From positions 1 through 64,000 of the forward strand of contig QPGO01000152.1 in the NCBI GenBank assembly GCA_008632985.1: DNA of 64,000 bases. Direction: 5' to 3'. The translations under genes were made by a program, and so were the position numbers. The notes under the pieces were generated by a model. It had not been told where the DNA came from. It saw only the letters and a program-made list of their open reading frames with translations, and did no database searches. Source of the stretch: Psammoneis japonica. Lineage: Eukaryota. Below, one piece after another: positions 1 through 64,000 of this stretch; the first letter of the stretch is position 1, and the number at the start of each line of letters is the position of its first letter.

Positions 1-1097
1 GCTCTTGAAAAGAGTCAGTCACCAACAACGGCAACAATGACATCCCTGCCTTGCAGGGAAAGTGTCTTGACAAAGACTCAGATGATGAAGATGACAAAAG
101 GAAGAAAACAATCAGCACACGCAAGGCTTCATTCGGTCGCTCCGACATGACACAGCGGGCCAGTCCGTCGAATCCAAGGTGGCTCATGTTGGTCCCACCA
201 GCCTGATGTGATCAAGCACAGCATTGCACACCAAGCCACTTCACAAGTCCAGCCCAACCAGCAACTGCTCCTTGCCACCGCTTGGTGTTTTGACCATGGA
301 CAATGTGAATTTCTCCACAATCCAGAGATCAAATGTGGAGACATTGTTGACACTGTCAATGTTCGTTGCATGATTCTGTTTAAAGAATGACTCCAATGTG
401 CAATTGGGGAGGCAAGTGCAGTGTGCATTTTCACATGCACATTCACAATTGTGAGTCATGAGTGTTGTGCACGTCATTTGCACCACAGTCGTGGGTGGAC
501 ACAAAGGACAGATCGATCACACACACAGAGTTGACAGGATGTCAAGAGTTGCAAATGCAGTTGATCAATGACACTGACAGACAGATGTCAATGCAAATCA
601 AGTGTGGGACAATCTGTTGTCATGATCAGATTCTCCAAGAGGCCTTCAGTTTGCAGAAGCAGTGCCAAGGCTTCAGGCCATTGAGGACCCCTTCAGAGAA
701 TCCCAAAACAGCAGAGTGAAATCTAATCTCATGATTTCTGCTTTTTGTGATTTGTTTCCACTTTCATGCACACTTGTTCTTTGAGCACAGCGCGTGCTGG
801 CATTTGAAGCATCAAGTCATTTGGGTGGCTCTGGCACTTGTGGTGGTTGGAGCCTTTGCACTGCCACAGGCGGTGATGGCTGGAGTCTTGCACCAAACAA
901 CAGCCAAAGCAGCCAGCATCAAGTTGAGGGCAACACTTGCACTTCAAAGCACTTGAAACTTTGAGCTCAGAGGCTGTTTTGTTCAGGGTCATCCAAAGTG
1001 CCATCAGCCTGCAGCACATTGTCAACCCTGTTGAAAGAGTTGTCCGGCTTGCAAAGCTTGATCACAATGTGAGATTTTTCCTTTCACTCATTGGCAC

Positions 1098-1371
1098 TGA
1101 CAGGATTTGAACAGGATTTGGTGCGCGCGAAGCATCGCGCGCTGTTTAGTTTACCGTGCACAGTTTTGTGTGCTTTAGTTCCGCGCGTTCACGCGCGATG
1201 TAGTTTGCTTTCGAGCCACAAGGCTCACAAGAACAACAACAGTAGCCCGATTGTGCCGACTTACACGTCTTCGGCTCCTGCAACGGTCTCTGAGCGGAGA
1301 CTCATCTGCCATTTAGACAGCAGTAAGGAGTCATTGTTTGAATTCTTGCCATTTGCCTTCATTTTCTGTCA
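1098..1371 (+). repeat. 5' LTR of element 1 (274 bp)
   Basis: TGACAGGATTTG...TTCTGTCA, nearly identical to 7922-8197. Confidence 0.93.
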
Positions 1372-1382
1372 GATTAACAGTC
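1372..1382 (+). promoter_or_regulatory. Putative primer-binding site complementary to a tRNA-Asn(GUU) anticodon arm (half-tRNA priming)
   Basis: GATTAACAGTC directly follows the LTR. Its reverse complement GACTGTTAATC matches tRNA-Asn positions ~30-40 as I recall them. Confidence 0.55.
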
Positions 1383-2308
1383 TTGCTCATTGTCAACCCA
1401 TTGAGCAACCGCCATCGTCGTCGTTGATTTACCAACGACGCTATTTCAATTCTACGTGGACCTCCGTGTGTGTTCTACATACATCGGCAAGTCTACGCGC
1501 ATNNNNNNNNNNNNNNNNNNNNNNNNNNNNNNNNNNNNNNNNNNNNNNNNNNNNNNNNNNNNNNNNNNNNNNNNNNNNNNNNNNNNNNNNNNNNNNNNNN
1601 NNNNNNNNNNNNNNNNNNNNNNNNNNNNNNNNNNNNNNNNNNNNNNNNNNNNNNNNNNNNNNNNNNNNNNNNNNNNNNNNNNNNNNNNNNNNNNNNNNNN
1701 NNNNNNNNNNNNNNNNNNNNNNNNNNNNNNNNNNNNNNNNNNNNNNNNNNNNNNNNNNNNNNNNNNNNNNNNNNNNNNNNNNNNNNNNNNNNNNNNNNNN
1801 NNNNNNNNNNNNNNNNNNNNNNNNNNNNNNNNNNNNNNNNNNNNNNNNNNNNNNNNNNNNNNNNNNNNNNNNNNNNNNNNNNNNNNNNNNNNNNNNNNNN
1901 NNNNNNNNNNNNNNNNNNNNNNNNNNNNNNNNNNNNNNNNNNNNNNNNNNNNNNNNNNNNNNNNNNNNNNNNNNNNNNNNNNNNNNNNNNNNNNNNNNNN
2001 NNNNNNNNNNNNNNNNNNNNNNNNNNNNNNNNNNNNNNNNNNNNNNNNNNNNNNNNNNNNNNNNNNNNNNNNNNNNNNNNNNNNNNNNNNNNNNNNNNNN
2101 NNNNNNNNNNNNNNNNNNNNTGCGGACCGGACAGGAAGTTTAGCACTTGACAACGAACGGGATGACAAACCCTGGCGACTTCTGATCTTAAGATAGTTCA
2201 AGATTTCAAGTCAAGTCCATTTCAAGTCAAGTCTGTTCTCACCCAAGTTTCGAGTCTGCCTTCGCTTCCCAACCAGAATTGATTGTCCTGACACCACTTT
2301 TGTCTGCC

Positions 2309-5300
2309 ATGGTTCTCACTCGTCAGCAACAAACCGATGGTTTCGAGCACGTGGTTGGAACCGTGCTTGCCCAAGGTGCTGGGAGTCCTCTTCGTTTGGC
2401 TTTGGCCCAAGACGGCACGGACTCGCATCAGGAACTGTTCACGTTCATGCCGTCCCAAATCGACTCGCTTGAGTGCGACAACGGCGCCAATGCAATCCCT
2501 TTGCCCCGTGGTCATAAGAACACCGTTAGCAGCACTGGTCAGTCTGTGCATTGTCAAAGCACACAAAGGTCTTGACGTTGCCAACGACTCCTCTTTGTTC
2601 ACGCATGACGAGTTCCTTGCCCACCGCCTCAGCCCCGACTGCATGTCTTCTGTGTCCATCGGCAGCTCACCCCTTGCACCTCCACATGTCACCAACCCGA
2701 CCAAGGCACGCGACCCGGTGCGGGACTTCAAGCGAGGCATCAAGCGTGATCCCACCGCTTTTACGGCTCTCAAATCCGACAAGCAGTGGCACACTTGGCA
2801 CACCTCACTTGTGGCACAAGCCCGTGCCCAAGACGTCGAGTGCATCTAGACTCGTCGTACAAACCGACCAGCCCCGAAGACAAACTGCTCTTTGCTGAAC
2901 AGCAAAAGTGCATGTTCGCCGTCTTCGAACGCATCCTTCTCACCGACAAGGGCAAGGCTCTCATTCGCGAAAATGTGGGGTCTTCTGACGCACAGACCGT
3001 CTGCCGCTCCTTGTCTGAGTGCGCGCTTGCCTCCACCCGCGCATCTGTCGAGTCCTCCACCCTGCTCACATGCCTCACCACCGCGCGTCTTGGTGATGGC
3101 ACTTGGAAAGGTCCGACCCACGGGTTCATCCTTCATTGGCAAGATCAGTTGCGCAAGTGCGAGGCACTCATCCCGGCCAGTGACCACTTCTCTGAAGGAC
3201 AGAAGCGCGTCATGCTCGAGAATGCCGTGCACCCTGTCGAGGAACTCCGTGCTGTCAAGAACCAAGCTGATCAGCATCTACGCAGAGCGGCAAGAGCCTC
3301 ACATGCGATCAATGCTGTGGCTTGCTCCTCTCCGCGCAGCTCAGCGCGACAGCACGTTTCAACCCAAGACGACACCTCGAGCTCCCCAACGTGCCACATG
3401 CACACACGACGTCTGCTCCGAGGAACCGTCCGACGATGTGTTCTACGACATTGACAGTGACGTTGATGTCCTTCAAGCCAATGCTGCCTGCACCGCGGTC
3501 CCAGCCTCACCGGTGTCCAATGGAGACGTCTCCCTCCCGACCACCAACGGCTTTGGGATTCGTTGCCCGATTCCTCCAGGGCGATCATCCTTGAGCATTC
3601 TCGTCCACCTCCCCGCAACCCGCGAGCCAGCAACTGCCATGAGTCTGTTACGGCCAACCTTCACGACCAACGCCTTGGGAGTGACGGTGATGTCAACTTG
3701 TCCAACACGACTCCCGCTGACTCTGGTGACTCCGCTCCACATGTGGACGCCACTTCGGATAATCCCATCCTGGCGCACCTCACCAAGCGCAAGCCACTGC
3801 CACCCGGTGATCTGCAACGTCTGTTGTCTCCCAACCAAGCTCCCAATGCCAGTCGACCGGGGCCATCCGCCGCTTCCTCTACCCCGCCAGCTTCTGCAGA
3901 TGACACAGAACTTAACGGCCGCACTTGCCACCGCGCCAACAACCACAATGTCATTTACTCTGCCTCTGCTCATCGCTCCACACGCACTGGCGCTCTAGTC
4001 GATCGTGGGGCCAACGGCGGCATTGCTGGCGACGACGTTCGCGTCATTGCACGCACCTCTCGCCAAGTCGACGTTCAGGGCATTGACGATCATCAATTGG
4101 TGGACATCCCCATTGTCACCGCTGGTGCCGTCATTGAGACCCAGCGTGGTCCCGTCATCGCCATCCTCCATCAGTGCGCATGCACGGGAAAGGGCAAGAC
4201 CATCCATTCCTGCGGCCAGCTCGAATGGTACAAACAGGATGTCAACGATCGCTCTGTCAAGGTGCCCAACGGCTTGCAACGCATTGCCACTCCTGATGGC
4301 TATGTCATCCCCATTGACATCAAGGCTGGCCTGCCTTGTGTTGCCATGCGACCTTACACTGACGCCGAATGGGACACCCTGCCCCATGTCATCCTCACCG
4401 GTGATGACACATGGGACCCTTCCGTCCTCGATCACTCTGTCACTGACGACGACCAGTGGTGCGACGCGATCTCTGACCTGCAGGACGATCCCACTGCCAA
4501 CCTGTTTGACGAATGCGGCAACTGCCGTCATCGTGTCGTTGTCAACGAGACCATCATGTCCGCTTCCTTGTCTGCCGATCACGCGTCCGCCCTCGATGAT
4601 CACCTCATTCCGAACGACGACGTGTTCTACGAGTGTCATCTGCATGCGATTGACCCCAAGGGCGATGACGTTCCACCTCCGGAGCGCACTGTACAGCCCA
4701 AGGACCCCCCCTTCGAGTCTCTTCGGCCTTGCTTTGGCTTCCTACCTGCCGATGCGGTCCGTCGTACTTTTGACTGCACCACGCAGTGCGCCCGCATGCC
4801 CGCCGGCACACACCTTCGCAAGGCCTGCAAATCACCCAACCCCGCCCTTAATGTGCACCGCCGCAACGAGCCTGTCGCCACTGACACCGTTTGTGCCGAC
4901 ACCCCGGCCGTCGACTCTGGTTGCACCAGCGCCCAACTGTTTGTTGGCACCGAGTCTGCCGTCACTGACGTCTGCGGCACTGAGACGGACAAAGAGTTTG
5001 TCAACACACTCGAGGATCAGATCCGTGAACGTGGTGCCCCATCCAAACTCATTGCGACCGTGCTCAAGTTGAGATCAGCAACAAAGTGCTCGGGATCCTG
5101 CGCGCCCTCTTCATCTCCAGCTGGCAAAGTGAGCCTCACCAGCAACACCAAAACTTTGCCGAGCATCGACACCAGACCGTGAAGCGCATGGCGAACACTG
5201 TCATGGACCGTTTTGGTTCGCCCGCCCACACATGGCTGCTGGCGCTCATGTGCGTGTGCTTCACACTCAACCATGCAGCGTCCCCACGTCTCCACTGGCG

Positions 5301-8109
5301 CACGCCCCTCGAGACTCTCACTGGATCCACCCCGGACATCAGCCCATTGCTTCGCTTTCACTGGTGGGAACCAGTGTGCTTCCACCTCGATGACTCCGAT
5401 TGGCCGTCCGAATCCCGTGAGTTGCGTGGACGCTTCGTTGGCATTGCTGAGCACGTCGGCCACCAGATGACCTTCAAGATTCTATCTGACGAGACTCAGA
5501 AGATCCTCTGCCGGTCCAACGTTCGCTCCGCTACCCCCGATCCTGCCGTTCGAAACCTGCGTCTTGATCCTCCTGATGGGGAGCCACCTGAACCCATCAT
5601 CAAATCTCGCCATGACGACAACCCCGTCGATTCTCCTGATGGGGAGATCAGGACACCCAAGATGCCAGTTTTCGATCCGCAAGACATCATTGGACGTACC
5701 TTCCTCATGCAGCCACAAGAGGACGGACAACGCCACAGAGCTCGCATCGTCAAGGCCGTCGAAGACCACGAATGGAAAGTGAACGGCAATCCCGAGCTCA
5801 CTAAGTTCGTCTGCTCTGTCAACAATGACGAATACGAGGAAGTCCTTGCCTGCAATGACATCATGAATCACATTGAGCAAGAAGACGAAGACACCACCAT
5901 TTGGAAATTTCGACGCATCGTGTCACACGAAGGACCTCTGAAGCCTCACGACCCAACCTGGAAAGGCTCAAGCTACAACATCATGCTTGAATGGGAAAGT
6001 GGGGAGATCACGTCCGAGCCTCTTGCCATCATCGCCAAGGACGACCCCGTCACCTGTGCCATCTATGCACGAGAGAACGGACTCCTCGACACGGATGGCT
6101 GGAAGCGGTTCCGCACCATCGCGAGGCGCCAAAAGAAGCTATTTCGCATGGCCAACCAAGCCAAGCTTCGCTCCTTCCGCACTGCACCTCGCCACAAGTG
6201 CGGATGCGAAGTTCCCCGGAACTACAAACACGCCATGTCACTGGACGAACGCAATGGCAACCGCAAGTGGGGAGACGCAACTAATCTCGAGATGGACCAA
6301 CTCGACGAATACGAAGTCTTCCATGACTGCGGGCCCTTCAAGTCTTCCACTCCTCCTGCGGGACACAAGAAGATCCGAGTGCACCTGGTGCACGACGTGA
6401 AACACGATGGTCACCACAAGGCAGGACTCGTAGCCGACGGGCACCTCACGGACGTGCCCATCGACAGTGTCTACTCCGGAGTAGTCTCCCTCCGTGGCCT
6501 TCGGCTGATGATTTTCCTGGCCAAACTCAACGAGCTGGAGACATGGGCCACCGACATTGGCAATGCCTGCCTTGAAGCCACCACCAAGGAGAAGCTTTAC
6601 ATTGTGGCTGGACCCGAATTTGGCAAACTCGAAGGACACATCCTTGTCATCCACAAGGCACTGTATGGACTCCACAGCTCCGGTCTCCGCTGGCACGAGC
6701 GCTTCGCCGACTGCCTGCGAGCTGAAGGCTTCTTCCCCTGCCACGCCGAACCCGATGTTTGGATGCGCAGGATCGGCGACCACTGTGAACACATTGCCGT
6801 TTATGTGGATGACCTCGCCATTGCCATGAAGGACCCTCAATCTTTCGTCGACACTCTCACGGAAAAGTGCAAGTTCAAGCTCAAGGGTGCGGGACCCATT
6901 GAGTTCCATCTGGGTTGCGACTTTTCCCGGGACCCCGACGGAACCTTGTGCCTGTCTCCGCGCAAGTGCATCAAGCGCATGGTCGACAGCTGCGCCCAAC
7001 TGTTTGGGGAGAAACCTGCCACCAACGCCCTGTCACCTCTAGAGAAGGGTGACCACCCCGAACTGGACACTTCCGAACTGCTGGGACCCGATGGCATTCA
7101 CAAGTTCCAGTCTCTTGTTGGTTCACTCCAATGGGCAGTGTCCCTTGGTCAAATTGACATTGCCACGGCCGTCATGTCACTCTCTAGCTTCCGAGCTACG
7201 CCCCGTCAAGGCCACTTGGATCGTGCCAAATGCGTCTGTGGGCACCTCTCCAAGATGCGACACGGTGCTCTCCGCGTTCGCACGGAAGAGCCCGACTGTT
7301 CGGATCTCCCTGCTCCGGCCTGTGAATGGATGCATTCCGTGTGTGGTGAAGCAGAAGAGATGATCCCGAAGGACGCTCCACCGCCCCTTGGCAAGTTCGT
7401 CACTGCCACCCACTGCGTCGATGCAAACTTGCACCATTGCATGCTCACCGGACGCTCTGTCATGGGAATGCTCCACTTCCTCAACAAATTCCCGGCTGAT
7501 TGGTTCTCCAAGAAACAAGCCACCGTGGAGACTGCAACCTGCGGATCTGAATTTGTTGCCGCAAGGAATTGTGTTGAGCAGATTGTCGACCTGCGCATCA
7601 CCCTGCGCTGCCTTGGCGTCCCGATCCGCAATGTCAGTTGCATGTTCGGTGACAACAAGTCGGTTGTAGACAGTGCCACCATCCCGCACTCCAAGCCACA
7701 CAAGCGACACACCGCACTGTCGTTCCACCGTGTGCGTGAGGCAATTGCCTCTGGTCACCTTGAGCTCCACTTCATCGAAGGCTCCCGCAACCCTGCTGAC
7801 ATTCTCAGCAAGCATTGGGGTTGCTCCCAAATCTGGGACCTTCTCCGCCCCCTCATGTTCTGGAACTTCATTCCATCCGAAGTCGAATCTGTTTCTGTGG
7901 CTCCTCAAGCAAACTGGGGAGTGACAGGATTTGAACAGGATTTGGATGCGCGCGAAGCATCGCGCGCTGTTTGGTTTGCCGCGCACAGTTTTGTGTGCTT
8001 TAGTTCCGCGCGTTCACGCGCGATGCAGTTTGCTTTCGAGCCACAAGGCTCACAAGAACAACAACAGTGGCCCGATTGTACCGACTTGCACGTCTTTCGG
8101 CTCCTGTGA
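2309..8109 (+). pseudogene. Frameshifted gag-pol polyprotein of element 1
   Basis: Fragments in ORFs 2279-2575, 2337-2849, 2786-3454, 3563-5182 and 5086-8109. Motifs include DRGANGG, TDIGNA(C)LEA, ALYGL, YVDD, (C)GSEF, DNKS, HRVRE and NPAD. Confidence 0.9.
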
Positions 8110-8197
8110 CGGTCTCTGAGCGGAGACTCATCTGCCATTTAGACAGCAGCAAGGAGTCATTGTTTGAATTCTTGCCATTTGCCTTCATTTTCTGACA
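7922..8197 (+). repeat. 3' LTR of element 1 (276 bp)
   Basis: Preceded by a purine tract; aligns to 1098-1371 with ~10 substituted sites and 2 single-base indels. Confidence 0.93.
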
Positions 8198-8202
8198 ATC
8201 TC

Positions 8203-8507
8203 AATCACTTTTCGGTTCAGAGACTGGCTCTGAACCTCTCACAACATCCAAAACACTCTTTTGTGCATGGCATGACCTTCTCTGCTGTGGTTTGCTCCAG
8301 CTGGCCTTGACGTTCGGCACAGGACTTGACCACCCTTCTTGTGCCAGGGTTTTCCAGATTTCAAATCACTCCTCGGTTCAGAGACTGGCTCTGAACCTCT
8401 CACAACATCTGAGACACTCTTTTGTGCATGGCACTGACCTTCTCCAGTTTGTTCTAGCTGGCCTTGACGTTCGGCACAGGACTTGATCGCCCTTCTTGTG
8501 CCAGGGT
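8203..8507. repeat. Tandem repeat, ~161-bp unit, ~1.9 copies, interrupted by element 2
   Basis: AATCAC..CGGTTCAGAGACTGGCTCTGAACCTCTCACAACATC...GTGCCAGGGT starts at 8203 and again at 8364. The unit end resumes (AGGGTTTCCCAG) at 15435. Confidence 0.85.
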
Positions 8508-8676
8508 TTATGGACCAGCGGCATCGGGACAATCTAACGGATGTCTAGGACAGATGACAATCGTGTGCTAGATGAGAAAGAAAGTGAGCAAAGGAGAGAT
8601 CATCGGATCTCTCCATGCTGTCTGTGCTAGTCTGTCCGACACAAGGGAGTGTGATCCCCATCTCGGATGTCTGTCA
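8508..8676 (-). repeat. 3' LTR of element 2
   Basis: Ungapped match to 15266-15434. Confidence 0.92.
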
Positions 8677-11600
8677 CCCTCCCCTGATGAGCAATGCAAT
8701 GCTCAACAAGAAAGAAAGAGACGATCCGAATAAAAAGAGAGGACCAGAGTGGCAAAGAACAAAACAACCCACGGCCTTGGTCAGTGCATCAGCAGGGTTA
8801 ATGACACCCGGGATGTGTCGAGTGACAATCTTGCCCGCGTCACGCCAGCCTTGGACAGCAAAATGTTGAACATCAACATGACGAGATCGCTCCGCAGGCA
8901 CCTTGTTGTTGATCATCTGGGTGGCAGAGGAGTTGTCAATGTGCAAGGGAGTGGGATCACATTGGGGAAAACCCAATTCTTCCAGAACCATGCGGAGGTG
9001 CAGGGTCTGTTTTGCAGCAGTCACAGCCGCGAGGAACTCAGCTTCCGTGGAACTGGCAGCGGCAATCGTTTGCGTGCGGCATCGACAGTCAATCGCAGCA
9101 CCAGCAAGGACATGCGCACAGCCAGCAGCAGAACGGCGACGCCACAGTTCATTGCCATGTGCCGCATCAATGAATCCAAGAAGTTGGAAAAGGTCAACAG
9201 CACGAGGAAAATCCGGGAGAGATGGGTCATCCTCAAGCCATTCAAAATCGCAAGGAGGTGGGCCGGGATCGCGTTTAGACTTCTCACGGGTCAGTCCCCA
9301 ATGTTTGGTGTGCCGCAAATGCTTGGCCATGCGCTTGAGTGAATCACAATGGAGCTCAGCCGGTGCCTTGGAAAACTTGGACAAGGTGACAACAGGACAC
9401 CCAATGTCCAAACGACAACAGGAGCAGGCAAAGACCAATTCACCCAAGACAGAACAGTGCGAGAATCCTTGGGACTCAGCAAGAGTGTCATGCTCGGGTG
9501 CACCCTCTTCAGGACCTTCAGCAGTGTGCAGATCAGGAATGCAATCAACCGGAACAGGGGCGGCCTTGAAATCAGAATCAGACTCATGTGCATCGGGAGC
9601 ATCCCAACCATGGGTCTTGAAAACACGGTCAAGGCAGCTGGCAATGTTGACAGTGATTGAGTCGTCATTTTGAATGACATCAATGCCATTGAAAAAGCAA
9701 CCAAGCCCAAACACTTGAAGGGAGGAGTGTCCTCATTCTCGATCTGGAGAGCCCCACCAACATGGTCGCAGATCTCTTTCGCAATCTTTTCAGATGGACA
9801 AGCAAGAGCAAAATCATTGACCTGACAAAGGAGGAGGACCTTGACACCATCATGTTCACCGGAATGGATGCACTTGTCATGAGCAATGTTACGGAAAAGA
9901 AGTTTCTCACCCGTGAGAATCGAATTGACGTGCTTCTCCCAGAGGACACCAGCTTCAGGATGGCCTTGAAGAGCATGCTTGAGTGGGAGAACATGATGGC
10001 GGGGTGCTTTCTTGCCAAATCGCTTTTCATGCCAGGCAGCACATGCATCATCAACAGCAACAAAAACCGGTTGGGATGGGCCAGGAGAATGAGCGCAGGC
10101 ATCCCGTGCATCGCCGCCGAAGACACGATGCGACACAGCCGCACTGAGAGCGAAAAACATCTTTTCGACAGAACGTTCCACTCATGACGAATGGGTGGAA
10201 GTCAACTTGTGCAAGGCCGGCATTGCCAACTTGGAACCATCACCACATTGTTGGGAGCGACGTTGGCCATCCGGCTTTGCCATGCAATCCCAATGCGGAC
10301 GCATGACATTCGCGCCAGGGGACGTGGTTGCGGAGGACCACACATGCCCAGGGCACAAAATTGGTCCAGTTGATGCTGCTCGCCTTCTTCCCATTCAGGC
10401 CATGTGTCAAGTTTACGAAGCTTGGCACGGGTGAGACGGTCAAGAGCAGCTTCCTCCTGAGTGAGTGAGCGAGAGCCAATCGCATTGAGATGTGCATAAA
10501 ATGCATCCGCAGGAATGGCCTCATCCGAAAAATCATCATCGGGACAGAGAAGAGCCACAACAGATCGCACATCCTCCAAAGCAAGTTCAGGAACATGAGA
10601 GTCGTCCTCCACAGTGTCCGGCTCAAATGACTCCGCTTCCTCAAATGCCTTGTTAAGAGTGCGAGAATCCAATCGTCGTTCCGGCGCAAAAGCAATCTCG
10701 AAAGTTGGAATTTTGTCATGAAAGACCTGAGACAAGGCCTCTTCAGCATCGGAAGGAGTAAAGACTTCACGCTTGTTGACAGAGACAACATGTGCACCCA
10801 CAATCTTGTTGCAAGCAGCACGGAGGGAAGAAAACAATGAAGCCGCAGGACTGCACTGCTTGATTTCCGACACACAGACACGGTCCATTGGCGCACACTG
10901 AGAAAATCCAAAACCATGAGTGGGGTCCTTTGGAGGACGTTTCATGGTGCATGTGATGGTCGCAGCAAATGGATTCGACGAAGACGCAAACATGGGAATG
11001 GTGGTGTCCTGTGTTTCAGCTGGAAAAGGCTGACCATTTTCCACACGCTGTAAATGGACAGCATTGGGAGGGAGTTGATCCAAAAATGGGTCACCCACAC
11101 CTTCATCACAGCGCACATGCTTGGCCATCTTGACTTCATCAGTCTCAGGATCCCACCACATGACATTCTTGAGGGTGTTGGGAAGGCAACCAAGGAAGAC
11201 ACCCTTCTTGGAATTGGTCTGGAAGGCAGCAGAACGAGCAGTGGCGTTTGAACCATGCTTGACATCCGAAAGTCTTCAGAGCAGTAAAATCTTCGACCTT
11301 TCCGGCAGCAAGAGTGATGGGTGCCGCATCTTGATCTTTTGCAGGAGCGGCATTCTTGACACGGAGGTGGTGGTAAAATGCATGGGGCCAGAATCGGATC
11401 GGAAGGTTGGCACCAATTAAAATCGCACGAATCGCGTTCTCAACAGTTGGGTGTGAGCGTTCAACAGGCCCACATTGGTTGGATGCGCCAGCACCAGAAG
11501 GACAGATGTCATGCTGGAATTCTCGTTCAAAGAGGTCACGAACTTTGGGGTTTTTGCACAATTCCCCACCTTGGTCCACAAACACACATTTGTCACGACA

Positions 11601-14600
11601 ATTCCGTGAATGTCGATCCAAGAATCGGTGAAGCCACTTGAGAGGACTGGCCTTTGAAACCCTTGCTACGCCATGGAGCATCCGCGTGTGATGATCATAG
11701 ACAGCAATCCAACATGTTTCACCATTGTGTCCAAGACAATCAACCTTGCGGGCTTCATTCTTGGAAGTCTGGCCAGCAAAAGCAAAATCGACAGTGAGAC
11801 CTTGGTGTGGTTGGGTCGCCTTCCGAGTCGTGTTTGGTCCAGCAGGAGTCTTGACTTGCTTGGCTTGGACACACGCAGGGCATGTGTCAAGGACAGGATT
11901 AGCATGACAGAACTTGGGGACGCCCTTGACACACTTGTGAGCATTGTGCAAGCAGTGATCACTGGGGTGTCCAAGGCGTTGATGCCACAGAAGACGTTCA
12001 GTCTCAACCTTGAGAGAGCGGACAGGAGCAGGGGCAGACAACGGAGCTGAGTCACACTGCATCGAAAATGGCTCAGCATCCATCAGCAAGGGATCAGATG
12101 GACCTTGTTGGACGTTGACAAAAAAGACTGCACGTTGACATGCATCATCAACGTCATCAACCAAGGACAAGTCAGGGGTCGTCGATGTCGAGGGGACACC
12201 AGACGGAGACGGAGGAACCAGGGGTTGTGTGAATGCCTTGCCATGTCGAAGCACACCATGGACAACTGCCGCTTGTGCATCAGTGGAAGCAGTGCAAGTG
12301 CAAGTGCCATTGGCACATGTCTTCTCAAGGAGCTCGGAGCGAGTGGACTGAGATTTGAAACCAGAAGCCCACGCAAAATCACCTTCATCAATCAAAGTGG
12401 ATCGTAGACTGGGATGGTAAAAAGCACGTACGAGAAGAAAGCCTTCAGGGTTGTCTGCAGGCACCTGTGGGCATCCAAAGCCATGAGGAACCGCATCAGA
12501 GCCTTCAGCAGCCGGAAGCATCTTCAAAGGGCATGGGTCATCCGGTCCAAAAGGAGCACATGCGTGGAGGAGGTTCTTGTCCCCTGTGCAGGACACCCAA
12601 GCACCAGCATCAATCTGTGCACGATGTGTTGTTGAATCACGAAGCACATGATTGATGGGAACAACTGGGGCAGCAAAGGATGCAAAGGTCGCAGGTGACT
12701 CCGGGGGAGAAAAAATCGGGGAGATGCGTGCGGCACTGAGAGGCGACAAATGCTGGGTGTCAGTCACATCAAGATGCTCAAATGCTTGGTCTTGATCAGT
12801 GGACAATGGAGCATCAGCATCCAATGTAGGAGGATCGAATTCCCTCCCCTGATTGTGATTGCCAGGGTCATCATCAGGAATCGTCTTGGGATCAGGAGCA
12901 CCAGCCTTCATCGAGCTCGAAAGAAGGGTGGCAAATGAGACAGGTGAAAGAGGAGGATCAGCAGAAGGCAACGAGTCGTTTGGACCCTCTTTCACAGTCA
13001 CCCCGCTTGCAGGAGTTTTCGGATTGGAGGAGAATGGGCAGCATTGTTTGTCCGAACACAACAATGGCCCCAGGAAAAATCCTTCTTGGCCGTGCCAGAC
13101 TGAAGTGCATCACGAGCACGCTGGTCACGTTGAAGAAACTGGGAGAACCGAATGAGATGGGTGCGCAGGTGCTCAGCATTGTTCAACACAGGACACTCAT
13201 GGAACAAGTGGTTGTTGCCACAAACAACACATGGACGGTTCTGTGCAATGGCAGGCGAGGACTTGATCCCACAGATGCAGGCCTTGTAGACACCATGGAG
13301 GGCTTGTGCATCATCATCTGCAGGAACATCCACAGTGGCAAGTTCATTTACAAAATGTTCCACAGTTTCCGTGGGTTCTTCCACAGGAGGAGAGTCAGAT
13401 TCCTTGGGAGACTCTTCAATCGCTGGAGGCGGAGTAGAAACTTCATCCTGGGGAAGCAATTCAAGACCGCGGACAGGAGCTGCGAGAGGAGGAGGAGGCG
13501 AAGTGTGAAGACAATGTGGAGGACATTTGGGAGGGTCCTTGACACGTAGAGCTGGGCCATCCGGTTCCTTGAGAATCGCACCAACGGTTTCAACAATCTT
13601 CTTCTGGGTGAACTTGTGTTGTTTGGTCTTGTCTTCCCGGGCGTCCGCTGTTTTACGGTGAAGGTGCTCGCCATGGCGGGTGTTGCTGAGAAAAATGTCA
13701 AGCTCACCAGGGTCATCAAGAGATGCATCAACATTGGAGATGACAGCTCGCAGCTGAAGGCAGTCTCTGAACAGAGCATGACAGCAGGTGGCTCTCAATC
13801 AACTCATGCGGACGCTTCGTCCAAATTGGTGGGATGTCAAAGAGAATCATCTTGACAGCTGCGTGTCCATCACCACAACATTGGCGAACGATGTCAGGGC
13901 ACTTGGAGTCTGCCGGAAAAATTCCAACTTTCTGAATGTGCTGGAAGATGGTCAGTTTCATTCGGTCAAGTGCTGCCATCATCCGGAGAGGCAGATCATC
14001 GGTGGGATCATTGCCACAAGTGAAACCCCAATTTCCACCATCCTTGATGAAACACCACAGAGGATGCACACATGTGCCACAAGCCGAGGCTTGTTGGGTT
14101 GCAGCAATGCACCATGCACGGATTCCTTGAGGAGAGATGTCATCACAAGTGAGAGGATCACGAAGGAATGATTTTGTGTCCCAGTCAGTGTGATGAACAA
14201 AGAGTGAACCATCAGCAAGGATGAGACGCTCAGTGCCATCCTCGCAACAAAGGTTTCCAGACTTGCAGGGTGCCAGGGATTCGCCAAGTGCTGCTTTCCC
14301 AGCTTCCTTGCGCTGACAGCGGGCCAGTGCATCCTTTGGAAGTCCTTTCGGATTAAAGGTGTGTGTGGCACTGGCAGCAGTCGATGAAGAAGCCATGCCA
14401 GCAGCAGTCATGGCAGACGGTGCAGGAGACGACACCTTGGGAGTGGAGTTCTTCAGTGCGTTTGTCACAGCTTGCTCAAACTGTTTTGGACCAGGCAAGT
14501 GAGCAGCTGGGGCCTTGGCAAAGTCTTCAGGAGTGGGACCTGCAGTGGCAACTGGTGTAGATGCAGAACTCAAAGTGGTCGGTGGATCCGGGTGCGGATC

Positions 14601-14771
14601 ATCAGAGATGTCATCCCAGCAATCACAACATCGAAAACGAGGGCTGAAACAGAAACGTAGAGTCCCAACACACAGATGTGTGGCATCGTCGTTCTCTGAA
14701 ATCACCTTGATCACAGTCTTCTGAAGAGTGCTGAGGTTCAGACGAACCGGGGGGCCTTGAGGAGCAGCCAC
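8674..14771 (-). pseudogene. Frameshifted gag-pol of element 2
   Basis: Fragments in ORFs 13728-14771, 12998-13798, 11145-13064, 10202-11161, 9291-10181 and 8674-9714 carry copia motifs in the expected order. Confidence 0.9.
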
Positions 14772-15255
14772 AAAGAGAGGAGCCTTCTCAATGATCGGTC
14801 CAATTTGTGCAAGATCCTCAGTCTGGAGAGCTTCAGGGATGATGAGATTCTGAACGATCTCATGTCAGAGGATGGCAACAGCGTCGCTCTTGAGGCCTTG
14901 AGGGGCAAATCCATCCAAAAGATCTTCAGGAGCAGGGATCTCGTCCAAATGAAGAGCATTCAGGAAAATGTGAGCATCGGGTGTGCGATTGTGTGGGCTG
15001 AATTCAACCCGCATTGTCTTGATCTTGGTCAAATTGACGGCGTTTGGATTTTTTGTTCACCATGGTTGCGCGGGAAAAAAATTAAATTCCTGTGCAGAGC
15101 TCTGGTGTGTGTTCTACGGTGGTCGTTTGATCACAAATCGAGAGGTGAAAAAATGGCTGTGACAATGATGACGATTTCAACAAAGAAAAAGTCGCCAAAT
15201 CACACAACAGGCACTGCAATGGATGAGCACAGAGGAAGAGGAACAGTGCACTGCT

Positions 15256-15265
15256 GCTCACAACC
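15256..15265 (-). promoter_or_regulatory. Putative PBS for tRNA-Met half-molecule priming (GGTTATGAGC, mutated to GGTTGTGAGC)
   Basis: Abuts the 5' LTR. Plus-strand GCTCACAACC equals the Met anticodon loop GCTCATAACC with one TA->CA change. Confidence 0.65.
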
Positions 15266-15434
15266 TCACGGACTAGCGGCATCGGGACAATCTAATGGAT
15301 GTCTAGGACAGATGACAATCGTGCACTGGATGAGAAAGAAAGTGAGCAAAGGAGAGATCATCGGATCTCTCCATGCTGTCCATGATAGTCTGTCCGACAC
15401 AAGGGAGTGCACTCCCCATCTCGGATGTCTGTCA
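15266..15434 (-). repeat. 5' LTR of element 2
   Basis: Begins TGACAGACATCC on minus; matches 8508-8676. Confidence 0.92.
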
Positions 15435-16842
15435 AGGGTTTCCCAGCTGCGAAATTCTGCGCAAAACAAACAGTCTGCAAAACAAGGAAGAGTGAGCAAG
15501 CTGAGCTGGTGAACAGCTGTTTGCAATCATGGATTGATTGCCCACCTTTTGCAAATGTTTGCAAACTTCAGCGAGCATCGCCGGCCATGAGGCGAAATTT
15601 CAGAGAACGGCACGCTGGAAAACTGATTTTTGCACACAAAAACTGGCTTCCAACTTTTGCACACAACTCACTGCAACAGCATCTCTCTGCTCTTCACCAG
15701 CTGCTGCCAGCAGCAGCTGGCAGTGGCAGCCAGCCAGAGAGCAGTCTCCACTGCAGCAGAGCAAGTCACTGTCTTCCGGGTCCGGCTTGTCAAAAGGTGC
15801 GGCAAGCTCAGTGGCAGAGCTCAGCCAATCACAGGACGAGGTCGGGGGTTCGAGTTCCTCCCTTTTTCCGCACTCACGTGCTTAAAAACAAGGCTGAAGC
15901 AACGCGTCATCGCGTGCACGCGAGCTGTTTCTAACAGCCCACAGGAACAGCTCGTGTTTCGTGTTTGCAAACAGGTTTGCAGTCGAAGACAGTTGCCAAA
16001 CAAATCCTGGTTCTGACAAACGCTTGTTGCAAATCGCAAACAAGCAGTCTGGTGAACAGCTGTCTGCCAGTTTGTGAACTCCATTCGCGGTTAGAAAATG
16101 CTGCTTCTTGCCTTTCATGGAGACCCGCTTCAGTTTCTTCTTCTGTCAACGATGTCGTCTGGGCGGGTCACTTTTGAACAGAATCAAACAGCAAGTGTGC
16201 AGTCATTGGTTTTGTGCAGGAATCATGCAGAATGTGCAAGCAAAACGATCATTGTGACTTTTCTTCATGCAGAAGCCACGTGAAATCACAGTGCATTGTT
16301 TCACTGGTGCATGAACAATGACCAAAAAACCAGTCATGCGACACACTTGCCGCATCATGAGAGTCAGCAAGTGATTGACATGGCGACCGGAGCTGTGGCT
16401 GATTCCGGAATCAGAACACGGTGCAAGCCGTGGTGATTCCAGATGTCACCACGGTTGAAGTTTGCTGGCATAAAAAATGTGCAGGAACTGCATTGGGCAA
16501 CGGGATGTCACAACAGAAATGCCACCATTCCTGTGCATCTTTGTGGATGGATGCATGCACTGCATCAACCAGCTCCCCTTTTCTCCATTCACAGCAACAA
16601 CTGTTGTGACGCACCGACAGAACAACAACACAGCTCACTTTTTGGATCGAGGCGTTTTTTGCCATCTGGCGAGTTAAAATGCTGGCAACACTAAAATGCT
16701 GACAATGCCAACACACTGGCAACACTGTCATGTTGTCCTTCCCCATTTTGTCTAAAAGAACATTGTCCCACATCATTCCACAACCACTGCAGCTCCTCTT
16801 CTCATCCCCAAAGTCTTGAACTCACTCCCCCAAAAAATGAAC

Positions 16843-19262
16843 TCACCCCAAGAGTTGTGTTTCTTGGAGCTTAGATTGAGCAAGCTTGTCTTTGAGGGTT
16901 TGACGCTTCATGCCCGCTTGTGCCATGGTGTCCTTGAGATGGCAGATCTCTTGATCTTGGTTGCTGATGGTTTGCTCTTGGTTTTGAGTTGTTCCTTGCA
17001 CAGTCTCAAGCTTCAACTCCAAAGTTGCATGATTTGACCACAGCTGCACTGTCTCTTTCTGGGCATCACAACACTTCTGGCCCATTTTCTCAAGAGAGCT
17101 CTTCACTTTCTAAATGGAGTCATTGCAGTGATCAGTGCAATCCTCCAAAGAAATGATTGAATCTTTCGTGTGCATGCTGTTGACCCGTTCCTGGAGCTCA
17201 GCATTTTCCTTTTCCCCACCAAAGATGTTGATTCGGAAAGGTCATTGTTTTTCAACTTCAGCACAGCATTGGCAGATTCTGTGTCAGCAACTTGAGATTC
17301 CAGTGTCTGAACAGCAGACTCTGGCTCTGTTTTCTCTGTGTGCAAACTCGCCAATTCCAAGGACAGCACCAAATGACCCCTCAATGATGCAGCCTTGTTG
17401 GACTCTGTGAGGTTGCCACAGATGATGCTGGAACAGCAGCTCCATCTGCAAAGGTGGCTGCAGCTGACACACCCTGAACCAACACATTGTAGACCAATGC
17501 ATTCTGAGCCAACACACTCTGAACCACCGACGTGTTCTGAACCAATGCGTTCTGAACCAATGAGTCCCCAACCGATGCTTTCTGAACTGACACATTCTGA
17601 ACCGACGTGTTCTGAACTGACGCACCCTGAACCGACATGCCCTGATTCCCAGCCAGCATGTTCTGCACTTGATGGTCAAGCAAATTGCTTTGATGAACAC
17701 ATGGCAACTGGCTCTCTGACGAGTTGTGCCTCACATGAGTTTGCATCTCTTTCAGATGCAAGTCAGCAGATGCCAACAAAGTGATCATCAGTGCATGGTT
17801 GCTGTGGCTGGTGACTTGAACCCAGTTGTCGAAACTGCACAGCTGAGCAACGCACTTCATTTTGTCAGAAATGACATTGATGCCAGTGACACCCGCAGTC
17901 TTTCCAGGCCTTGCACGACAGGCTAGACCATCTAGTTTGCACTGTTGCTTTTGCTTGTCCATCGCCTCTCAGTGCAAAAATCTCTCTTGATCCAGAGGAC
18001 ACCAAGTCCGATGCGCAGCAATGAGCTTGAGCGGACACATGGGGTTCATGGGCATTTCACAAACATGCATTCTGTCAAGGAGCTGCTTTTGGAGCACGGG
18101 ACTCTTGATCCTTGGTTTGTTGACTTTGTCCTCATCAAGTTGCACCCTGACATGCAACTTCCCAATGTCCGGTCCAGATTCATGCTTGCCCATTGTCACA
18201 CTGTCCCATGTGAGACAGGCAATCTCCTTGTTGCCACGCAAACCAAAACAGCACCCTGGCACAAAAACCAATGCAGGTGTCATGTCTTCACAGTCTTCCA
18301 TGGGTCAAAACTTGCCTTGACAGATTTTTGCTGCTGTCTTCTGATCTGCCCTGATGTCGACGTGTGACTTGTTCTTGCCAATGCCAAATGGCCTGTCCTC
18401 CTGTTGCTGCTTCTTCCATTCATCTTCCAAAATGGAGCACCAGCCGCCTTTCTGTTTGAATTCCTTGTCTTCATGCTTGCACTGAATGCTGTGTCTTGCA
18501 AAGGTTTGAAAAAGTTGCTTCACGCACTGAGTGAACGTGGATGGCTCATGCATTTCACCAGTCTTTGTGCATTGCGCCAGCGATGGACAACAAGAACAAG
18601 ACAGAAATTCAAAATCTCATGATTGTGCTGCGTTTTCTCTCCCGCAAGTGTCTTGCAGAAAACCCGCACAGTCTCAATGGACTCTTCTGACTTGATTTCT
18701 TTAAGAAGATGCTGCAGCCTCTCACCGCCTGATTCTTCCATTGTCACAAAAAAGCGCACCTCCAACTTGTCTCTTGCATTTAAATGCCAAGCTGAAATGC
18801 CAGAAGCCTTCTTGGTGTTTTGCATTTCTTGCAAAGTGAGATCTGAGCTAGAACACATCCTGCAGTGAAGGCTTTTGGCCAGTTCTCTTGACACATTTGC
18901 TCGTCATTGCACTCCAAAGCAGGTGCAGCAGCAGGTGCTGCAGCTGTTGTTGGCGCCGCTGCATGTGCCACTCTGGTGCATTGGCGTTGGTGTTTGAAAA
19001 TGACCCGTCATTCCCATGATGTTCATCATGGCATCCACCAGCATTGTCATTGCAGCCAAAGCAGTCAGCTTGAGGTGGAGCAACAGCATTGGATGTTGAT
19101 GCATTGTGCAAGCCCACAAGAGATTTGACTGCCATTGCCGTGTTTTGCATCAGTGGCTGGCAGGGTGTCTTGTTTGTCTTCTTCTTCTTCTTCTTCTTCT
19201 TCAGACAAGCTGCTTGACAATTGATCAGGCAGATGAAAGCTGCTGTCTTCTTCAAAATTCAT
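16843..19262 (-). pseudogene. Heavily decayed coding remnant(s): coiled-coil, pentapeptide-repeat and acidic segments; identity unknown
   Basis: Protein-like fragments in successive minus frames (LELASLHTEKTE...LESQVADTES; VQNxS repeats; EEEEEEE) inside TpA-depleted DNA. Confidence 0.35.
17470..17640 (-). repeat. ~15-bp minisatellite (TCTGAACCRAYRYRY-like) encoding VQNxS pentapeptides on minus
   Basis: About 10 degenerate TGAAC-containing units; translation SVQGASVQNTSVQNVSVQKAS... Confidence 0.8.
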
Positions 19263-21136
19263 CTTTCACAAGCAGCACTGTCAAATCTGTTGTGGAGCAA
19301 AATCAAGAATCAAAACGCTCAGTGTGAGAGCAAGAAATGTGCGAAGAACCAATTTTTCAAAAATGAATGTCGGACCGTTGCGAGTGCCAGTCATTGGCGT
19401 GCAAAAAAAAAAGCCCACAGTCAACAATCAACAACAGCAACGACACTTGTGCTTGACAAATTCCCTCAACAAAAACCATTCCTGCACTGTTGCTGTTTGA
19501 CTCCTCATGCAATCTGTGCTCACCACCAAACAGAATCATCTCTCCCACACTCGCACACTCACCTCGGGTCGTTTGATTTCTCATCTTGTGTCAACTGCAT
19601 CTCCACTTGCCTTGAAATCGAACTCCCCTTGGTTCATGTTGGACTCGGTGCTTGTTCTGATTCCTCACGGAATCACATGAAATCACGCACTTGCGCTGGC
19701 ATGCTCGTGACATGATTTCCGTGTGACTCCGTTGATTTTGCCGCAGCTGTCATGTGATTGCTGCTCAACAAAAGTGCAGCAAAGTCGAGCAAGTCAAACT
19801 GCAATGGCAACCAATTTTGCCGTGCTTGACATGGTTCAGAAAGGTGTCGCTCACATCTGGCAGCATGACACTGGCTGCCACCTCAACGAAGGTGGAACTC
19901 TTTTTTGTCAAGCCGCCGATGGTTTCCAAGTTGTTGATGACTTCATTGGTCTCAACATCTGCAACTTTGCTGACAATGGTTTTCAGGTGGTTGCACAACC
20001 TTTTTGGACATGTGTCATTGTGTCCAAACCACCATCAACACAATTCCTGTGGGCAAAGTTGCTGATCCTGCAAATGGTGCTCTCAAGCTGCTGGCGCCAC
20101 TGCTTGAGCTCCAATCACTGTCCAAGCAAAGGCACCTAAATCCAAGAAGGAAAAGAACCTCAAGAAGAGGACCGCTGATGCACAAGCTTGTTTCTCATTG
20201 ATGTTCTGCCACAAGACAGTTGGATCTGATGATGCTGTCACCCTCAGCCAGCACAAGCAAGTCTTCATCAAGGCTTTTCAAGAGTCAAGCAATGCAGAAT
20301 GTGCTTGTTTCATCAACAAGATTGTTGCCATGAGCTGGTGCATTCTTGCGGCTTGCATTGCTCAGATGTTGTTTGTTTCATGGAGGTGGAAACACAAGAT
20401 TCAATGTGAAGGCTTGCTGAAGAGCAGAGTGCATGCCTTTTCTGTGATCTTCCAATCTTCCAGAACAAGAAGCTCCTTTGCTCTTGTTGACAATGGCTTT
20501 CAAACTGCAGAACCTCCTCCTTGTGCCCCAGCACCAACAGCATTCACAAGCACCACGCAGCTGCAACAGAGCCAATCCAAGCTGTGAGAGTCGCACAACA
20601 ACCAACCCAACGACCGAACGGGTGCAACAAGTGCAAAAAGGAAGACATTTGGCACAAACACAAGGCATGAGTTCCAGTCAATTTTGACTTAATGGTGGTG
20701 TGCAATGAACAATTGTGGCATCTGCCTTGCCTTGGTTGCCAACATGAGATGGACTCATTGCTCAACGATGATTGAGACTGCGTTGCAATTGAACTGTTGG
20801 TTGACGCGCTACTGGGGATCGTTCCATTCACCATTTTGTTTTGGTGGCATCCCATCCATTCGGCGGGGCTTTGTTCATGCTCTGCTGCTCAGGCGTCTAT
20901 GCCGAACGTTTCATCCTCACCCCACACGTCAGGCCGTAGGTAAGGTACGGCAGGTAGACTCCCTTGCAGGGTTCGTCGGTTCTGCTACAAAATTTTGAAG
21001 TCGCAAGTTAAACCGCCCATCTAGTCATTTTTAATTTTGCTTTCGCGATGATGTGGGCGGTCACCAGAATAATCGCTAATAATGTTGACATCAATCTCCC
21101 ACAGCCCCGACGGGGGATTTGGTTTCGGAAAGAAAT

Positions 21137-22084
21137 TCAAATCCTTTTCTTGACCTCGTTTTTCTTGATTTCTGCTTCCGCAATGCCGCTCATCTCAAAC
21201 AAATAGACCATGAATTGATTCAACTTACGAGCATACCACGGAATGTTGTGGGTTCTCAATACGTCGCAATAGAACAATACACGCACTTCGTCCGTGGTGT
21301 TGTAGACGGCGTGGGGGAAAGTGTCGTCCCATAGAACTGACTTGCCCTCCTCCCAATGGTACTTGATTCCGTTCACTTTTAACCAAAGGTTTTTTCTGTC
21401 TTTTGGCACGATGACGGGGACCATGAATCTCATCAGTCCCTTATAGTATCCAACGTGCATCGGGATTTTGCATTTCGGCTCGAGGATGGAAAGGACGCAG
21501 GCAATAACGTCGGGACACTTCTCCAACAGTGCACACAGAGTGGGAAATTCTTCGCTTGCCCCTTTCATGTGGACATTCGCTACCTTGATGGACAAGATGC
21601 GCCACTGGTTTTCTCCACAACCGCCACTGCCAATGTATTCGTTCTCTCCGCCGTAGCTATCCTTGGTTGCGGCTACATCCTTCCCACCGTTGGTCCGGGC
21701 CAAGTACGCTCGTACTTCCTTTTGAAGCTTTGCAAATGTCGCGGGATCTTCGAAAAGTGCATGTTGTGGGAATTGAGTTTTCAAGTCGAGAAATTCAGGA
21801 GTCCGGAGGAATAAGGCAAAGAAAAGAGACGCCATGTAAAGAACACGAATTGGCTCCCACCAGATGCAAACAACGAGCACAATCAACAGAAGTGCCGCCA
21901 ATAACAAGTCTCGGCGACAAAGGCACGCAAGAAAAAGCAATAACACTACATCGAGGAAAAGCCCAATACGGTCCTTGTGATTGAATGAAAAGTTGTTGCC
22001 TTTCTTTCGGAACTGAAACTCCTCCCGAGTGAGTTCAGCCATGGCGGGCGAGGAGTTGTCGCCCAACGACTTTCCCACGATCAT
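21137..22084 (-). CDS. Aspartyl/asparaginyl beta-hydroxylase-family 2OG-Fe(II) dioxygenase (AspH/LpxO-like) with N-terminal membrane anchor
   Basis: SILEP..IPMHVG..GLMR, W.EGK.VLWDDTFPHAVYN.TDE.RVL..D motifs; hydrophobic N-terminus; start codon uncertain. Confidence 0.85.
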   Translation of the reverse strand: MIVGKSLGDNSSPAMAELTREEFQFRKKGNNFSFNHKDRIGLFLDVVLLLFLACLCRRDLLLAALLLIVLVVCIWWEPIRVLYMASLFFALFLRTPEFLDLKTQFPQHALFEDPATFAKLQKEVRAYLARTNGGKDVAATKDSYGGENEYIGSGGCGENQWRILSIKVANVHMKGASEEFPTLCALLEKCPDVIACVLSILEPKCKIPMHVGYYKGLMRFMVPVIVPKDRKNLWLKVNGIKYHWEEGKSVLWDDTFPHAVYNTTDEVRVLFYCDVLRTHNIPWYARKLNQFMVYLFEMSGIAEAEIKKNEVKKRI

Positions 22085-22807
22085 CGTCGCGCGACTTCTT
22101 GTTCTTTTCTCTTTGGCCTCGACACGTATAGTGGATAACCTTCTACAAGAACAATTTGGTGATCCTTCTCTGTAGTTGATATTCAATATAGGAGCACGAG
22201 TTCACTCTCTGGACCCCAGCGCTGTTAGAATGAAGAGAGAATAGTACGGTCGCTATCGCGTGCCCGATGCCCGAATGCGAAGGGTGATTTGTGATTTAGA
22301 TTTTAGATTGTTGCTTCGGGCCGAAATTCGAAATGCCGAGCTTCGTGCACGTACCGGTACGTAGAGACCGTACCGGCAGGGGAAATTTATCAGCATTCTA
22401 CGTACAGTGCTGTAGAATGTCCGATTTGTATGTGTAGATTACGTGGCACAGTGCCACAGAGGTCATTGACTCCAAGCATCTCGACATTGCTGTCCAGCAT
22501 GTCAACATCTTCAATCACAATGTCAAGGGTCTCAATGTGCATCTCCATGCCGTCAAGGACCACAATGCTCTTTTTGAACGTGTTGTGGCAGCCCCTGACC
22601 CCGACAACCCTCAAAGTGTTGACGAATTTTTCGACCCCAATCACAATGCCTGGGACCATGCGACCCGCAACATGATGACCGAAACAGTTGAAAATGTCAC
22701 TGCTTTGGAGAAGCACATCAATGCCATGGTCACTGGTTGCAAGAAACCTTCTGAAGGTTGCTGTTCTGTGCCAAGCAAACCCTCTGAGGGTCGAAGAAGC
22801 AACGGCT

Positions 22808-23052
22808 GGCCAGCCTGTTCCAGCTCCAGGTGATCCGCATGGGGCTCGATTCCCATCATTTGGCAATTTGTGCATTCAGCACATCAAACTTTTTCAAAAT
22901 CCATTTTTGCCAAATCGAAGGGCAAGTGCACACCTCACTCGATTTTCGAAATGACCAAAATTGAAGAAGTTCAATGCGCCAAACTGCGCAGAGAAAATCG
23001 GCCTCTCTTGCGTGATGAAAAGCGGATCACCTGGAGCTGGGACAGGCCAGCC
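22808..23052. mobile_element. MITE-like element with ~31-bp terminal inverted repeats
   Basis: GGCCAGCCTGTTCCAGCTCCAGGTGATCCGC (22808-22838) is inverse to GCGGATCACCTGGAGCTGGGACAGGCCAGCC (23022-23052); no clear TSD. Confidence 0.6.
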
Positions 23053-23456
23053 CAGTTCAAAGCATTTCAATTGAAAGCACATCAAGAAGCACTCACCCCA
23101 GTGCAAGATGTCCCCAAACAAGGAGAGCACTGCACTTCATTCCCGCTGTCACTCCAGTGGCATGTCCAGGACCGAGCCTTTCCCTCATCCACAGGTTGAC
23201 AGCTGTTTTCACAAGGAGCCCCGATTTTGTCATGCGAACAACTCCCGTGCTCGCAAACCATGCTGCAAGGAACACATGTGCGCTGCTGCGGAGCACGACG
23301 AGCATGCAGAGCATCCGGACACCCATAGAGTGCAATCCCCCGCACCGTAACACTGCACAACGTCCGGGTCTCTTTTGAATGCGGTAAAGTCACACGAGTG
23401 GGTCAATCACGCGCGAGATCGCAAAAACGCTCAAACATCAATCAGAACCCTCCACG

Positions 23457-24477
23457 ATGATGTCCTCTGCAAGATCGCAGCACACAACAAAGGCACGACG
23501 CTCCCGACGGCCTACATCGATTCATTACTTCCCCATATCCCTTTTCTTATTTTTACTTTGCTTGCGTGTAGCTGCCTTTGGGAACGCATCAAACGTCCCG
23601 TCCGTCGCGAAAGCAAAACTTGGCCTTGACGGCACCCCGCTACACGTTTCACCGCCTATACCGGTGGACGCGTCGGAAGCAATCAATAATGACACAAAAG
23701 ATAGCAAAAACACAAAGTCGAGTCATGTGGATATAAATTCACCGCTACAAGAAGCTGAAGAGTCCCCCTTTGCCGTTGCTACCTCCCTCATCCAAAGAGA
23801 CACTTGATGATTTCTTCACGACTCCGGCTCACTCCAATCTCCTGTTTGCGGAAAAGGCAACCCTGGAAGAAGTTCCTGATCCCAGCAAGGAGTTGTTGGA
23901 AAAGTTTCAGACTTACAATGCTCAACGACGTGTTGAAGCCGGTATGCCTCCCATGGCCGAGGACGTTGCAAGCACACGGTTCGTTCGTTTGGTAAACCCT
24001 CCCATGAGATGCATCGGTGTCACGCTGCACTCATCCACGCACGTGGGCATTCAGATACTCCTTGGAAATACCTCTACTAAACAACCGAACCAGAAAAGAA
24101 CATTTCCAGGATATCCCGAGCTTCAATTGACACTTATGGATACCACGTTTGAGGCTACTGGACCCAAGCATTTGGTAAGGATCTTCAATAGAATCATGAT
24201 GGGTCGAAAGCGGGATGGCACCGAGAATCCTCCTCTTACGACAATTGGGCTGAGTCGTTTCTGGGCAGAGCCAGCTGAGAATGATCAAGTGAGATTTGCC
24301 AGTGAAGCCAGGTTGGAATCCGTGATGAAGATTCCAAAGCTTCTTTGGAGCGTGGTTCCAATGTCCAAGGGTGGAATGGAGAAGAGAGGCAGTGCAACAC
24401 TTCAGAGAGCAATTGAGAAGGACATTGATAAGGCGATGGAGAGGTTTCAGAATGAGTACATGACGTGTCTATCTTAG
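23457..24477 (+). CDS. Hypothetical, possibly plastid-targeted protein (DUF1997-like); frame change near 23770
   Basis: Signal-peptide-like segment ending VAAFG; second frame carries a globular domain ending in a long helix; family assignment weak. Confidence 0.45.
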
Positions 24478-25135
24478 TTCTTTCATCCTTACCAGAAATG
24501 CCAGAACTGCACGGTTTTAGAGGATCGTCCTGCGGAGCGAGAATACATTACACTTGTTCGAATAGATAGTTTACAATAAGAAAGCTTCACATAGTCCACA
24601 ATCGCGTACATCCTCCTAAATGGCAGTGATTACAGTGCCGTCGTCAAACAGCGTGAGCAAGTTATCATAGACTCTCTAGAGAGTAGCTCCTTACTGCTAC
24701 CACGGCGACTCCGACGGATCGGAAGTCTAGCGCCACAACTCCAGCACCAGCACACCCATCTACTCGTACGCGGCATAGCCTAGAGAGAGGAGCAATACAG
24801 GACCACCTTGCGGTGTCTCCACCGAAAAAGAATATTTATGTTTTTTTGTGCATCGCACGACGTTCCTACTGGCTATTCCTACAGTTTCAATGCTCAATGC
24901 TCAGTCCTTTTATCTGAGTCTTGTGGCTGGCCAGCAAAGCTGGGTTATCCTCTGCCCGATCTTACAATTGCATGTGGGCCTCCGAGATTCATGAGCTGGA
25001 ATAGGTATTTGCTTTGCATCTTCAACCAAGCCTATGTAGATCAACAGCAAATTAGGTAGTAAGTTGCGCTATTCTAGCTACTTTTAAGTTGTAGCTTCCA
25101 GTAGAAATGTCAATTCTATCTGCCCTCCTTTTTCA

Positions 25136-26028
25136 CTACTTTTCAACATGCACCATACCAGCCTCGATTTCTACACTATCCTCCGTAATGGCCCGAGCCG
25201 TGTAGGCTACGGTGCTCTTGGTCAAAGCAGTACGCGTCGACTGGTACAGGTCTGGCGTGATGAGGCGGGTGCGGGTTTTCATGGTGCCCGAGGCACGAAC
25301 ATCCACGTCCTTTTTGACGACACCCATGGGTGTAATGATAATGTCAGAAATGCTAGAGGCGTCGGCACCCTCGATTTCACGGGTCATGGCCACGCCATCC
25401 TCGTCAATGGCAAAGTGATAGGTGATATTTTTGCCCGCCTTGAGCGATTCCTCAATCTTGGAAGCAACTTCTTCAGTGATGGAGTCCGACTTGGCTTGGT
25501 AGTCCTTGAGAAAGTCGGCATCCTCCGCCACGTCCACAAAGACTTCGTCAAAGACCACAATCATGGCTGAGCTTCCCGGCTTGAGTGCGGACCCAATCAG
25601 ACCAAGCTGCTTTTTATCCATGCCTTCCACGCGCGAGGCACCGTACTTGGAAATGCTCCCACCGAGGCCTGCCGCCCTGGCCGTACCTCTGCCGGTGAGC
25701 ATCACCGAGAAACCGCCCAAGAGTTTTTGTCCGCCCACGGGCTTACCGTGAAGAGCATTGGGATTTCCCATCTCCTTGATGGCGAGCTTGCCAGCAATGT
25801 CCTTTTTGGCGACAGCCATATTGGTGCACAATACCTGTTTGGTTTCAAATTCTGCGTCCATGATTTCCTTCTCCATTTTGTCCACTGCAGGCAGAAAACG
25901 AAAAATTCATAAGCATCATGCATTTCCAATTTCAGCGAAAGTTACAAGAATTGGAATTTCCAACACGTACCGGCATCTTCCGTGGTGAAAGCAGCCACGA
26001 TAAACTGGGTGGGGATTCGCTTTGCCAT
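25136..26028 (-). CDS. DUF1269-like protein, 2 exons (intron 25885-25970)
   Basis: GT...CAG intron joins MAKRIPTQFIVAAFTTEDA to VDKMEKE in frame; motif GMDKKQLGLIGSALKPGSSAMIVV. Confidence 0.6.
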
Positions 26029-26441
26029 GGTTCCTTCTTCTTTTGTTGGCGTCGTCCGCGGACGGAGATCTTTGCTGAGCTTTGCAGAAAAACTCCCTGC
26101 GATCTTCTTGCGATCTTGCTTTCGCGTCTCGTCGTTTCGACATTTTAAATCATATACTTCTACAAAACTAGATATAGCGTATATTCTTTTTTTAACGTAC
26201 ACATTAGTTGCTCACATTACTGTATCTTAGGCTTGAATACATAAATAAATAAAACAGGTCATTGGATACGCAGTACACCTGCCTACTGTACATAAGGTCA
26301 TGGTTAGCGCGTCTCGCCATCGCACGACGCACGACTGAACTTTTGCGTTTTACGTTCCGAAAGATGGAGATTGGAGAACGAATGTTTGGATGTTGCTGAA
26401 GATGTGTGTCCACAACAAAAGGAAGTCGTGTAGGAGAGGTC

Positions 26442-27665
26442 ATGTCTTCTTCTGACTCGAAAGAAACCATGCCAAAGCAGCACGAAACACCGACGCAGAA
26501 GTCTGCCATGGACAAGAAGAACCGTGTCGAAGTCGGACAGGAGGGTCTCGCCTGGTTTGGACACAAGGACCGGCAGTGGGAACCTTGTCAAGTCTTGCAA
26601 GTCAACGATGAAGAAAACACCCTCAAGGTTCGGTGGCATGAAGACAATAAAGTCACCACGCGTCTCTCCGCGGCACGATTCCGTTGGAATCAGTACGACG
26701 CAGCCTTTGAATGTGACGAGTGGTATTGGCACTTTGCCTCGATCGATAGAAATGGCCTTACCGCGGTCTCCGCTACTCCTACCACAACTGAAGACTACCT
26801 GTCCTTCAACACTTGGAAATTGTTGTACGATACCATGGTATCGAAAATCGTGGACGAAGGCTTTAGGGCTCTTGTGGAAAGGGACGATAACTTGGCGTAC
26901 CATGACGTGGACCACTGGAAACGCATCATTCGGTCCTTTCTCCCCAAGAGCCCCAAGAGATTCGTTCGACCCCCTCTCACAGATGCCATCATCCATGACT
27001 TTGACGGTTGGCAAGTCCCTCCGAACGAAGACAAGTTAAAGTCGGGTCACACCTACTTTTTAAGATGTGTACGGGGCGCTTCCGAGGATCAAGACAGGTC
27101 GTCCGTGGCGGACTTTTTTCGTCAAGTGGCCAACCCACGAAAAGGCTTTCGGCCGTTCTACAACTCGTACCGCCGCGACAATTACGAAGCCTCCCCTCAT
27201 AATGAATATCAAAACCATCCTTCCTACGTGGTCTTTTGTGTGCCCGTCGGCCGTCCCGTGGACAATTTTCTGCCTGTGAAAATTTTGAACGTCCTCCAGC
27301 CATCCGACTTGGCACAACACTTTGCACCCTGTCCCGGCCGCGGACCCATCATGGACTTTCGAAACTTTCCCAAACCATACACGTATTTTCCTTACTACGA
27401 CCCCAGCACTCCTGTAGTATTGGCCCGGAGAGGCTTTTACGAAAGGAATCAGGGGTGGTACTGGAGATTTGTAGAGCACCCGACCCTCGGTTGGTACTGC
27501 TACGAGTGGGGGACCCATAATCCCGAGTCGCGCCATTTTGGCTACTTTACTCTCACGGTTCGGCAAGTCCAGGCCTTTGAGCTCGACGAGTATTACCAAT
27601 CCAAGAGTTGGGACTTTGGTAGTCGTGTGCCGGAGCATCGCATCTTTGACATGTTTTATGGGTGA
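26442..27665 (+). CDS. Hypothetical protein with a possible N-terminal Tudor/PWWP-like barrel
   Basis: ~407-aa uninterrupted ORF; AWFGHKDRQWEPCQVLQV...LKVRW pattern. Confidence 0.6.
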   Translation: MSSSDSKETMPKQHETPTQKSAMDKKNRVEVGQEGLAWFGHKDRQWEPCQVLQVNDEENTLKVRWHEDNKVTTRLSAARFRWNQYDAAFECDEWYWHFASIDRNGLTAVSATPTTTEDYLSFNTWKLLYDTMVSKIVDEGFRALVERDDNLAYHDVDHWKRIIRSFLPKSPKRFVRPPLTDAIIHDFDGWQVPPNEDKLKSGHTYFLRCVRGASEDQDRSSVADFFRQVANPRKGFRPFYNSYRRDNYEASPHNEYQNHPSYVVFCVPVGRPVDNFLPVKILNVLQPSDLAQHFAPCPGRGPIMDFRNFPKPYTYFPYYDPSTPVVLARRGFYERNQGWYWRFVEHPTLGWYCYEWGTHNPESRHFGYFTLTVRQVQAFELDEYYQSKSWDFGSRVPEHRIFDMFYG

Positions 27666-29008
27666 CGATGAGCGGACTGTGTCTGAATGCACATCTATGC
27701 TGGGAAGAGTTGTACTTCCCCAAAGGGGAGTAGAATCCGTCACAAAAGGATTTGCTATCGAACGAGCATGCCTCGGTAGCCCTGAGATGCGGATAGCTTC
27801 GCCGTTGCCTGTGTGTCAGGACTACCCTTGTTAGAGAACCGCATGACAGATTAAACCAGGTTGAATGTACAAACCGCCATCAGCAAGCACGTCCCTTTTT
27901 GGCGCCTTCTTTTCGGTCCAGATAGGCCATGCCAACAAGCTAGAGAGACCTGTATTACAACTGATCGTCCCTTGTAAACAACGGGACGCATCAGCTTTCT
28001 AGTCGACATACTGCCATCTAGAGATTGTCAAATAGCAAATGAAAGAAACGGCATTCGACAACAAAGTTTGATAAGCAACTTTTTCTAAACGTTAGTGGCA
28101 TTAAGACAGTCAAAGAACCTTCGCATCTCGCATCTTCCCCTGTGAAAGACCTCGATCCCTTCCAATTCACATTTTCTATTGTCCACCTGTCGCTTCAATA
28201 CTGGTCTTTTCTGTCAATGATTCATCCCCAGGAGCTTACAAGAGAATTCAAGAGCCCACAAATGAAAATTCGATAGCAAAAACAAACATGGCAAAACACT
28301 TGTCTAAAGTGGATGTGATCCATGTCTTTTCCTCGAACCGTTCACCAGCATTAAACAGATCCATTTGAGCCAGCCAATCTATCAACATCTCATCTTTCCT
28401 GGGCTTAAAAAGCGTTGTTGCTCCTCGATCACTACTCTGCGAACAAGCTCAAGGTTTCGCCTTGATGCTTGAAGTTTGTCATTGCTCATTTCCATGAGTG
28501 ACGCCACGACATCCAACGATGGCTCGAAACCCCGACTCTGGCAAGCTCTCAAGATCATGCGTCTTCTATGACTCTCCATACTGTGAAACGAATACAGCAT
28601 ATACTCCATTTCTGCAAAAGCTCGGATGTTGCTTGACGCCAATTCACGCAACGGATTTATGAGCCATGGATCCTCCACAACATTTTCCTCGTCAACTTTG
28701 CGATCATTTTATCGAGCCTGCCACAGGTATCCGCAATTTCTGGCATTATCAGAATCGAGTGTTGAAGAACAGTATGGTACGATGCTATTCTGCAACAACT
28801 GAATCAAAGTTCGTCGGCGACTTCACAAAATAATGCTTCCGCCATCGTCCATCGTGAATGAAAAATAAGTGGTTTTTGAAGTGCGCTTGCCTATCGGAGA
28901 TTGAGCTTCCACGCGCGAATGATTATCTCGCGCGCGCCCCACACGACGACACGCAACGCGGCCGTAATAGAGACACACAACGCAACGCAAATTTCTGCAA
29001 GAGTGACA

Positions 29009-29950
29009 ATGACATCGGCAGCGCTCGCTTGGGGCTGTGGCTTCCTGGCCTTTTCACCCACCGCTTCTGTTTTATTCCTTCTAGCCTATCAAAAAGCTCA
29101 GCTCATTATTGTCGTGACGACAGCAGCGTTTGCCTTCTTGCTGTCGACCTTGCTCGCGTCGCTGTTTTGGCTGATTTTCGATGCTGCCGGGATTGATCAC
29201 GCGCTTCTTACCCTGATACCGGGAGTGGTGGCACAGTTTTTCCTCCGATGGGGCTTTGTTTGGCTTTACCATAAGGTGGAGAATGTAATTCAGACGAGTA
29301 TTGAGCGACACGAACAGCAGCACCCGGAAGATCAAGAAGGAGATTTGCCTGAATCGGCTCGACTTCGACTAGAGCTCAACGATTGGTCCTGTGGTGTGGC
29401 GGCGGGGTGCGGCTTTGGTGGAATGCATGCTCTTTTATTGTATGGAACACTACTAGCAAGTGAAAGTGGGAACGTCGGGACGCTCTATCAGGATTCGTGT
29501 CCCAACATGCCAAGTTTGGTTCTGTCTGCGTTGAATGCCTTTTTCTTTAGTTTTCTGGATTTTGTATGGATGCTGCTTACATTTTATGGCCTCAGAAGGC
29601 GACTTTTGTTCCCGGCTGGAGTGACGTCAAGTCCGCTAGAAATGTGGAATGTCCACAACTACATGTATGGGGGCTGGGGTGCATCTGTGGGCAACACTCG
29701 CAACGGCGGCAATCTTGTATTAGTCGTCACTGGATTCTCTCATTTACTTGCGAGCCTGTTTACGACACCCAACGGCTTTGAAAACGGATGTCTCTTATCC
29801 ATACCTCTGTTGGGAGGTATTACGCTCGCAATGCTCTTGTTCTTTTGGGGAGGGGTTTCCAAGATTTATCTGCCGGAACACCAACAGCGAAGAATCGAAG
29901 ACGACGAGCTTCTTCGTGAGCCGATCCAAAACAGTGAACATGAAGACTGA
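29009..29950 (+). CDS. APH1: Gamma-secretase subunit APH-1
   Basis: WGCGFLAFSP...LIIVV..AAFAFLLS N-terminus; GVAAGCGFGGMH GxxxG helix; about 7 TM segments. Confidence 0.85.
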   Translation: MTSAALAWGCGFLAFSPTASVLFLLAYQKAQLIIVVTTAAFAFLLSTLLASLFWLIFDAAGIDHALLTLIPGVVAQFFLRWGFVWLYHKVENVIQTSIERHEQQHPEDQEGDLPESARLRLELNDWSCGVAAGCGFGGMHALLLYGTLLASESGNVGTLYQDSCPNMPSLVLSALNAFFFSFLDFVWMLLTFYGLRRRLLFPAGVTSSPLEMWNVHNYMYGGWGASVGNTRNGGNLVLVVTGFSHLLASLFTTPNGFENGCLLSIPLLGGITLAMLLFFWGGVSKIYLPEHQQRRIEDDELLREPIQNSEHED

Positions 29951-30518
29951 AAATGTACTTTTTGGTGATCAATTTGGGGTCATTATTTTTCCGAGCATTT
30001 CCCTGTAAAATTAGAGGATTGCAGTATACAAAATTGGTTAGGTACGGGAACCAAGGATGTTCTCGAGAGATCGTGAAGTACTCTAGGCTTAACACGTTAG
30101 ATGAAACGGAAATGGTTCCTGCACAAAATTTTGCAGACAAGATCGAGTGTTGCTAACAGACTAAAGATTTGGTTCTCCCTACAGACTAGAGATGACCGAC
30201 GACGCGAGAGTGAATCATTTGACACTCTCCTTGACACCTCTCTGACGTTGCAAAAAAAAAAGATAATGATATCTTCAGGTTACTCGTATGCTAGAGCTAC
30301 AGCACCAAGCTTTGTTGCGGTTCTGCACGACCGATTTTCGACACGTGGTTGAAAGTGGTTGCGTAGAATTCGAAAGAATACCGAGGAAGTCGTGAATCGG
30401 GACCCACGTAGAATTCACATATCTCATGTACGTAGCTTGTCACGACACAATTTTTTTGTTTCCCAAGTACCGTTCTCACTTTTCTCTTTTCTCATAAAAT
30501 AGCCAGCCTGACATCAAA

Positions 30519-31960
30519 ATGAAAGTCACCCACGCCCCCTTCACCGCTCTCGTTGTCCTATGTCTCTCCAAGGCGAGGGAGGGTTCCTCATTTACTTCTC
30601 CCAGCCATGCGATCGCAAGTAAGAAGTCTCGACATATCCCCAATGCCCTCCGCCATCGATCCACGATCCGGCCTTTTGACACTCATATCCTTGCAAACAT
30701 GGAGCCGATCGAGGAATCAGAACAGCTGAATACTCCGATCTACATGGATCAAATTGGTAAAAAAGATGTTGACGTGGAGTCGGATAATTCACCAATGAAG
30801 GCCCTGAGCGATTTCTTCAAGAACCTGTCAAAACAGCATAAAGCATTCGCCTTGGCAATGGCACTCATGTTTGCCACTGTCTTTAACCCCTTACCTGCCA
30901 TGGCCGCACAGAGCGGTGGCAGAATCGGGGGCTCGTTCCCTGCCCAACGAACACCTACTGTTAGGACTTATTCTGCCCCTCGACAAAGCTATGGCTACAG
31001 GCCCAGCTATGGGACAGGATTCTCGCGGGGCTTCGCATCCGGTTACTTGGCACCGAGACCCAGCTTCTTCTATCCAAGTCCCTTCTATACACCCTCCTAC
31101 TATTACTCAAGCCCTGGTATTATGATTCAGAGCCGCGGTCCCGGTCTTTTGGGAACTATTCTGCTTCTCGGGGGCATTGGCCTCGTGGCATCGAACATGC
31201 TGGGCAGCACATTTGAGCAGCAATCATTCAGCACCCAAGATGTTAGCACTGCTTTGGGACCAGGCGTCTCGGTTGCTAAGATCAGCGTTGCAGTGGAAGT
31301 TCCTCGTCGGGATGACCCAAATTCCATTCTTTCGGTTTTGAATCGGATCTCTCGTACGGCCCAGACTGACAGCCGCGTTGGCATTCAGAATTTGACTAGC
31401 CAAGGTAAGTGGTTTCTAAACGAGCGTTGGAGGATGCGTTTCAAAACAATCAGATCAATTCTCTCTAACACATCCTTTTTTCAAAACTGTGCAACTAATC
31501 TTCTTACTTGAATGAAGTGGCCCTTGAGTTACTAAGAAGAAAGTCCTCAATTGTTTCGGCGTCGACAAGCTACAATCACTTTCGCGACCGCGACCAGGCC
31601 CAGCGTGACTTCAATCGCATTGCTATCAAGGAGCGTGGAAAGTTCGAACGTGAGACCGTAAGCAAGTACGGTGGTGTGGATTACAGTCCCGAATCGTCGC
31701 CTTCTTTTGGAAAGCAAGGATCTTCTCAGGCGACAATGGCTGTCGTGACCTTGATTGTTGCCATTGAAGGAGATAGTACGAAGATCCCTCAAATCAGGTC
31801 TGCAAATGATGTGGAGGAAGCTTTGCGAAGAATTGCCTCCGATACCAAGGTGGACAACTGCCTCCAGAGTGCTGAAATATTGTGGACTCCTGAAGAAAGA
31901 TCAGAGACTCTGACTGAGCGAGACGTCATCGCAGATTACCCTGGCCTTAGAACCTTGTAG
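30519..31960 (+). CDS. FLAP1: DUF1517 protein (FLAP1-like, plastid), 2 exons (intron 31405-31517)
   Basis: AAQSGGRIGGSF, Gly/Tyr-rich segment, TM helix, VALELLR, EILWTPEE..ETLT...DYP; GTAAGT...AAG intron keeps the frame. Confidence 0.8.
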
Positions 31961-32052
31961 ATTTACATTAGCATAACTTCGTGTAGACATGCGCCGCCGA
32001 CTCTCGATGCGACATTCTTATCCTCGTTTGGCGCACAATAGGCTTCCGTTGA

Positions 32053-35000
32053 CTAACTATCCAGCAAGGCATTCTTCAGTTCACTGGATATCATCCCGCC
32101 ATTACTTCTTTCGGCTTCCCGAATGATGCTTTCCATATCTTCCATATCTCCGTCGTCAAACGACGAATCAGACGCAGATGTCTCCTCGTCGGCATAAGTT
32201 CCCTGAAATGAATCGCCGTGTCCATTGCCAGGAGTGACGGCTTCTCGCATAGCGTCCATTAACTCTTCTGGGATGGGTTTATCGTACAATCGGGCAGCTT
32301 CTTCAAACATCTGCTCGATGTTTTCTTCCTCTCCGACATCCACTGGCGTCCGAATCGGGCCTTTATTAAAAACCTTATACCGAGCCTGCTCAAACATCTT
32401 CTCGAGGTCGTCTTCCTCCACATCTTCTTCCACATCCATTAGCTTTGAAGGCGAAGACTGCAGTAGGCTAGTCGATGTGGAAGGTTCTAGGAGGTCATTT
32501 GTCCGGAATGATAATCCAGATTTTAATGAAGCGCTGCGTACCGCGTGTTTTAAGTCTGCAGGCAGTGCCATCCCATAGTTTCTCTCTGCTTCTCGGAAGA
32601 TACTGTCAAGGTCGTCCTCGCTATTGCTCCGCTCCGAAAATTCCGCAACATGCTGCGGTGATAACTCGTTTGCATCAGATTCCAGAACTGCATCGCCGTC
32701 GTCGGAGCTGCTCTGACTCAAGCTTTCAACAACGTTATCGGGCGATGATTCGCGTGTATCAGACTCCGAAACTGAATCACCGCTTCCATCGCCGGGAGCG
32801 ACAGCTTCTCGCATAGCTTCTTCAAACATCTGCTCAATGCCGCCTTCCTCGCCAACATCAACTGGCGTCCGAATCGGGCCTTTGTTGAATACCTTATACG
32901 GAGCTTTCTCGAACATCTTCTCGAGGTCATCTTCCTCCACTTCCATTTGCTCCGTGGGAGTAGATTCGAGTAGGCTAGCCGATACGGAAGGTTCTAAGAG
33001 GTCATTTGTCTGGAATGATAATCCAGATTGTAATGAAGCGCTGCGTACCGCGTGTTTTAAGTCTGTAGGCAGAGACTTTCCATGGATCCTCTCAGCTTCT
33101 CGGAAGATGCTGTCAAGATCGTCGTCAGGGTTGCTCAGCCCCGATCGTTCCGATACATTCTGCGGTGTGGGAGATGGCTTCTTCGCGGCAGTAGACAGTT
33201 GAGGAGGAAGGTAGGTCTTAACTTCTGTCGAGGCTGACCCGGCAGATTTTGATGACTCTGACCGGCTTAGTTTCTTTCCGGCAGAAGCGAAAATGTCTTC
33301 CAAATTATCACTGGTGAATGAATCATCTAAGGAAGCTACGTTTGAAGAAGATGAAGCCTGCTTCGCGATCACGAGTTTTCCTTCGCTCGCTATGTTGTTG
33401 CTGGACTTGGAACTGGATCTGCTGCTTGAGCCAAATTCTCTTGCCGCTGCGAGGAACATCTCATTGAGATCGTCGCTGCCAACACTAGACTCGGGCGACA
33501 AGTCCGCACCAGCCACTACGCTAGGGTCCTTGTCTGTCGGAGTTGGCTCATCTGCCTCCTTTGAACGCAGGGGTAACCTGGAGGAGATTGATGCTGTAAG
33601 CAAAGCGTGCTTCAAGTCCTCCGGTAATACGTTACCGTAAGCATATTCTGCGTCACGAATTATGCACTCCAATTTTTCTTCAACATCAGCAGCGCTCTGA
33701 GAATCCGAAACGGGCAACGACGAGTCCGAAGTTGAGGCATATGTGTCTCTCACCACAGACTTGACTTCCGTTGGAATCGGTTGCTTGTACAAGATTTCGG
33801 CCTCCTGAAACATGAGGTCTAATTCATCGTTAATCTGGTGGGATCCTCTGTCCTCAGTTCGCAAATACCGCGAGGAATCCTCAAATGACCGCAGGGATAG
33901 TCCAGATGAAACAGAGGCAGTGAGCAGAGCCACCTTCAGATCAGCTGGCAGCTCCCTTCCGTAATTGCGTTCCGCGTCTCGAATTATGTTGTCCATTTCG
34001 CATTCTGCATCGGCGGATAGGCTACACGAAGTTTGTGAGTCATACCTAGGCAAAGCCGACCCTGGTCCCTCAATCGCGCCACTAGACGCCACCGCGTTTC
34101 TCACGACAGACTTGACCCCAGCAGGAATTCTCTTTTGATACAACTTTTCGGCTTCGTAGAAAAGTATTTCAATTTCATCTGTTTCATTCTCCACGTTTTC
34201 TTCATAACTGCGAAATGACGAGCCATCACTCCGCAGACTGGGTTCGTTTCTCAAATGATGAAACGAGGCGCCGGAAGAAATAGATGCGCTGAACAACGCG
34301 CGTCTCATATCGGCAGATATGGGCTTCCCGTAAGCCTGCTCGGCTTCGTTGAGTATGCTTTCAAGCTCCTCTTCAGTACCATATGATGAAGTTGATGCAG
34401 GGGATAACTTAGTCGGAGGAGGAGCTTCATCCAATAGATTTGTTCTTGAATCAGATGCTATTGCGTCCCGCACAGCAGAGCGGACACCAACAGGTATCGG
34501 CTTTTGGTACAGCCTTTCAGCTTCCTCGAACAGCTTCCCCAAGTCGTCGTCTACATCTGGCTGCTGCGTAGGAACTATAATATGCTGATTCGAGAGGGAG
34601 ACTAAGGAAGTTCCTTTCATTGCCGATTGTAGGTCAGGAGGTATCGGTCGCCCGTAAAACTTCGTTGCTTCTTCGAGAAAAGCATTCAGGTCGTCGCCGT
34701 CGCCGTCAAGAACAGTGTTTGTTCCCAAGGACAAAGAAGAAACCGCGGACACCAACGACATCTTCACTTCGATTGGAACAGGTTTGCCGTATTCACTCTC
34801 TATTCGCTCAACTTCGTCACGAATCTGCTCCATGGGATTATCCGAGTCCGCATCCACTAACTTGGATGTCGACGTACTTATCAAAGACTCGGATGCTTCC
34901 TTGGTTCCGTATAACTGGAAAGCCTCGTTGAGAAGAACTTCAAACTGCGACTCTTCACCGATCGAGTAGTCATCACTAAATGTGCTCCTGCTAGAATTTG

Positions 35001-36959
35001 CCATGCCAAAGCTGTTACGAGCGGAGGCTGCTTTTGACGGTCCACCCAGGTTGCGAGTAGACAATCTGCCAACTTCTGATTGAAGAGCTGCGTTCTCCAT
35101 CAGCAACCTCTTGTTTTCAAGATTGTTTGCCAATACGTCTGCTTCCCTGGCTGTCATTTCTTCATCCAATCGTGCCTCGAGTAACTGCACCTTTCCAGCA
35201 AGGTACCTCTCTGTTGCGTACCTCGAATTCTTAGATAGAGACTCAACCAAGCTATCTAGATCGTCTTGAGCTGAAGGACTATTACTCACTTCTTTCTCCG
35301 CGGCCGGACGCGCAGGAGAACCGTCTTCTGGGATCACTGCCAATGGAAGGTCGACAGACGCATCGTCACCAAGATCAGAGGGTCTATTCGTTGCGGCGAT
35401 TATTACCTCGAGGCGGTTCACTTGGCTTTCATACTCTTGAATCTTTTCAGTGAGTTGGTTAACTTCATATTGAAGCTCTGCGTTCAGGTCGCGCAAATAC
35501 TGAGTCTGCTCAACATCGCGCTGCTCGTCTGTGTAAGCCTCGAGGCTATCCACTGACGAACCGGTAATCGATCTTGACAACCTGGGCTCGATTTCATTAG
35601 TATCCGACAACGCCCTCTTCATTGTCGCAACCTCCTCTTTTAATCGCTCGTTCTCCTCAATTAGTGACTCATCAGTGCAAGTGCTTCCATATTTGCTACT
35701 TTTTTCTAGCTCCTCCTGAAGTTCCAGCCGCTCCCTTGTAAGCTCTTCCACCGCTTCCTCTAATTCGTAATTCTTTTCGTACATACCTGCAAGAAGCTGC
35801 TCAAGATACACTGCTCTTTGTTCCAGTTTCACCCATGAGATTGGCTCCACAACGGAGAACTCGTCATCGTTGTCCTGCGAGGGCTGAGACATTGAGCTGT
35901 CATCTCCACCGGTGCCTTGTTTGATGTGCCGAGAAAGATCGCGAATGGCAGGGTTCAGATTTCCCTTCGGATCCGGTCGCAAGCTCTTGGTTGACGTGGA
36001 AGTCATTGTCGAAACACTATCTTGATCGCCAGCAGCAGCTTTTTCGTCAGTGTTCTCTATACGAGACAATGCTTGAGCACGGGCTTGCTCCCAAAACGCG
36101 ACGCCTTTTACCAGCAAACTCTTCACCTTTTCTTTGTCGCCTCCAGAACGAATCCGATTAAGGTCCAGCGGGGATCTTCCAAACCTGTCGCGTTCGTGAA
36201 GGCCTTTTGGAAAGGCCATGAGCATCATCGAAATCGTGTCCGACGAAGCGTTATGCCAAATCGCCTCGTGAAGCGGCTATGAATATTTAGGAATGCAAAA
36301 AAGAAAATTATGCGTGTGAGAAAATGCTCAAAGGACTTTCTCAGAGTTTAATCATGTGCATGCTAATGATCCAACAAACTTACAAGCTTTCCTTCATGGT
36401 CACACTGCTCACAGCCATCCGGGTATGTAACAACCAGCAGGGCAATGAGCTTTTCGAGTTGCGTCTGTTCTTCCGGTTTGGTCGGGCGTATTAAATTCGA
36501 GCACGCCATATGAAGAGGCAACTGCCTCATGGAATAATCGACCATGATCTGCCGCTGCTTTTTCGATACGTTGTAGAAATTCTTCTGAGATGTCGAAATA
36601 CTTCTCACCGAACCCTGAAAACTGCGATCGGACCTATCCTTTCGAAGATAAGTTCGCAAAAGCTGTTCCCGTTTGAAGGGGTTGCGTTTCATTGCAACCC
36701 ACACAGACGCTTCTTGGGGATGAGACTTCACTCGCTTTATGGCGCTACTGTACTTGTTACTGAGCAGCAAGCGACTGAGAATGGTCGGGTTCTTGTAAAA
36801 GTCGACCTGCTTCGTGTCGTCTGTGACCTGAAGAAACGCGGCGGAGTCATCGTCATGCGCATCCTGGAGTCTATGGCTCCGATTGTGAGGAACTGATGGT
36901 CTCTTCAGTTCTTCTCCCCTGTCCTTGTCAGAATCCTTATACAGAGAGAACATCGACAT
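32053..36959 (-). CDS. Large protein: ankyrin-like N-terminus, coiled coil, ~12 copies of a helical repeat; intron 36277-36383
   Basis: LPLHMAC and (spliced) GKLPLHEA...DRFGRSPL ankyrin-like motifs; GTAAGT...TAG intron. Confidence 0.8.
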
Positions 36960-37513
36960 GGTTTTCTTCTCAACTTTCACCTTTTTCTTTTGTGTTGCAT
37001 GTTGGCATGTGGTGTTCACATATACTGTAGGGCCCTATCGTTCAAGAACTCCAAGAACGCAACCCGCGGATTGTTTCGCGCGAGAAGCCTCTGTAGGCTC
37101 CAGTACAAATCTTACGTCAGAAAAGAGGCGTTCGCGCGCTCTGACCCAAATTTTGAGTTCGAAACTTGCCACCAATACGATACGACTCATTCGACCGCCG
37201 AGACTAGCTACTCTACTCCCTCTACTCTAGTAGCTAGTAGCTGCTACTCTCTAGCTGCTACTCTCTCTCTCTCTAGAACTAGAGAGTAGAGAGCCGAGAC
37301 CTCCTGTTTTCGCCTCCAGCTCGTTATTACGACCGTTGCTATCCATAGATGATGTGAACAAAGGGAGTCCACATGAGCACTGCAACTTGCACATCTTAAA
37401 AATATATGTATCCTAAAGTGTAGTGTAGACAACTCCAGTCGCATTTCCGACCAGAGGCAAAAACATGTTCATCGTGTCACGCAATCATTGCAAGCCTCCA
37501 TAGGTTGTGTCAC

Positions 37514-39465
37514 TTAGATACTCTTCATCGGAAAAATCTCATTCGTCGCTGTCTCACTCGATAGATCTTCATCTTCCAGAGAGTTGTCATGCAGGTACTC
37601 ATCATCCGCTGGAGTAGCACCTTCCAAAGGCCGGAGCAAGGATTCCAATCGAGCGCTTTCTAGAACTTCAGCTGCTTCATTATCAGATTCCCAATGGAAA
37701 ATGTCCACAAAGTCTCTGTCCGACCGTTTCTTTTCTCGGAACTTTCCTAGAGCAGTTTCGCCAGAGGCATCCTTTACATTCTTGTCAGCTCCAAGTTCAA
37801 TCAGCTTCTCTAGCAAACTATAGCGACTGGTAGCATCTCCATACCTACCAGCAGCTGCCACCATGAGTGGGGTGCAACCATTGTTATCAAAGCGATTGAC
37901 GACTTCTCGCCGCTTAGACTCGGGTACGAACTCAAGGAGAAGCTCCAAGTACTCAAGTTCAGTGTTTGCGGCACAAGCGTGCAGTGCATTAGAATCTGCT
38001 ATGGACGCACCAGCCTCGCAGATGAAGCGAGTCACTTCCGACCTGACCTTGGCGTTCAGTGATGCTACTTCTGACTGGACAGCCGCTTTTCTCTCCTCAT
38101 CTTGCCTTTCGATGGCCTCACGGATCTCCCTTATGCCTTTTTCTCTTATCTCTGAAGCTTGCTGACAAATTTGTTGCACCTCAATCTCTTTTTGTTCTAG
38201 CATTGTTCTAGCACGATCGAAATAGTCTTGAGTATGTTGCAACAGAGAAGCTTTAGAAAGATCAGAGCCATCAATTGTCTCAACAGACCTCACTCTTTCT
38301 TCTTCCTGATTCCGTAACTGCTGTTTCGTTTCTTCCATGGCTCTTTTGAGCTCACGAAGCTTTGACATATTGGGACCAAAAGCCTCAGAGACCATGCGGC
38401 GTGCCCGTTCGTCAGCAGGAAGTACATTCTCCACAGAGGAGCGAATGCATCGTTTCTGAGAGCACGAAGAAATTATGAATTCGAGAAGTTGTCCATTCAC
38501 AGCCAATGGTGGCTTACTAACCGGGGACTTTTTTCTGACAATTTTAATGGATGCAGCTTCATCGTGAGAAATCAGAGCGTCATCCAAAAAGGACGGAACC
38601 GCAAAAACGTAGTCGCAATCGGTTTTGTAAACCACCTCCTTGACTTGCCGGAAACCTGCTCTAAAGAATTGACGCAAATCATGCTCGCAAAGTAACTCAG
38701 TTCGTTTACGCCATTCGTCAACTTGATGTTGCTCTTGGTCCGTCCTCTCCCCTCTCTTCTTATCCAATATGACACTCACGACGTGTCGAATCTTCGGATC
38801 TTCCGTGGTGAAGTGAGACGCTGCATCAGCAATATAAATGACAACCGCCCAAGAATGTTGAAGTATATAGTTCTCGGTAAGTAGGGCACGAATGGCCTTG
38901 GCTCCTACCCAGGTCGAATCACGATAGTCTTTGGTCAATTTGAATTCGTCCAGGTATAAGAAGGGGCGCGTATCGTCATATTTTTCTATAGCCTTCCGAA
39001 CGCTAGCCACTCGAGATCTTCCCCTTTTGTCAAAGAACAAAAGACTTGTTTCTGACATTTGACCTGAAATCTCATCGCAAATTTCAATGAATCTGTTGGT
39101 CTCTCGTGTGACACAGGTAAACGATCCGTTTCCAGCCGCCTTTCCGTCCACATACACCTCAAAGCTCCCTTGAAGTATGCTTCCAGGAGCCCCACCGTAA
39201 GCCTCGCCACAATCTAGATCATCTTCATCTTCAATCGACACTGAAACCTCAGCCCATTCACTCATGGCCCGTTCATGTCGAAAGGAAGATGAATTAAGAA
39301 CTGTTTTCATTTTTCGGCAAGTGCACCGCAAGCGGGGTGGTCGCTGGCACATGTGCGAACAAGAACCTCGCGTAAGGCGTCATCGTTCAAAATACTCAAC
39401 AGATCACTTTCGTTTGTCAATTTAGGACGCTTGCTAAGAGGAATTGTAGTCGATTCATCCGCCAT
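37514..39465 (-). CDS. Ankyrin-repeat protein with F-box-like N-terminus; apparent 1-nt frameshift near 39335
   Basis: LSILNDDALREVL at the N-terminus; NALHACA, GCTPLMVAA, LIELGADKNVKDASGETAL. Confidence 0.75.
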
Positions 39466-40040
39466 TGTTGCTGACCGTATCTCGAATAACGCTGTTTTGA
39501 TAGAAGTCTTCTTTGATTTGAGGTGATGTGTGCAGTTTGCAGTTGACGGTTGACCAGTTGCCAGGCGTGTGTCTTTCTGTTTTTGAGACCGGTGTTGTTT
39601 GCAGGCGGCTGTGCTCCAACACGTACTCACCAACCATCATGCCAGCCATGCCATCGCCATCCAGCGATACCAGCCATAACCATAACCATGCATCCATTAG
39701 GCCCTACCAGGCCAGCCATACCATCACCAGCTAGAGAGTAGACTAGCTGTTGTACATACTCTACTCTAGACTCTAGAGTAGAGGGTCAGCTAGAAGTACT
39801 GTCATAGAAGAACCTACTCCGAAGCAGATCGTTCGATTGTTTCGTCTACTAGGGATAATACAGTGTATCATCCTAGGTTTCGTCGTGAAAGGTATCATTC
39901 TTGACTACAAAAGTCTTGTATTCATAATCTTGCCGCCGTCATTTGTTGTCGAACAATCGAGATTGTTTCATGTACGTACGTTAACAGTGGCATGGTGCGA
40001 CTCAAATGCGACGTGAAGAAAGTTGTTCTCTAACTTTCCA

Positions 40041-41417
40041 TCAATCATTCGAAGGCTCAAAGTATGGAATATCTGGAACCACATCAATCAGTTCCTTTGG
40101 TTGCCACCATTCAACAAAGCATATCCAACATTCAAGCGTCATTGCCAAAAGACCCGTCACCCATCCAGTCATGCCACCCAACTCTAGATACCGATTCAAT
40201 CGTTCCAAAAGAGATTGCTGTTGTTGCTGTGATAAAATAGATTCATAAACACCAACCGTTTCCCTTGCAACTCGGTTCCATGAATACATGGTGGACACTC
40301 GTTGATGCATTTCCCACGGATCCAATGTGTCGACAGATTCATCAGACTGACCTTGCATTCGTTCAATTGCAAGTCTCAATTGCTTTGCTAGTGCTAACAC
40401 ATTGGGTTCTGCCAACAAGACCATTTCCGGTGACGGCAATACCTCTGGCACGCCACCAACATTGGTACTCACTACCGTCAATCCGCATGACGCGGCCTCC
40501 AACAAGGCAATGCAAAAGGATTCCGTCAGGCTGCAATTCAAAAAGATGTGTCCTCGCCTCAAGACGTTGGGCACATTGGCGTGTGGGACCGCACCCAGAA
40601 ACTCGACCCGTTCCTGTAGTCCTTCACGTTCCACCATTTCCTGCAGTGCCAATCGCTTGGGACCATCTCCTCCCAATATGAAATCGACAGAATCGAACTC
40701 TTTGCAAATGATTGGAATAATCCCCACCAATAGATCAACGCCCTTGCGATAGACTAATCGTGATACAACCACAACCTTTATGCGGTCCGACTCTTTGAAA
40801 GGACGATCCAATGACGGAGTGAATTTGGACGGATCCACCGCATTGGGAATAACGTGCACTTTGGTTGTGTCCTTGATTTGAGCTCGGAGAATCAAGTTGT
40901 CTCGACACGTAAAAGAAACACAAACAATCGCACAGACATGAGCCAGTGTGATTTGCAAGACTCGATTCAATATAACACCCGCCACGTCGTCAAATCCAAA
41001 GAGCGAGTGATCGGTGTAGACTGTGGGTATTCCCAAGGCTGCCGCGTACACCAAACTCTCATTGGCCATGGTGCTTGTCGCCTGATGAGCGTGTACGACG
41101 TTGATTCCTTCTCGAATCCAAATCCATCGCATCAGCGGTAATGTAGCTGTAAATGTAGGTAAGGTGTCTTCGTCTGTCATGACCAATGTTGGACAATAGT
41201 AAACCTTGAGTGGTCCGGGCAAGTAACGAACGCCCTTGCGATGATGAGTCGTCTGTCCCTCGCGTTTGTACGAGTACGCGTGTGTAATGACAATGACCTT
41301 GTGTCCCTGTCGAATCAAATGTTGAGCCAAAGACCATATATGCATTTCTACACCACCAAGTCGAGGATAGAAAAAGTCGCAAACCAGAGCTATGCGAATA
41401 GATGATGGACTCGGCAT
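40041..41417 (-). CDS. PIGA: Phosphatidylinositol N-acetylglucosaminyltransferase subunit A
   Basis: DFFYPRLGGVEMH, TDHSLFGF, SRLVYRKG, FLNCSLTESFCIALLEAASCGL. Confidence 0.97.
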   Translation of the reverse strand: MPSPSSIRIALVCDFFYPRLGGVEMHIWSLAQHLIRQGHKVIVITHAYSYKREGQTTHHRKGVRYLPGPLKVYYCPTLVMTDEDTLPTFTATLPLMRWIWIREGINVVHAHQATSTMANESLVYAAALGIPTVYTDHSLFGFDDVAGVILNRVLQITLAHVCAIVCVSFTCRDNLILRAQIKDTTKVHVIPNAVDPSKFTPSLDRPFKESDRIKVVVVSRLVYRKGVDLLVGIIPIICKEFDSVDFILGGDGPKRLALQEMVEREGLQERVEFLGAVPHANVPNVLRRGHIFLNCSLTESFCIALLEAASCGLTVVSTNVGGVPEVLPSPEMVLLAEPNVLALAKQLRLAIERMQGQSDESVDTLDPWEMHQRVSTMYSWNRVARETVGVYESILSQQQQQSLLERLNRYLELGGMTGWVTGLLAMTLECWICFVEWWQPKELIDVVPDIPYFEPSND

Positions 41418-42147
41418 GTTTCCCAGACTGATGACTCCTCTCCCGAAATAAAATTTAGAAGCTTCAACAATCTTTCAAAAATTGTACCATTCTAGAGCGA
41501 TTCTTTTGGTGCCGCAGTCTCGAGAGATAATAGTCTCATACATCACACATCAACAACGAAGATGATCGACAGCTTTCGGCTTTCGTCCCATCGGAATCGC
41601 GAGAAATCTAAATGCCGACGAAAAAAATCAAAAGAATCTTTTCGCTCCTTTTCTTTTTTTTTGTGCACCACAGCAGACTCGTACGACGAACAGACGCGCA
41701 TATGTTCGTGACGTAATCAAAAATGTCTCAACCAATCAGATTGCTGGAACGAAATATCTTGCTGGCCTCTCGGCCGTCCACCATCGTCAGCCGTAGGATT
41801 CTACGGCTTTTGTACCAGCTGTGGAAAGCTTTTGAGCTCGGCATTGCAGTGAGAAGCCCCGAGGTCATCGTATCATCATCATTGGTGCGACGACTCGAGG
41901 CGTCGACAGTACGAGGGTTTGTTTCCCCTCTTTCTTGTGTATTGACGGGGTGGGGAAACTTTATCTGTAGGTTTTTGGGGTGATTTTTGTTTTGTGTTGT
42001 TTTGTGGAAAATTTGAGGATCACATTTTCGCCTACGAGTCGGTCCCGATCTGCATCAGAGGATCATACGGAGCAAGAGAGATTCGGTTAAGTCGATTCGA
42101 TTAAGTCCATCAGCGCTGTTGAATAGATTGTTTCTTTTTTACAAGAC

Positions 42148-43670
42148 ATGAGCTCTACTCCTCCAGCGAGTGGTAGTCGCGGTCCAACTCCTCCTCCTGG
42201 AGGCGGCGGCGTGTCTCCGTTGGTGATTGGCAAGAGCTTTGTAAAGCAGTATTATCAGGTCTTGTCAACTTCGCCGGAGCACATTGTCAAGTTTTACAAG
42301 CCCAACTCCGTACTGAGTCAAGGAGATGGAAGTACGCCGTCGACTCCCGACAAGTTTTTGGCGACGACAGAGTCTACGGACAATGTCGGGGCCACTCTGA
42401 AGGAACGCTTGTTGGAAGAAGAGGGAGCTCGTATTGAGCTGGGTCAAGGCGCGATTGATGCTCAGGAGAGTGTGGGAGGCGGAGTGCTCTTGGTGGTGAC
42501 GGGACACATGGTGTTGGAAGTACAGGCGTTACGCAAGTCATTTTGTCATACCTTTTTTCTTAACCCTCTTGATCCTCAGGCCAAGAAGAAACACTACTAC
42601 ATTCATAACGATGTGCTGAGATTTCTTCATCAGGAGACTTTGCCTCCTTCTCCCGTTGCGGCTGCTGCTGCCTCTACGGCTGCAGCAACGGCAGAGGAGG
42701 AAGCAGCATCTAGTCCTGAGCCCGAGGAACCACCAAAAGTTGAGGAACCAGTCAAAGAAGAAGAAGAAGAAGCTACGTGGAGGAACCGGCTGTTAGCATC
42801 GAGGAACCTGTTCCTGCAGCTCTTGGTGTGGAGGAGACCAAGGACGAACCTCCACCCGAAGAGACGACCAAAAAACCATCCAAGACTGAAAAGTCAGAAG
42901 ATTCACCGGCTTCGCAAAATGAGAAGAAAAGAGACAAAAAGAGGAGATCCAGGTCCAGAGGACGACGCAGCAAGTCTCGTTCTTCTTCTCCAACGGATCA
43001 CAAAAACAAAACGTCGGCCAAGTCTGCTCCCAATTCATGGGCGAGTTTGGTGGCGGCTCCTGCTCCTCCCGCGCCCAAGCAGCAACCCAAACCTACCACG
43101 GAAAAGGCATCGACAAACCAATCGGCCACTACTGGTGCTAGTGCAGACTCGACACCCGCGGAGCAGCAGCAGACACCGAGCAGTCCCAGAAAAGATAGTA
43201 CTAGTAATAAGCAGTCTGGTGGCGGCGGCGGTCGTTCTGTTAGGAGAGATCCAGAAAATACCTTGGTCATCAAAAATGTGTTGGAAGGGACCAAGGAGGC
43301 TGAGATTCGTGGACTCTTTGAACCGCTCTGTCCCAAAACAAAAGCAAAGATTCTAGGCATTACCGTGGCTGGACATCGTGGATTGGCCTTTGTCGATTAT
43401 GATTCACCCAAACCGGTGGCGCTAGCGTTGGAGATGCAACAAAAGAACCACCGCTTTCGTTTGAATGGAAGGAATTTGGAAGTTGAACCAAAGTCAATGG
43501 ATCATCGCATGAAAAGGTCATCGTCTTCTCGTGGTGGATACAATCGTAGTGGATCGCCGGGCAATGGAGGGAGGTATAATCGTGGAGATCGAAAATCTGG
43601 TCGCGGTGGCGGCGCTGGAGGTGGAAGCGGAGGTGATCGATCTGGTCGAGGAGGACGAGGCGGCAAATGA
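42148..43670 (+). CDS. G3BP/Rasputin-like NTF2-RRM-RGG protein; apparent frameshift near 42775
   Basis: IGKSFVKQYY...YYIHNDVLR (NTF2), SWASLV, GLAFVDY (RNP1), RGG tail. Confidence 0.88.
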
Positions 43671-44091
43671 TGATCTCGAGCGAGAGCGTAGATGAGGTGT
43701 GAGACAATCGTGTTAAGATACAAACAAGAATGTCGGCGAGTGGTATGGACGGATGGATTAACAGAAAAGGAATGGAATAGGGTGTGTTGTAAGGAGCATG
43801 GCGCCTTTTGCTTGTATGGTATTCTTTTGTGGTGTCTCGTGCACCGTGAGTGTGATATCATATCTAGATGGGCCATGTTGCACGTGCGGCGGTGCTAGAC
43901 TAAGTGTGAAATAGAACAAAAATCCAAAGCATAGTTTTGTTGATGGGAGATGACTAGAGAGTTTCTATCTTTCAAGAAACAGGACCTACTGTAGCTATGG
44001 TACAAAGATGTAAAGTGCTGGAAATTGCATGTTCTCGACATCTGCGATTCGTCACGACCGTCAACACGGCGTGCAGAAAACATAGTGAATT

Positions 44092-44806
44092 CTATCGCAA
44101 ATGCGAGTGAAACATTTCATGCTCTGTGCACCTGAAATGAAGCGCAGGGATATCTCCAAACTTACGACTGAGCTTCGTATTGTAGGTACTGTACACTCTT
44201 GAATTCTCAATACGCGCATCATTCACACACGGCTCATTCCTCCTCGGCTCTTTCCCCCCCTTGTCTGGTTGATTCTTCCCTTTCCACTCTGAAACTGCAA
44301 TCAGACCGAGTGATGTAACGGTGCTCATTGCCGTTAGCACGACCGCAGCCAATGTTCCACGAATGTCAATTGGAAACTTGTGACGCTGCAGGGCGGAAAT
44401 CACTGTCAGGTAGCGACTCGTCGCAAACATCAACAAGAATGCTCCATTGGCCATGAGCAGGGCGCACGCCGGAACAATGTGAGTATACAAAGCTTTGGTA
44501 TCGTCTAGTTGTTGAATCCTGGTGATTCGGCGAGTCTTGTCGGTGGTATGCAGCAAACAGTGCACTACCCGCTCCAACGAAACCAAGTCCTGTGCGAGAC
44601 CACGCGAGAAAGGTACGCTCCGTGGCGAGAATATCGCGAGCAATGGAACCGCTGTTTTCAACAACGGAAGAATGAGGTGGGGAAAGAGGTAGCGACGATA
44701 AAAGTTTGTCAGTCTGCCCTTGTTCGAGTAGTACACATAGCGGTGGGGAACGATTTCGTGGAAGAACGTGCCAGCATAATCGACTCGCAAATTGTGGCTT
44801 CATGAT
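44092..44806 (-). CDS. DUF202 (YidH/VTC1-like) membrane protein; apparent frameshift near 44510
   Basis: ENSGSIARDILATERTFLAWSRTGL followed by TM helices in the adjacent frame. Confidence 0.75.
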
Positions 44807-45215
44807 GGCTATTTTCTATTTTCTATATCTTCGAATGAGCTGTTAAGAATACGACGCCATTCTGGTGAATCTGGATACTCGTGAGTCCTCTTGGTAAGTT
44901 CAAGTCTAAACACTTCATGTTTCTCTTCGTTTTCATCATCGCCAAAACCAACGAGACACGTCGGCGGCAAGTTCTTGCAGTTTTTAATTTCCGGGTTTGT
45001 TTTTTGTTGTTGGTGTTGGCGCGCGCGTTTTTGCCGTTTTCTTTTTTGGGAAAAACAAAATGCCGGGTCGGCCACTCGACACGTGCTTCGCGATACCAGC
45101 ATGCCAACACAAAGATACCGTAGAGCTGAAGGATTGGAATAGAGTAGAAGTAAAACTTGTTACTTTGGTAGGCGGCTGCCGTTACACCATTTGGATGCTA
45201 GTTCAATAGTGTACC

Positions 45216-46124
45216 ATGCAAAATGATTGTCCCTTCTTGTTGTTACCTGAAGAGTTGGTAAGGATGATCTATTCCTTTGCTGATATTCCGTCGTTGTCGG
45301 CAGTTGCGCAAACCAACAAGAACAAGATTTTTCAGTACGCCATGGACGACAAAACGTGGTCTGATTTTGTGGAACGTCGATTCCGGGTCCGCACTAGCCG
45401 TAGTCATCCGAGATTTTACGGAGGACCTACTTGGAAAGATGCCTACAGGACCCTGTCCTTTTGCAATCGCATTCCCAAAACACGATACTCCACAAAGAGC
45501 AAGGTTGTCTTTGCAAAGGGCGGAGGCGGAACATTGAGTTCATCCGTTAGTGTTTGGGCATTGGTTAGTCATACTGAAAACTGCAAAACTCGAATTGTTC
45601 GGGACTCCAACTTGACGGCAGATCGATTCATTGTTCTTCAGATCTGCATCCAAAACACCAGCAGCAGGGGCCAACAAGTTTCGGTCGATGCCACCCGATC
45701 CTTCGTCCAAATGGGTTCGGCAGACGTGGGTCATTCTTGCAAGTGGGCGGTGGACACTGGGTCATTGCGTCCAAACATTCTGGTGCATCCTACCGAAACT
45801 TCCAGCCGAGACGTTCAGTCCGCTCCATGTGACGTGAGACTCGGCTCGTTTGAGTTTACAATCATTTCGATTCATTTCCCATGCGATGCGGACATGGTTT
45901 TTGAAACCGACTTTCTTTCTAGAGCTGTAGCTATCTGTGTGCCTATCAAGGTGATTTCAGCTTCAATGCGGAGGGAGGAAGACTCTTGGTATGGGTGTTT
46001 GCCAAGACAAGAATCCCAAGCCAGAGCCTCTTTCATTTCGGAGAATGAATTATGGAACCATTATACACAACTACCAGGTCGATGTTTGTCGCTCACGGAC
46101 AAGTATCGGCTTGCTTTGGCTTAG
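45216..46124 (+). CDS. F-box domain protein
   Basis: FLLLPEELVRMIYSFADIPSLSAVAQTNK...DDKTW. Confidence 0.75.
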   Translation: MQNDCPFLLLPEELVRMIYSFADIPSLSAVAQTNKNKIFQYAMDDKTWSDFVERRFRVRTSRSHPRFYGGPTWKDAYRTLSFCNRIPKTRYSTKSKVVFAKGGGGTLSSSVSVWALVSHTENCKTRIVRDSNLTADRFIVLQICIQNTSSRGQQVSVDATRSFVQMGSADVGHSCKWAVDTGSLRPNILVHPTETSSRDVQSAPCDVRLGSFEFTIISIHFPCDADMVFETDFLSRAVAICVPIKVISASMRREEDSWYGCLPRQESQARASFISENELWNHYTQLPGRCLSLTDKYRLALA

Positions 46125-46613
46125 TCTACAATAGTTACTCAAACTAGAGAAGCGACAAGCAAGTTGAAAGCATGGTAGATAGAAAGTATACACTCTCTAC
46201 AGTGTAGATTGTGCATTCGACTCCCTACCAGTAGCTATGTTGGTATGTCTGTCCAAACCTCTGGCAAAGATGGTTATGGATGACTCTGCTCTCTAGAGAT
46301 AGCTACAGTAGAGTGAGGAGAATGGTTTTCTTCCTATACTCTAGCTACCATGCCGTTCCTTCGGAGTTGCCTCGCCAAGATTCGTCGTCCGTCCGGTTCG
46401 TCCATGGTCGATCCAATGTTCACACTCGAACACAATGGAAGAGAGGGCGGCGGCGGCCAGCGAGGACTCTGACAGCGCATTCGGCGTCACCGAGGCTCCT
46501 TGTCTAACGACAAAAGTTTAATTTGATATCGCTGTCTTTTTCTCATCAGTGGTGTGTTTTTCGTGAGTCTTGTGCTTCTGGGAAAACGAAAGTCTATCTC
46601 CTGTCAAAGAATC

Positions 46614-47048
46614 ATGATGATTCGTTCCTGCCGCATTCCTCCGTTGCTATCAAAAATTTGCAGCGATGGAATCCACACGGCCATGGTAGCCACGACGGAT
46701 GGAGAGTTATTGGGAAGTGCTCAGGATGAGAAAAAGAAACTGTCAGCGGATGATGTATCTGATGTCGGTTCACTCGTGACGGAGATTGCAGCCGACTACA
46801 TGAGGTTGGGAAACAACGAACTGCTTCTTTTGGATTCTCAGCGGGCCCCGAAACAACAAAACCATATGCAATGTCTGATAATGGAGCTAGACCAAGGTTT
46901 GGTGGCAGTATCGAGTGCAGGAATAGACTGTTTGGTGATGGCCTTGGCAGACAAAGACGTACCGCATGGCATGCTTAAAGCGAGACTTATGGCCCTAGCA
47001 TCCCATGTACAGGAAGCGCTTTCGCCGCTGACAGAGCCGATATCATGA
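46614..47048 (+). CDS. LAMTOR2: Roadblock-fold Ragulator subunit, LAMTOR2-like
   Basis: GIHTAMVATTDGELLGS...LIMELDQGLVAV...GMLKARLMALASH. Confidence 0.7.
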   Translation: MMIRSCRIPPLLSKICSDGIHTAMVATTDGELLGSAQDEKKKLSADDVSDVGSLVTEIAADYMRLGNNELLLLDSQRAPKQQNHMQCLIMELDQGLVAVSSAGIDCLVMALADKDVPHGMLKARLMALASHVQEALSPLTEPIS

Positions 47049-47269
47049 AGCCGAAAATTTCGAAACCATTAAAGATCAGCTTCACATTCTAAAGTGCTGT
47101 TTTGCATGTGTTTTTTCTCCTTTTGTTACGATACCATCGTGATGCAGAAGTATCGCCCTACGCTTGATTGCAAAAAGTGACGCCTGACGCACATCAACAT
47201 GTCTGTATGTTCAATGAAATGTACTCTCAATTTCATACATTCCAAACTTATTTTCACTACAGTAGGGCC

Positions 47270-48307
47270 CTAGCTACTGTTCTTTTTTATTCTTCTCAAT
47301 AAATCTCGTCCGGACAAGTCGGCTTGCCTCACTGGCTCGGGGATGCGAGCTTGAGACAATTTTGCGCAGATATGCACTGCTTCCTCCAGAGATATCAAGT
47401 TACCCACGCTAACAAAAATTGGGTTCTTTGTCCCGCATTTGGTTCCTCTCGATCGCCTTCCAATGCTACCACCATGAGCAAGCAGTGCACTGCCGCATAT
47501 CTTCCCATCGTTTCCTTTCAATTTCATAGCAAAGCCTTGACACATTGTCGACAGTTCCTGAACAACACTTTGCCTATCTTCGGTCTTAGGGAAGTTCTTG
47601 TCACCCTCTGACTATTAGATTCTGAGTCTCAGCACTAATACAGAACTGGTCGTAAACTACACCTCGCTTCCCTTGCATTCCTTCCTGAATTCGTCGTCCT
47701 CGCGGGTTTGGTGAACGAATTCCGCAAGCGCCTTGTCGATGCCTTTCATCACCAATGTTGTAGACAATCCCGCGTGACAGTACAGCGTTTTTCCGACCCC
47801 AATAGTTTTCAAACCAGTTCTTACTCCCAAAAAGCATGCAATTCCAGCATTTCGCTGGTGTAGAATTCCGTTGCCGTCGACAAGAATAGCGTATGGTGTA
47901 AGCTCGGGTTGCTCGCTCATCTGTTTCTTGACCAAACGCTCCAGAGGATCAATCTCTCGAAAAGATAAATAAGAAGATACATAAGGAACTTCCAGAGTGA
48001 ACATTTCGCTGTCGTGGTAGAGAACCTTGTCGCCTCTCAAAATACAATATACCGCTACAGCAGGATCGCCTTCGGCTTCGGGGAAGCTTACATCGACGCC
48101 TCCAAACAAGGTGCTTTCAAAGCAGGAATCAGTCAGAACTTTGTACCTGCTACTGACCTCCTTCACGGCGGATTTTTCAGAGGTTTCATCTGGAAGAACG
48201 ACCACTTCTTCAGCCACGCGAAATTGCTCCTCACGCCATGCCGCCAGTCGCGCTTCGAGATCGTGATCTGGTTGCACGTGTGCCTCTTGGTCGCCGTCGA
48301 TCATCAT
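47270..48307 (-). CDS. ENDOV: Endonuclease V (inosine-specific); apparent frameshift(s) near 47600-47660
   Basis: GGVDVSF, PYVSSYLSFRE, LVDGNGILH, IGVGK, PIFVSVG, RIPEPVRQAD. Confidence 0.92.
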
Positions 48308-49274
48308 TACACCGGTAGAGTGAATACCTTTTAATTTCTTATTTCAGCCCGATTTCAATGGAGCAGAAGTATAGAAAGAGCAAGAGGAACGTCTCCCTAG
48401 TATCAATGCAGTCACCCGATAGGATTTTGCGAAAATTCTTCGACGCAGACGTGGCACGCGTGGCGCGATGCGACGAGATTCAGTCATGCGCGGTCTGTCA
48501 GTCGTCGATGATGCACGACTGAGTACCAACCTACAGTACCTTGAAGATGCAGTGTGGGAATGGAGGTTACATAGATCTGACGGTGTTTTCACCGACATCA
48601 CCACAACACACTATCACTCGCCCGGATCCATAAGGGATGGTCGCATCACCACTTTGCAAGCCTCCGACGGAACTCTTTAAATAAAAGCAGTTTAACAAAT
48701 TCAAGTTGTTTGTTTCTCTCACATTTGCTGCAAAGGAATGCCTTTGAAACGCAAAGACGAATGCAAAGAGCATTGAAAGTTGATAGTCGGTTTTGGATAG
48801 TCCTAAATTGGATACTGCTTGTTATGGTGGATAATTCTGGATCCTTTGCTGCGAAATGAGGAGTGCGGCGCATGTGCAAACATTGGCTTCTTAACCAGGA
48901 TACAATGGCTCAACTAACGCATCGACGAAAGATGAAATGCCAAAATTTACATGTCAGTTAGGGGTCACGGGATACTAGATAATCAAGTTGCAGCCTGAGC
49001 ACCGGTAAGAGAAAGGGTCTTTGCGAACCAGTCGTTAGATGAGAACTAGACACGCTGCCAACCTTGTGAACGTAATCGATTGTCGGTTTCTGTAGACGAT
49101 GGTGAATAACATATTTGTGAAGTCAATAAAGCTACATAAGAGGACGATAAAGGTACGATATGATGAAACTAAAATATGCTGAAAGAGATATTTTCCCATT
49201 TCAATGAAGTACTGTGTAGAGTTCTCTGACATTCAATAGAAGATCACTCGAACAGTACCTTGTCAGAGGCTGTT

Positions 49275-49652
49275 TTAATATGCACGACGCTCGGCCGTCA
49301 ATAGGTCTGAGGTGATGTATCCAGTTTCACCGGGGGCGTCGGCCTTTTTCGGGAGATGACGGGAACGCGGTTCTCCTTTTTCGATCATGAATTCAACGAC
49401 AGCGGTTTCGTTGGCCGTACCAAATGCTGAGGTTAGCTCCGACTTGGAGGGCGTCATCATGTTTCCCTGGTTGCCGGGATTTTCAAACTTGAACACCTGA
49501 AAAGAATCCACGACTGCGGCAAGGGGGATGGTCTTGTCTCCGGCACGATATGCGGCGAATTGATCATCGTTGACCATCAGCACAAAGGTGCTTGGGTGCT
49601 CGTTGGCCGAAGCGCTACTCTTGGGAGTGTAGAGGATCTGTTCAAGCGGCAT
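49275..49652 (-). CDS. SBDS N-terminal-domain protein (Rtc3-like)
   Basis: DKTIPLAAVVDSFQVF...GNQG...PSKSELTSAFGT...IEKG. Confidence 0.75.
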   Translation of the reverse strand: MPLEQILYTPKSSASANEHPSTFVLMVNDDQFAAYRAGDKTIPLAAVVDSFQVFKFENPGNQGNMMTPSKSELTSAFGTANETAVVEFMIEKGEPRSRHLPKKADAPGETGYITSDLLTAERRAY

Positions 49653-50281
49653 TTTCACTGAATGCTGGAGGCTCTGGAGTTGTTGTTGCTTTCTGCGATC
49701 GTTCGTTGCGAACTGTGGAGAGTTTCGATTGACACCTTGATGTGTCGTAATGTGCGCACGTGCTACTACTAGTAGTCTACGTGCTGAACAAGATTTTTTG
49801 AAGATCCTCGAAGATTACAGATCTGGATCGCGTCAAGCCGCCCGATGCGAACTCGAAAATTCCCTCCGAAGTCTGTCCACCAGCCGTTGTTTTTGGGCGG
49901 GGAGAGATGAGCGAATTCCAGAATGTAGAAGTACCAACAACGCGTACCAATGCTGTCCATCAACTCGCTCTAGAGTGGAGACTACAGTAGCGGTAGCTAA
50001 TAGGATCTGCAACACCTTAATTTATCTTCACTCTAGAGACTAAGCCACTTGATCCCGTAGGAATTTCCGGTATCTGCGTCAACCGACTTAACACTAGGCC
50101 CCGCGTCTCAACTCAGGGAACATGCTCTTCAAAAAGAAAACAGCTCAAATTTCAATCCACTCACTTATCCACGGAAAAAATCGCATACGGATGATACATA
50201 CGAAGTACTAAAGGACTGCATAAAGGTAGTGTATTTAACCCCTCCACCGTTGCATGCTTTCCTGTCAAAGAAGGTGGTTTT

Positions 50282-52106
50282 TCAACTATCATACCGTTCA
50301 ACTGACGCCTCTTCCAAGTTGAGAATACCAGAAATGGATTGATCATGGAGAGCTCGGGCGATCGCCTCGGCCAAGAGCGGCGCTACATTCAACTGTCGTA
50401 TCTTGGGTGGAAGGCGTTCGTTCACCTGGACCGAGTTGGAAATCAAAAGGTAATCAAGACCCTCTTGTTCTTGAATCTTCTTCACAGTGTCCGTCGCGAA
50501 TACACCGTGTGTTGCCCACGCATAGACAGACTCCGCACCAGACTCGTTGAGTTGGTTGATGCAATTGTTTAGTGTCTTTCCAGTGTTGACAATATCATCG
50601 ACAAGAATGCACTTGCGCCCTTTACGTCTCCCACCAGCTGAGGCTCATATGTCGTTTGTCCCCTGAATTGTCGTGACTTTGAAATAAAAGCCATCTGAAT
50701 GTCGGCCCCACTCAAAAGTTGAAGGACGCGACGAAAATGAGCAGCTCGCGCCACCTGTCCCTCGTGTGCAGCCACAACGGTAACCTTGGGATACAGCGGG
50801 TTTTTGCTGTCGGCGTCGTCTTTGTTTGCTGGGAGCGCACTCAATTCCTCGTGAAAGTAAGCAGCTGCAACAGGGCCCGGTAACAGGTGCTGTGATTTTG
50901 AGAGAGAAGAGAAGTGGTTGGAATCTCAGCAGGATTGATGACGTTTACCCAAAAGTTTTCACGTCGTTCTTACCTCGACTGGGACAGTGCAAGGGAAGAA
51001 GCCCCGAAGGAATCATTATGCAGATCCATACACATCACAGTATCGACCCCAACATCGCAAAGCATTCTTGCCCTAAAACGTCGAAGAACAGAGAGGAGAA
51101 CGATACGTGAGCGTGAGTACGATATACAACAACAACCAAATGCTCTGATTTCGACGTACACATCGGCAGCAGCTATGGACTCTCGTCCTTGTCTTCGGTC
51201 CTGACGACTGTATCCGTAATAAGGAATGACGGCTGTGATTTTCTTGGCACTAGCACGCCGCAACGCCGTGATGAGCAGAAACAACTCCATGAGCGATGTC
51301 GTTGATGTGGTTGAATTGATAACGTAAACATGCTTGGCTCTGACATTCTCGTCCACCTTGATGGATGACTCGCCATCTGCAAATTGACCGATTGAAACTC
51401 GATTGAGATGTCGACCCAACAAGTGTGCCACATCGGCACCCAACACCTCGTTTGACGGTCCAGCCAGCAAAACAAACTTTTTCGCCATACGATCTTGAAT
51501 TCTGGGCGTCCGGTAAAAATACATTTTGCGCGTCGTCACCATGTTCTCGTTAGGTAAACCTGTATCTGTTGAAACAGTGGGAAGAGATTCCACGCGCTCG
51601 AGCGCTGCAGCAGGATCTGATTCTTCTTGCGGGATTTTGGAAGATGCCAATAGAGTTTGCTCTTGATTGATATGATCCATGCTGCATTGAAACGTTGTCT
51701 CCAAGGCCCGAACACCTTTTTCTAAATTTTCTTCCTCCTCTGGAGATAAGGGATCCGGTTGAACAGTTTCAAACCGTATTTGTGGCTCCTCGGCAGGATA
51801 ATCGGACGTAAATCCACCGAGTGGGTCGCTGCTACTTGCAAACACTGGCTTTCCGTCTGGTGTCACTTCTTGCTCACATTTTGTGGTGACTATTTTCGCC
51901 GCAGTTGCTACACCAGCCACAGTCACAGCAGCAGCAATGAGACTGGACCTTTTTGAGAAAGATTCGTGATTCGACTCTACAGCTATGGAGCTGGCCAGAG
52001 CTGACGTTGCTCTACGATTCGCTCCAACAAACTGTGATGCAGTTTCACGCAACCTGGAAATGTTGCATCTTTTCCGAAGCGTGTACGATAAAACTCGATA
52101 CGTCAT
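50282..52106 (-). CDS. PRS: Ribose-phosphate pyrophosphokinase; intron 51073-51159; apparent frameshifts in the 3' half
   Basis: [62 protein letters not shown]. Confidence 0.93.
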
Positions 52107-52695
52107 CCTTCAATTACAGCTGATCATCCGAAAGCAGCTTTACTTCCGTGCAATCAGGTGGAAAACTTATCACGAAGACGATGTCTTTGATGGCTACTTA
52201 GGTCCCCTCCAGATAGACTCCGTCGTCAACCTTTTTTTGTGGCACAACTTCACAACTGCAAGTTTTTTTTTTTTTTTGTGGCTCTCCATGGCACAGGCAG
52301 AGATGGGCAGACAAAACTATCGATGACTGACAAGCGCTCAATCAAAATGCCAATCAGCGGCACGCGCAGGCCGGCACGTGTCAGCAAGGCTTCGACACGA
52401 TTCGTACAACGGCTACACAGACGTTTTGATTGGATCTCGCGCTGATGGCCCCATCACACTTCATTTATGGGGTTGAAGAAATCCGAACTCTTTCACTGGC
52501 TGATTCATCCCAAGGCCATTAAATAGCCACGTCATAGATTCGCTTGAGCAGAAGAGGAATCCACGCGAAAAGCGAGTATGTTTCTGCAGGCGCTGTCAAG
52601 AACGGTATTTGCAATCAAAGGCCACAAATCGTTCCGCGAAACAACCAATGAAAACCAACCACGAGCTAACCGGTCATAATCCATTACCGTTCACC

Positions 52696-53412
52696 ATGGC
52701 ATCAGAAGGCTCCTCTTATTACCCAAGATCCACTGCCACATCCGGCTTATCGGACCAGTTGAGTCACTTGGAGATCAGTGTCCGTAGTGGCGAAGTCAAC
52801 GGGGCGATGAAGCACGTGACTGCCGTGAAAAGCGTGAACTCCATGCCAGACCCACCAACGGTCGAACCGCCAGTGTCACTCGAGCCAAGTCAAAACATGT
52901 TTGACAACGCTGTTGACATGCGATTGAAGATACCCGTGGTTGTTTCCCCCGAGCTGAGCGAAAACGGAGGTAGCATGACTCACGAACATTCCTCCTCTTC
53001 TCAAGCGGGAAGGTCTTCTCCTCTCCTTCAAGATCTCAGCGTTTCTCCTCTGACAGCCTCCTCCTATCATGTCATGGAGCGAGAATACGACAGAGATACC
53101 TGGAAGATGTACAATCTAATCCAGAACGCGAGAAATAACCACCAAGTCATGTCGGCGTCTCTGACAAGGCTGCAAATAAAAAACCTTCCTACAGAGGCCA
53201 GACGAACAAGGAATCAGCGATCAAAGTCAGCTCTTCCGGCTGAATGGATCACTGATGAGAGCGAAGCAAGCTATGGGTACTTCGTTACAGAAGACGAAGA
53301 AGCCCAACCCGCTATGAATAGACAACAAGAAGAGCTAGAACGAGAATCTGAAGATCGGGAAGAGGAAGACTTTCGTGAGGATGCAATCTTCGAGCTAGAC
53401 ATGGATTTGTAA
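52696..53412 (+). CDS. Hypothetical low-complexity protein
   Basis: Open frame; YDRDTWKMYNLI and C-terminal IFELDM motifs resemble diatom-specific hypothetical proteins. Confidence 0.6.
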   Translation: MASEGSSYYPRSTATSGLSDQLSHLEISVRSGEVNGAMKHVTAVKSVNSMPDPPTVEPPVSLEPSQNMFDNAVDMRLKIPVVVSPELSENGGSMTHEHSSSSQAGRSSPLLQDLSVSPLTASSYHVMEREYDRDTWKMYNLIQNARNNHQVMSASLTRLQIKNLPTEARRTRNQRSKSALPAEWITDESEASYGYFVTEDEEAQPAMNRQQEELERESEDREEEDFREDAIFELDMDL

Positions 53413-54235
53413 AGTACGATCATGTCCTACGTAACATATGAATCGATTCCATTTAGAGAATGCCGCTAACCTGCTAAGTAACGCTACTAAGACTGCTAAT
53501 AGACCTTAACTTTATGTGCTCCGACTACTTGCATACGCGCGACACTGGTCGTGTCAGGTGTCAGGATAGCGTTCTCATTTCCTGAAGCGATCATTGAAGA
53601 GGACTCTGATAGTAATCGGTCGTTCAAGTCATGAACACACGGCCTCAGATTCATGTTCAAGATCTTTCAGACCGCCAGAGCATGCTTTGGAGCGCGCCAG
53701 AACGATAAACATTCAGTATCATCTTGGGTGAATCTTGAAAGCTGCCACCGCACTTGCTTGCGTGGCGAGTAGGGTCCTAGAAGGAGATTGAGACAAAAAC
53801 GGCATGCGTGAATTTGGCGCGGAAGCCACAAGATTCGTATTCCCCCTAATACAGTAGAAAAAGGAGCACCGCCGGAGTATATACATGAAGCAATCATGCT
53901 GTAAAACGGTAGAGCCTTGTTTTGTTACTTCCTACTGTTTAAACTAAGATAGAAGTAGAGACGCGTAACGCTTGGGCGATGCTAGCTAGGTCACCTCCCA
54001 TTTCGAGTTAGGCCTCTGATGTAGCACGTATGGCCTCAGATTCGTGCTAAAGACATTTTTAGGCCGTCACAGTATGCGTTGGAGCGTGCTACGGTAGTAG
54101 GCCTAATGGTGAGATAGCACCTTTTTTTCTTGACAGATGGCACAAGCACGCGCGTGGTGAGATGGCACATCCGCGTGTTGAGTGTGTTGCGACGTGACAT
54201 GCGTGGGTCACTCGTAGTACTGCCTCAGAAGTCCC

Positions 54236-56275
54236 TCATTTCGTTGGAGGTCGCGGAACGTAGGGACACTCATTGCAATCGTCAGGCACCTGAAGTACTT
54301 CATGAAACCGATCAAAATCTATGCAGCACGCTGGTAGCTTTATAGGACGCCGACAACCGCGTTCCCGGAAAGCACGCGACTCTTCTTGGCGATACTCGTC
54401 GTCAGTCACGGGGAAGACGCAAGGAGCAAACGTATGGTCCCAGAGAATGTCATCCCAACAATACGAATGTCGAGCTTGAAGAGCGGATCCTGTTACCTCA
54501 TCCGTGCCCTCCACCAACACAACAATTTCCAACCCTCGGTCCATGTGAAAGTCTTGGATACTGCTTCGTTGTTCTGCGTATGATTTCGACAAGCTCGGCC
54601 TATTTCGTTCCGGCGTCTGATGAAAATGACGCTCATTTCCAGCTTCGTCATACCACGTCGCGACAGGAGGGATCAACGGCGAAGATTCGTCCATTTTATG
54701 AACGACTACTTGGGGCAGACTCATGAGAATGTGTGATCCCGTAGATTCGTCTGGATGGATGAGACTGACATGCCTTGTAACAAAGTGGGTAGTCTCAAGG
54801 CGAGGAGGACCGTCATCATCTTGTCGAATGGGATATCGTTCATGACGAACACAATATACGCGGATTGCCGCTTCAATGATGTAGTTCCGTCGAAGCTCTC
54901 CGATTCGAAACATGAGATGGGGACATCCTCTCACTCTGCGAATGACAGCCTTATCTGAAAATATAATTGTTTTGCCACGTTTTCTCCCTCGAGATATTCG
55001 CAGAAAGAGTAGTCCAATCGCAACAGCGTCAAACGTAATAGCGGTACATACCTGCCAAAGCACGAGAATCAAGGGAGTCCAGCAGTCACCAAAATAATAG
55101 TCTGATACACCGTACCCAATAGTTGTCATTGTAGACAATGAAAAATAGAGCGCCTCCATATGGTTTGTGAGATCCATGCCGCAAAAAGGATTTGGTATGG
55201 TTTTTCCATCATCCGAAATGGTGTACTTGGTACCGATAATGTTAACGACTCGATAGACAAATGCAAAGAAAAAGACGGCCCCCGTGTACATGAGAAACAA
55301 AATCACCATAATGACCACAGTCGGCTTGTATGCCAGTCTATGGAACCAATCATCACACAAGCGCCAACACATCCGCCGACTAGCTAGTAATCGACGCATC
55401 GCACTCCCCTGAGACATTCGTTGCACACTCCACCTTCCTCGAGATTGATGAAAGGCTGCATCGCGATCAAGAATTCGCTTATGCGAAAGACTAGGTGAAC
55501 TAGGAAGATTGCTTTCGCCTGCAGGTGGCACCGCTCGTCGGCGTACTGATGGTGGTGGCTCGAGGAGAGGTGTTGTCAGCGAGTCGTCGTATGGTGTGAG
55601 GAGAGGCTCATTTTGGCGAGGTGTATCACGAACACTGATATGGGCATCGTGATGTATGTTGTTCTTTCCAGGTTTCGGAATATGTGACTTTTCAATCTTG
55701 GCAGCTGGTGGGTGGTATTCTTTGTTCGCTCTCGACTTTCTCTGGCTCGTGTCAGTTTCACCCGGTTCAAGAATATCGTCCAGGAAGTCATCATATTCAT
55801 CACTGCTAGGTTGAATGGATGGGGTTACTCTGGGTGAATTCGAGTCAATCTCCCTGTTTCTGCTACTCTGAGGTGAAGCAGGACTTCTGCTAAGTCTCGG
55901 CGAACCGTTCCCGTATGGCTTCGAACGCGGTGTAGTTGGTGCCGAAGCATTACCTCTTCTGAGGCGCAGCTCTTCGAGTTTAGTGAGAGGTCTGTGCCTA
56001 ATATGATGATGTCGAACAAAGATACCATTCTGAGGCCCGCAGGAAAAGTATCTCACCCCTTGAACTGACCCATCATTCAACCCCAATCCAACGGACGAGC
56101 CCGTTAATCGCACTCCAACCCAATCACCATCAGCAAAGGACACATTACCCAGAAACGCTACCACTCCTTCCAGCTGTTGATGATGAGATTCTCGCTCAAC
56201 ATACACACCATCGTTAACGTCGAGCGTATGACGCAAGCCATCTCTAGGAGACGGTGATGAGGGAGAGTGCGACAT
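54236..56275 (-). CDS. Inward-rectifier K+ channel with an N-terminal CAP-Gly domain
   Basis: CAP-Gly: GVVAFLGNVSFADGDWVGVRL..GLNDGSVQGVRYFSC...GIFVR. Kir: YFSLSTMTTIGYG, IIFSDKAVI, LMFRIG, HKMDESSPL, EIVVLVEGTDE, ARHSY. Confidence 0.92.
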   Translation of the reverse strand: MSHSPSSPSPRDGLRHTLDVNDGVYVERESHHQQLEGVVAFLGNVSFADGDWVGVRLTGSSVGLGLNDGSVQGVRYFSCGPQNGIFVRHHHIRHRPLTKLEELRLRRGNASAPTTPRSKPYGNGSPRLSRSPASPQSSRNREIDSNSPRVTPSIQPSSDEYDDFLDDILEPGETDTSQRKSRANKEYHPPAAKIEKSHIPKPGKNNIHHDAHISVRDTPRQNEPLLTPYDDSLTTPLLEPPPSVRRRAVPPAGESNLPSSPSLSHKRILDRDAAFHQSRGRWSVQRMSQGSAMRRLLASRRMCWRLCDDWFHRLAYKPTVVIMVILFLMYTGAVFFFAFVYRVVNIIGTKYTISDDGKTIPNPFCGMDLTNHMEALYFSLSTMTTIGYGVSDYYFGDCWTPLILVLWQVCTAITFDAVAIGLLFLRISRGRKRGKTIIFSDKAVIRRVRGCPHLMFRIGELRRNYIIEAAIRVYCVRHERYPIRQDDDGPPRLETTHFVTRHVSLIHPDESTGSHILMSLPQVVVHKMDESSPLIPPVATWYDEAGNERHFHQTPERNRPSLSKSYAEQRSSIQDFHMDRGLEIVVLVEGTDEVTGSALQARHSYCWDDILWDHTFAPCVFPVTDDEYRQEESRAFRERGCRRPIKLPACCIDFDRFHEVLQVPDDCNECPYVPRPPTK

Positions 56276-57771
56276 GGTCGAATTCTGCTTCTCGAATCTC
56301 GAAACTTTCGACGCGACGACGACGACTGACTCCTCAAGGTTTTCGCGCGTCCCCCCTCCCGCGCATGAACGAGTGGTCGCCTTTCCGTCTGTCGTGGCTT
56401 CGTAAAGGTCCAACGAGATTTCACGTCTGACGAAAGCAATTTTTCAATTCGTCCGAAAGGATACTTGAAGGACCTGATGTTTCGAAGGTAATGACGCAAA
56501 CAATTGTGTTCCGTGGTTCCGTGTTCATACAGGGCAATTGTGGACATCGCAGCCATGAATGGAGAACGCCACACAACAGCTTTGGGCAGGAGCTGGCAAA
56601 CTGCCTGCATGTGGAGGTTGATCACTGTGCATCTCAAATTCTGACTCAACTTCTCCAAAAGCAACCCCAATGGTGTTTCAAATGGGTGTGCCAAGTTGGG
56701 GGGTTTGCAGGCATTCCTGGATCTGAGTCCAACAACGGAGCAACAAGAGAAAAAGAAGCTGCGCACATGCAAGGCATGCAGTGGCAGCTCTTGTTCAGGA
56801 TCGAGTGAGGCACACAGCAACCATCTGACTTTGACAGGGCTGTTGTCAGAGATTAAATTGGTTGCACTTTTGCCAGCACAGGAACAGCTGGCATCCATTG
56901 TTTTTTTATCTTTGTGCTTGCAGTGCATCATGCTGGTGGTCCTCAAATTTTTTTAGCCATTTTCCGCGCTTTTCTGAGTGGCTGTGTGTGACGCAGCATT
57001 TCGTATCCTACCGTCGCAAACGTGACGACAGCAGTGAAATGGACAACCGAAATCAAGAACAAGGGGGTAAAGGACAGAACATAACCGTCAAAGCATCCAT
57101 GCTGTCTGTCCACCAGGTGATTCAACATTAGACATCTCGTGTGGTTTGGACAGAATGACTGTCCACAGATTCACAAAACGTAGCAATGCAGTATCCACGT
57201 AGATTGTGATGTAGCATTTTGTCCAGGATATGACTGGACATCCGATGTGACGTCAAGTATTTAAGACCGAAAAAGACCAACAAATTAGGCGATGTTCATT
57301 CGCAGTCATTCATGGTCAGTGACCTACTGGGTCTACAAGCATCCTGCGTGTATGTTTTTGTGAAAGCGCAAGGCATTTTTGGTCAAGGACACTTCCTCGG
57401 CCTAAATGTTAAAAGCCATTATGACCTTGTCAAATGTATCATTGTTTTCTCAATAATGGATGATGTCAAATGTAGAATTTCGTGAGAACAATGAAAGGTC
57501 ATAGCAGGAGTCATTAACACCCAAACAAGAGGGAGCAAAGGGCTCGCAACAAATTTTCACAACGCGACCACAAACAGCAGAAGAAGAAACGCAACACCAT
57601 CTTCCCACCTTCCAATTCAAAAGCTTCCAACGCAACCGTTATCGACATTGTCATCGAAACGTGTCATCATCTCAAGAGCAGTTAACCATAAAACACAAGG
57701 ATTTAGGTACTAGCTGACGAGTGACGAGCACGAGAGGTTGACGACTGCCTCTGCTATCGCTGGCTCATCCC

Positions 57772-59084
57772 ATGCACGCCGCTACATCCGTGTTCGCCAT
57801 GGAGAACCAAGGCCCTCCGTCCTTCTCTCAAAAGGCAAGCTATAACCAGCCTTTTGGAAGTTTCGACGCCGATGCGCTTCTCAACGAGGCGCTTCTTGAT
57901 GACTCGCAAGAGAAGATCGACCATATCACTGCGAACTCTTCATCTGTGAGAATGGACCTCGAACCCGACCCTCTGAGTGCTCCCAGACGAGCGCAGAGAA
58001 CAAGTCTGGGAATGAAGGAGGCATTCCGAGGAGGATCTGGAAAGATTCAGAGAAACCCTCTTTACGAAGCTCAGCAGGCGTTGCAACAGTTCAACCAAGT
58101 GAACTCCTTCGGTCATCAGCAGAGCCATTCAAACGCTTCAACTGAATTCGACGTCAATCCCGGGAATCCTACGTCTGCATTTACCCCGTCGCAGTTTTCT
58201 CAGACCTCTAGCTTCAGTGAACCTTCGCTTTCTGACTTGCGGTCTCAGGAGTTGAGTAACCATAGAATCAATGTTGCGGGATATCCGAACTACGAATTCC
58301 CTTCGAATCAGCTTCCAAATCAAGTCAACTCGTCGAATCGTACCAACACCGAACAGATAGGGATACCGGCTCGTTTCAACGTGGGTTCTAGTCTCCAAGG
58401 AAACCTTGCGCCTTCCAGCAACGTTGCTCCAAGCCATTTGACTTCTACCAAGCAAGATTTTGTTGCCTCGAAACGAACGTCGCCATGTCACCTAGAGACA
58501 TCGACGTCAACATTCAACGCCTACAAGCTATGGAGAAATTGTGCGAATCCATGAAGCGAAGTGCGTTGACCCGCGATCTCGTTAAGCAGATGTCCAACCG
58601 CAATACCACTACCCGAGATACTCCAGGTGTCCCTTTGAACAGGGCTGATTCGCCTCGTCAGCCGCTTTCAAGAGAAGGATCCTCAAGAGGAATTACTCGC
58701 AGGAGCCACCACGATTCTCGCCATGCTGGTGGTGGACGTGGTCACACCCGGGGAATAACAGTAAGCGGGAGAGGAGTTGGACGCCAAGGATCCTCAAGAA
58801 GTGAAGGATCGATTTCGCCAAGGAACGTGTTTGGAAACGAATATCCAGCTACAATGGCAAAGACGACCTTTGCCCAGGGAATGGATACGTCCTCTGGGCA
58901 CGAACATTTCAAATCTGTTCCTGCGAGTTCTTCGTCTTCTTTTCGGCGACAAGCACCCACATATCCTGAACGGGGGCTGAAAAGGCATAGATCTAACCCA
59001 ACTCTCACGCAGCGTCTCAATCAAATTGATGCTGGATCCATGGATATGACTTTCGACGGCATCAGCGAAACAGATTCAGTATGA
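57772..59084 (+). CDS. Hypothetical Ser-rich protein; apparent frameshift near 58480
   Basis: Two abutting ORFs; helix AMEKLCESMKRSALTR. Confidence 0.55.
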
Positions 59085-59264
59085 AAAGGAAAAGATTACG
59101 ACTACTATGCGCTACGTGCTTCAAGTTAAAAATAAAGAGATACGAAAAGGTAAAGCATCCAACAATAACAGCCTATACTATAGAAGAACATACATTTGAC
59201 TTCGATTCGCAGGAGGGAGCAACGCTAGAATTCGACAGATGTCATGGACATTATTTGGTGCCCG

Positions 59265-62153
59265 TCATCTATCAGAAATATCGCTCTCAGATGTTGAAGC
59301 AGCCTCTGTTTGTGGCGTGCCTCCGTTTGAGCACATCTTGGATGACGTGAGCATGGTCAATCGACGACTCTTATCGGATTTGTTCGACATGATGGAAGTG
59401 ATCTGGGAGACATCCATACCGGTGACGTTAATGTCGTCAATTGCAACTGTTAACAAGGGACAAGATACCAATTCAGTCAGAAAAAGGGTTCAAAAATGTG
59501 CCACGGCATTGAAAAAGCAAATTGCCTACCTAGTTTGTCCCCGGGAACGAGCTTTCCGTACAGCGGGCTAGTGGGACGAACGAGTGAAACTACTGTTCCA
59601 CGGTCGACCCTGCTTCTGTTGGCAAGAACGACACCAAGCTTCCCAGGTGGGACAATGACGATTACTCTTTGCTTCTGGATGGATCTTGCTGATTTGTGTG
59701 TAATGTTATCGTTCGTCTCCGATTCGGAATAGTTGGAACCCGAGAACCCCCCTCCACCCGACTGAAACTGTGCAAGGTCGACTTCGAGTCTATGGAGATT
59801 CGACGAATATCGGCGACTTGTCACTGACGTTTCACTTCGTGAAGAATCCGCATGGCTGCTTCTGCTGACCCGACGGCGCCTTGTTCGTACCGGCTGACTC
59901 CTGGTAGATCGTTGTGAGCGTTGAGATTTCGTAGACTTGCAAGACCGACCACTGAGAGATTCCAAATCAGCAGACATGGATCGTGGTCCTAGAGTGCTTT
60001 CGACCGCATCGTACAACCAAGAGGTCGGTGAGCCATCCGATGCGTCTGATGATTCTGATGAGACGGATGCCGCCGCATCGGCAGGAAATCCTCCGGTTGG
60101 ACGTCTCCCACCACGTTGCTTTGAGGTGTCGCTACTAAGGAAAGACAGGCCCTCCGACGAACCGAAGTCAGAAGAAGAGGCAGCAATCACGGGGTCACCA
60201 CTGCTTTCGTCAGATTGAGACACCGGGGCCACTACACGATGAGGAGGAGTAGAACGTCGCAAGACTCGTCCGGGGAGAGGCAATGAAGAGGATCGTCGAG
60301 GTTCCGGGGAAATGCTACGCATCTTTCTCGGTCCACCACTAGAAGAGAATGCGGAGATTCTGGCATCGGGCAAGTGAGACTGTTGCGTCTCTCCATCGCA
60401 ATCTTGATTTGCATGATTAGAGGACAGGCTCTGAGTGTCGCACATGAGCGTGTTTTGTGCTTCGGGGTCGCCGAAATTGAGTTCCTCACTAGACGAAGTA
60501 CCGTCTGAACTTCCCATCGCTTCGCTTGAAGAAGAAGACGAAGAAGCACTAGAACAGACACTCGATACGGTGGAGTCTCTATCCTCCATACTTTCTCCGT
60601 TAGACTCCTCTTCAGAATCGGAAGCATACTTCTCCTCCCCAGCCTCGAAGCAGACATCAAGGTCATCTCCAACAACACTTTTGCGATTGCTGCGAGGTGG
60701 TGGAACCACGGCTGATGGAGACGTGTACACGGAACCATCCTCAAAGCTACTCGGTGAAGATGACCGCTTTCTTCGGGAAGGCTTTCGCCCGGCAGTGTGT
60801 TCCCCGAGAGTCGTGTCGGCAAGGGACCGGCCGTCATTGTCCAACTGCAAAATATCAGGAACTGGTTCCATGGGAGTTGCCAGATTGCCACGCCGAGGTG
60901 TAGACCCGTGACTGTTGTCTTGGTTTGAACCGCGCGACGGTGTACCCGGAAACAGGTAGCTTCCGCCGCGTGATGCCTCTTGCTCCTGATCGTCGACTTG
61001 TTTTACTGGTCGTCGCCGACACCAAAAGCCTAACAGAAAGCACGCAACCAACGCAGCGACCAACCCGCAAACAATGGCAGAAATAGTAGCGGGCGACAAG
61101 TCGTCGTTCGAGTTCGAGGCTGGCACATGGACGACAGTCGGTGCCATGGATGGGGTGTCTGTGTCGTCGCCATTATTATTCCTCCAGGAAACATTGGACG
61201 GAGGACCTGTTACCACAACCATAGTAGACGGTGACATGGACGGAATCTCAGAAGGCGCCAGTGACGGCGCAAATGACGGTGTCAATGACGGAGCAGTGGA
61301 TGGACTGCTGCTCTCTGTGATAGTCGGGAATGCAGATGGCATGAGACTTGGAGCTTGTGAATGTTCCCGAATGCTTGGTGCAGCAGACGGAACTGAAGAA
61401 ACAGTCGGAGCCAAACTGGGTACGGCAGATGGAGCCGGTGTATCAAGCCCATCAATAAGTTCAATGTCGCTCACACTTGTAAAGGCGCTGTTCTCTCGAA
61501 GCAAGTTTCGAAAGCCGACACGACCACCACTTCCTCGATTAAAGCCGTTCAGCACAAGCGACTCCACAGTCTCAAGCTCGAGCGGTTCACTCGAGTTGTT
61601 GGATCCGGCAAAGACCATTTGCTCCAAATAAATCTCTATTGTGTAGAATTCAATCCCTGGAATGGTCGGACTCGTATCAAGCACCCGGTTGGTGGCCAAA
61701 ATGGTGCACTGCGTGTCAATGATAGAACCATCAACCACAACATAAGTGGACTCGACCGTCAGTCCAACTTCATCCGCAGCCTTGCGTACTTGAGTGCCTC
61801 CAGCCTGTTGCCGAGAGGAAAAGCGTGCTGCAAGTTAGCACCATGACGCATTGATGAAGGACACACGCACTACTCTTCCTTTTACATACCTGTTCATGGA
61901 CCGATCTACAAAAATGGTTGACAATTGCATCTTCTGGATCCTTCTGTTCGAGGGCCGTTGCGGTTTCATCATCTACAACAGAAAGCGACATTGTCAAGGT
62001 TACCGTATATGGTTCTAGCAGCTCTAATTCTCTAGTTTCTTGTCGTCGACTAGTTCCTCGCAGCAGAAACCCAGCATTGGCTCCACCCATGTAGAGAGAT
62101 AGAAACACAAGAACGCCATTCAACCTGCAGCTCATCCTTCGGCAATCTCTCAT
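59265..62153 (-). CDS. Single-pass membrane protein: signal peptide, PS/PT-rich stalk, TM helix, Ser-rich tail, C-terminal PDZ; introns near 59450-59530 and 61810-61890
   Basis: PSAVPSLAPT repeats; TM ISAIVCGLVAALVACFLLGFW; VPPGKLGVV...SPLYGKLVPGDKL/VAIDDINV PDZ motif. Confidence 0.8.
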
Positions 62154-63000
62154 GATTTTCTCGCGGTTATGAATGAAGAAAACAAAGAAAAAGGGTATCG
62201 ACGAGTGGTTGTAGGAATCGGAGTGACGAGAAGTGACCCGTGGCCAGTCCACTTGTCTCGCTGGCAGGAGTACCAACTACCAACCTCACACGTAGTCCGT
62301 TGGCGGGAGCAAGTTTTCAGACATGTTTTTTCGATCGTAGGTTCGAAGGAAACAGTATGGAGTAAAAAAAAGAGTCAGTCTGACTGTTGGATTCTGCTCC
62401 TTCTCAATATTAGTATGTCCCGCATGATTGTCATGGGAATAAAATGACACCATAAAAAGCATCACGGTATATTCCATTCGCCAGATTGAAGATCAAGCCA
62501 GAAATTCAGTCTCATATTGTCGCGTAACATACACCCCTCTCTGATTTATGCTCCATTCATTTGCTCTACCAGAAGTAAGATTGGTTATTTTACATAATTT
62601 ACGTGCAGTACCAGCCGTCTTTCGCCATCAACGGGCTCCTCCGCGGGACGCCATGTTGTGGTTGACTTTTTTCGTTGGCAACCTATTTTTTGCGACGTTG
62701 ATGGTCTGATGGTTGTTGCTTGGAGTTGTACCACCCCTGAAGGTAGCATAGTTCATAACGATTTATTCAAAGATTAAGGCTTATTATTCTTCTCATGGAT
62801 GCCATTTCCTCAGGTGCTCGCATGATCAGGGGTTGACGGTGGACGGTGGACGGTGGATCGCAGATTATCGCGGATATTTTTCTGCAGAGCTCAATGACGA
62901 ACGGCAGCCGCAGAAGCACAGTAACAGCATTATCACCACCACCCTTTAACCAGTACAATAAGAAACAACGGCGCTCTCTATAAGTTACGCTACAGTCAGT

Positions 63001-64000
63001 ATGGAAGGAACACCCGAAGAAGATGCCGCGGCAAAAGCCTTCCGTGCTATATCGTCTCACATAAACGAGTGGGCGTCACCGTTGGTTGGAACTGTTGATT
63101 TAGCTCCACGATACTACGACGACGAAGAAGAAGACTTTATGGAAGAAGAGGAGGACGACGTGATGGATTGGACGAATCGGCTGTCGTCTCCTACTGCAGC
63201 AGCAGCAACGTTTACTCCGCAGAAACGAGGCAACAACGGGACCGAAACGCCCGTCATGAGCAATTCCAGGAAACAACAGCGACAGCCTTCTCCGTTGGAA
63301 TTAGCAGAGACAGTGACCACTCCAGAAGCAGAAACTGATATTGAGCCCGTCGAAGTGGTTGGAGTGCAAACTCCGTGGCAGCATCCACCAGCACTACGAC
63401 CAACAACAGCTACAACAAGAGGCGATGATCACTATGAGTACCGCCGATACCACGATGCACTTCTTACGTACTGTACCGCACGGCGAAATGTCGTAAAGCG
63501 GTTGGAACTACAACAAGAACAAGCCAGCATCATGGTGGATCCTGTGGATGTCACTCTTGTTTCGGATGAGACTCGAGTGGACAGAGACTTTTTACAAGCT
63601 TTGTCGGCAGTGTGTCTCGATTCTTCTGCTGAAAATGACATGCGAGAGGGCAATTTCTGGGCTCTGCTTGTCAAGCTCCGGTCTCTGGGACTGCCGTCGC
63701 TCTTGTTTGCGGACGATACTGCTCATCAAGCTGAGTATCAACAAGAGATTGAAAAGATTACAAGTGAATTGGCTCTGGAAATACACAAGAGTCCGATGGT
63801 GCTACTCGAGGACTTGGAGTACAGGGCGACCATGGTGTTGAGTCGACGAAAACTTATCCTCGAGTGGTTGCAGCAGTGCCAATCCTTTCTCTTGTCTCAA
63901 GTCGCCATGCCCTCCAAGAGTCAATCCACCATGTGGTCTGCGTCCCTGTCACGCTTAGAGCAAGGATCCAAGAAGCTTGCTGAAAAGGTAGACACGCTTC
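63001..64000 (+). CDS. 5' part of a gene running off the window; possibly nucleoporin Nup107/Nup84
   Basis: Open frame from ATG 63001 to the window end; EGNFWALL...RRKLILEWLQ resembles the Nup84/107 E..W.L...WLE pattern; identity uncertain. Confidence 0.5.
   Translation, partial: MEGTPEEDAAAKAFRAISSHINEWASPLVGTVDLAPRYYDDEEEDFMEEEEDDVMDWTNRLSSPTAAAATFTPQKRGNNGTETPVMSNSRKQQRQPSPLELAETVTTPEAETDIEPVEVVGVQTPWQHPPALRPTTATTRGDDHYEYRRYHDALLTYCTARRNVVKRLELQQEQASIMVDPVDVTLVSDETRVDRDFLQALSAVCLDSSAENDMREGNFWALLVKLRSLGLPSLLFADDTAHQAEYQQEIEKITSELALEIHKSPMVLLEDLEYRATMVLSRRKLILEWLQQCQSFLLSQVAMPSKSQSTMWSASLSRLEQGSKKLAEKVDTL

Follow-up and report, generated by a model that had tools for sequence, protein, structure and literature searches.

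Why is the dinucleotide TpA almost missing from the left end of contig QPGO01000152.1 of the diatom Psammoneis japonica, directly beside genes that carry it in abundance? In the window analysed here (the whole stretch of 64,000 nucleotides, positions 1 to 64,000 of the forward strand), a block made up of 1-1097 and 2121-20900 (19,877 bp) holds 108 TpA, compared to 771 expected at host frequency (Poisson P ~1e-197). The observed/expected ratio (O/E) of TpA is 0.56 for host DNA at 20901-64000, and in 1-kb windows it ranged from 0.00 to 0.24 in the block (n=19) and from 0.31 to 0.87 in host DNA (n=40; Mann-Whitney p=7e-10). The depletion is thus real and far beyond chance. A rough dinucleotide balance of the block gave losses of TpA (-663) and CpG (-280) and gains of TpG (+439) and CpA (+634), and the right border is sharp, with a final sparse TpA at 20898 and dense TpA from 20937. 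The first-pass annotation had placed the stripped span at 1..20900, with TpA abundant in the host genes beyond; we reproduced its counts (two TpA in 1-1097, at 381 and 724, and 17 in 15440-20800) and found the flanking gene DNA of the window to be without depletion, but the span holds for 1-1097 and 2121-20900 and not for 1098-1502, where 15 TpA remain. As TGA is the sole stop codon in TpA-free DNA, long false ORFs arise in all six frames, and 40 ORFs with 150 aa or more overlap 1-22000. The features are collected in Table 1.

Table 1. Stripped and unstripped features at the left end of the window.
Feature	Position	Strand	Description
Stripped stretch	1..1097		TpA-stripped, CpG-poor; O/E: TpA 0.03, TpG 1.71, CpA 2.00, CpG 0.27
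Fragment B	1098..1502	+	Unmutated; 1098-1371 is the 3' end of the element A family
Unrelated sequence	1372..1502		Unrelated; runs into the N gap
Gap	1503..2120		N
Copia element A	2121..8197	+	gag-pol 2655-7896; RVT_2 E=2e-24 and full-length relatives
Tandem units	8198..8509		~150 bp each, 8203-8352 and 8364-8509; TpA-poor
Target duplication	8503-8509, 15435-15441		7 bp, AGGGTTT; flanks element C
Copia element C	8510..15434	-	LTRs 8510-8676 and 15268-15434 (167 bp)
Stripped stretch	15435..20900		5.5 kb; 19 TpA, O/E 0.05, lowest of the long segments
TpA-free island	22441..23325		886 bp; isolated within the gene-rich part

Two Ty1/Copia elements make up much of the block, element A being recognized by RVT_2 and its relatives and element C by gag_pre-integrase, its relatives, an LTR pair and a target duplication. 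Full-length relatives map by tblastn across the whole gag-pol of element A, which is frameshifted near 2840 and at 5035-5089; its LTRs were not found because of the gap upstream. Element A is hypermutated at TpA (O/E 0.17 in gag-pol) but not yet depleted in CpG (O/E 0.92). At 27 columns in which Tyr is conserved among 60 aligned homologues, it retains 7 Tyr and has 14 Cys, 3 His, 2 Phe and 1 Trp, such that relatives keep Tyr where element A reads Cys or His at 17 of 27 positions. Other residue classes are 66-100% kept, and the commonest non-Tyr changes are likewise of TpA type (I>V, T>A). The overall composition is shifted accordingly, to 0.9% Y, 3.4% C and 5.4% H from means of 4.1%, 1.2% and 3.6% in 120 homologues. 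Among the individual sites that had been cited as former Tyr codons, six are borne out by a Tyr majority, at 6568 (60/60), 7414 (48/60), 7540 (54/60), 7609 (58/60, 2 gaps), 7822 (49/60, 2 gaps) and 6364 (39/60), and two are ambiguous, namely 6391 (Phe 37, Tyr 23) and 7432 (Met 22, Tyr 20, of 60). These comparisons show that the proteins were ruined through amino-acid replacements (Tyr→Cys/His, Ile→Val/Met, Thr→Ala), with no stop codons made.

Fragment B provides a reference from the same family. Its TpA O/E is 0.58, it is 95% identical to 7922-8197, and across 276 columns it differs from element A by seven single TA<->TG/CA changes and one TG<->CA double, the other differences being one of CpG type, one transversion and two indel columns. 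In this polarised comparison the two copies differ almost only at TpA. The element A family has the highest copy number, with a summed depth in run X1 of 30,000-160,000 compared to about 60 (54-68) for single contigs, and fragment B, which partly belongs to it, is unmutated though it lies between stripped stretches. Variant places among copies of the family (n=491) comprise 435 transitions and 55 transversions; among the 40 of the 491 that were listed, 10 form five CA<->TG doubles, 6 are single TA<->TG/CA changes and 15 are of CpG type.

Additional evidence came from element C. Its relatives align over 8734-12623, and a Pfam scan detected gag_pre-integrase (E=5e-7) but no RVT_2 match in this element, an example of how TpA-stripped DNA evades HMM detection. 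None of 16 Tyr conserved in 150 relatives is kept, 9 having become His and 5 Cys, and O/E values over 8511-15434 are 0.09 for TpA and 0.60 for CpG. The two LTRs are identical in 154 of 166 columns. Eight of the 12 differing columns are of TpA type (three TG<->CA doubles and two TA<->TG/CA changes) and the remainder are two CpG-type differences and two transversions, which gives an indirect estimate of change at roughly one in two detectable TpA of each LTR, compared to ~1% of other columns. As the LTRs of this insertion differ mainly at former TpA, including TG versus CA, the mutations are best explained as having occurred on the integrated DNA, although such differences could in principle arise by gene conversion with other copies. 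By a rough estimate, the process at TpA outpaces other substitutions 50- to 100-fold, and it also outpaces CpG decay.

Stripping extends beyond the two Copia elements. The tandem units are 89% alike and are separated by two TG<->CA doubles (8198-8510: 2 TpA, O/E 0.11). The stretch at 1-1097 showed no Pfam match in its 8 ORFs and no Copia similarity, and 15435-20900, with O/E of 1.77 for TpG, 1.71 for CpA and 0.43 for CpG and a longest run without TpA of 1288 bp, gave no credible Pfam match among 55 ORFs; the latter is apparently low copy (summed depth 97-236, versus 54-68 for single contigs). Given this stretch and the unmutated fragment of the very high-copy element A family, the first-pass description of the process as repeat-restricted goes further than the data. 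Beyond the block, the island at 22441-23325 is bounded by TpA at 22440 and 23326, whereas the mean host spacing is 26 bp (P ~1e-15); its TpG/CpA O/E is 1.4-1.9 and it has no Pfam match. In the older parts of the block 5-methylcytosine deamination is also at work (CpG O/E 0.27-0.60). Deamination at CpG likewise yields TpG/CpA, but it cannot remove TpA, and element A lost most of its TpA with CpG almost intact.

The same signature, copy by copy, was found in a metagenomic Copia family whose host is a diatom. When copies were polarised against the consensus, A:T→G:C changes were in excess at TpA: for A>G, copy L058 reached 0.48 at TpA and 0.045 at other A, and for T>C 0.30 at TpA and 0.065 at other T, whereas copy L032, of similar background divergence, showed 0.05 and 0.10 at TpA. 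At converted sites shared between copies the outcomes are independent (L058 and L072: 30 same, 27 different), and the aligned copies thus show what reads as copy-wise action. We then pooled seven hypermutated copies of this family (contigs versus majority consensus) for context. Their consensus TpA now read TG (165), TA (143), CA (105) or other (22), and conversion was 0.43 for TAC, 0.40 for TAT, 0.17 for TAA and 0.14 for TAG, both strands alike. To judge from these alignments, the target is 5'-TAY-3', with TAR about three times less prone, and the two strands are equally hit once context is allowed for. The TAY preference is present in each of the seven copies (p 4e-7 to 0.07). Akin to this, surviving TpA in the window are enriched in YTAR (45/108; host 18%) and poor in RTAY (10/108; host 29%; chi-square p=1e-10), and Tyr codons of the window elements gave Cys 12 : His 4 after Y and Cys 7 : His 8 after R.

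Read from these comparisons, the direction of change is TpA→TpG/CpA, i.e. A:T→G:C at TpA. The first-pass annotation had gone further and fixed it as A→G on either strand; the A:T→G:C part stands, while A→G and T→C are inseparable in all data because TpA is its own reverse complement. It had also named three kinds of observation that could overturn its reading, namely Tyr in relatives, polarised spectra and flanking DNA; all were examined and none went against it. We consider it very probable that decayed mobile DNA (two Copia elements and at least two unclassified stretches) underwent a targeted TpA→TpG/CpA process in the nuclear genome of the diatom. The process works on DNA that is already integrated and double-stranded, one element at a time, and ends at the element edge. 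The candidate chemistry is the conversion of adenine to hypoxanthine, which would be read as G.

A related explanation is that the same targeted process acts on thymine, the T in R-T-A being enzymatically modified and read or repaired as C, and by virtue of the self-complementarity of TpA such T→C changes would be indistinguishable from A→G. We regard this as unlikely. Excision of a modified T yields mixed outcomes, whereas 270 of 292 changes at consensus TpA in the seven metagenomic copies are TG or CA, nearly pure transitions as expected of hypoxanthine:C pairing, and the preference for T at -1 and C at +1 resembles that of TadA-type adenine deaminases.

Slightly less probable still is A-to-I editing of transcripts by an ADAR-like or fungal-TAD-like activity, fixed by reverse transcription and integration. 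That the clearest targets are retrotransposons, that sharp element edges suit a copy arriving already mutated and that element A has 14 Cys versus 3 His, resembling sense-strand A→G, would all fit such a scenario, but the ratio is reversed in element C (9 His versus 5 Cys), and strands convert alike given the 3' base, whereas sense RNA alone would be inherited. Unclassified, non-coding and tandem-repeat DNA is stripped as well, and the low standing of G, the least favoured 3' base (0.14), is unlike the preferences of ADAR. With both strands changed and the LTRs of one insertion (element C) non-identical at former TpA, fixation of RNA editing by retrotransposition is largely refuted.

Native TpA avoidance by composition or selection, or acquisition from a TpA-poor genome, could draw on the fact that moderate avoidance is common, as in the host DNA itself, yet the O/E of 0.03-0.17 lies far under that of 80 related Copia loci (0.24-0.91; 72 at 0.47 or above), and with conserved Tyr turned to Cys/His against 60 and 150 relatives in elements A and C, and same-family copies differing at exactly TpA-type sites, this explanation is refuted and has scarcely any probability left. 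Equally implausible are GC-biased gene conversion or generalized decay of repeats, and errors of sequencing or assembly: repeats do recombine and the block adjoins an assembly gap, but A>G and T>C at non-TpA sites have only about a tenth of their frequency at TpA, the signature recurs in unrelated metagenome assemblies, and contigs from a public DNA run, which may be the assembly's own source, carry the same sequence as the window.

Among known systems, fungal RIP turns C:G into T:A, with CpA as its main site, so that TpA and stop codons arise. The footprint described here resembles it in being a permanent, dense, in-place transition mutagenesis of mobile DNA in a dinucleotide context with neighbouring genes spared, but RIP itself is rejected as the cause: the direction is opposite (TpA lost, Tyr→Cys/His) and no stop codons are created. 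ADAR hyper-edits dsRNA and prefers a 5' U, and APOBEC3 edits retroelement cDNA; both are deaminase-type hypermutators directed against mobile or viral nucleic acid. They act before integration on the information of one strand, whereas here the changes affect both strands of integrated DNA, disfavour a 3' G and are not of the C→T type.

The closest counterpart was reported for the chlorarachniophyte Bigelowiella natans, in which integrated NCLDV and virophage DNA is hypermutated at TpA (Mettrop et al., bioRxiv 10.64898/2026.01.13.699255). As described in the main text of that preprint, changes are nearly only A→G and T→C, occur only at TpA and are limited to integrated foreign DNA, the remaining genome being normal; the live rate reaches ~1000x background, though only in some lines, the DNA is left in the long term low in TpA and high in CpA+TpG, and TpA-poor CDS are enriched in RT and DDE Pfam families (10.64898/2026.01.13.699255). 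Compared with that account, near-pure A:T→G:C transitions at TpA are common to both cases and activity is uneven in both, between lines in B. natans and between copies here. The host differs (a stramenopile diatom versus a rhizarian), as do the targets (LTR retrotransposons versus NCLDV/virophage DNA), and live mutation was measured there while only the footprint is seen here. Stripping is fuller here (O/E 0.03-0.17 versus Rho 0.45 for the B. natans NCLDV region), and the 3' pyrimidine preference and LTR-pair evidence are absent from the preprint's main text ('context', 'trinucleotide' and 'flanking' 0x each). By analogy, we take the process in P. japonica to be of the same kind. The first-pass annotation knew of no description of it in diatoms, and our literature search likewise found no report of TpA hypermutation for diatoms, although the process itself had already been described in B. 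natans.

Concerning the effector, the native substrate of TadA is U33-A34-C35 in tRNA-Arg. TadA and ADAT2-ADAT3 share with the present target a pyrimidine before the adenine and a C after it, and early TadA-derived DNA editors strongly prefer YAC (PMC7056309). By contrast, the present target takes T and C equally well at +1 and has T at -1, and the natural TadA/ADAT enzymes work on single strands or on loops of RNA. A putative DNA-acting TadA/ADAT-type deaminase making adenine into hypoxanthine is the leading candidate, to which we give about even weight; such an enzyme would be recruited to silenced, foreign chromatin, and the process would serve as genome defence, like fungal RIP with opposite chemistry. 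No deaminase family match was obtained among the scanned ORFs of the window (in 20901-64000, the non-overlapping frames among 52 ORFs of at least 130 aa). Somewhat more tentatively, diatoms and chlorarachniophytes may share a dedicated defence, in which a TAY-specific DNA adenine deaminase, recruited copy by copy, erases the TpA of silenced mobile and viral DNA in place.

To our knowledge, RIP-like mutational defence has long been regarded as a fungal speciality. The footprint reported here is newly seen in diatoms, its kind having been reported once before, in an unrelated alga. Its full form on diatom retrotransposons, together with that in an environmental diatom, extends the process to major marine primary producers, suggests an ancient origin or a wide distribution in the SAR clade, and adds mechanistic detail (integrated DNA, both strands, a TAY target and copy-wise action). 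Should a natural adenine deaminase exist that acts on DNA in chromatin, it would be relevant to base-editing work. If the shared defence is real, it would represent a version of fungal RIP directed at adenine, widespread in marine phytoplankton and shaping the decay of their transposons, and gene catalogues would be contaminated by the stop-free pseudo-ORFs that it produces.

TpA is stripped from most of the left end of the window, with an abrupt right-hand limit. In 1-kb windows, the observed/expected ratio (O/E) of TpA was 0.00–0.25 at 1–1000 and 2001–21000 and 0.27–0.82 farther right, and the edge could be located between 20898 and 20937. Per segment, the ratio was 0.03 at 1–1097, 0.17 in the Copia element A, 0.09 in the Copia element C and 0.05 at 15435–20900, as opposed to 0.56 in the host part (20901–64000). 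The TpA-poor block (1–1097 and 2121–20900) holds 108 TpA versus 771 expected from the host frequency. A recount reproduced exactly the numbers given by eye in the first-pass annotation (2 in 1–1097; 17 in 15440–20800), but its interval of 1–20900 needs one correction at 1098–1502, where TpA is normal (O/E 0.58); an N gap follows at 1503–2120. The dinucleotide shifts in the block (TpG +439, CpA +634, CpG −280) sum about equally, so that the TpA and CpG losses roughly match the TpG/CpA gain. TpA loss outpaces CpG decay, since element A retains a CpG O/E of 0.92 at its TpA O/E of 0.17.

Features of the window that bear on TpA loss
Feature	Coordinates	Strand	Description
Element A	2121–8197	+	Copia, nearly full-length; RVT_2 match
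Element C	8510–15434	−	Second, distant Copia; gag_pre-integrase match
TpA-free island, 886 bp	22441–23325		Sharp edges; mean TpA spacing in surrounding gene-rich DNA 26 bp
Endonuclease V gene	47660–48343	−	PF04493, E=1e-28
Weaker TpA-poor patch	56245–57003		O/E 0.08–0.16 (400-bp windows); end of CAP-Gly/inward-rectifier channel ORF

Full-length relatives of element A align across 2655–7896 with two frameshifts, while those of element C align across 8734–12623; element C is bounded by LTRs of 167 bp and flanked by a perfect 7-bp duplication. The element-A family is a very large Copia family. The runs listed as containing the block comprise one public DNA run, X1, whose contigs match it, and no RNA run. 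In X1, summed contig depth over 2121–8336 was 30,000–160,000 versus ~60 per single contig, with 4145 family copies at a likeness of at least 99%, 4718 at 95–99% and 4902 at 90–95%. Segments 1–1097 and 15435–20900 and the TpA-poor islands showed no Copia similarity (tblastn, 276 Copia proteins), and 83 ORFs from them gave no Pfam match better than E=0.011. The host is a diatom: the best named relatives (57–63% identity) of the GPI-anchor gene at 40041–41474 occur only in diatoms (best unnamed match, 69%). An 81% identical direct repeat (32296–32660 / 32815–33167) lies inside a 1407-aa ORF (32053–36276).

The direction of change can be read from conserved tyrosines, which the first-pass annotation had seen replaced by Cys or His in copia Pol. 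Alignment of element A Pol to the best-scoring 60 of 120 listed relatives (58–66% identical, except two at 44% and 54%) bore this out: 27 conserved Tyr columns read Tyr 7, Cys 14, His 3, Phe 2 and Trp 1 (Cys/His at 17 of 27), whereas other residue classes were 66–100% kept. The commonest non-Tyr changes, I>V (4) and T>A (2), fit the same process, because TpA→TpG across a codon boundary yields both. In element C none of 16 conserved columns (150 relatives) retains Tyr; they read His 9, Cys 5, Ser 1 and Phe 1, that is, Cys/His at 14 of 16.

The LTRs of one element are identical when it integrates. Those of element C have since diverged at 12 of 166 columns, comprising three TG-versus-CA sites (6 columns), two TA-versus-TG/CA, two CpG-type differences and two transversions, with no further transitions in these columns; three TpA are common to both LTRs. 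A TG-versus-CA site is as expected where a single ancestral TpA was hit independently in each LTR. By this comparison, some 50% of the TpA detectable in each LTR changed after integration versus ~1% of other columns, an estimated excess of roughly 50–100-fold. Fragment B (1098–1371) is an unmutated piece of the element-A family; across 276 columns it differs from element A by seven single TA↔TG/CA changes, one TG↔CA double, one CpG-type change, one transversion and two indel columns. The surrounding 1098–1502, part of which is the 3′ terminus of the highest-copy family, has normal TpA between stripped DNA and the assembly gap. Possible explanations are a recent insertion, a copy that escaped targeting and a mis-join at the contig end. 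Family copies in the X1 contigs (the one public run containing the block, which may be the assembly's own source) vary in the same two ways, at TpA and at CpG, with 435 transitions and 55 transversions over 491 variant places; 40 of them, those listed, comprised 10 places in five CA↔TG doubles, 6 single TpA-type, 15 CpG-type and 9 other.

With Tyr-poor relatives as query we recovered 80 metagenome loci that belong to a different Copia family. At the protein level the differences between two relatives, P0394 and P0267, are chiefly Y>C (8) and T>A (6); the best locus was 78% identical to P0394, and a family pile-up was used instead of this pair's DNA. Eight loci had a TpA O/E of 0.24–0.44, the other 72 of 0.47–0.91. 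A peroxin-3 gene adjoining one copy has named relatives in diatoms only. Copies were polarised on the majority consensus, five near-duplicate loci being excluded, and seven were hypermutated. In one of them (L058), A>G reached 0.48 and T>C 0.30 at TpA, as against 0.045 for A and 0.065 for T elsewhere, whereas another locus (L032) of similar background divergence had TpA rates of only 0.05 and 0.10. Pooled over the seven copies, consensus TpA read TG 165, TA 143, CA 105 and other 22.

Conversion in these copies varied with the nucleotide that follows the adenine, at 0.43 before C, 0.40 before T, 0.17 before A and 0.14 before G, with equal values for both strands and the same rule in each of the seven individually. 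Surviving TpA in the window block showed the matching skew (YTAR 45/108 versus 18% in host DNA; RTAY 10/108 versus 29%; p=1e-10). A sense-strand (transcript) bias, suspected from the Cys:His ratio of 14:3 in element A, was rejected in view of the 5:9 ratio in element C together with the 3′-base rule; context accounts for the apparent bias (Cys:His in the window 12:4 for Tyr codons after a pyrimidine, 7:8 after a purine). Runs tests on nine copies found neither strand-coordinated runs of TG and CA (P 0.08–1.0) nor regional clustering of mutated versus unmutated sites (P 0.09–0.91) to be significant, and converted sites common to L058 and a second copy, L072, had the same outcome at 30 and a different one at 27. 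Conversions are interspersed along copies and independent from copy to copy.

Taken together, the process is DNA-level and, within the window, apparently element-limited A:T→G:C mutagenesis at TAY on both strands. Adenine deamination is the simplest underlying chemistry, and the preference for −1 T and +1 C/T resembles that of TadA-type enzymes, judged partly from their tRNA substrate; that the process is directed at thymine instead of adenine is unlikely. Silent chromatin or small RNAs may recruit it. Endonuclease V nicks at deoxyinosine, and the gene in the window, though probably a housekeeping gene, is relevant to any adenine-deamination model. The TpA-free island in gene-rich DNA (TpG/CpA O/E 1.4–1.9; a 31-nt inverted repeat, 22808–22838 / 23022–23052; no Pfam match) is probably a small stripped insertion; the sole family match of the weaker patch is a faint one to Transpos_assoc (E=0.013).

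TpA hypermutation cannot introduce a stop codon, the products of TAA being TGA or CAA and those of TAG being TGG or CAG, and long frames therefore stay open on all strands of the block; TpA-free DNA keeps TGA stops only, hence long stop-to-stop ORFs. Between 1 and 22000, 40 such ORFs reach 150 aa or more, with overlaps on both strands. An RVT_2 domain was not matched in element C, though relatives align to it. Stripped regions can thus give false genes and mask real domains, and public catalogues contain stripped copies called as proteins. Nine metagenome-derived Copia proteins (P0267, P0292, P0308, P0330, P0362, P0363, P0373, P0391 and P0085) have 0–1.7% Tyr with Cys/His raised.

The first-pass annotation knew of no such process in diatoms, and there the claim stands: our literature search, which covered few subscription journals, found no report of TpA hypermutation in diatoms, its sole match being a preprint on Bigelowiella natans, and a word look-up in two diatom transposon papers (PMC2806351; 10.1101/2025.10.24.684338) found no such process described. 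In general the process is not entirely new, as that 2026 preprint (Mettrop et al., bioRxiv 10.64898/2026.01.13.699255) describes TpA-only A→G/T→C hypermutation of two integrated viral regions at ~6e-7 per site per generation, reports RT and DDE domains enriched among TpA-poor CDS and proposes an ADAT2-like deaminase; its main text mentions neither diatoms, stramenopiles nor flanking context. Our finding extends this just-described kind of hypermutation and adds mechanistic detail.

Follow-up and report, generated by a model that had tools for sequence, protein, structure and literature searches.

The window, the whole stretch of 64,000 nucleotides analysed from Psammoneis japonica (contig QPGO01000152.1, positions 1 to 64,000), carries on its minus strand, at 8508-15434, a 6,927-bp Ty1/copia retrotransposon that is old and dead, sitting in a short tandem repeat within a repeat domain of 20 kb from which nearly all TpA has disappeared. 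The features of the insertion are as follows, with L and R denoting the window-left and window-right long terminal repeats (LTRs):

8503-8507, target-site duplication AGGGT, left copy, read directly
8508-8676, minus strand, 3' LTR (L), 169 bp, with 5 TA and 7 CG, and TG at all three sites where the LTRs oppose TG to CA (swap sites)
8677-8685, minus strand, polypurine tract AGGGGAGGG (coding strand), directly 5' of the 3' LTR, its function suggested by position
8758-12995, minus strand, dead pol (protease, integrase, reverse transcriptase, RNase H), from tblastn and Pfam
13193-13231, minus strand, zinc-knuckle-like CX2CX3HX4C motif seen in translation, putative gag end
15236-15265, minus strand, leader just inside the 5' LTR, starting GGTTGTGAGCAGC (coding strand), where by position a primer-binding site is expected
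15266-15434, minus strand, 5' LTR (R), 169 bp, with 4 TA and 7 CG, and CA at all three swap sites
15435-15439, target-site duplication AGGGT, right copy, read directly

Ty1/copia elements are recognised by direct LTRs, a short (typically 5-bp) target duplication, integrase placed before reverse transcriptase, TG...CA termini, a polypurine tract and a primer-binding site. The copia order, with integrase upstream of reverse transcriptase, is present here, the dead pol being colinear over 1380 residues with a 1429-aa diatom copia polyprotein that carries PF13976, PF07727 and PF25597; the tblastn alignment runs through four frame segments (11247-12995, 10319-11236, 9702-10307 and 8758-9720), which implies at least three frameshifts. 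Pfam searches of the window ORFs disclosed gag_pre-integrs and SH3_retrovirus; RVT_2 was absent from the matches on these ORFs, even at E up to 0.1, and the zinc-knuckle-like motif, which probably marks the gag end, gave no Pfam match. The LTR begins with TGACAG and terminates in ...CCATAA or ...CCGTGA, not in CA. The proteins closest to the element belong to records from Fistulifera, Cylindrotheca and Nitzschia, and the protein searches returned no copy of the same family, the best identity being 59%. For a neighbouring element, element A, only 24% of the 504 residues aligned with the reference protein are identical.

When the two flanks are joined with a single AGGGT, a 77-nt alignment runs through the junction against a paralogous repeat unit (8290-8366) that preserves the empty site, with AGGGT at 8346-8350, and the insertion is thereby verified. 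The 169-bp LTRs, the AGGGT duplication and the classes of LTR difference listed in the initial annotation agree exactly with the alignment, and its view that these differences arose after the LTRs were made holds, given a single verified insertion. The left AGGGT is followed by TT, the same as in the right flank, so that the duplication may extend to as much as 7 bp, in which case the first of the differences described below (offset 1) would be no LTR difference at all.

The body of the element was polarised against 30 homologues, at the 655 alignment columns in which at least 70% of them agree. Among the 29 conserved tyrosine columns the element now displays Y in 1, C in 14, H in 11 and F in 3, tyrosine having been replaced by cysteine or histidine in 25 of the 29. 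A>G changes at the first codon position are preceded by T in 25 of 28 cases, against 2 of 69 for the A-starting codons that were kept (Fisher 1e-17). The two tyrosine outcomes, which report changes on opposite strands, are about equally frequent (P=0.69) and interleaved along the body (12 runs vs 13.3 expected), and the strand symmetry sought in the initial annotation is therefore borne out. The TA observed/expected ratio is 0.08 in the body, with a loss intensity of about 0.94 (50/53 sites), and 0.02-0.19 over 1-20000, a region comprising two copia elements and repeats, vs 0.39-0.67 in the genes at 24001-64000; the flanks outside the element are as poor in TA as its body, and TG and CA are enriched 1.44- and 1.65-fold in the element. 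The element body thus demonstrates a TpA-specific A:T>G:C process that affects both strands and has the features of TpA hypermutation: the change is restricted to TpA, it runs from A:T to G:C irrespective of strand, and it strikes repeats while nearby genes are normal.

A second process is superimposed on the first. The CG observed/expected ratio is 0.60-0.69 in the element and 0.79-1.11 (about 1.0) in genes, and 6 of 33 CGN arginines in the body now read C, Q or W. This combination of CpG deficit and TG/CA gain in a repeat is that of methyl-CpG decay, the methylation itself being putative here; CpG methylation of diatom transposons, by DNMT5a, is established (PMC9998398, PMC2806351). CpG decay in the element is much weaker than the erasure of TpA, at about one fifth (6/33) vs about 0.94 of sites.

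L and R align without gaps over 169 bp with 156 of 169 bases identical, the 13 differences falling at offsets 1, 3, 8, 30, 58, 59, 62, 115, 116, 119, 144, 145 and 146. They comprise (i) three single sites of TA vs CA or TG (offset 1, TA/CA; offset 8, CCAG/CTAG; offset 62, CTAG/CTGG), the two of these three that lie within the LTR body opposing CTAG to CCAG or CTGG; (ii) two CG/TG sites, at offsets 3 and 30; (iii) two transversions, C/A at offset 119 and A/C at offset 146; and (iv) three TG/CA swaps:

Swap site 1, TG in L at 8566-8567, CA in R at 15324-15325, with a TA/TG difference 3 nt off at 8570
Swap site 2, TG in L at 8623-8624, CA in R at 15381-15382, with an R-private C>A 3 nt off at 15385
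Swap site 3, TG in L at 8652-8653, CA in R at 15410-15411, with an L-private C>A at the next base, 8654

All 11 transitions lie within TA, CG, TG or CA steps, and there is none at the 42 other G:C sites of each LTR nor at the approximately 75 A:T sites of each LTR outside TpA. Each of the three swaps has a further difference at most 3 nt away (permutation P=0.010), two of these neighbours being the private C>A transversions, a proximity that may point to local, connected events and away from clean hits made independently. R also displays a perfect 14-nt palindrome (15403-15416) with swap 3 at its centre.

Copies of the family are numerous (3554 contig pieces aligned to the element), and the summed contig depth of about 12,000 over the LTR bin, vs about 2,000 over the body, suggests many solo LTRs. 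Family variation was read from 40 of the 1832 variable places. At the two transversions, 99% (8654) and 100% (15385) of the family contig depth carries the other letter, whereas no swap base of L or R occurs among these 40 places; if the places are ranked by share, both swap states seem to be widespread among family copies, which is what a site of recurrent mutation would show. The same 40 places include at least five private CG>TG/CA changes of the element, and positions 10917-8 and 14177-8 of the body read TG where 91-96% of the family depth reads CA. At 8628/15386 the element has TA and most family contigs have CA, so that some TA may have been newly made by C>T and need not be ancestral. 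Searches for further LTR copies of the family yielded none: blastn found no third copy of the 169-bp LTR in the window besides L and R, and a 22-base LTR word had no match among viral contigs. A metagenome contig with this word aligns over only 54 nt at 83% and was set aside as a chance match, and three Clostridia genome contigs with the word were taken as chance matches from their record titles alone.

A second LTR pair in the window (1098-1371 vs 7922-8197) differs at seven TA-vs-TG/CA sites, one swap and one CG/TG site among about 20 CpG, which indicates that TA erasure of integrated LTRs far outruns CpG decay; in its right LTR, five changes are A>G and two T>C.

The LTRs of the element are considerably less erased than its body. 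They keep 9 TA in 338 bp, vs 29 in the 6589 bp of the body (P=6.5e-5), a density 6-7 times that of body and flanks, and three TA survive in both L and R; the near-complete erasure of the body is therefore unmatched in the LTRs since insertion. Because post-insertion erasure at the strength seen in the body (50/53) is incompatible with the TA left in the LTRs, either the process is patchy or much of the body erasure predates the insertion. The initial annotation had placed the mutation after integration; this stands for the LTR differences and overstates the case for the body. A refractory sequence context as the cause of survival was rejected, since the surviving LTR sites are CTAA and CTAG, yet the body keeps neither CTAA nor CTAG. 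The reach of an adenine mutator may be uneven, with bodies almost wholly erased and the LTRs and 5' leader left as TpA islands. Two arrangements would fit such unevenness: (i) targeting set by a signal of the element body, such as a transcript, a small RNA or a chromatin mark, or (ii) erased, dead elements that are still mobilised in trans, where only copies with intact LTRs jump.

In the course of events that we propose, the element would have inserted with a 5-bp duplication into the short tandem repeat, and its LTRs would then have diverged on chromosomal DNA almost only through two dinucleotide-targeted transition processes. One would be a TpA-specific A:T>G:C mutator, whose product is TG or CA according to the strand on which adenine is changed; the other would be the decay of methylated CpG, which converts CG to TG or CA. 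The three swaps would most likely represent hot TpA sites struck once in each LTR, on opposite strands. We infer TA as the ancestral state at the swap sites and adenine deamination as the chemistry. Read in this manner, the TA sites of the pair fall into classes of three intact in both LTRs, one hit in L only, two hit in R only and three hit in both, which fits independent hits at about 0.44 and 0.56 per LTR by hand calculation, or 0.44 and 0.54 in the model, and CpG loss in the LTRs amounts to 2/16, like the 6/33 of the body. A rate model gives a probability of 0.53-0.86 that a swap derives from TA, being 0.68 with flat priors, 0.83 with CpG loss constrained by the body and 0.53 with a low prior TA density. 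The rates thus favour a TA origin of the swaps only moderately. The initial annotation had regarded the swaps as independent opposite-strand hits on chromosomal DNA, a proposal sustained by the confinement of the transitions to TA, CG, TG and CA steps and by the two-strand TpA process of the body, and weakened at its central point, where TA origin has just this moderate advantage. On balance, we consider the joint reading, a TpA mutator and CpG decay both acting after insertion with the swaps most likely derived from TpA, somewhat better than an even bet.

The strongest competitor, already named as a caveat in the initial annotation and to which we assign a real but clearly minor chance, derives the swaps from methylated CG that became TG in the left LTR and, through the other strand, CA in the right. 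This origin takes no more steps than the one from TA, and CpG decay has left its marks in the pair (two certain CG/TG differences), in the depressed CG ratio of the element relative to genes and in the private CG>TG/CA changes noted among the 40 of 1832 places, in keeping with the methylation reported for diatom transposons. If it applied, the LTR pair would be silent on the TA process at those sites. The CpG sites would then be distributed as six intact in both LTRs, one plus one hit in a single LTR and three hit in both, an excess of both-or-none (chi-square about 4.1, 1 df, rising to about 7 with hidden same-direction doubles, by hand); the LTRs would have lost 8/22 CpG, vs 6/33 for the body during its entire existence; a CG origin of all three swaps has a probability of 0.02-0.11 in the model; and the second LTR pair differs at a single one of its approximately 20 CpG but at seven TA sites. 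An improbable alternative confines the change to one LTR, through a two-step walk over a hypermutable intermediate (from CA by way of TA or CG to TG) or a single complex event of several bases, the other LTR having kept the ancestral TG or CA. The clustering of another difference within 3 nt of 3/3 swaps speaks for it, as do the neighbours at 8654 and 15385, each private to one LTR, the TG found against the family's CA at 10917-8 and 14177-8, and the palindrome round swap 3 in R, which is perhaps the original state. However, it demands three separate events of two or three changes each within 338 bp, alongside few single changes; both swap states seem common in the family, given the ranking assumed above; and, by our estimate, an imperfect palindrome perfected by one TA>CA is likelier by chance than an original perfect one.

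Editing before integration is very unlikely. Late in reverse transcription the prospective 5' LTR is for a short time present as unpaired plus strand, and the prospective 3' LTR as unpaired minus strand; a single-strand adenine deaminase active at that point could mark opposite strands of the two LTRs, and the plus strand indeed shows A>G at all three swaps in L and T>C in R, with one of the three single sites agreeing. PMC7760323 describes cDNA editing as position-dependent, with gradients 5' of polypurine tracts, which could also account for a lower mutation load in the LTRs than in the body. The agreement in orientation, in 4/6 trials, is nevertheless not significant (about P=0.34, by hand), and the left/right rule fails in the second pair, whose right LTR has five A>G against two T>C; the body carries interleaved Tyr>Cys and Tyr>His from both strands, the flanks outside the element are equally TA-poor, and the comparable process of Bigelowiella natans works on chromosomal DNA in growing lines (bioRxiv 10.64898/2026.01.13.699255). 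We reject editing at the reverse-transcription stage on the grounds that both body strands were hit and that it fails on the second pair; the argument of the initial annotation against change at the RNA or reverse-transcription stage, drawn from the identity of LTRs at integration, is by itself not airtight. Slightly less credible still are LTRs from two integrations, brought together by element recombination or patchy gene conversion, with the differences as family variants. The abundance of the family and the excess depth over the LTR bin suggest solo-LTR donors, but the duplication on both sides and the alignment of the flanks through the junction would both be broken by recombination, and the transversions, with which 99-100% of the family depth disagrees, were not copied from a family member.

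The wider reading is a chromosomal TpA-specific adenine mutator in a diatom, aimed at retrotransposons, that struck the same hot TpA in both LTRs on opposite strands and whose reach is uneven; we advance it tentatively, as a possibility with odds against it. A full-text literature search found no paper on TpA or A-to-G transposon hypermutation in diatoms, and the documentation of a directed TpA A:T>G:C mutator to date comes from a single preprint, concerning one unrelated alga (10.64898/2026.01.13.699255). If the same holds for diatom retrotransposons, with LTR pairs as clocks, the process would be widespread among secondary-plastid algae, would act on resident DNA and would coexist with CpG methylation decay. 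Dating of insertions by LTR divergence would be unusable in such genomes, since 11 of the 13 differences here are targeted and only two are ordinary substitutions. The opposition of erased bodies and TA-rich LTRs also offers a handle on how the mutator is aimed.

Among known systems, repeat-induced point mutation (RIP) of ascomycete fungi converts CpA to TpA in repeats and enriches TA. It resembles the present case in that dinucleotide-specific transitions inactivate repeats while adjacent genes are spared, but the direction and the attacked base are opposite, TA being removed here, TG and CA enriched, and tyrosine codons turned into cysteine or histidine codons. RIP was rejected as the process at this locus on the basis of TA at 0.08 of expectation, TG/CA at 1.44/1.65 and tyrosine codons that are lost, not gained. 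Methyl-CpG decay starts from a palindromic dinucleotide too, leaves TG or CA according to the strand affected, and certainly acts in the element; it cannot yield Tyr>Cys/His, the T-dependent first-position A>G or the low TA ratio. APOBEC3, as characterised in PMC7760323, shares deaminase hypermutation of retroelements, position dependence and less mutated LTRs, whereas its target is cytosine, on a single strand and prior to integration; here A/T is changed on both strands, also in flanks that were never reverse-transcribed, and one-strand cDNA editing of this type was rejected given the interleaved Tyr>Cys (14) and Tyr>His (11). As a retrotransposon, the element resembles the CoDi-type diatom Ty1/copia elements in its short LTRs and short target duplication (Maumus et al. 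2009, PMC2806351), but this copy is dead and shares no more than 59% identity with any protein retrieved.

The closest counterpart is Bigelowiella natans, in whose mutation-accumulation lines TpA changes to TpG or CpA on integrated viral DNA, with an ADAT-type deaminase as the candidate enzyme (Mettrop et al., bioRxiv 10.64898/2026.01.13.699255). Both cases display (i) change at TpA only, (ii) A:T changed to G:C, whichever strand is concerned, (iii) foreign or repeated DNA as the target and (iv) TpA-poor domains rich in CpA and TpG beside normal genes. B. natans is a chlorarachniophyte with giant-virus and virophage inserts, whereas the targets here are diatom LTR retrotransposons and neighbouring repeats, and its evidence consists of fresh mutations in lines, whereas that from the diatom is historical only (the LTR pair and the tyrosine codons). 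CpG decay overlies the pattern here, and the words 'CpG' and 'diatom' are absent from that Bigelowiella text (10.64898/2026.01.13.699255). The erasure is also far more complete in the diatom, with a TA observed/expected ratio of 0.02-0.19 vs 0.45 in the B. natans viral region.

The retrotransposon at 8508-15434 displays its long reading frames on the minus strand and includes Pfam matches to gag_pre-integrs and the retroviral SH3-like domain. It is colinear over 1380 residues with a 1429-aa diatom copia polyprotein, in four frame segments and so with at least three frameshifts, and the closest named relatives of its protein are Fistulifera, Cylindrotheca and Nitzschia records (identity at most 59%), from which the genome is judged diatom-like. 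The purine tract AGGGGAGGG adjoins the 3' LTR on the coding strand. The window-left (L) and window-right (R) LTRs, the only copies of this LTR in the window, align over 169 bp without gaps, with 13 bases differing. AGGGT stands directly outside both ends, the insertion point being the second unit of a ~160-bp tandem duplication (8203-8507). The flanks joined with one AGGGT give a 77-nt alignment through the junction to the first tandem unit (AGGGT at 8346-8350), which verifies the insertion and its target duplication and bears out the 169-bp LTRs and AGGGT duplication of the initial annotation; the one uncertainty concerns the length of the duplication, which could extend to 7 bp because the following TT matches as well. 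As an insertion this is an unremarkable dead copia element; what makes it notable is its mutation spectrum.

LTRs of the studied element and neighbouring copia element
8508-8676, minus strand: L, the 3' LTR on the coding strand, direct repeat with R
15266-15434, minus strand: R, the 5' LTR on the coding strand, direct repeat with L
1098-8197, plus strand: element A, Ty1/copia with RVT_2, directly beside the ~160-bp tandem repeat that holds the studied insertion
1098-1371 and 7922-8197, plus strand: LTR pair of element A

The TA observed/expected ratio is 0.08 in the body (the element minus its LTRs), 0.02-0.19 in the first 20 kb of the window and 0.39-0.67 in the gene-bearing 24-64 kb; that of CG is 0.60 in the body and 0.79-1.11 in genes. 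Changes in the body were polarised against 30 homologous polyproteins at the 655 columns where at least 70% of these agree. Among the 29 columns with tyrosine, the element now has Y in 1, C in 14, H in 11 and F in 3. A T precedes 25 of the 28 A>G changes at the first codon position (I>V, T>A, M>V), compared with only 2 of 69 unchanged A-start codons (Fisher 1e-17). The studied copy has therefore undergone a near-saturating, strictly TpA-specific A:T>G:C process on both strands. The strand-symmetry check proposed by the initial annotation agrees, Cys and His outcomes being balanced (14:11, P=0.69) and interleaved along the element (12 runs vs 13.3 expected). CpG decay is much weaker, with 27 CGN arginines kept and 6 now C, Q or W. 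Summed over three frames, the coding strand of 8508-15434 comprises 188 TGA, 12 TAA and 9 TAG stops; because the stops are almost all TGA on both strands, both are rich in long open frames (41 of at least 80 aa), so ORF length is no evidence for genes in such domains. The TpA-poor domain ends at ~20.9 kb, where the 170-bp bin from 20911 contains 11 TA and earlier bins 0-3; just beyond it lies a minus-strand gene (21137-22201) with an Asp/Asn beta-hydroxylase domain (Pfam E=1.7e-28).

For comparison with the family, contigs of one public DNA run were placed on the studied element at 80% likeness or more (3554 pieces). Their summed depth reaches ~12,000 over the LTR bin (8544-8787) and ~1,400-2,800 over the body (8788-14887); the family is abundant, probably with many solo LTRs. 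Compared with it, the studied copy has at least nine A>G or T>C changes at non-TpA positions, tandem TT>CC and AA>GG among them, and these fall outside what a strict TpA process can explain.

A>G or T>C places outside TpA at which the studied copy differs from at least 89% of family contig depth, among the best 40 of 1832 variable places
11094-11095
11450-11451
8849
9929
12343
13863
14510

Realignment of the LTRs reproduced exactly the difference classes first described: (i) three single TA-versus-CA/TG sites (offset 1 along the LTR; CCAG/CTAG; CTAG/CTGG), two of them CTAG against CCAG or CTGG; (ii) three swaps, each reading TG in L against CA in R (8566-7/15324-5, 8623-4/15381-2 and 8652-3/15410-1); (iii) two CG/TG sites; and (iv) two transversions. 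All 11 transition differences fall within TA, CG, TG or CA steps, and each LTR shows none at 42 other G:C sites or at ~75 non-TpA A:T sites, so that only the two transversions have the look of ordinary substitutions. Both are C>A and private to one LTR, at 8654 in L (C in 6157/6221 of family contig depth) and at 15385 in R (C in 7326/7326). What does not fit neatly is that no swap lies more than 3 nt from a further L/R difference (8566-8570, 8623-8627, 8652-8654 and their R counterparts; P=0.010 by permutation), two of these three neighbours being the private transversions. The TA that both LTRs carry at 8628/15386 is CA in 90-93% of family contig depth; on this comparison, some LTR TA may be new C>T products. 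Swap 3 is central to a perfect 14-nt palindrome in R, GGGAGTGCACTCCC (15403-15416), where L reads GGGAGTGTGATCCC. The two ~160-bp tandem units at the insertion point are likewise distinguished by a CCAG/CTAG site and by a CA/TG swap (8249-8250 vs 8410-8411) with an A/G difference 2 nt off (CCAAAAC/CTGAGAC); these types of difference are therefore not restricted to retroelement DNA.

Whether the swaps descend from TA or from CG bears on how the LTR pair is read. If they were TA, the sites unchanged in both LTRs, changed in L only, changed in R only and changed in both number 3, 1, 2 and 3, which fits independent changes at ~0.44 and ~0.56 per LTR by hand calculation (0.44 and 0.54 in a Poisson model), and LTR CpG loss is 2/16, in line with 6/33 in the body. 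If they were CG, the corresponding CpG classes are 6, 1, 1 and 3, too many sites being changed in both LTRs or in neither, and LTR CpG loss becomes 8/22. The Poisson model, its ancestral TA and CG density priors drawn from the window's genic portion, assigns a swap to TA with a probability of 0.68 under flat priors; this rises to 0.83 when CpG loss is linked to that of the body and drops to 0.53 if the TA prior is low. It gives 0.02-0.11 for all three deriving from CG. The swap bases of L and R are absent from the best 40 of 1832 variable places against the family, where the private transversions stand at 99-100% and the lowest share is 0.888, so a ranking by share is inferred; on that ranking, both TG and CA would be common in the family at the swaps, as expected for a recurrently mutating dinucleotide and not for a private event. 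At 10917-8 and 14177-8 the body reads TG where CA makes up 91-96% of family contig depth, and a swap relative to the family is therefore possible within a single copy. Taking all this indirect evidence together, a TA ancestry of the swap sites is somewhat favoured, a CG ancestry is rather unlikely, and other routes are less likely still; the case that the LTR pair makes for double TpA changes at the swaps is moderate.

A single-strand deaminase acting near the end of reverse transcription, when the 5' LTR plus strand and the 3' LTR minus strand both lie unpaired, could have introduced opposite-strand differences between the LTRs before integration. The swaps are oriented accordingly (A>G on the plus strand in L, T>C in R), and cDNA editing is position-dependent according to a review (PMC7760323). 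However, agreement is limited to 4 of 6 independent orientation trials, the body is changed on both strands, flanks without any reverse-transcription history are equally TA-poor, and the right LTR of element A runs against the strand rule, with 5 A>G vs 2 T>C. Such editing is thus very improbable. The element A pair displays seven TA-versus-TG/CA sites, with TA in the left LTR at six (8 TA in the left LTR, 3 in the right), one CA/TG swap (1281-2), one transversion, two 1-base indels and only one CG/TG site among ~20 CpG; clearly, the TA process outruns CpG decay in the integrated LTRs of the window. No target duplication of element A is visible, its 5-bp flanks, GGCAC and ATCTC, being unlike.

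The studied LTR pair gives good evidence for a build-up of dinucleotide-targeted transitions in resident DNA. The claim of mutation after integration holds for the LTR differences only; the pair does not show that the bulk of the erasure came after insertion. The LTRs keep far more TA: 9 in 338 bp vs 29 in 6589 bp of body (P=6.5e-5), with three TA surviving in both LTRs and 50 of 53 testable body TpA lost. Sequence context was rejected as the cause, the survivors being CTAA and CTAG and the body retaining none of either. Within 1-20000, the only 169-bp segments containing 4 or more TA begin at 1034-1453 (element A left LTR and leader), at 8379-8535 and 15219-15274 (both studied LTRs) and at three short spots in element A (3829-3880, 4598-4692 and 6431); the LTRs are TpA islands inside a TpA-erased domain. 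Either a patchy process spared the LTRs, or most body erasure is older than the insertion, in which case erased, dead copies would have gone on being mobilised, their LTRs maintained by selection. This contrast is the most useful new lead.

A full-text literature search for TpA or A-to-G hypermutation in diatom transposons yielded no paper. That diatom transposons undergo CpG methylation is established (PMC9998398 and PMC2806351), and this would account for the second, weaker process in the studied element. Fungal RIP has features that the pattern lacks, and its direction is opposite. According to a preprint on Bigelowiella natans mutation-accumulation lines (bioRxiv 10.64898/2026.01.13.699255), whose text mentions neither diatoms nor CpG, integrated giant-virus and virophage DNA mutates ~1000-fold faster, nearly all changes are A>G/T>C and every one is at TpA, and the authors propose an ADAT-like adenine deaminase. 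As described there, that process has in common with the studied DNA its TpA specificity, its direction, its action on both strands and its restriction to foreign or repeated DNA.

Follow-up and report, generated by a model that had tools for sequence, protein, structure and literature searches.

Mutational genome defense is known as cytosine deamination, by RIP in fungi and by APOBEC enzymes in vertebrates. Natural TadA/ADAT deaminases act on tRNA; activity on DNA has come only through laboratory evolution and needs a single-stranded substrate. To our knowledge, there is no natural eukaryotic deaminase of chromosomal adenine. An excerpt of PMC12296453 describes a dependence of native TadA on UACG and a UA preference retained by the evolved TadA-8e, which backs the premise of the first-pass annotation that TadA acts on UAC(G) and that the editors derived from it prefer a 5' T. 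ADAR hyper-editing and APOBEC3 editing, as an excerpt of PMC4866542 describes them, inactivate transposons by clustered transitions with neighbor-base preferences. A published description of repeat hypermutation that erases TpA was not found in the literature searched.

Here we consider a window of 64,000 nucleotides assigned to Psammoneis japonica (GCA_008632985.1 QPGO01000152.1:1-64000). It is very probable, taking the parts together, that the window is diatom DNA, that its first 20.8 kb are dead transposons, and that these chromosomal copies were hit after insertion by a TpA-specific A:T-to-G:C process (TpA to TpG or CpA) that stops sharply at the repeat edge, runs ~50-100 times faster at TA and proceeds alongside CpG decay, with the 17 TpA that survive in 15440-20800 being the slowest class.

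A block of dead transposons with sharp edges

The first ~21 kb (20.8 kb) of the window form a dead-transposon block (Table 1), in which a pair of Copia LTR elements lies next to a dead, multicopy DNA transposon that is Crypton-like. Summed contig depth over the latter (15440-20800) is 150-480, versus ~60-68 for exact-match contigs. With contigs at 80% likeness, every bin of 8700-20800 lies above single-copy depth, and element B belongs to a high-copy family (summed depth ~1550-2600, up to ~9400 over the LTR). Element A contains an assembly gap (1503-2120). In a public run from which the assembly may itself derive, those exact-match contigs that were listed show 0-7 differences from the window sequence. 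The closest named matches of the PIGA ORF of the window are all diatoms (57-63% identity), and its best other match stands at 69%.

Table 1. Repeats, reading frames and TpA-free segments of the window
Feature	Coordinates	Strand	Characteristics
Copia-type LTR retrotransposon A	1093..8197	+	LTRs 1093-1371 and 7917-8197; RVT_2 (Pfam)
Element A Pol reading frame	5029..8109	+	22 conserved Tyr columns
Copia-type LTR retrotransposon B	8510..15434	-	LTRs 8510-8676 and 15268-15434; gag_pre-integrs, SH3_retrovirus (Pfam)
Erased multicopy repeat, CpG-poor, a degraded Crypton-like DNA transposon	15440..20800		TA O/E 0.00-0.15, TG/CA O/E 1.5-2.0, CpG O/E 0.14-0.65
Crypton-type tyrosine recombinase, remnant ORF (P0241)	17381..18616	-	137 relatives, E<=1e-3
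Right border of erased block	20690..20810		last survivor TTAA 20690; following TpA 20810
Additional erased repeat, left end of window	1..1097		2 TpA, both YTAR
TpA-free island	22441..23325		0 TpA in 885 bp, CpG O/E ~0.5
Short TpA-free stretch, 325 bp	56529..56853		within partly depleted island ~56400-57200

The remnant recombinase ORF has one Tyr in 412 residues. It resembles the DUF3504-bearing tyrosine-recombinase transposons of the Crypton type in its signature positions, which align with those of the 137 relatives (R127, K164, H271 and R296 are kept). The window copy differs from them in being dead, as it carries two in-frame TGA codons (read as X), the second catalytic Arg (R274) has become His, and the catalytic Tyr (Y306), at a column that is Tyr in 27 of 29 relatives, has become Cys (TGT). 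The Pfam scan gave no direct recombinase match on the window ORFs. DUF3504, which we take to be a marker of Crypton-derived recombinase domains, was found in relatives only, namely, in three of the nine scanned (E<=0.01), two of them above the Pfam curated cut-off.

Across position 20800, TA O/E jumps from 0.04 to 0.52 between adjacent 400-bp bins, and TA density is normal beyond 20810. The 885-bp island lacks TpA where 35 are expected (Poisson P = 5e-16), although 17 TpA lie in the preceding 215 bp and the flanks are of normal density. In 400-bp bins between long ORFs, TA O/E is 0.8-1.16. Erasure is limited to repeats and has sharp edges; unique intergenic DNA retains TA, and genes are spared.

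A directional, TpA-specific transition after insertion

At conserved columns, Tyr codons (TAY) have changed to Cys (TGY) or His (CAY). Only 5 of the 22 conserved Tyr columns of element A Pol are kept (12 are Cys, 3 His and 2 Phe), and Tyr-to-Cys leads among 54 changes in this element. None of the 8 majority-Tyr columns of the Crypton ORF, the catalytic one included, is kept (4 Cys, 3 His and 1 Met). At second codon positions, A-to-G occurred after T in 12/22 cases in element A and 4/8 in the Crypton ORF; the corresponding counts are 0/37 and 1/14 after A (Asn-to-Ser plus Lys-to-Arg), 0/33 and 0/9 after C, and 2/60 and 0/8 after G, so that the pooled values are 16/30 after T versus 3/161 after the other bases (p = 1e-12). 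First-position A-to-G in Ile and Thr codons was preceded by T in all four cases. TA O/E is 0.00-0.38 over the body of element A, with CpG near 1, and 0.00-0.18 in internal 400-bp bins of element B. The process is a directional, strictly TpA-specific A:T-to-G:C transition that converts TpA to TpG or CpA. Ordinary CpG decay runs in parallel in the transposon block, and thus TA and CG both drain into TG/CA.

A metagenomic diatom contig provides an independent instance of TpA erasure. This locus (L005, and L006) has a TA O/E of 0.02 with a sharp edge near base 3100, and its flank codes for a Na/H exchanger whose top named matches are diatoms. With two intact copies, L009 and L010, as the reference (83-84% identity), the A-to-G frequencies per strand-site are 83/196 at TA, 14/378 at AA, 31/343 at CA and 9/301 at GA (i.e., 83/196 after T versus 54/1022 otherwise).

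A-to-G at TA belongs to the WA hotspot of somatic hypermutation, and repair of deaminated 5mC would be common in methylated repeats; repeated rounds of it could involve Pol-eta-like error-prone patch synthesis (WA to WG). Yet AA is spared both in the window, by comparison with Tyr-to-Cys, and in the metagenomic family. The equal A-to-G excess at ApA/WA sites that the first-pass annotation had named as the mark of a translesion polymerase is absent. A WA-type polymerase signature, disfavored by this lack of excess at AA, is excluded by the confinement of A-to-G to sites after T, and we consider such patch synthesis highly improbable.

The two LTRs of a retrotransposon are identical when inserted. 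Those of element A now differ at 8/10 recognizable TA sites versus 2/254 other positions, and those of element B at 5/8 versus 4/151. Because both Copia pairs diverge almost only at TA, we conclude that the change occurred on chromosomal DNA after insertion. The rate at TA is ~50-100 times that at other positions. Double differences of TG versus CA occur between the LTRs (one in A and three in B) and against paralogous contigs (16680/1, 16731/2, 16734/5, 18745/6 and 19517/8), and therefore reflect independent hits on one ancestral TA. Gene conversion among differently mutated copies could in principle be another source of LTR differences.

The timing bears on whether insertions arrived already mutated, through ADAR- or ADAT-type A-to-I editing of transposon RNA that was then reverse-transcribed. 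ADAR prefers a 5' U and favors a 3' G. LTR retrotransposons account for two of the three elements, and a 5' U preference of TadA-type enzymes is described in the excerpt of PMC12296453. However, the most erased element is the Crypton-like DNA transposon, which has no RNA stage; the LTR pairs have diverged almost only at TA, TG-versus-CA doubles included; TG and CA products occur within one copy; 3' G is the least used context; and sharp-edged noncoding islands are erased too. ADAR-type editing fixed by retrotransposition is largely refuted by the erasure of a DNA transposon and by post-insertion LTR divergence, and this route has very little chance of being correct.

A further notion is that there was no hypermutation, and that the repeats were always TA-poor by selection against TA/UA or the pattern arose as an artifact of assembly or of base calling on modified DNA. 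In the metagenomic Crypton family, even intact copies are lowish in TA relative to their own flanks (O/E 0.32-0.48), so active lineages may be adapted to the pressure. Nevertheless, conserved and catalytic residues have been lost, the LTR pairs diverged in place, the listed exact-match contigs agree with the window (the proviso on their source applies), and the pattern recurs in metagenome contigs that were assembled separately. We give this notion almost no credence.

Surviving TpA and the base on the 3' side

The 5361 bp of 15440-20800 contain 17 TpA, versus ~213 expected at the density of 24000-56000. The survivors are TTAA (five), CTAA (five), TTAG (two) and CTAG (three), i.e., 15 YTAR, plus two RTAR (ATAA at 16471 and GTAG at 17490); none of the 17 is TAY on the plus strand. 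This full listing agrees exactly with the tally in the first-pass annotation, whose quoted sites (15883, 16092, 16692, 17924, 18849 and 20690, besides the two RTAR) are all correct, and the two survivors of 1-1097, TTAA at 381 and CTAA at 724, are both YTAR as it had said. Because YTAR makes up only 239/1273 (18.8%) in the gene-rich 24000-56000, where it is the rarest class, 15/17 has p = 1.2e-9 against that background (p = 7e-8 with a uniform null of 25%). The leftover TpA are the slowest class, without TAY (equivalently, without RTA) on either strand.

The products in this region are skewed as well (YTGY 397 > RTGR 227, p = 3e-10). Gains per kb of 18.4 for YTGY, 10.1 for RTGY, 7.5 for YTGR and 3.4 for RTGR match the 14.6, 8.7, 7.2 and 4.5 predicted from a TAY route plus CpG decay, in a product balance for which the gene-rich part of the window is a rough stand-in for the ancestral repeat, some route shares exceeding 1. 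With this rough stand-in, TAC to TGC leads in two of the three window segments and is also frequent in the remaining one (route share 0.73-1.37), and TAG to TGG is the lowest in two of three (0.02-0.29). Tyr codons preceded by Y became Cys nine times and His once, and those preceded by R became Cys seven times and His five times, which is the predicted direction (p = 0.16).

A T-A-Y preference with slower action on TAR had been proposed from the survivors. It is supported in 15440-20800, by survivors and products, but does not extend to the less degraded Copia elements, in which a YTAR excess is absent (A 9/42, B 7/29, neither significant) and no YTGY/RTGR product asymmetry was found. RTAY is almost lost in element B (1/29 versus 29.5% in the background). 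Nor does the slower action on TAR hold as a whole in the metagenomic family, where TAA (0.50) equals TAC and TAT (0.48 each) and TAG alone is slow (0.19; 8/42 versus 75/154 for the other contexts, p = 7e-4); the class-1 choice between the TAY and TAR routes in this family, 23 to 16, is not significant. A 3' Y preference is partly supported, namely, by survivors and products within 15440-20800; outside this region the preference is weak, TAG being the slow context there.

Candidate chemistries and known systems

Our leading guess for the agent behind TpA loss is an adenine deaminase that prefers a 5' T. Adenine in DNA would be deaminated enzymatically to hypoxanthine by an enzyme for which a 5' T is essential and whose activity is tuned by the 3' base, with C best and G worst. 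The enzyme would be drawn to silenced or repeated DNA, perhaps through homology, small RNA or methylated chromatin, I:C would become G:C through replication, and the palindromic TpA, open to attack on either strand, would yield TG or CA. That enzymatic adenine deamination of this kind, targeted in this way and fixed as G:C, is the actual route seems to us a serious possibility, somewhat short of an even chance. A TadA/ADAT fold is a guess as to what the enzyme might be; a Pfam scan of 45 window ORFs revealed no deaminase-fold gene.

An A-to-G change in TAY is one and the same event as T-to-C in RTA, seen from opposite strands, and sequence alone fits both equally; for this reason it does not fix the attacked base as adenine. 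A TET/JBP-type dioxygenase or other enzyme could modify the T of R-T-A in silenced repeats (e.g., to 5-hydroxymethyl- or 5-formyluracil), which would mispair with G and give T-to-C. Because TpA is palindromic, such chemistry predicts an identical pattern, and the survivors, Tyr losses, products, LTR data and L005 data are all equally compatible with it. 5-Formyluracil can pair with G, and in dinoflagellates hmU is located preferentially in TpA. However, no sequence feature prefers T modification over adenine deamination, we know of no hmU- or 5fU-type modification in diatoms, and hmU excision is expected to yield non-clean outcomes, whereas transitions were observed at 1568 places versus transversions at 347. 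We regard thymine chemistry as unlikely.

To much the same degree, we doubt that T:G glycosylase or short-patch repair on methylated repeats resolved replication T:G mispairs at TpA to C:G, whichever strand was new. The erased DNA is also CpG-depleted and presumably methylated, and element A has CpG near 1 despite its TA loss, as over-active T:G-to-C:G repair predicts. An analog would be very-short-patch repair, to which the depletion of CTAG in E. coli is attributed. However, known T:G glycosylases favor CpG over TpA, and such repair is capped in speed by the raw error rate of the polymerase, yet the LTRs of element A have diverged at most of their TA sites and almost nowhere else; moreover, CTAG and the other YTAR are what survive in 15440-20800. 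A precedent for context-specific bias, in another context, is aberrant human TDG repair (excerpt of PMC4041421).

Whatever the chemistry, the process differs from each system described. ADAR and APOBEC3 edit the RNA or cDNA of retroelements only, prior to integration, whereas the diatom process is post-insertion and includes a DNA transposon; APOBEC, furthermore, makes C-to-T, in contrast to the A:T-to-G:C of the diatom repeats. Very-short-patch repair, with its CTAG depletion in E. coli, shares a T:A-to-C:G repair bias and a fixed short context. The same likeness applies to aberrant TDG repair in CpG islands, as far as the excerpt of PMC4041421 describes it, but both effects are genome-wide and slow, whereas the diatom change is repeat-restricted and near-complete and leaves CTAG among its survivors. 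TadA/ADAT enzymes and the adenine base editors derived from TadA are alike in making A-to-I (read as G) with a need for a 5' U or T, and TAC leads the routes in two of the three window segments; they differ in that the natural substrate is tRNA rather than chromosomal DNA repeats. If the deaminase that we favor exists, it would do naturally what base-editor engineering had to obtain by laboratory evolution.

Repeat-restricted A:T-to-G:C change at TpA would constitute a second chemistry for genome defense, in ecologically dominant algae, and would account for the strange Tyr-free, TG/CA-rich "ORFs" of diatom assemblies and metagenomes. As stop codons disappear and spurious long ORFs arise, transposon dating and gene prediction in diatoms would be biased. 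RIP of filamentous fungi, which requires a methyltransferase of the RID/DIM-2 type and takes place premeiotically, is alike in causing post-insertion point mutation of chromosomal repeats by dinucleotide-specific transitions, with sharp edges and with transposon ORFs killed. Its host is a fungus rather than a diatom, and it converts CpA to TpA and so enriches TpA, the exact reverse of the process seen here (TA O/E 0.00-0.2); cytosine-methyltransferase-type chemistry is therefore no explanation. According to an excerpt of PMC9998398, 31 of 60 surveyed diatom species carry DNMT4 genes, which are RID-related and whose function is unknown, and we take them as a lead for targeting, not for chemistry. 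That diatoms possess a chemical mirror of RIP, in which a natural enzyme deaminates the adenine of 5'-T-A in repeated or silenced chromosomal DNA, is a tentative idea that we think rather unlikely; were it true, TpA, all Tyr codons and the TAA and TAG stops would be removed from transposons by the first natural adenine editor of eukaryotic chromosomal DNA.

Borders and make-up of the transposon block

We conclude that the first 20.8 kb of the window are a transposon block altered by a TpA-specific A:T-to-G:C transition process, which acts on integrated DNA and is limited to repeats, with sharp edges. The observed/expected frequency (O/E) of TA is 0.02 to 0.2 per 2-kb bin across positions 1-20000 and falls to 0.00 in 400-bp bins as far as 20800; it is about 0.6 in the remainder of the window and 0.8 to 1.16 in 400-bp bins lying between long ORFs. 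TG and CA reach 1.3 to 2.5 in the block, and CpG stands at 0.4 to 0.7 from 8 kb onward. The TpA process has run alongside CpG decay, and much faster than background. At the right border, the final surviving TpA is at 20690 and normal TpA density resumes at 20810.

Coordinates of the block and of other features of the window
Feature	Position	Strand	Remarks
Copia element A	LTRs 1093-1371, 7917-8197	+	
Assembly gap	1503-2120		618 N, within element A
Tandem unit of ~160 bp, two copies	8203-8509		Between elements A and B; 8203-8272 with 8364-8433 and 8290-8352 with 8447-8509, 93-94% identical
Copia element B	LTRs 8510-8676, 15268-15434	-	
Crypton-like region	15440-20800		Begins directly after LTR of element B
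Tyrosine-recombinase gene remnant	17381-18616	-	Inside Crypton-like region; two TGA read through as X
First TpA-free island	22441-23325		Intergenic; CpG O/E ~0.5; very sharp edges
Second TpA-free island	56529-56853		
PIGA ORF	40041-41474	-	
Endonuclease V-domain ORF	47657-48343	-	Pfam PF04493, E 1e-28
CAP-Gly/potassium channel ORF	54236-56443	-	CAP-Gly domain with inward-rectifier potassium channel (IRK, IRK_C); unusual pairing

An exhaustive search of a library of 1.8 billion proteins returned 137 relatives of the recombinase remnant. Three of the nine relatives scanned match DUF3504, two of them above the Pfam curated cut-off. Pfam searches of the region's own ORFs gave no significant family, neither for a first set of 4 nor for a set of 8, whose only matches were at chance level (E 0.046-0.13). 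The remnant's relatives and their DUF3504 matches therefore identify a Crypton-like DNA transposon. Relatives of element A match element B at only 26-32% identity, in all six queries solely over the RNase H part. Contigs matching the window numbered 3637 in a first public run, 4 in a second, and none in a third. At 80% likeness in a public run, element B is high-copy (summed depth ~1550-2600 versus ~60-68 for exact-match contigs), and the Crypton-like region is present in a few copies (150-480 versus the same ~60-68).

Beyond the block, the genes at 21-64 kb are long and intron-poor, and the best named relatives of the PIGA ORF are diatoms only (57-63% identity; best unnamed match, 69%). Two islands are devoid of TpA; the first has none in 885 bp, where 35 are expected (P = 5e-16), and no match elsewhere in 1-24000, and it may be a solo LTR or a transposon fragment. 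The erasure of TAA and TAG has left long false ORFs throughout the block (within 1-24000), and gene finders would over-call there. Forty stop-to-stop frames of at least 150 aa lie wholly or partly in 1-22000, in all six frames, many overlapping one another.

Direction and timing of the change

The pol frame of element A was aligned with 30 relatives (54-65% identity), and columns in which Tyr makes up 80% or more of the relatives' residues were taken as conserved. Element A keeps Tyr in 5 of these 22 columns; 12 now hold Cys (TGY), 3 His (CAY), and 2 Phe. Among its 54 conserved-column differences, Tyr-to-Cys is the most frequent. The Crypton ORF keeps Tyr in none of 8 majority-Tyr columns (Cys 4, His 3, Met 1). 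Its catalytic Tyr, present in 27 of 29 relatives, has become TGT, and the protein has a single Tyr in 412 residues, compared with 3.6% in relatives. The ancestral dinucleotide was thus TA, and the products were TG and CA.

A-to-G changes at second codon positions, by 5' base
5' base	Element A	Crypton
T	12/22	4/8
A	0/37	1/14
C	0/33	0/9
G	2/60	0/8

Pooled over both elements, the change affects 16/30 adenines after T versus 3/161 after other bases (p = 1e-12), and all four first-position A-to-G changes in Ile/Thr codons of element A are preceded by T. The first-pass annotation had named a WA-type signature, as expected for a translesion polymerase such as Pol eta, as an outcome that would speak against its enzyme. 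This signature is not seen in these counts, as the scarcity of changes after A shows.

As both LTRs of an element are identical at insertion, differences between them date the change. In LTR pair A, 8 of 10 recognizable TA sites differ, versus 2 of 254 other positions (p = 4e-12), and in pair B, 5 of 8 versus 4 of 151 (p = 8e-6). Seven of the eight differing sites in pair A set TA against TG or CA. The eighth sets TG against CA, a double difference that admits no reading other than two separate hits on a single ancestral TA; such differences also separate the Crypton-like copy in the window from paralogues in the public run, among 40 listed of 1916 differences. The comparison of the window with public-run contigs gave 1568 places with transitions versus 347 with transversions. 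The change postdates insertion and took place on chromosomal DNA. Pre-integration editing of RNA or cDNA is disfavored, as it would account neither for the divergence of LTRs and paralogues at TA sites nor for a DNA transposon being the most erased of the elements. At the seven TA-versus-TG/CA sites of element A, the 5' LTR retains TA at six and the 3' LTR at one, and bin 1201-1600 has a TA O/E of 0.58, so that mutations are spread unevenly along a single element.

Sequence context of surviving and altered sites

The Crypton-like region retains exactly 17 TpA, against ~213 predicted from the TpA density of the gene-rich DNA in the window. YTAR, the only NTAN class without TAY on either strand, accounts for 15 (TTAA x5, CTAA x5, TTAG x2, CTAG x3). 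The others are RTAR (ATAA at 16471, GTAG at 17490), none is plus-strand TAY, and both survivors in 1-1097 are YTAR. These counts, and every coordinate cited, agree with the first-pass annotation, which had proposed from them an enzyme, possibly of the TadA/ADAT fold, that acts fast on TAY and slowly on TAR. The excess of YTAR is significant (p = 1.2e-9 versus 24000-56000, where it is the rarest class at 239/1273; 7e-8 versus a flat 25%).

The products in this region point the same way. Strand-symmetrized and relative to background, YTGY is at 1.99x, RTGY 1.69x, YTGR 1.40x, and RTGR 1.19x; a context-blind route predicts YTGY equal to RTGR, yet the counts are 397 versus 227 (p = 3e-10). The corresponding gains, 18.4, 10.1, 7.5, and 3.4 per kb, are close to the 14.6, 8.7, 7.2, and 4.5 predicted by a strict TAY route with unbiased CpG decay. 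Tyr codons preceded by Y became 9 Cys and 1 His, and those preceded by R 7 Cys and 5 His, in the predicted direction but not significantly so (p = 0.16). The rule does not extend to elements A and B, however, which show neither a YTAR excess (9/42 and 7/29) nor the YTGY-versus-RTGR asymmetry; RTAY is nearly lost in element B (1/29 versus 29.5%). Across three window segments, TAC to TGC is well used (route share 0.73-1.37), TAG to TGG sees little use (0.02-0.29; ranking last among the routes in two segments), and use of TAA and TAT varies, which also speaks against a simple 3' rule; all are rough shares with gene-rich DNA as proxy ancestor, some exceeding 1.

Searching metagenome contigs with an alignment of 8 closer sequences gave 16 Crypton-related loci, none with DNA similarity to the window. 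Two of them, L005 and L006, have a TA O/E of 0.02, CpG of 0.40-0.45, and TG/CA of 1.67-1.68. In L005, TA becomes normal near base 3100, and the flank carries a Na/H exchanger gene whose best named matches are diatoms. Two intact copies, L009 and L010 (TA O/E 0.44-0.48; mutual identity 99.1%, identity to L005 83-84%), served as ancestor proxy for L005. A-to-G changes per strand-site were 83/196 at TA, 14/378 at AA, 31/343 at CA, and 9/301 at GA (p = 6e-38). Split by the base that follows TA, rates were 0.50 for TAA, 0.48 for TAC, 0.48 for TAT, and 0.19 for TAG (TAG versus the others, p = 7e-4); at class-1 sites of L005, the TAY and TAR routes (23 versus 16) did not differ significantly. The metagenomic case thus reproduces the 5'-T rule strongly and the 3' rule only in that G is worst.

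All 10 TpA surviving in the L005 element are TAR on the plus strand, and 5 are YTAR (p = 0.025 versus flanks). Class-1 survivors are RTAR both in the window, where the ORF is on the minus strand, and in L005, where it is on the plus strand; the sense relative to the gene is opposite, and we discount strand asymmetry relative to the ORF. L005 and L006 (98.3% identical) have TG and CA, respectively or conversely, at one ancestral TTAG, so the process continued after their split. At alignment column 516 of L006, C-to-T turned CCAG into CTAG, one newly made TpA; sites of this kind, remade and then lasting because the context is slow, may account for some YTAR "survivors". TA O/E is also 0.00-0.38 beside Crypton copies at L002 ~8250-9961, L004 ~2750-4750, and L008 ~4750-5750, which shows that the organism behind these contigs has other affected repeats.

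Four predicted proteins in a public collection (P0259, P0293, P0324, and P0291) contain 0-0.6% Tyr and 3.4-6.7% Cys; the first three, relatives of the Crypton protein, are Tyr-free and rich in both Cys and His. All four are translations of hypermutated Crypton copies, and Tyr-poor entries of this sort may be common among metagenome protein sets.

Candidate mechanisms and known systems

Our leading reading, held tentatively and by analogy, is enzymatic: an enzyme requiring a 5' T would deaminate adenine to hypoxanthine and would be recruited to silenced repeats. We favor it because it is chemically the simplest A-to-G route and because the TadA family has the same 5' neighbor rule, on RNA, in the excerpted text of PMC12296453. 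We consider it possible, though less likely than not, that the process stems from a natural adenine editor of chromosomal DNA. Two alternatives fit the same data and predict a sequence pattern equal to that of adenine deamination: thymine modification, giving T-to-C at RTA, and repair bias in methylated DNA, with T:G at TpA resolved towards C:G.

Endonuclease V family members recognize deoxyinosine in DNA, and the Endonuclease V-domain ORF in the window is relevant for any inosine-based model, such as adenine deamination. It is probably a housekeeping gene, its location coincidental.

In full-text searches of a largely open-access literature, we found no report of TpA-to-TpG/CpA mutation of repeats, and a diatom Copia paper (PMC2806351) mentions no hypermutation, dinucleotides, or point mutation. 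Among surveyed MMETSP taxa, diatoms alone have DNMT4 genes, kin of the fungal RIP enzyme RID and of unknown function, according to the excerpted text of PMC9998398, which also gives P. tricornutum as a species without DNMT4. Diatom DNMT4 is a lead on how repeats might be recognized, although cytosine chemistry would yield the reverse of the observed change. Among known systems, fungal RIP comes closest; like the diatom process, it is repeat-restricted, post-insertion, dinucleotide-specific, and lethal for transposons. The defining chemistry of RIP creates TpA, whereas the diatom process erases it.
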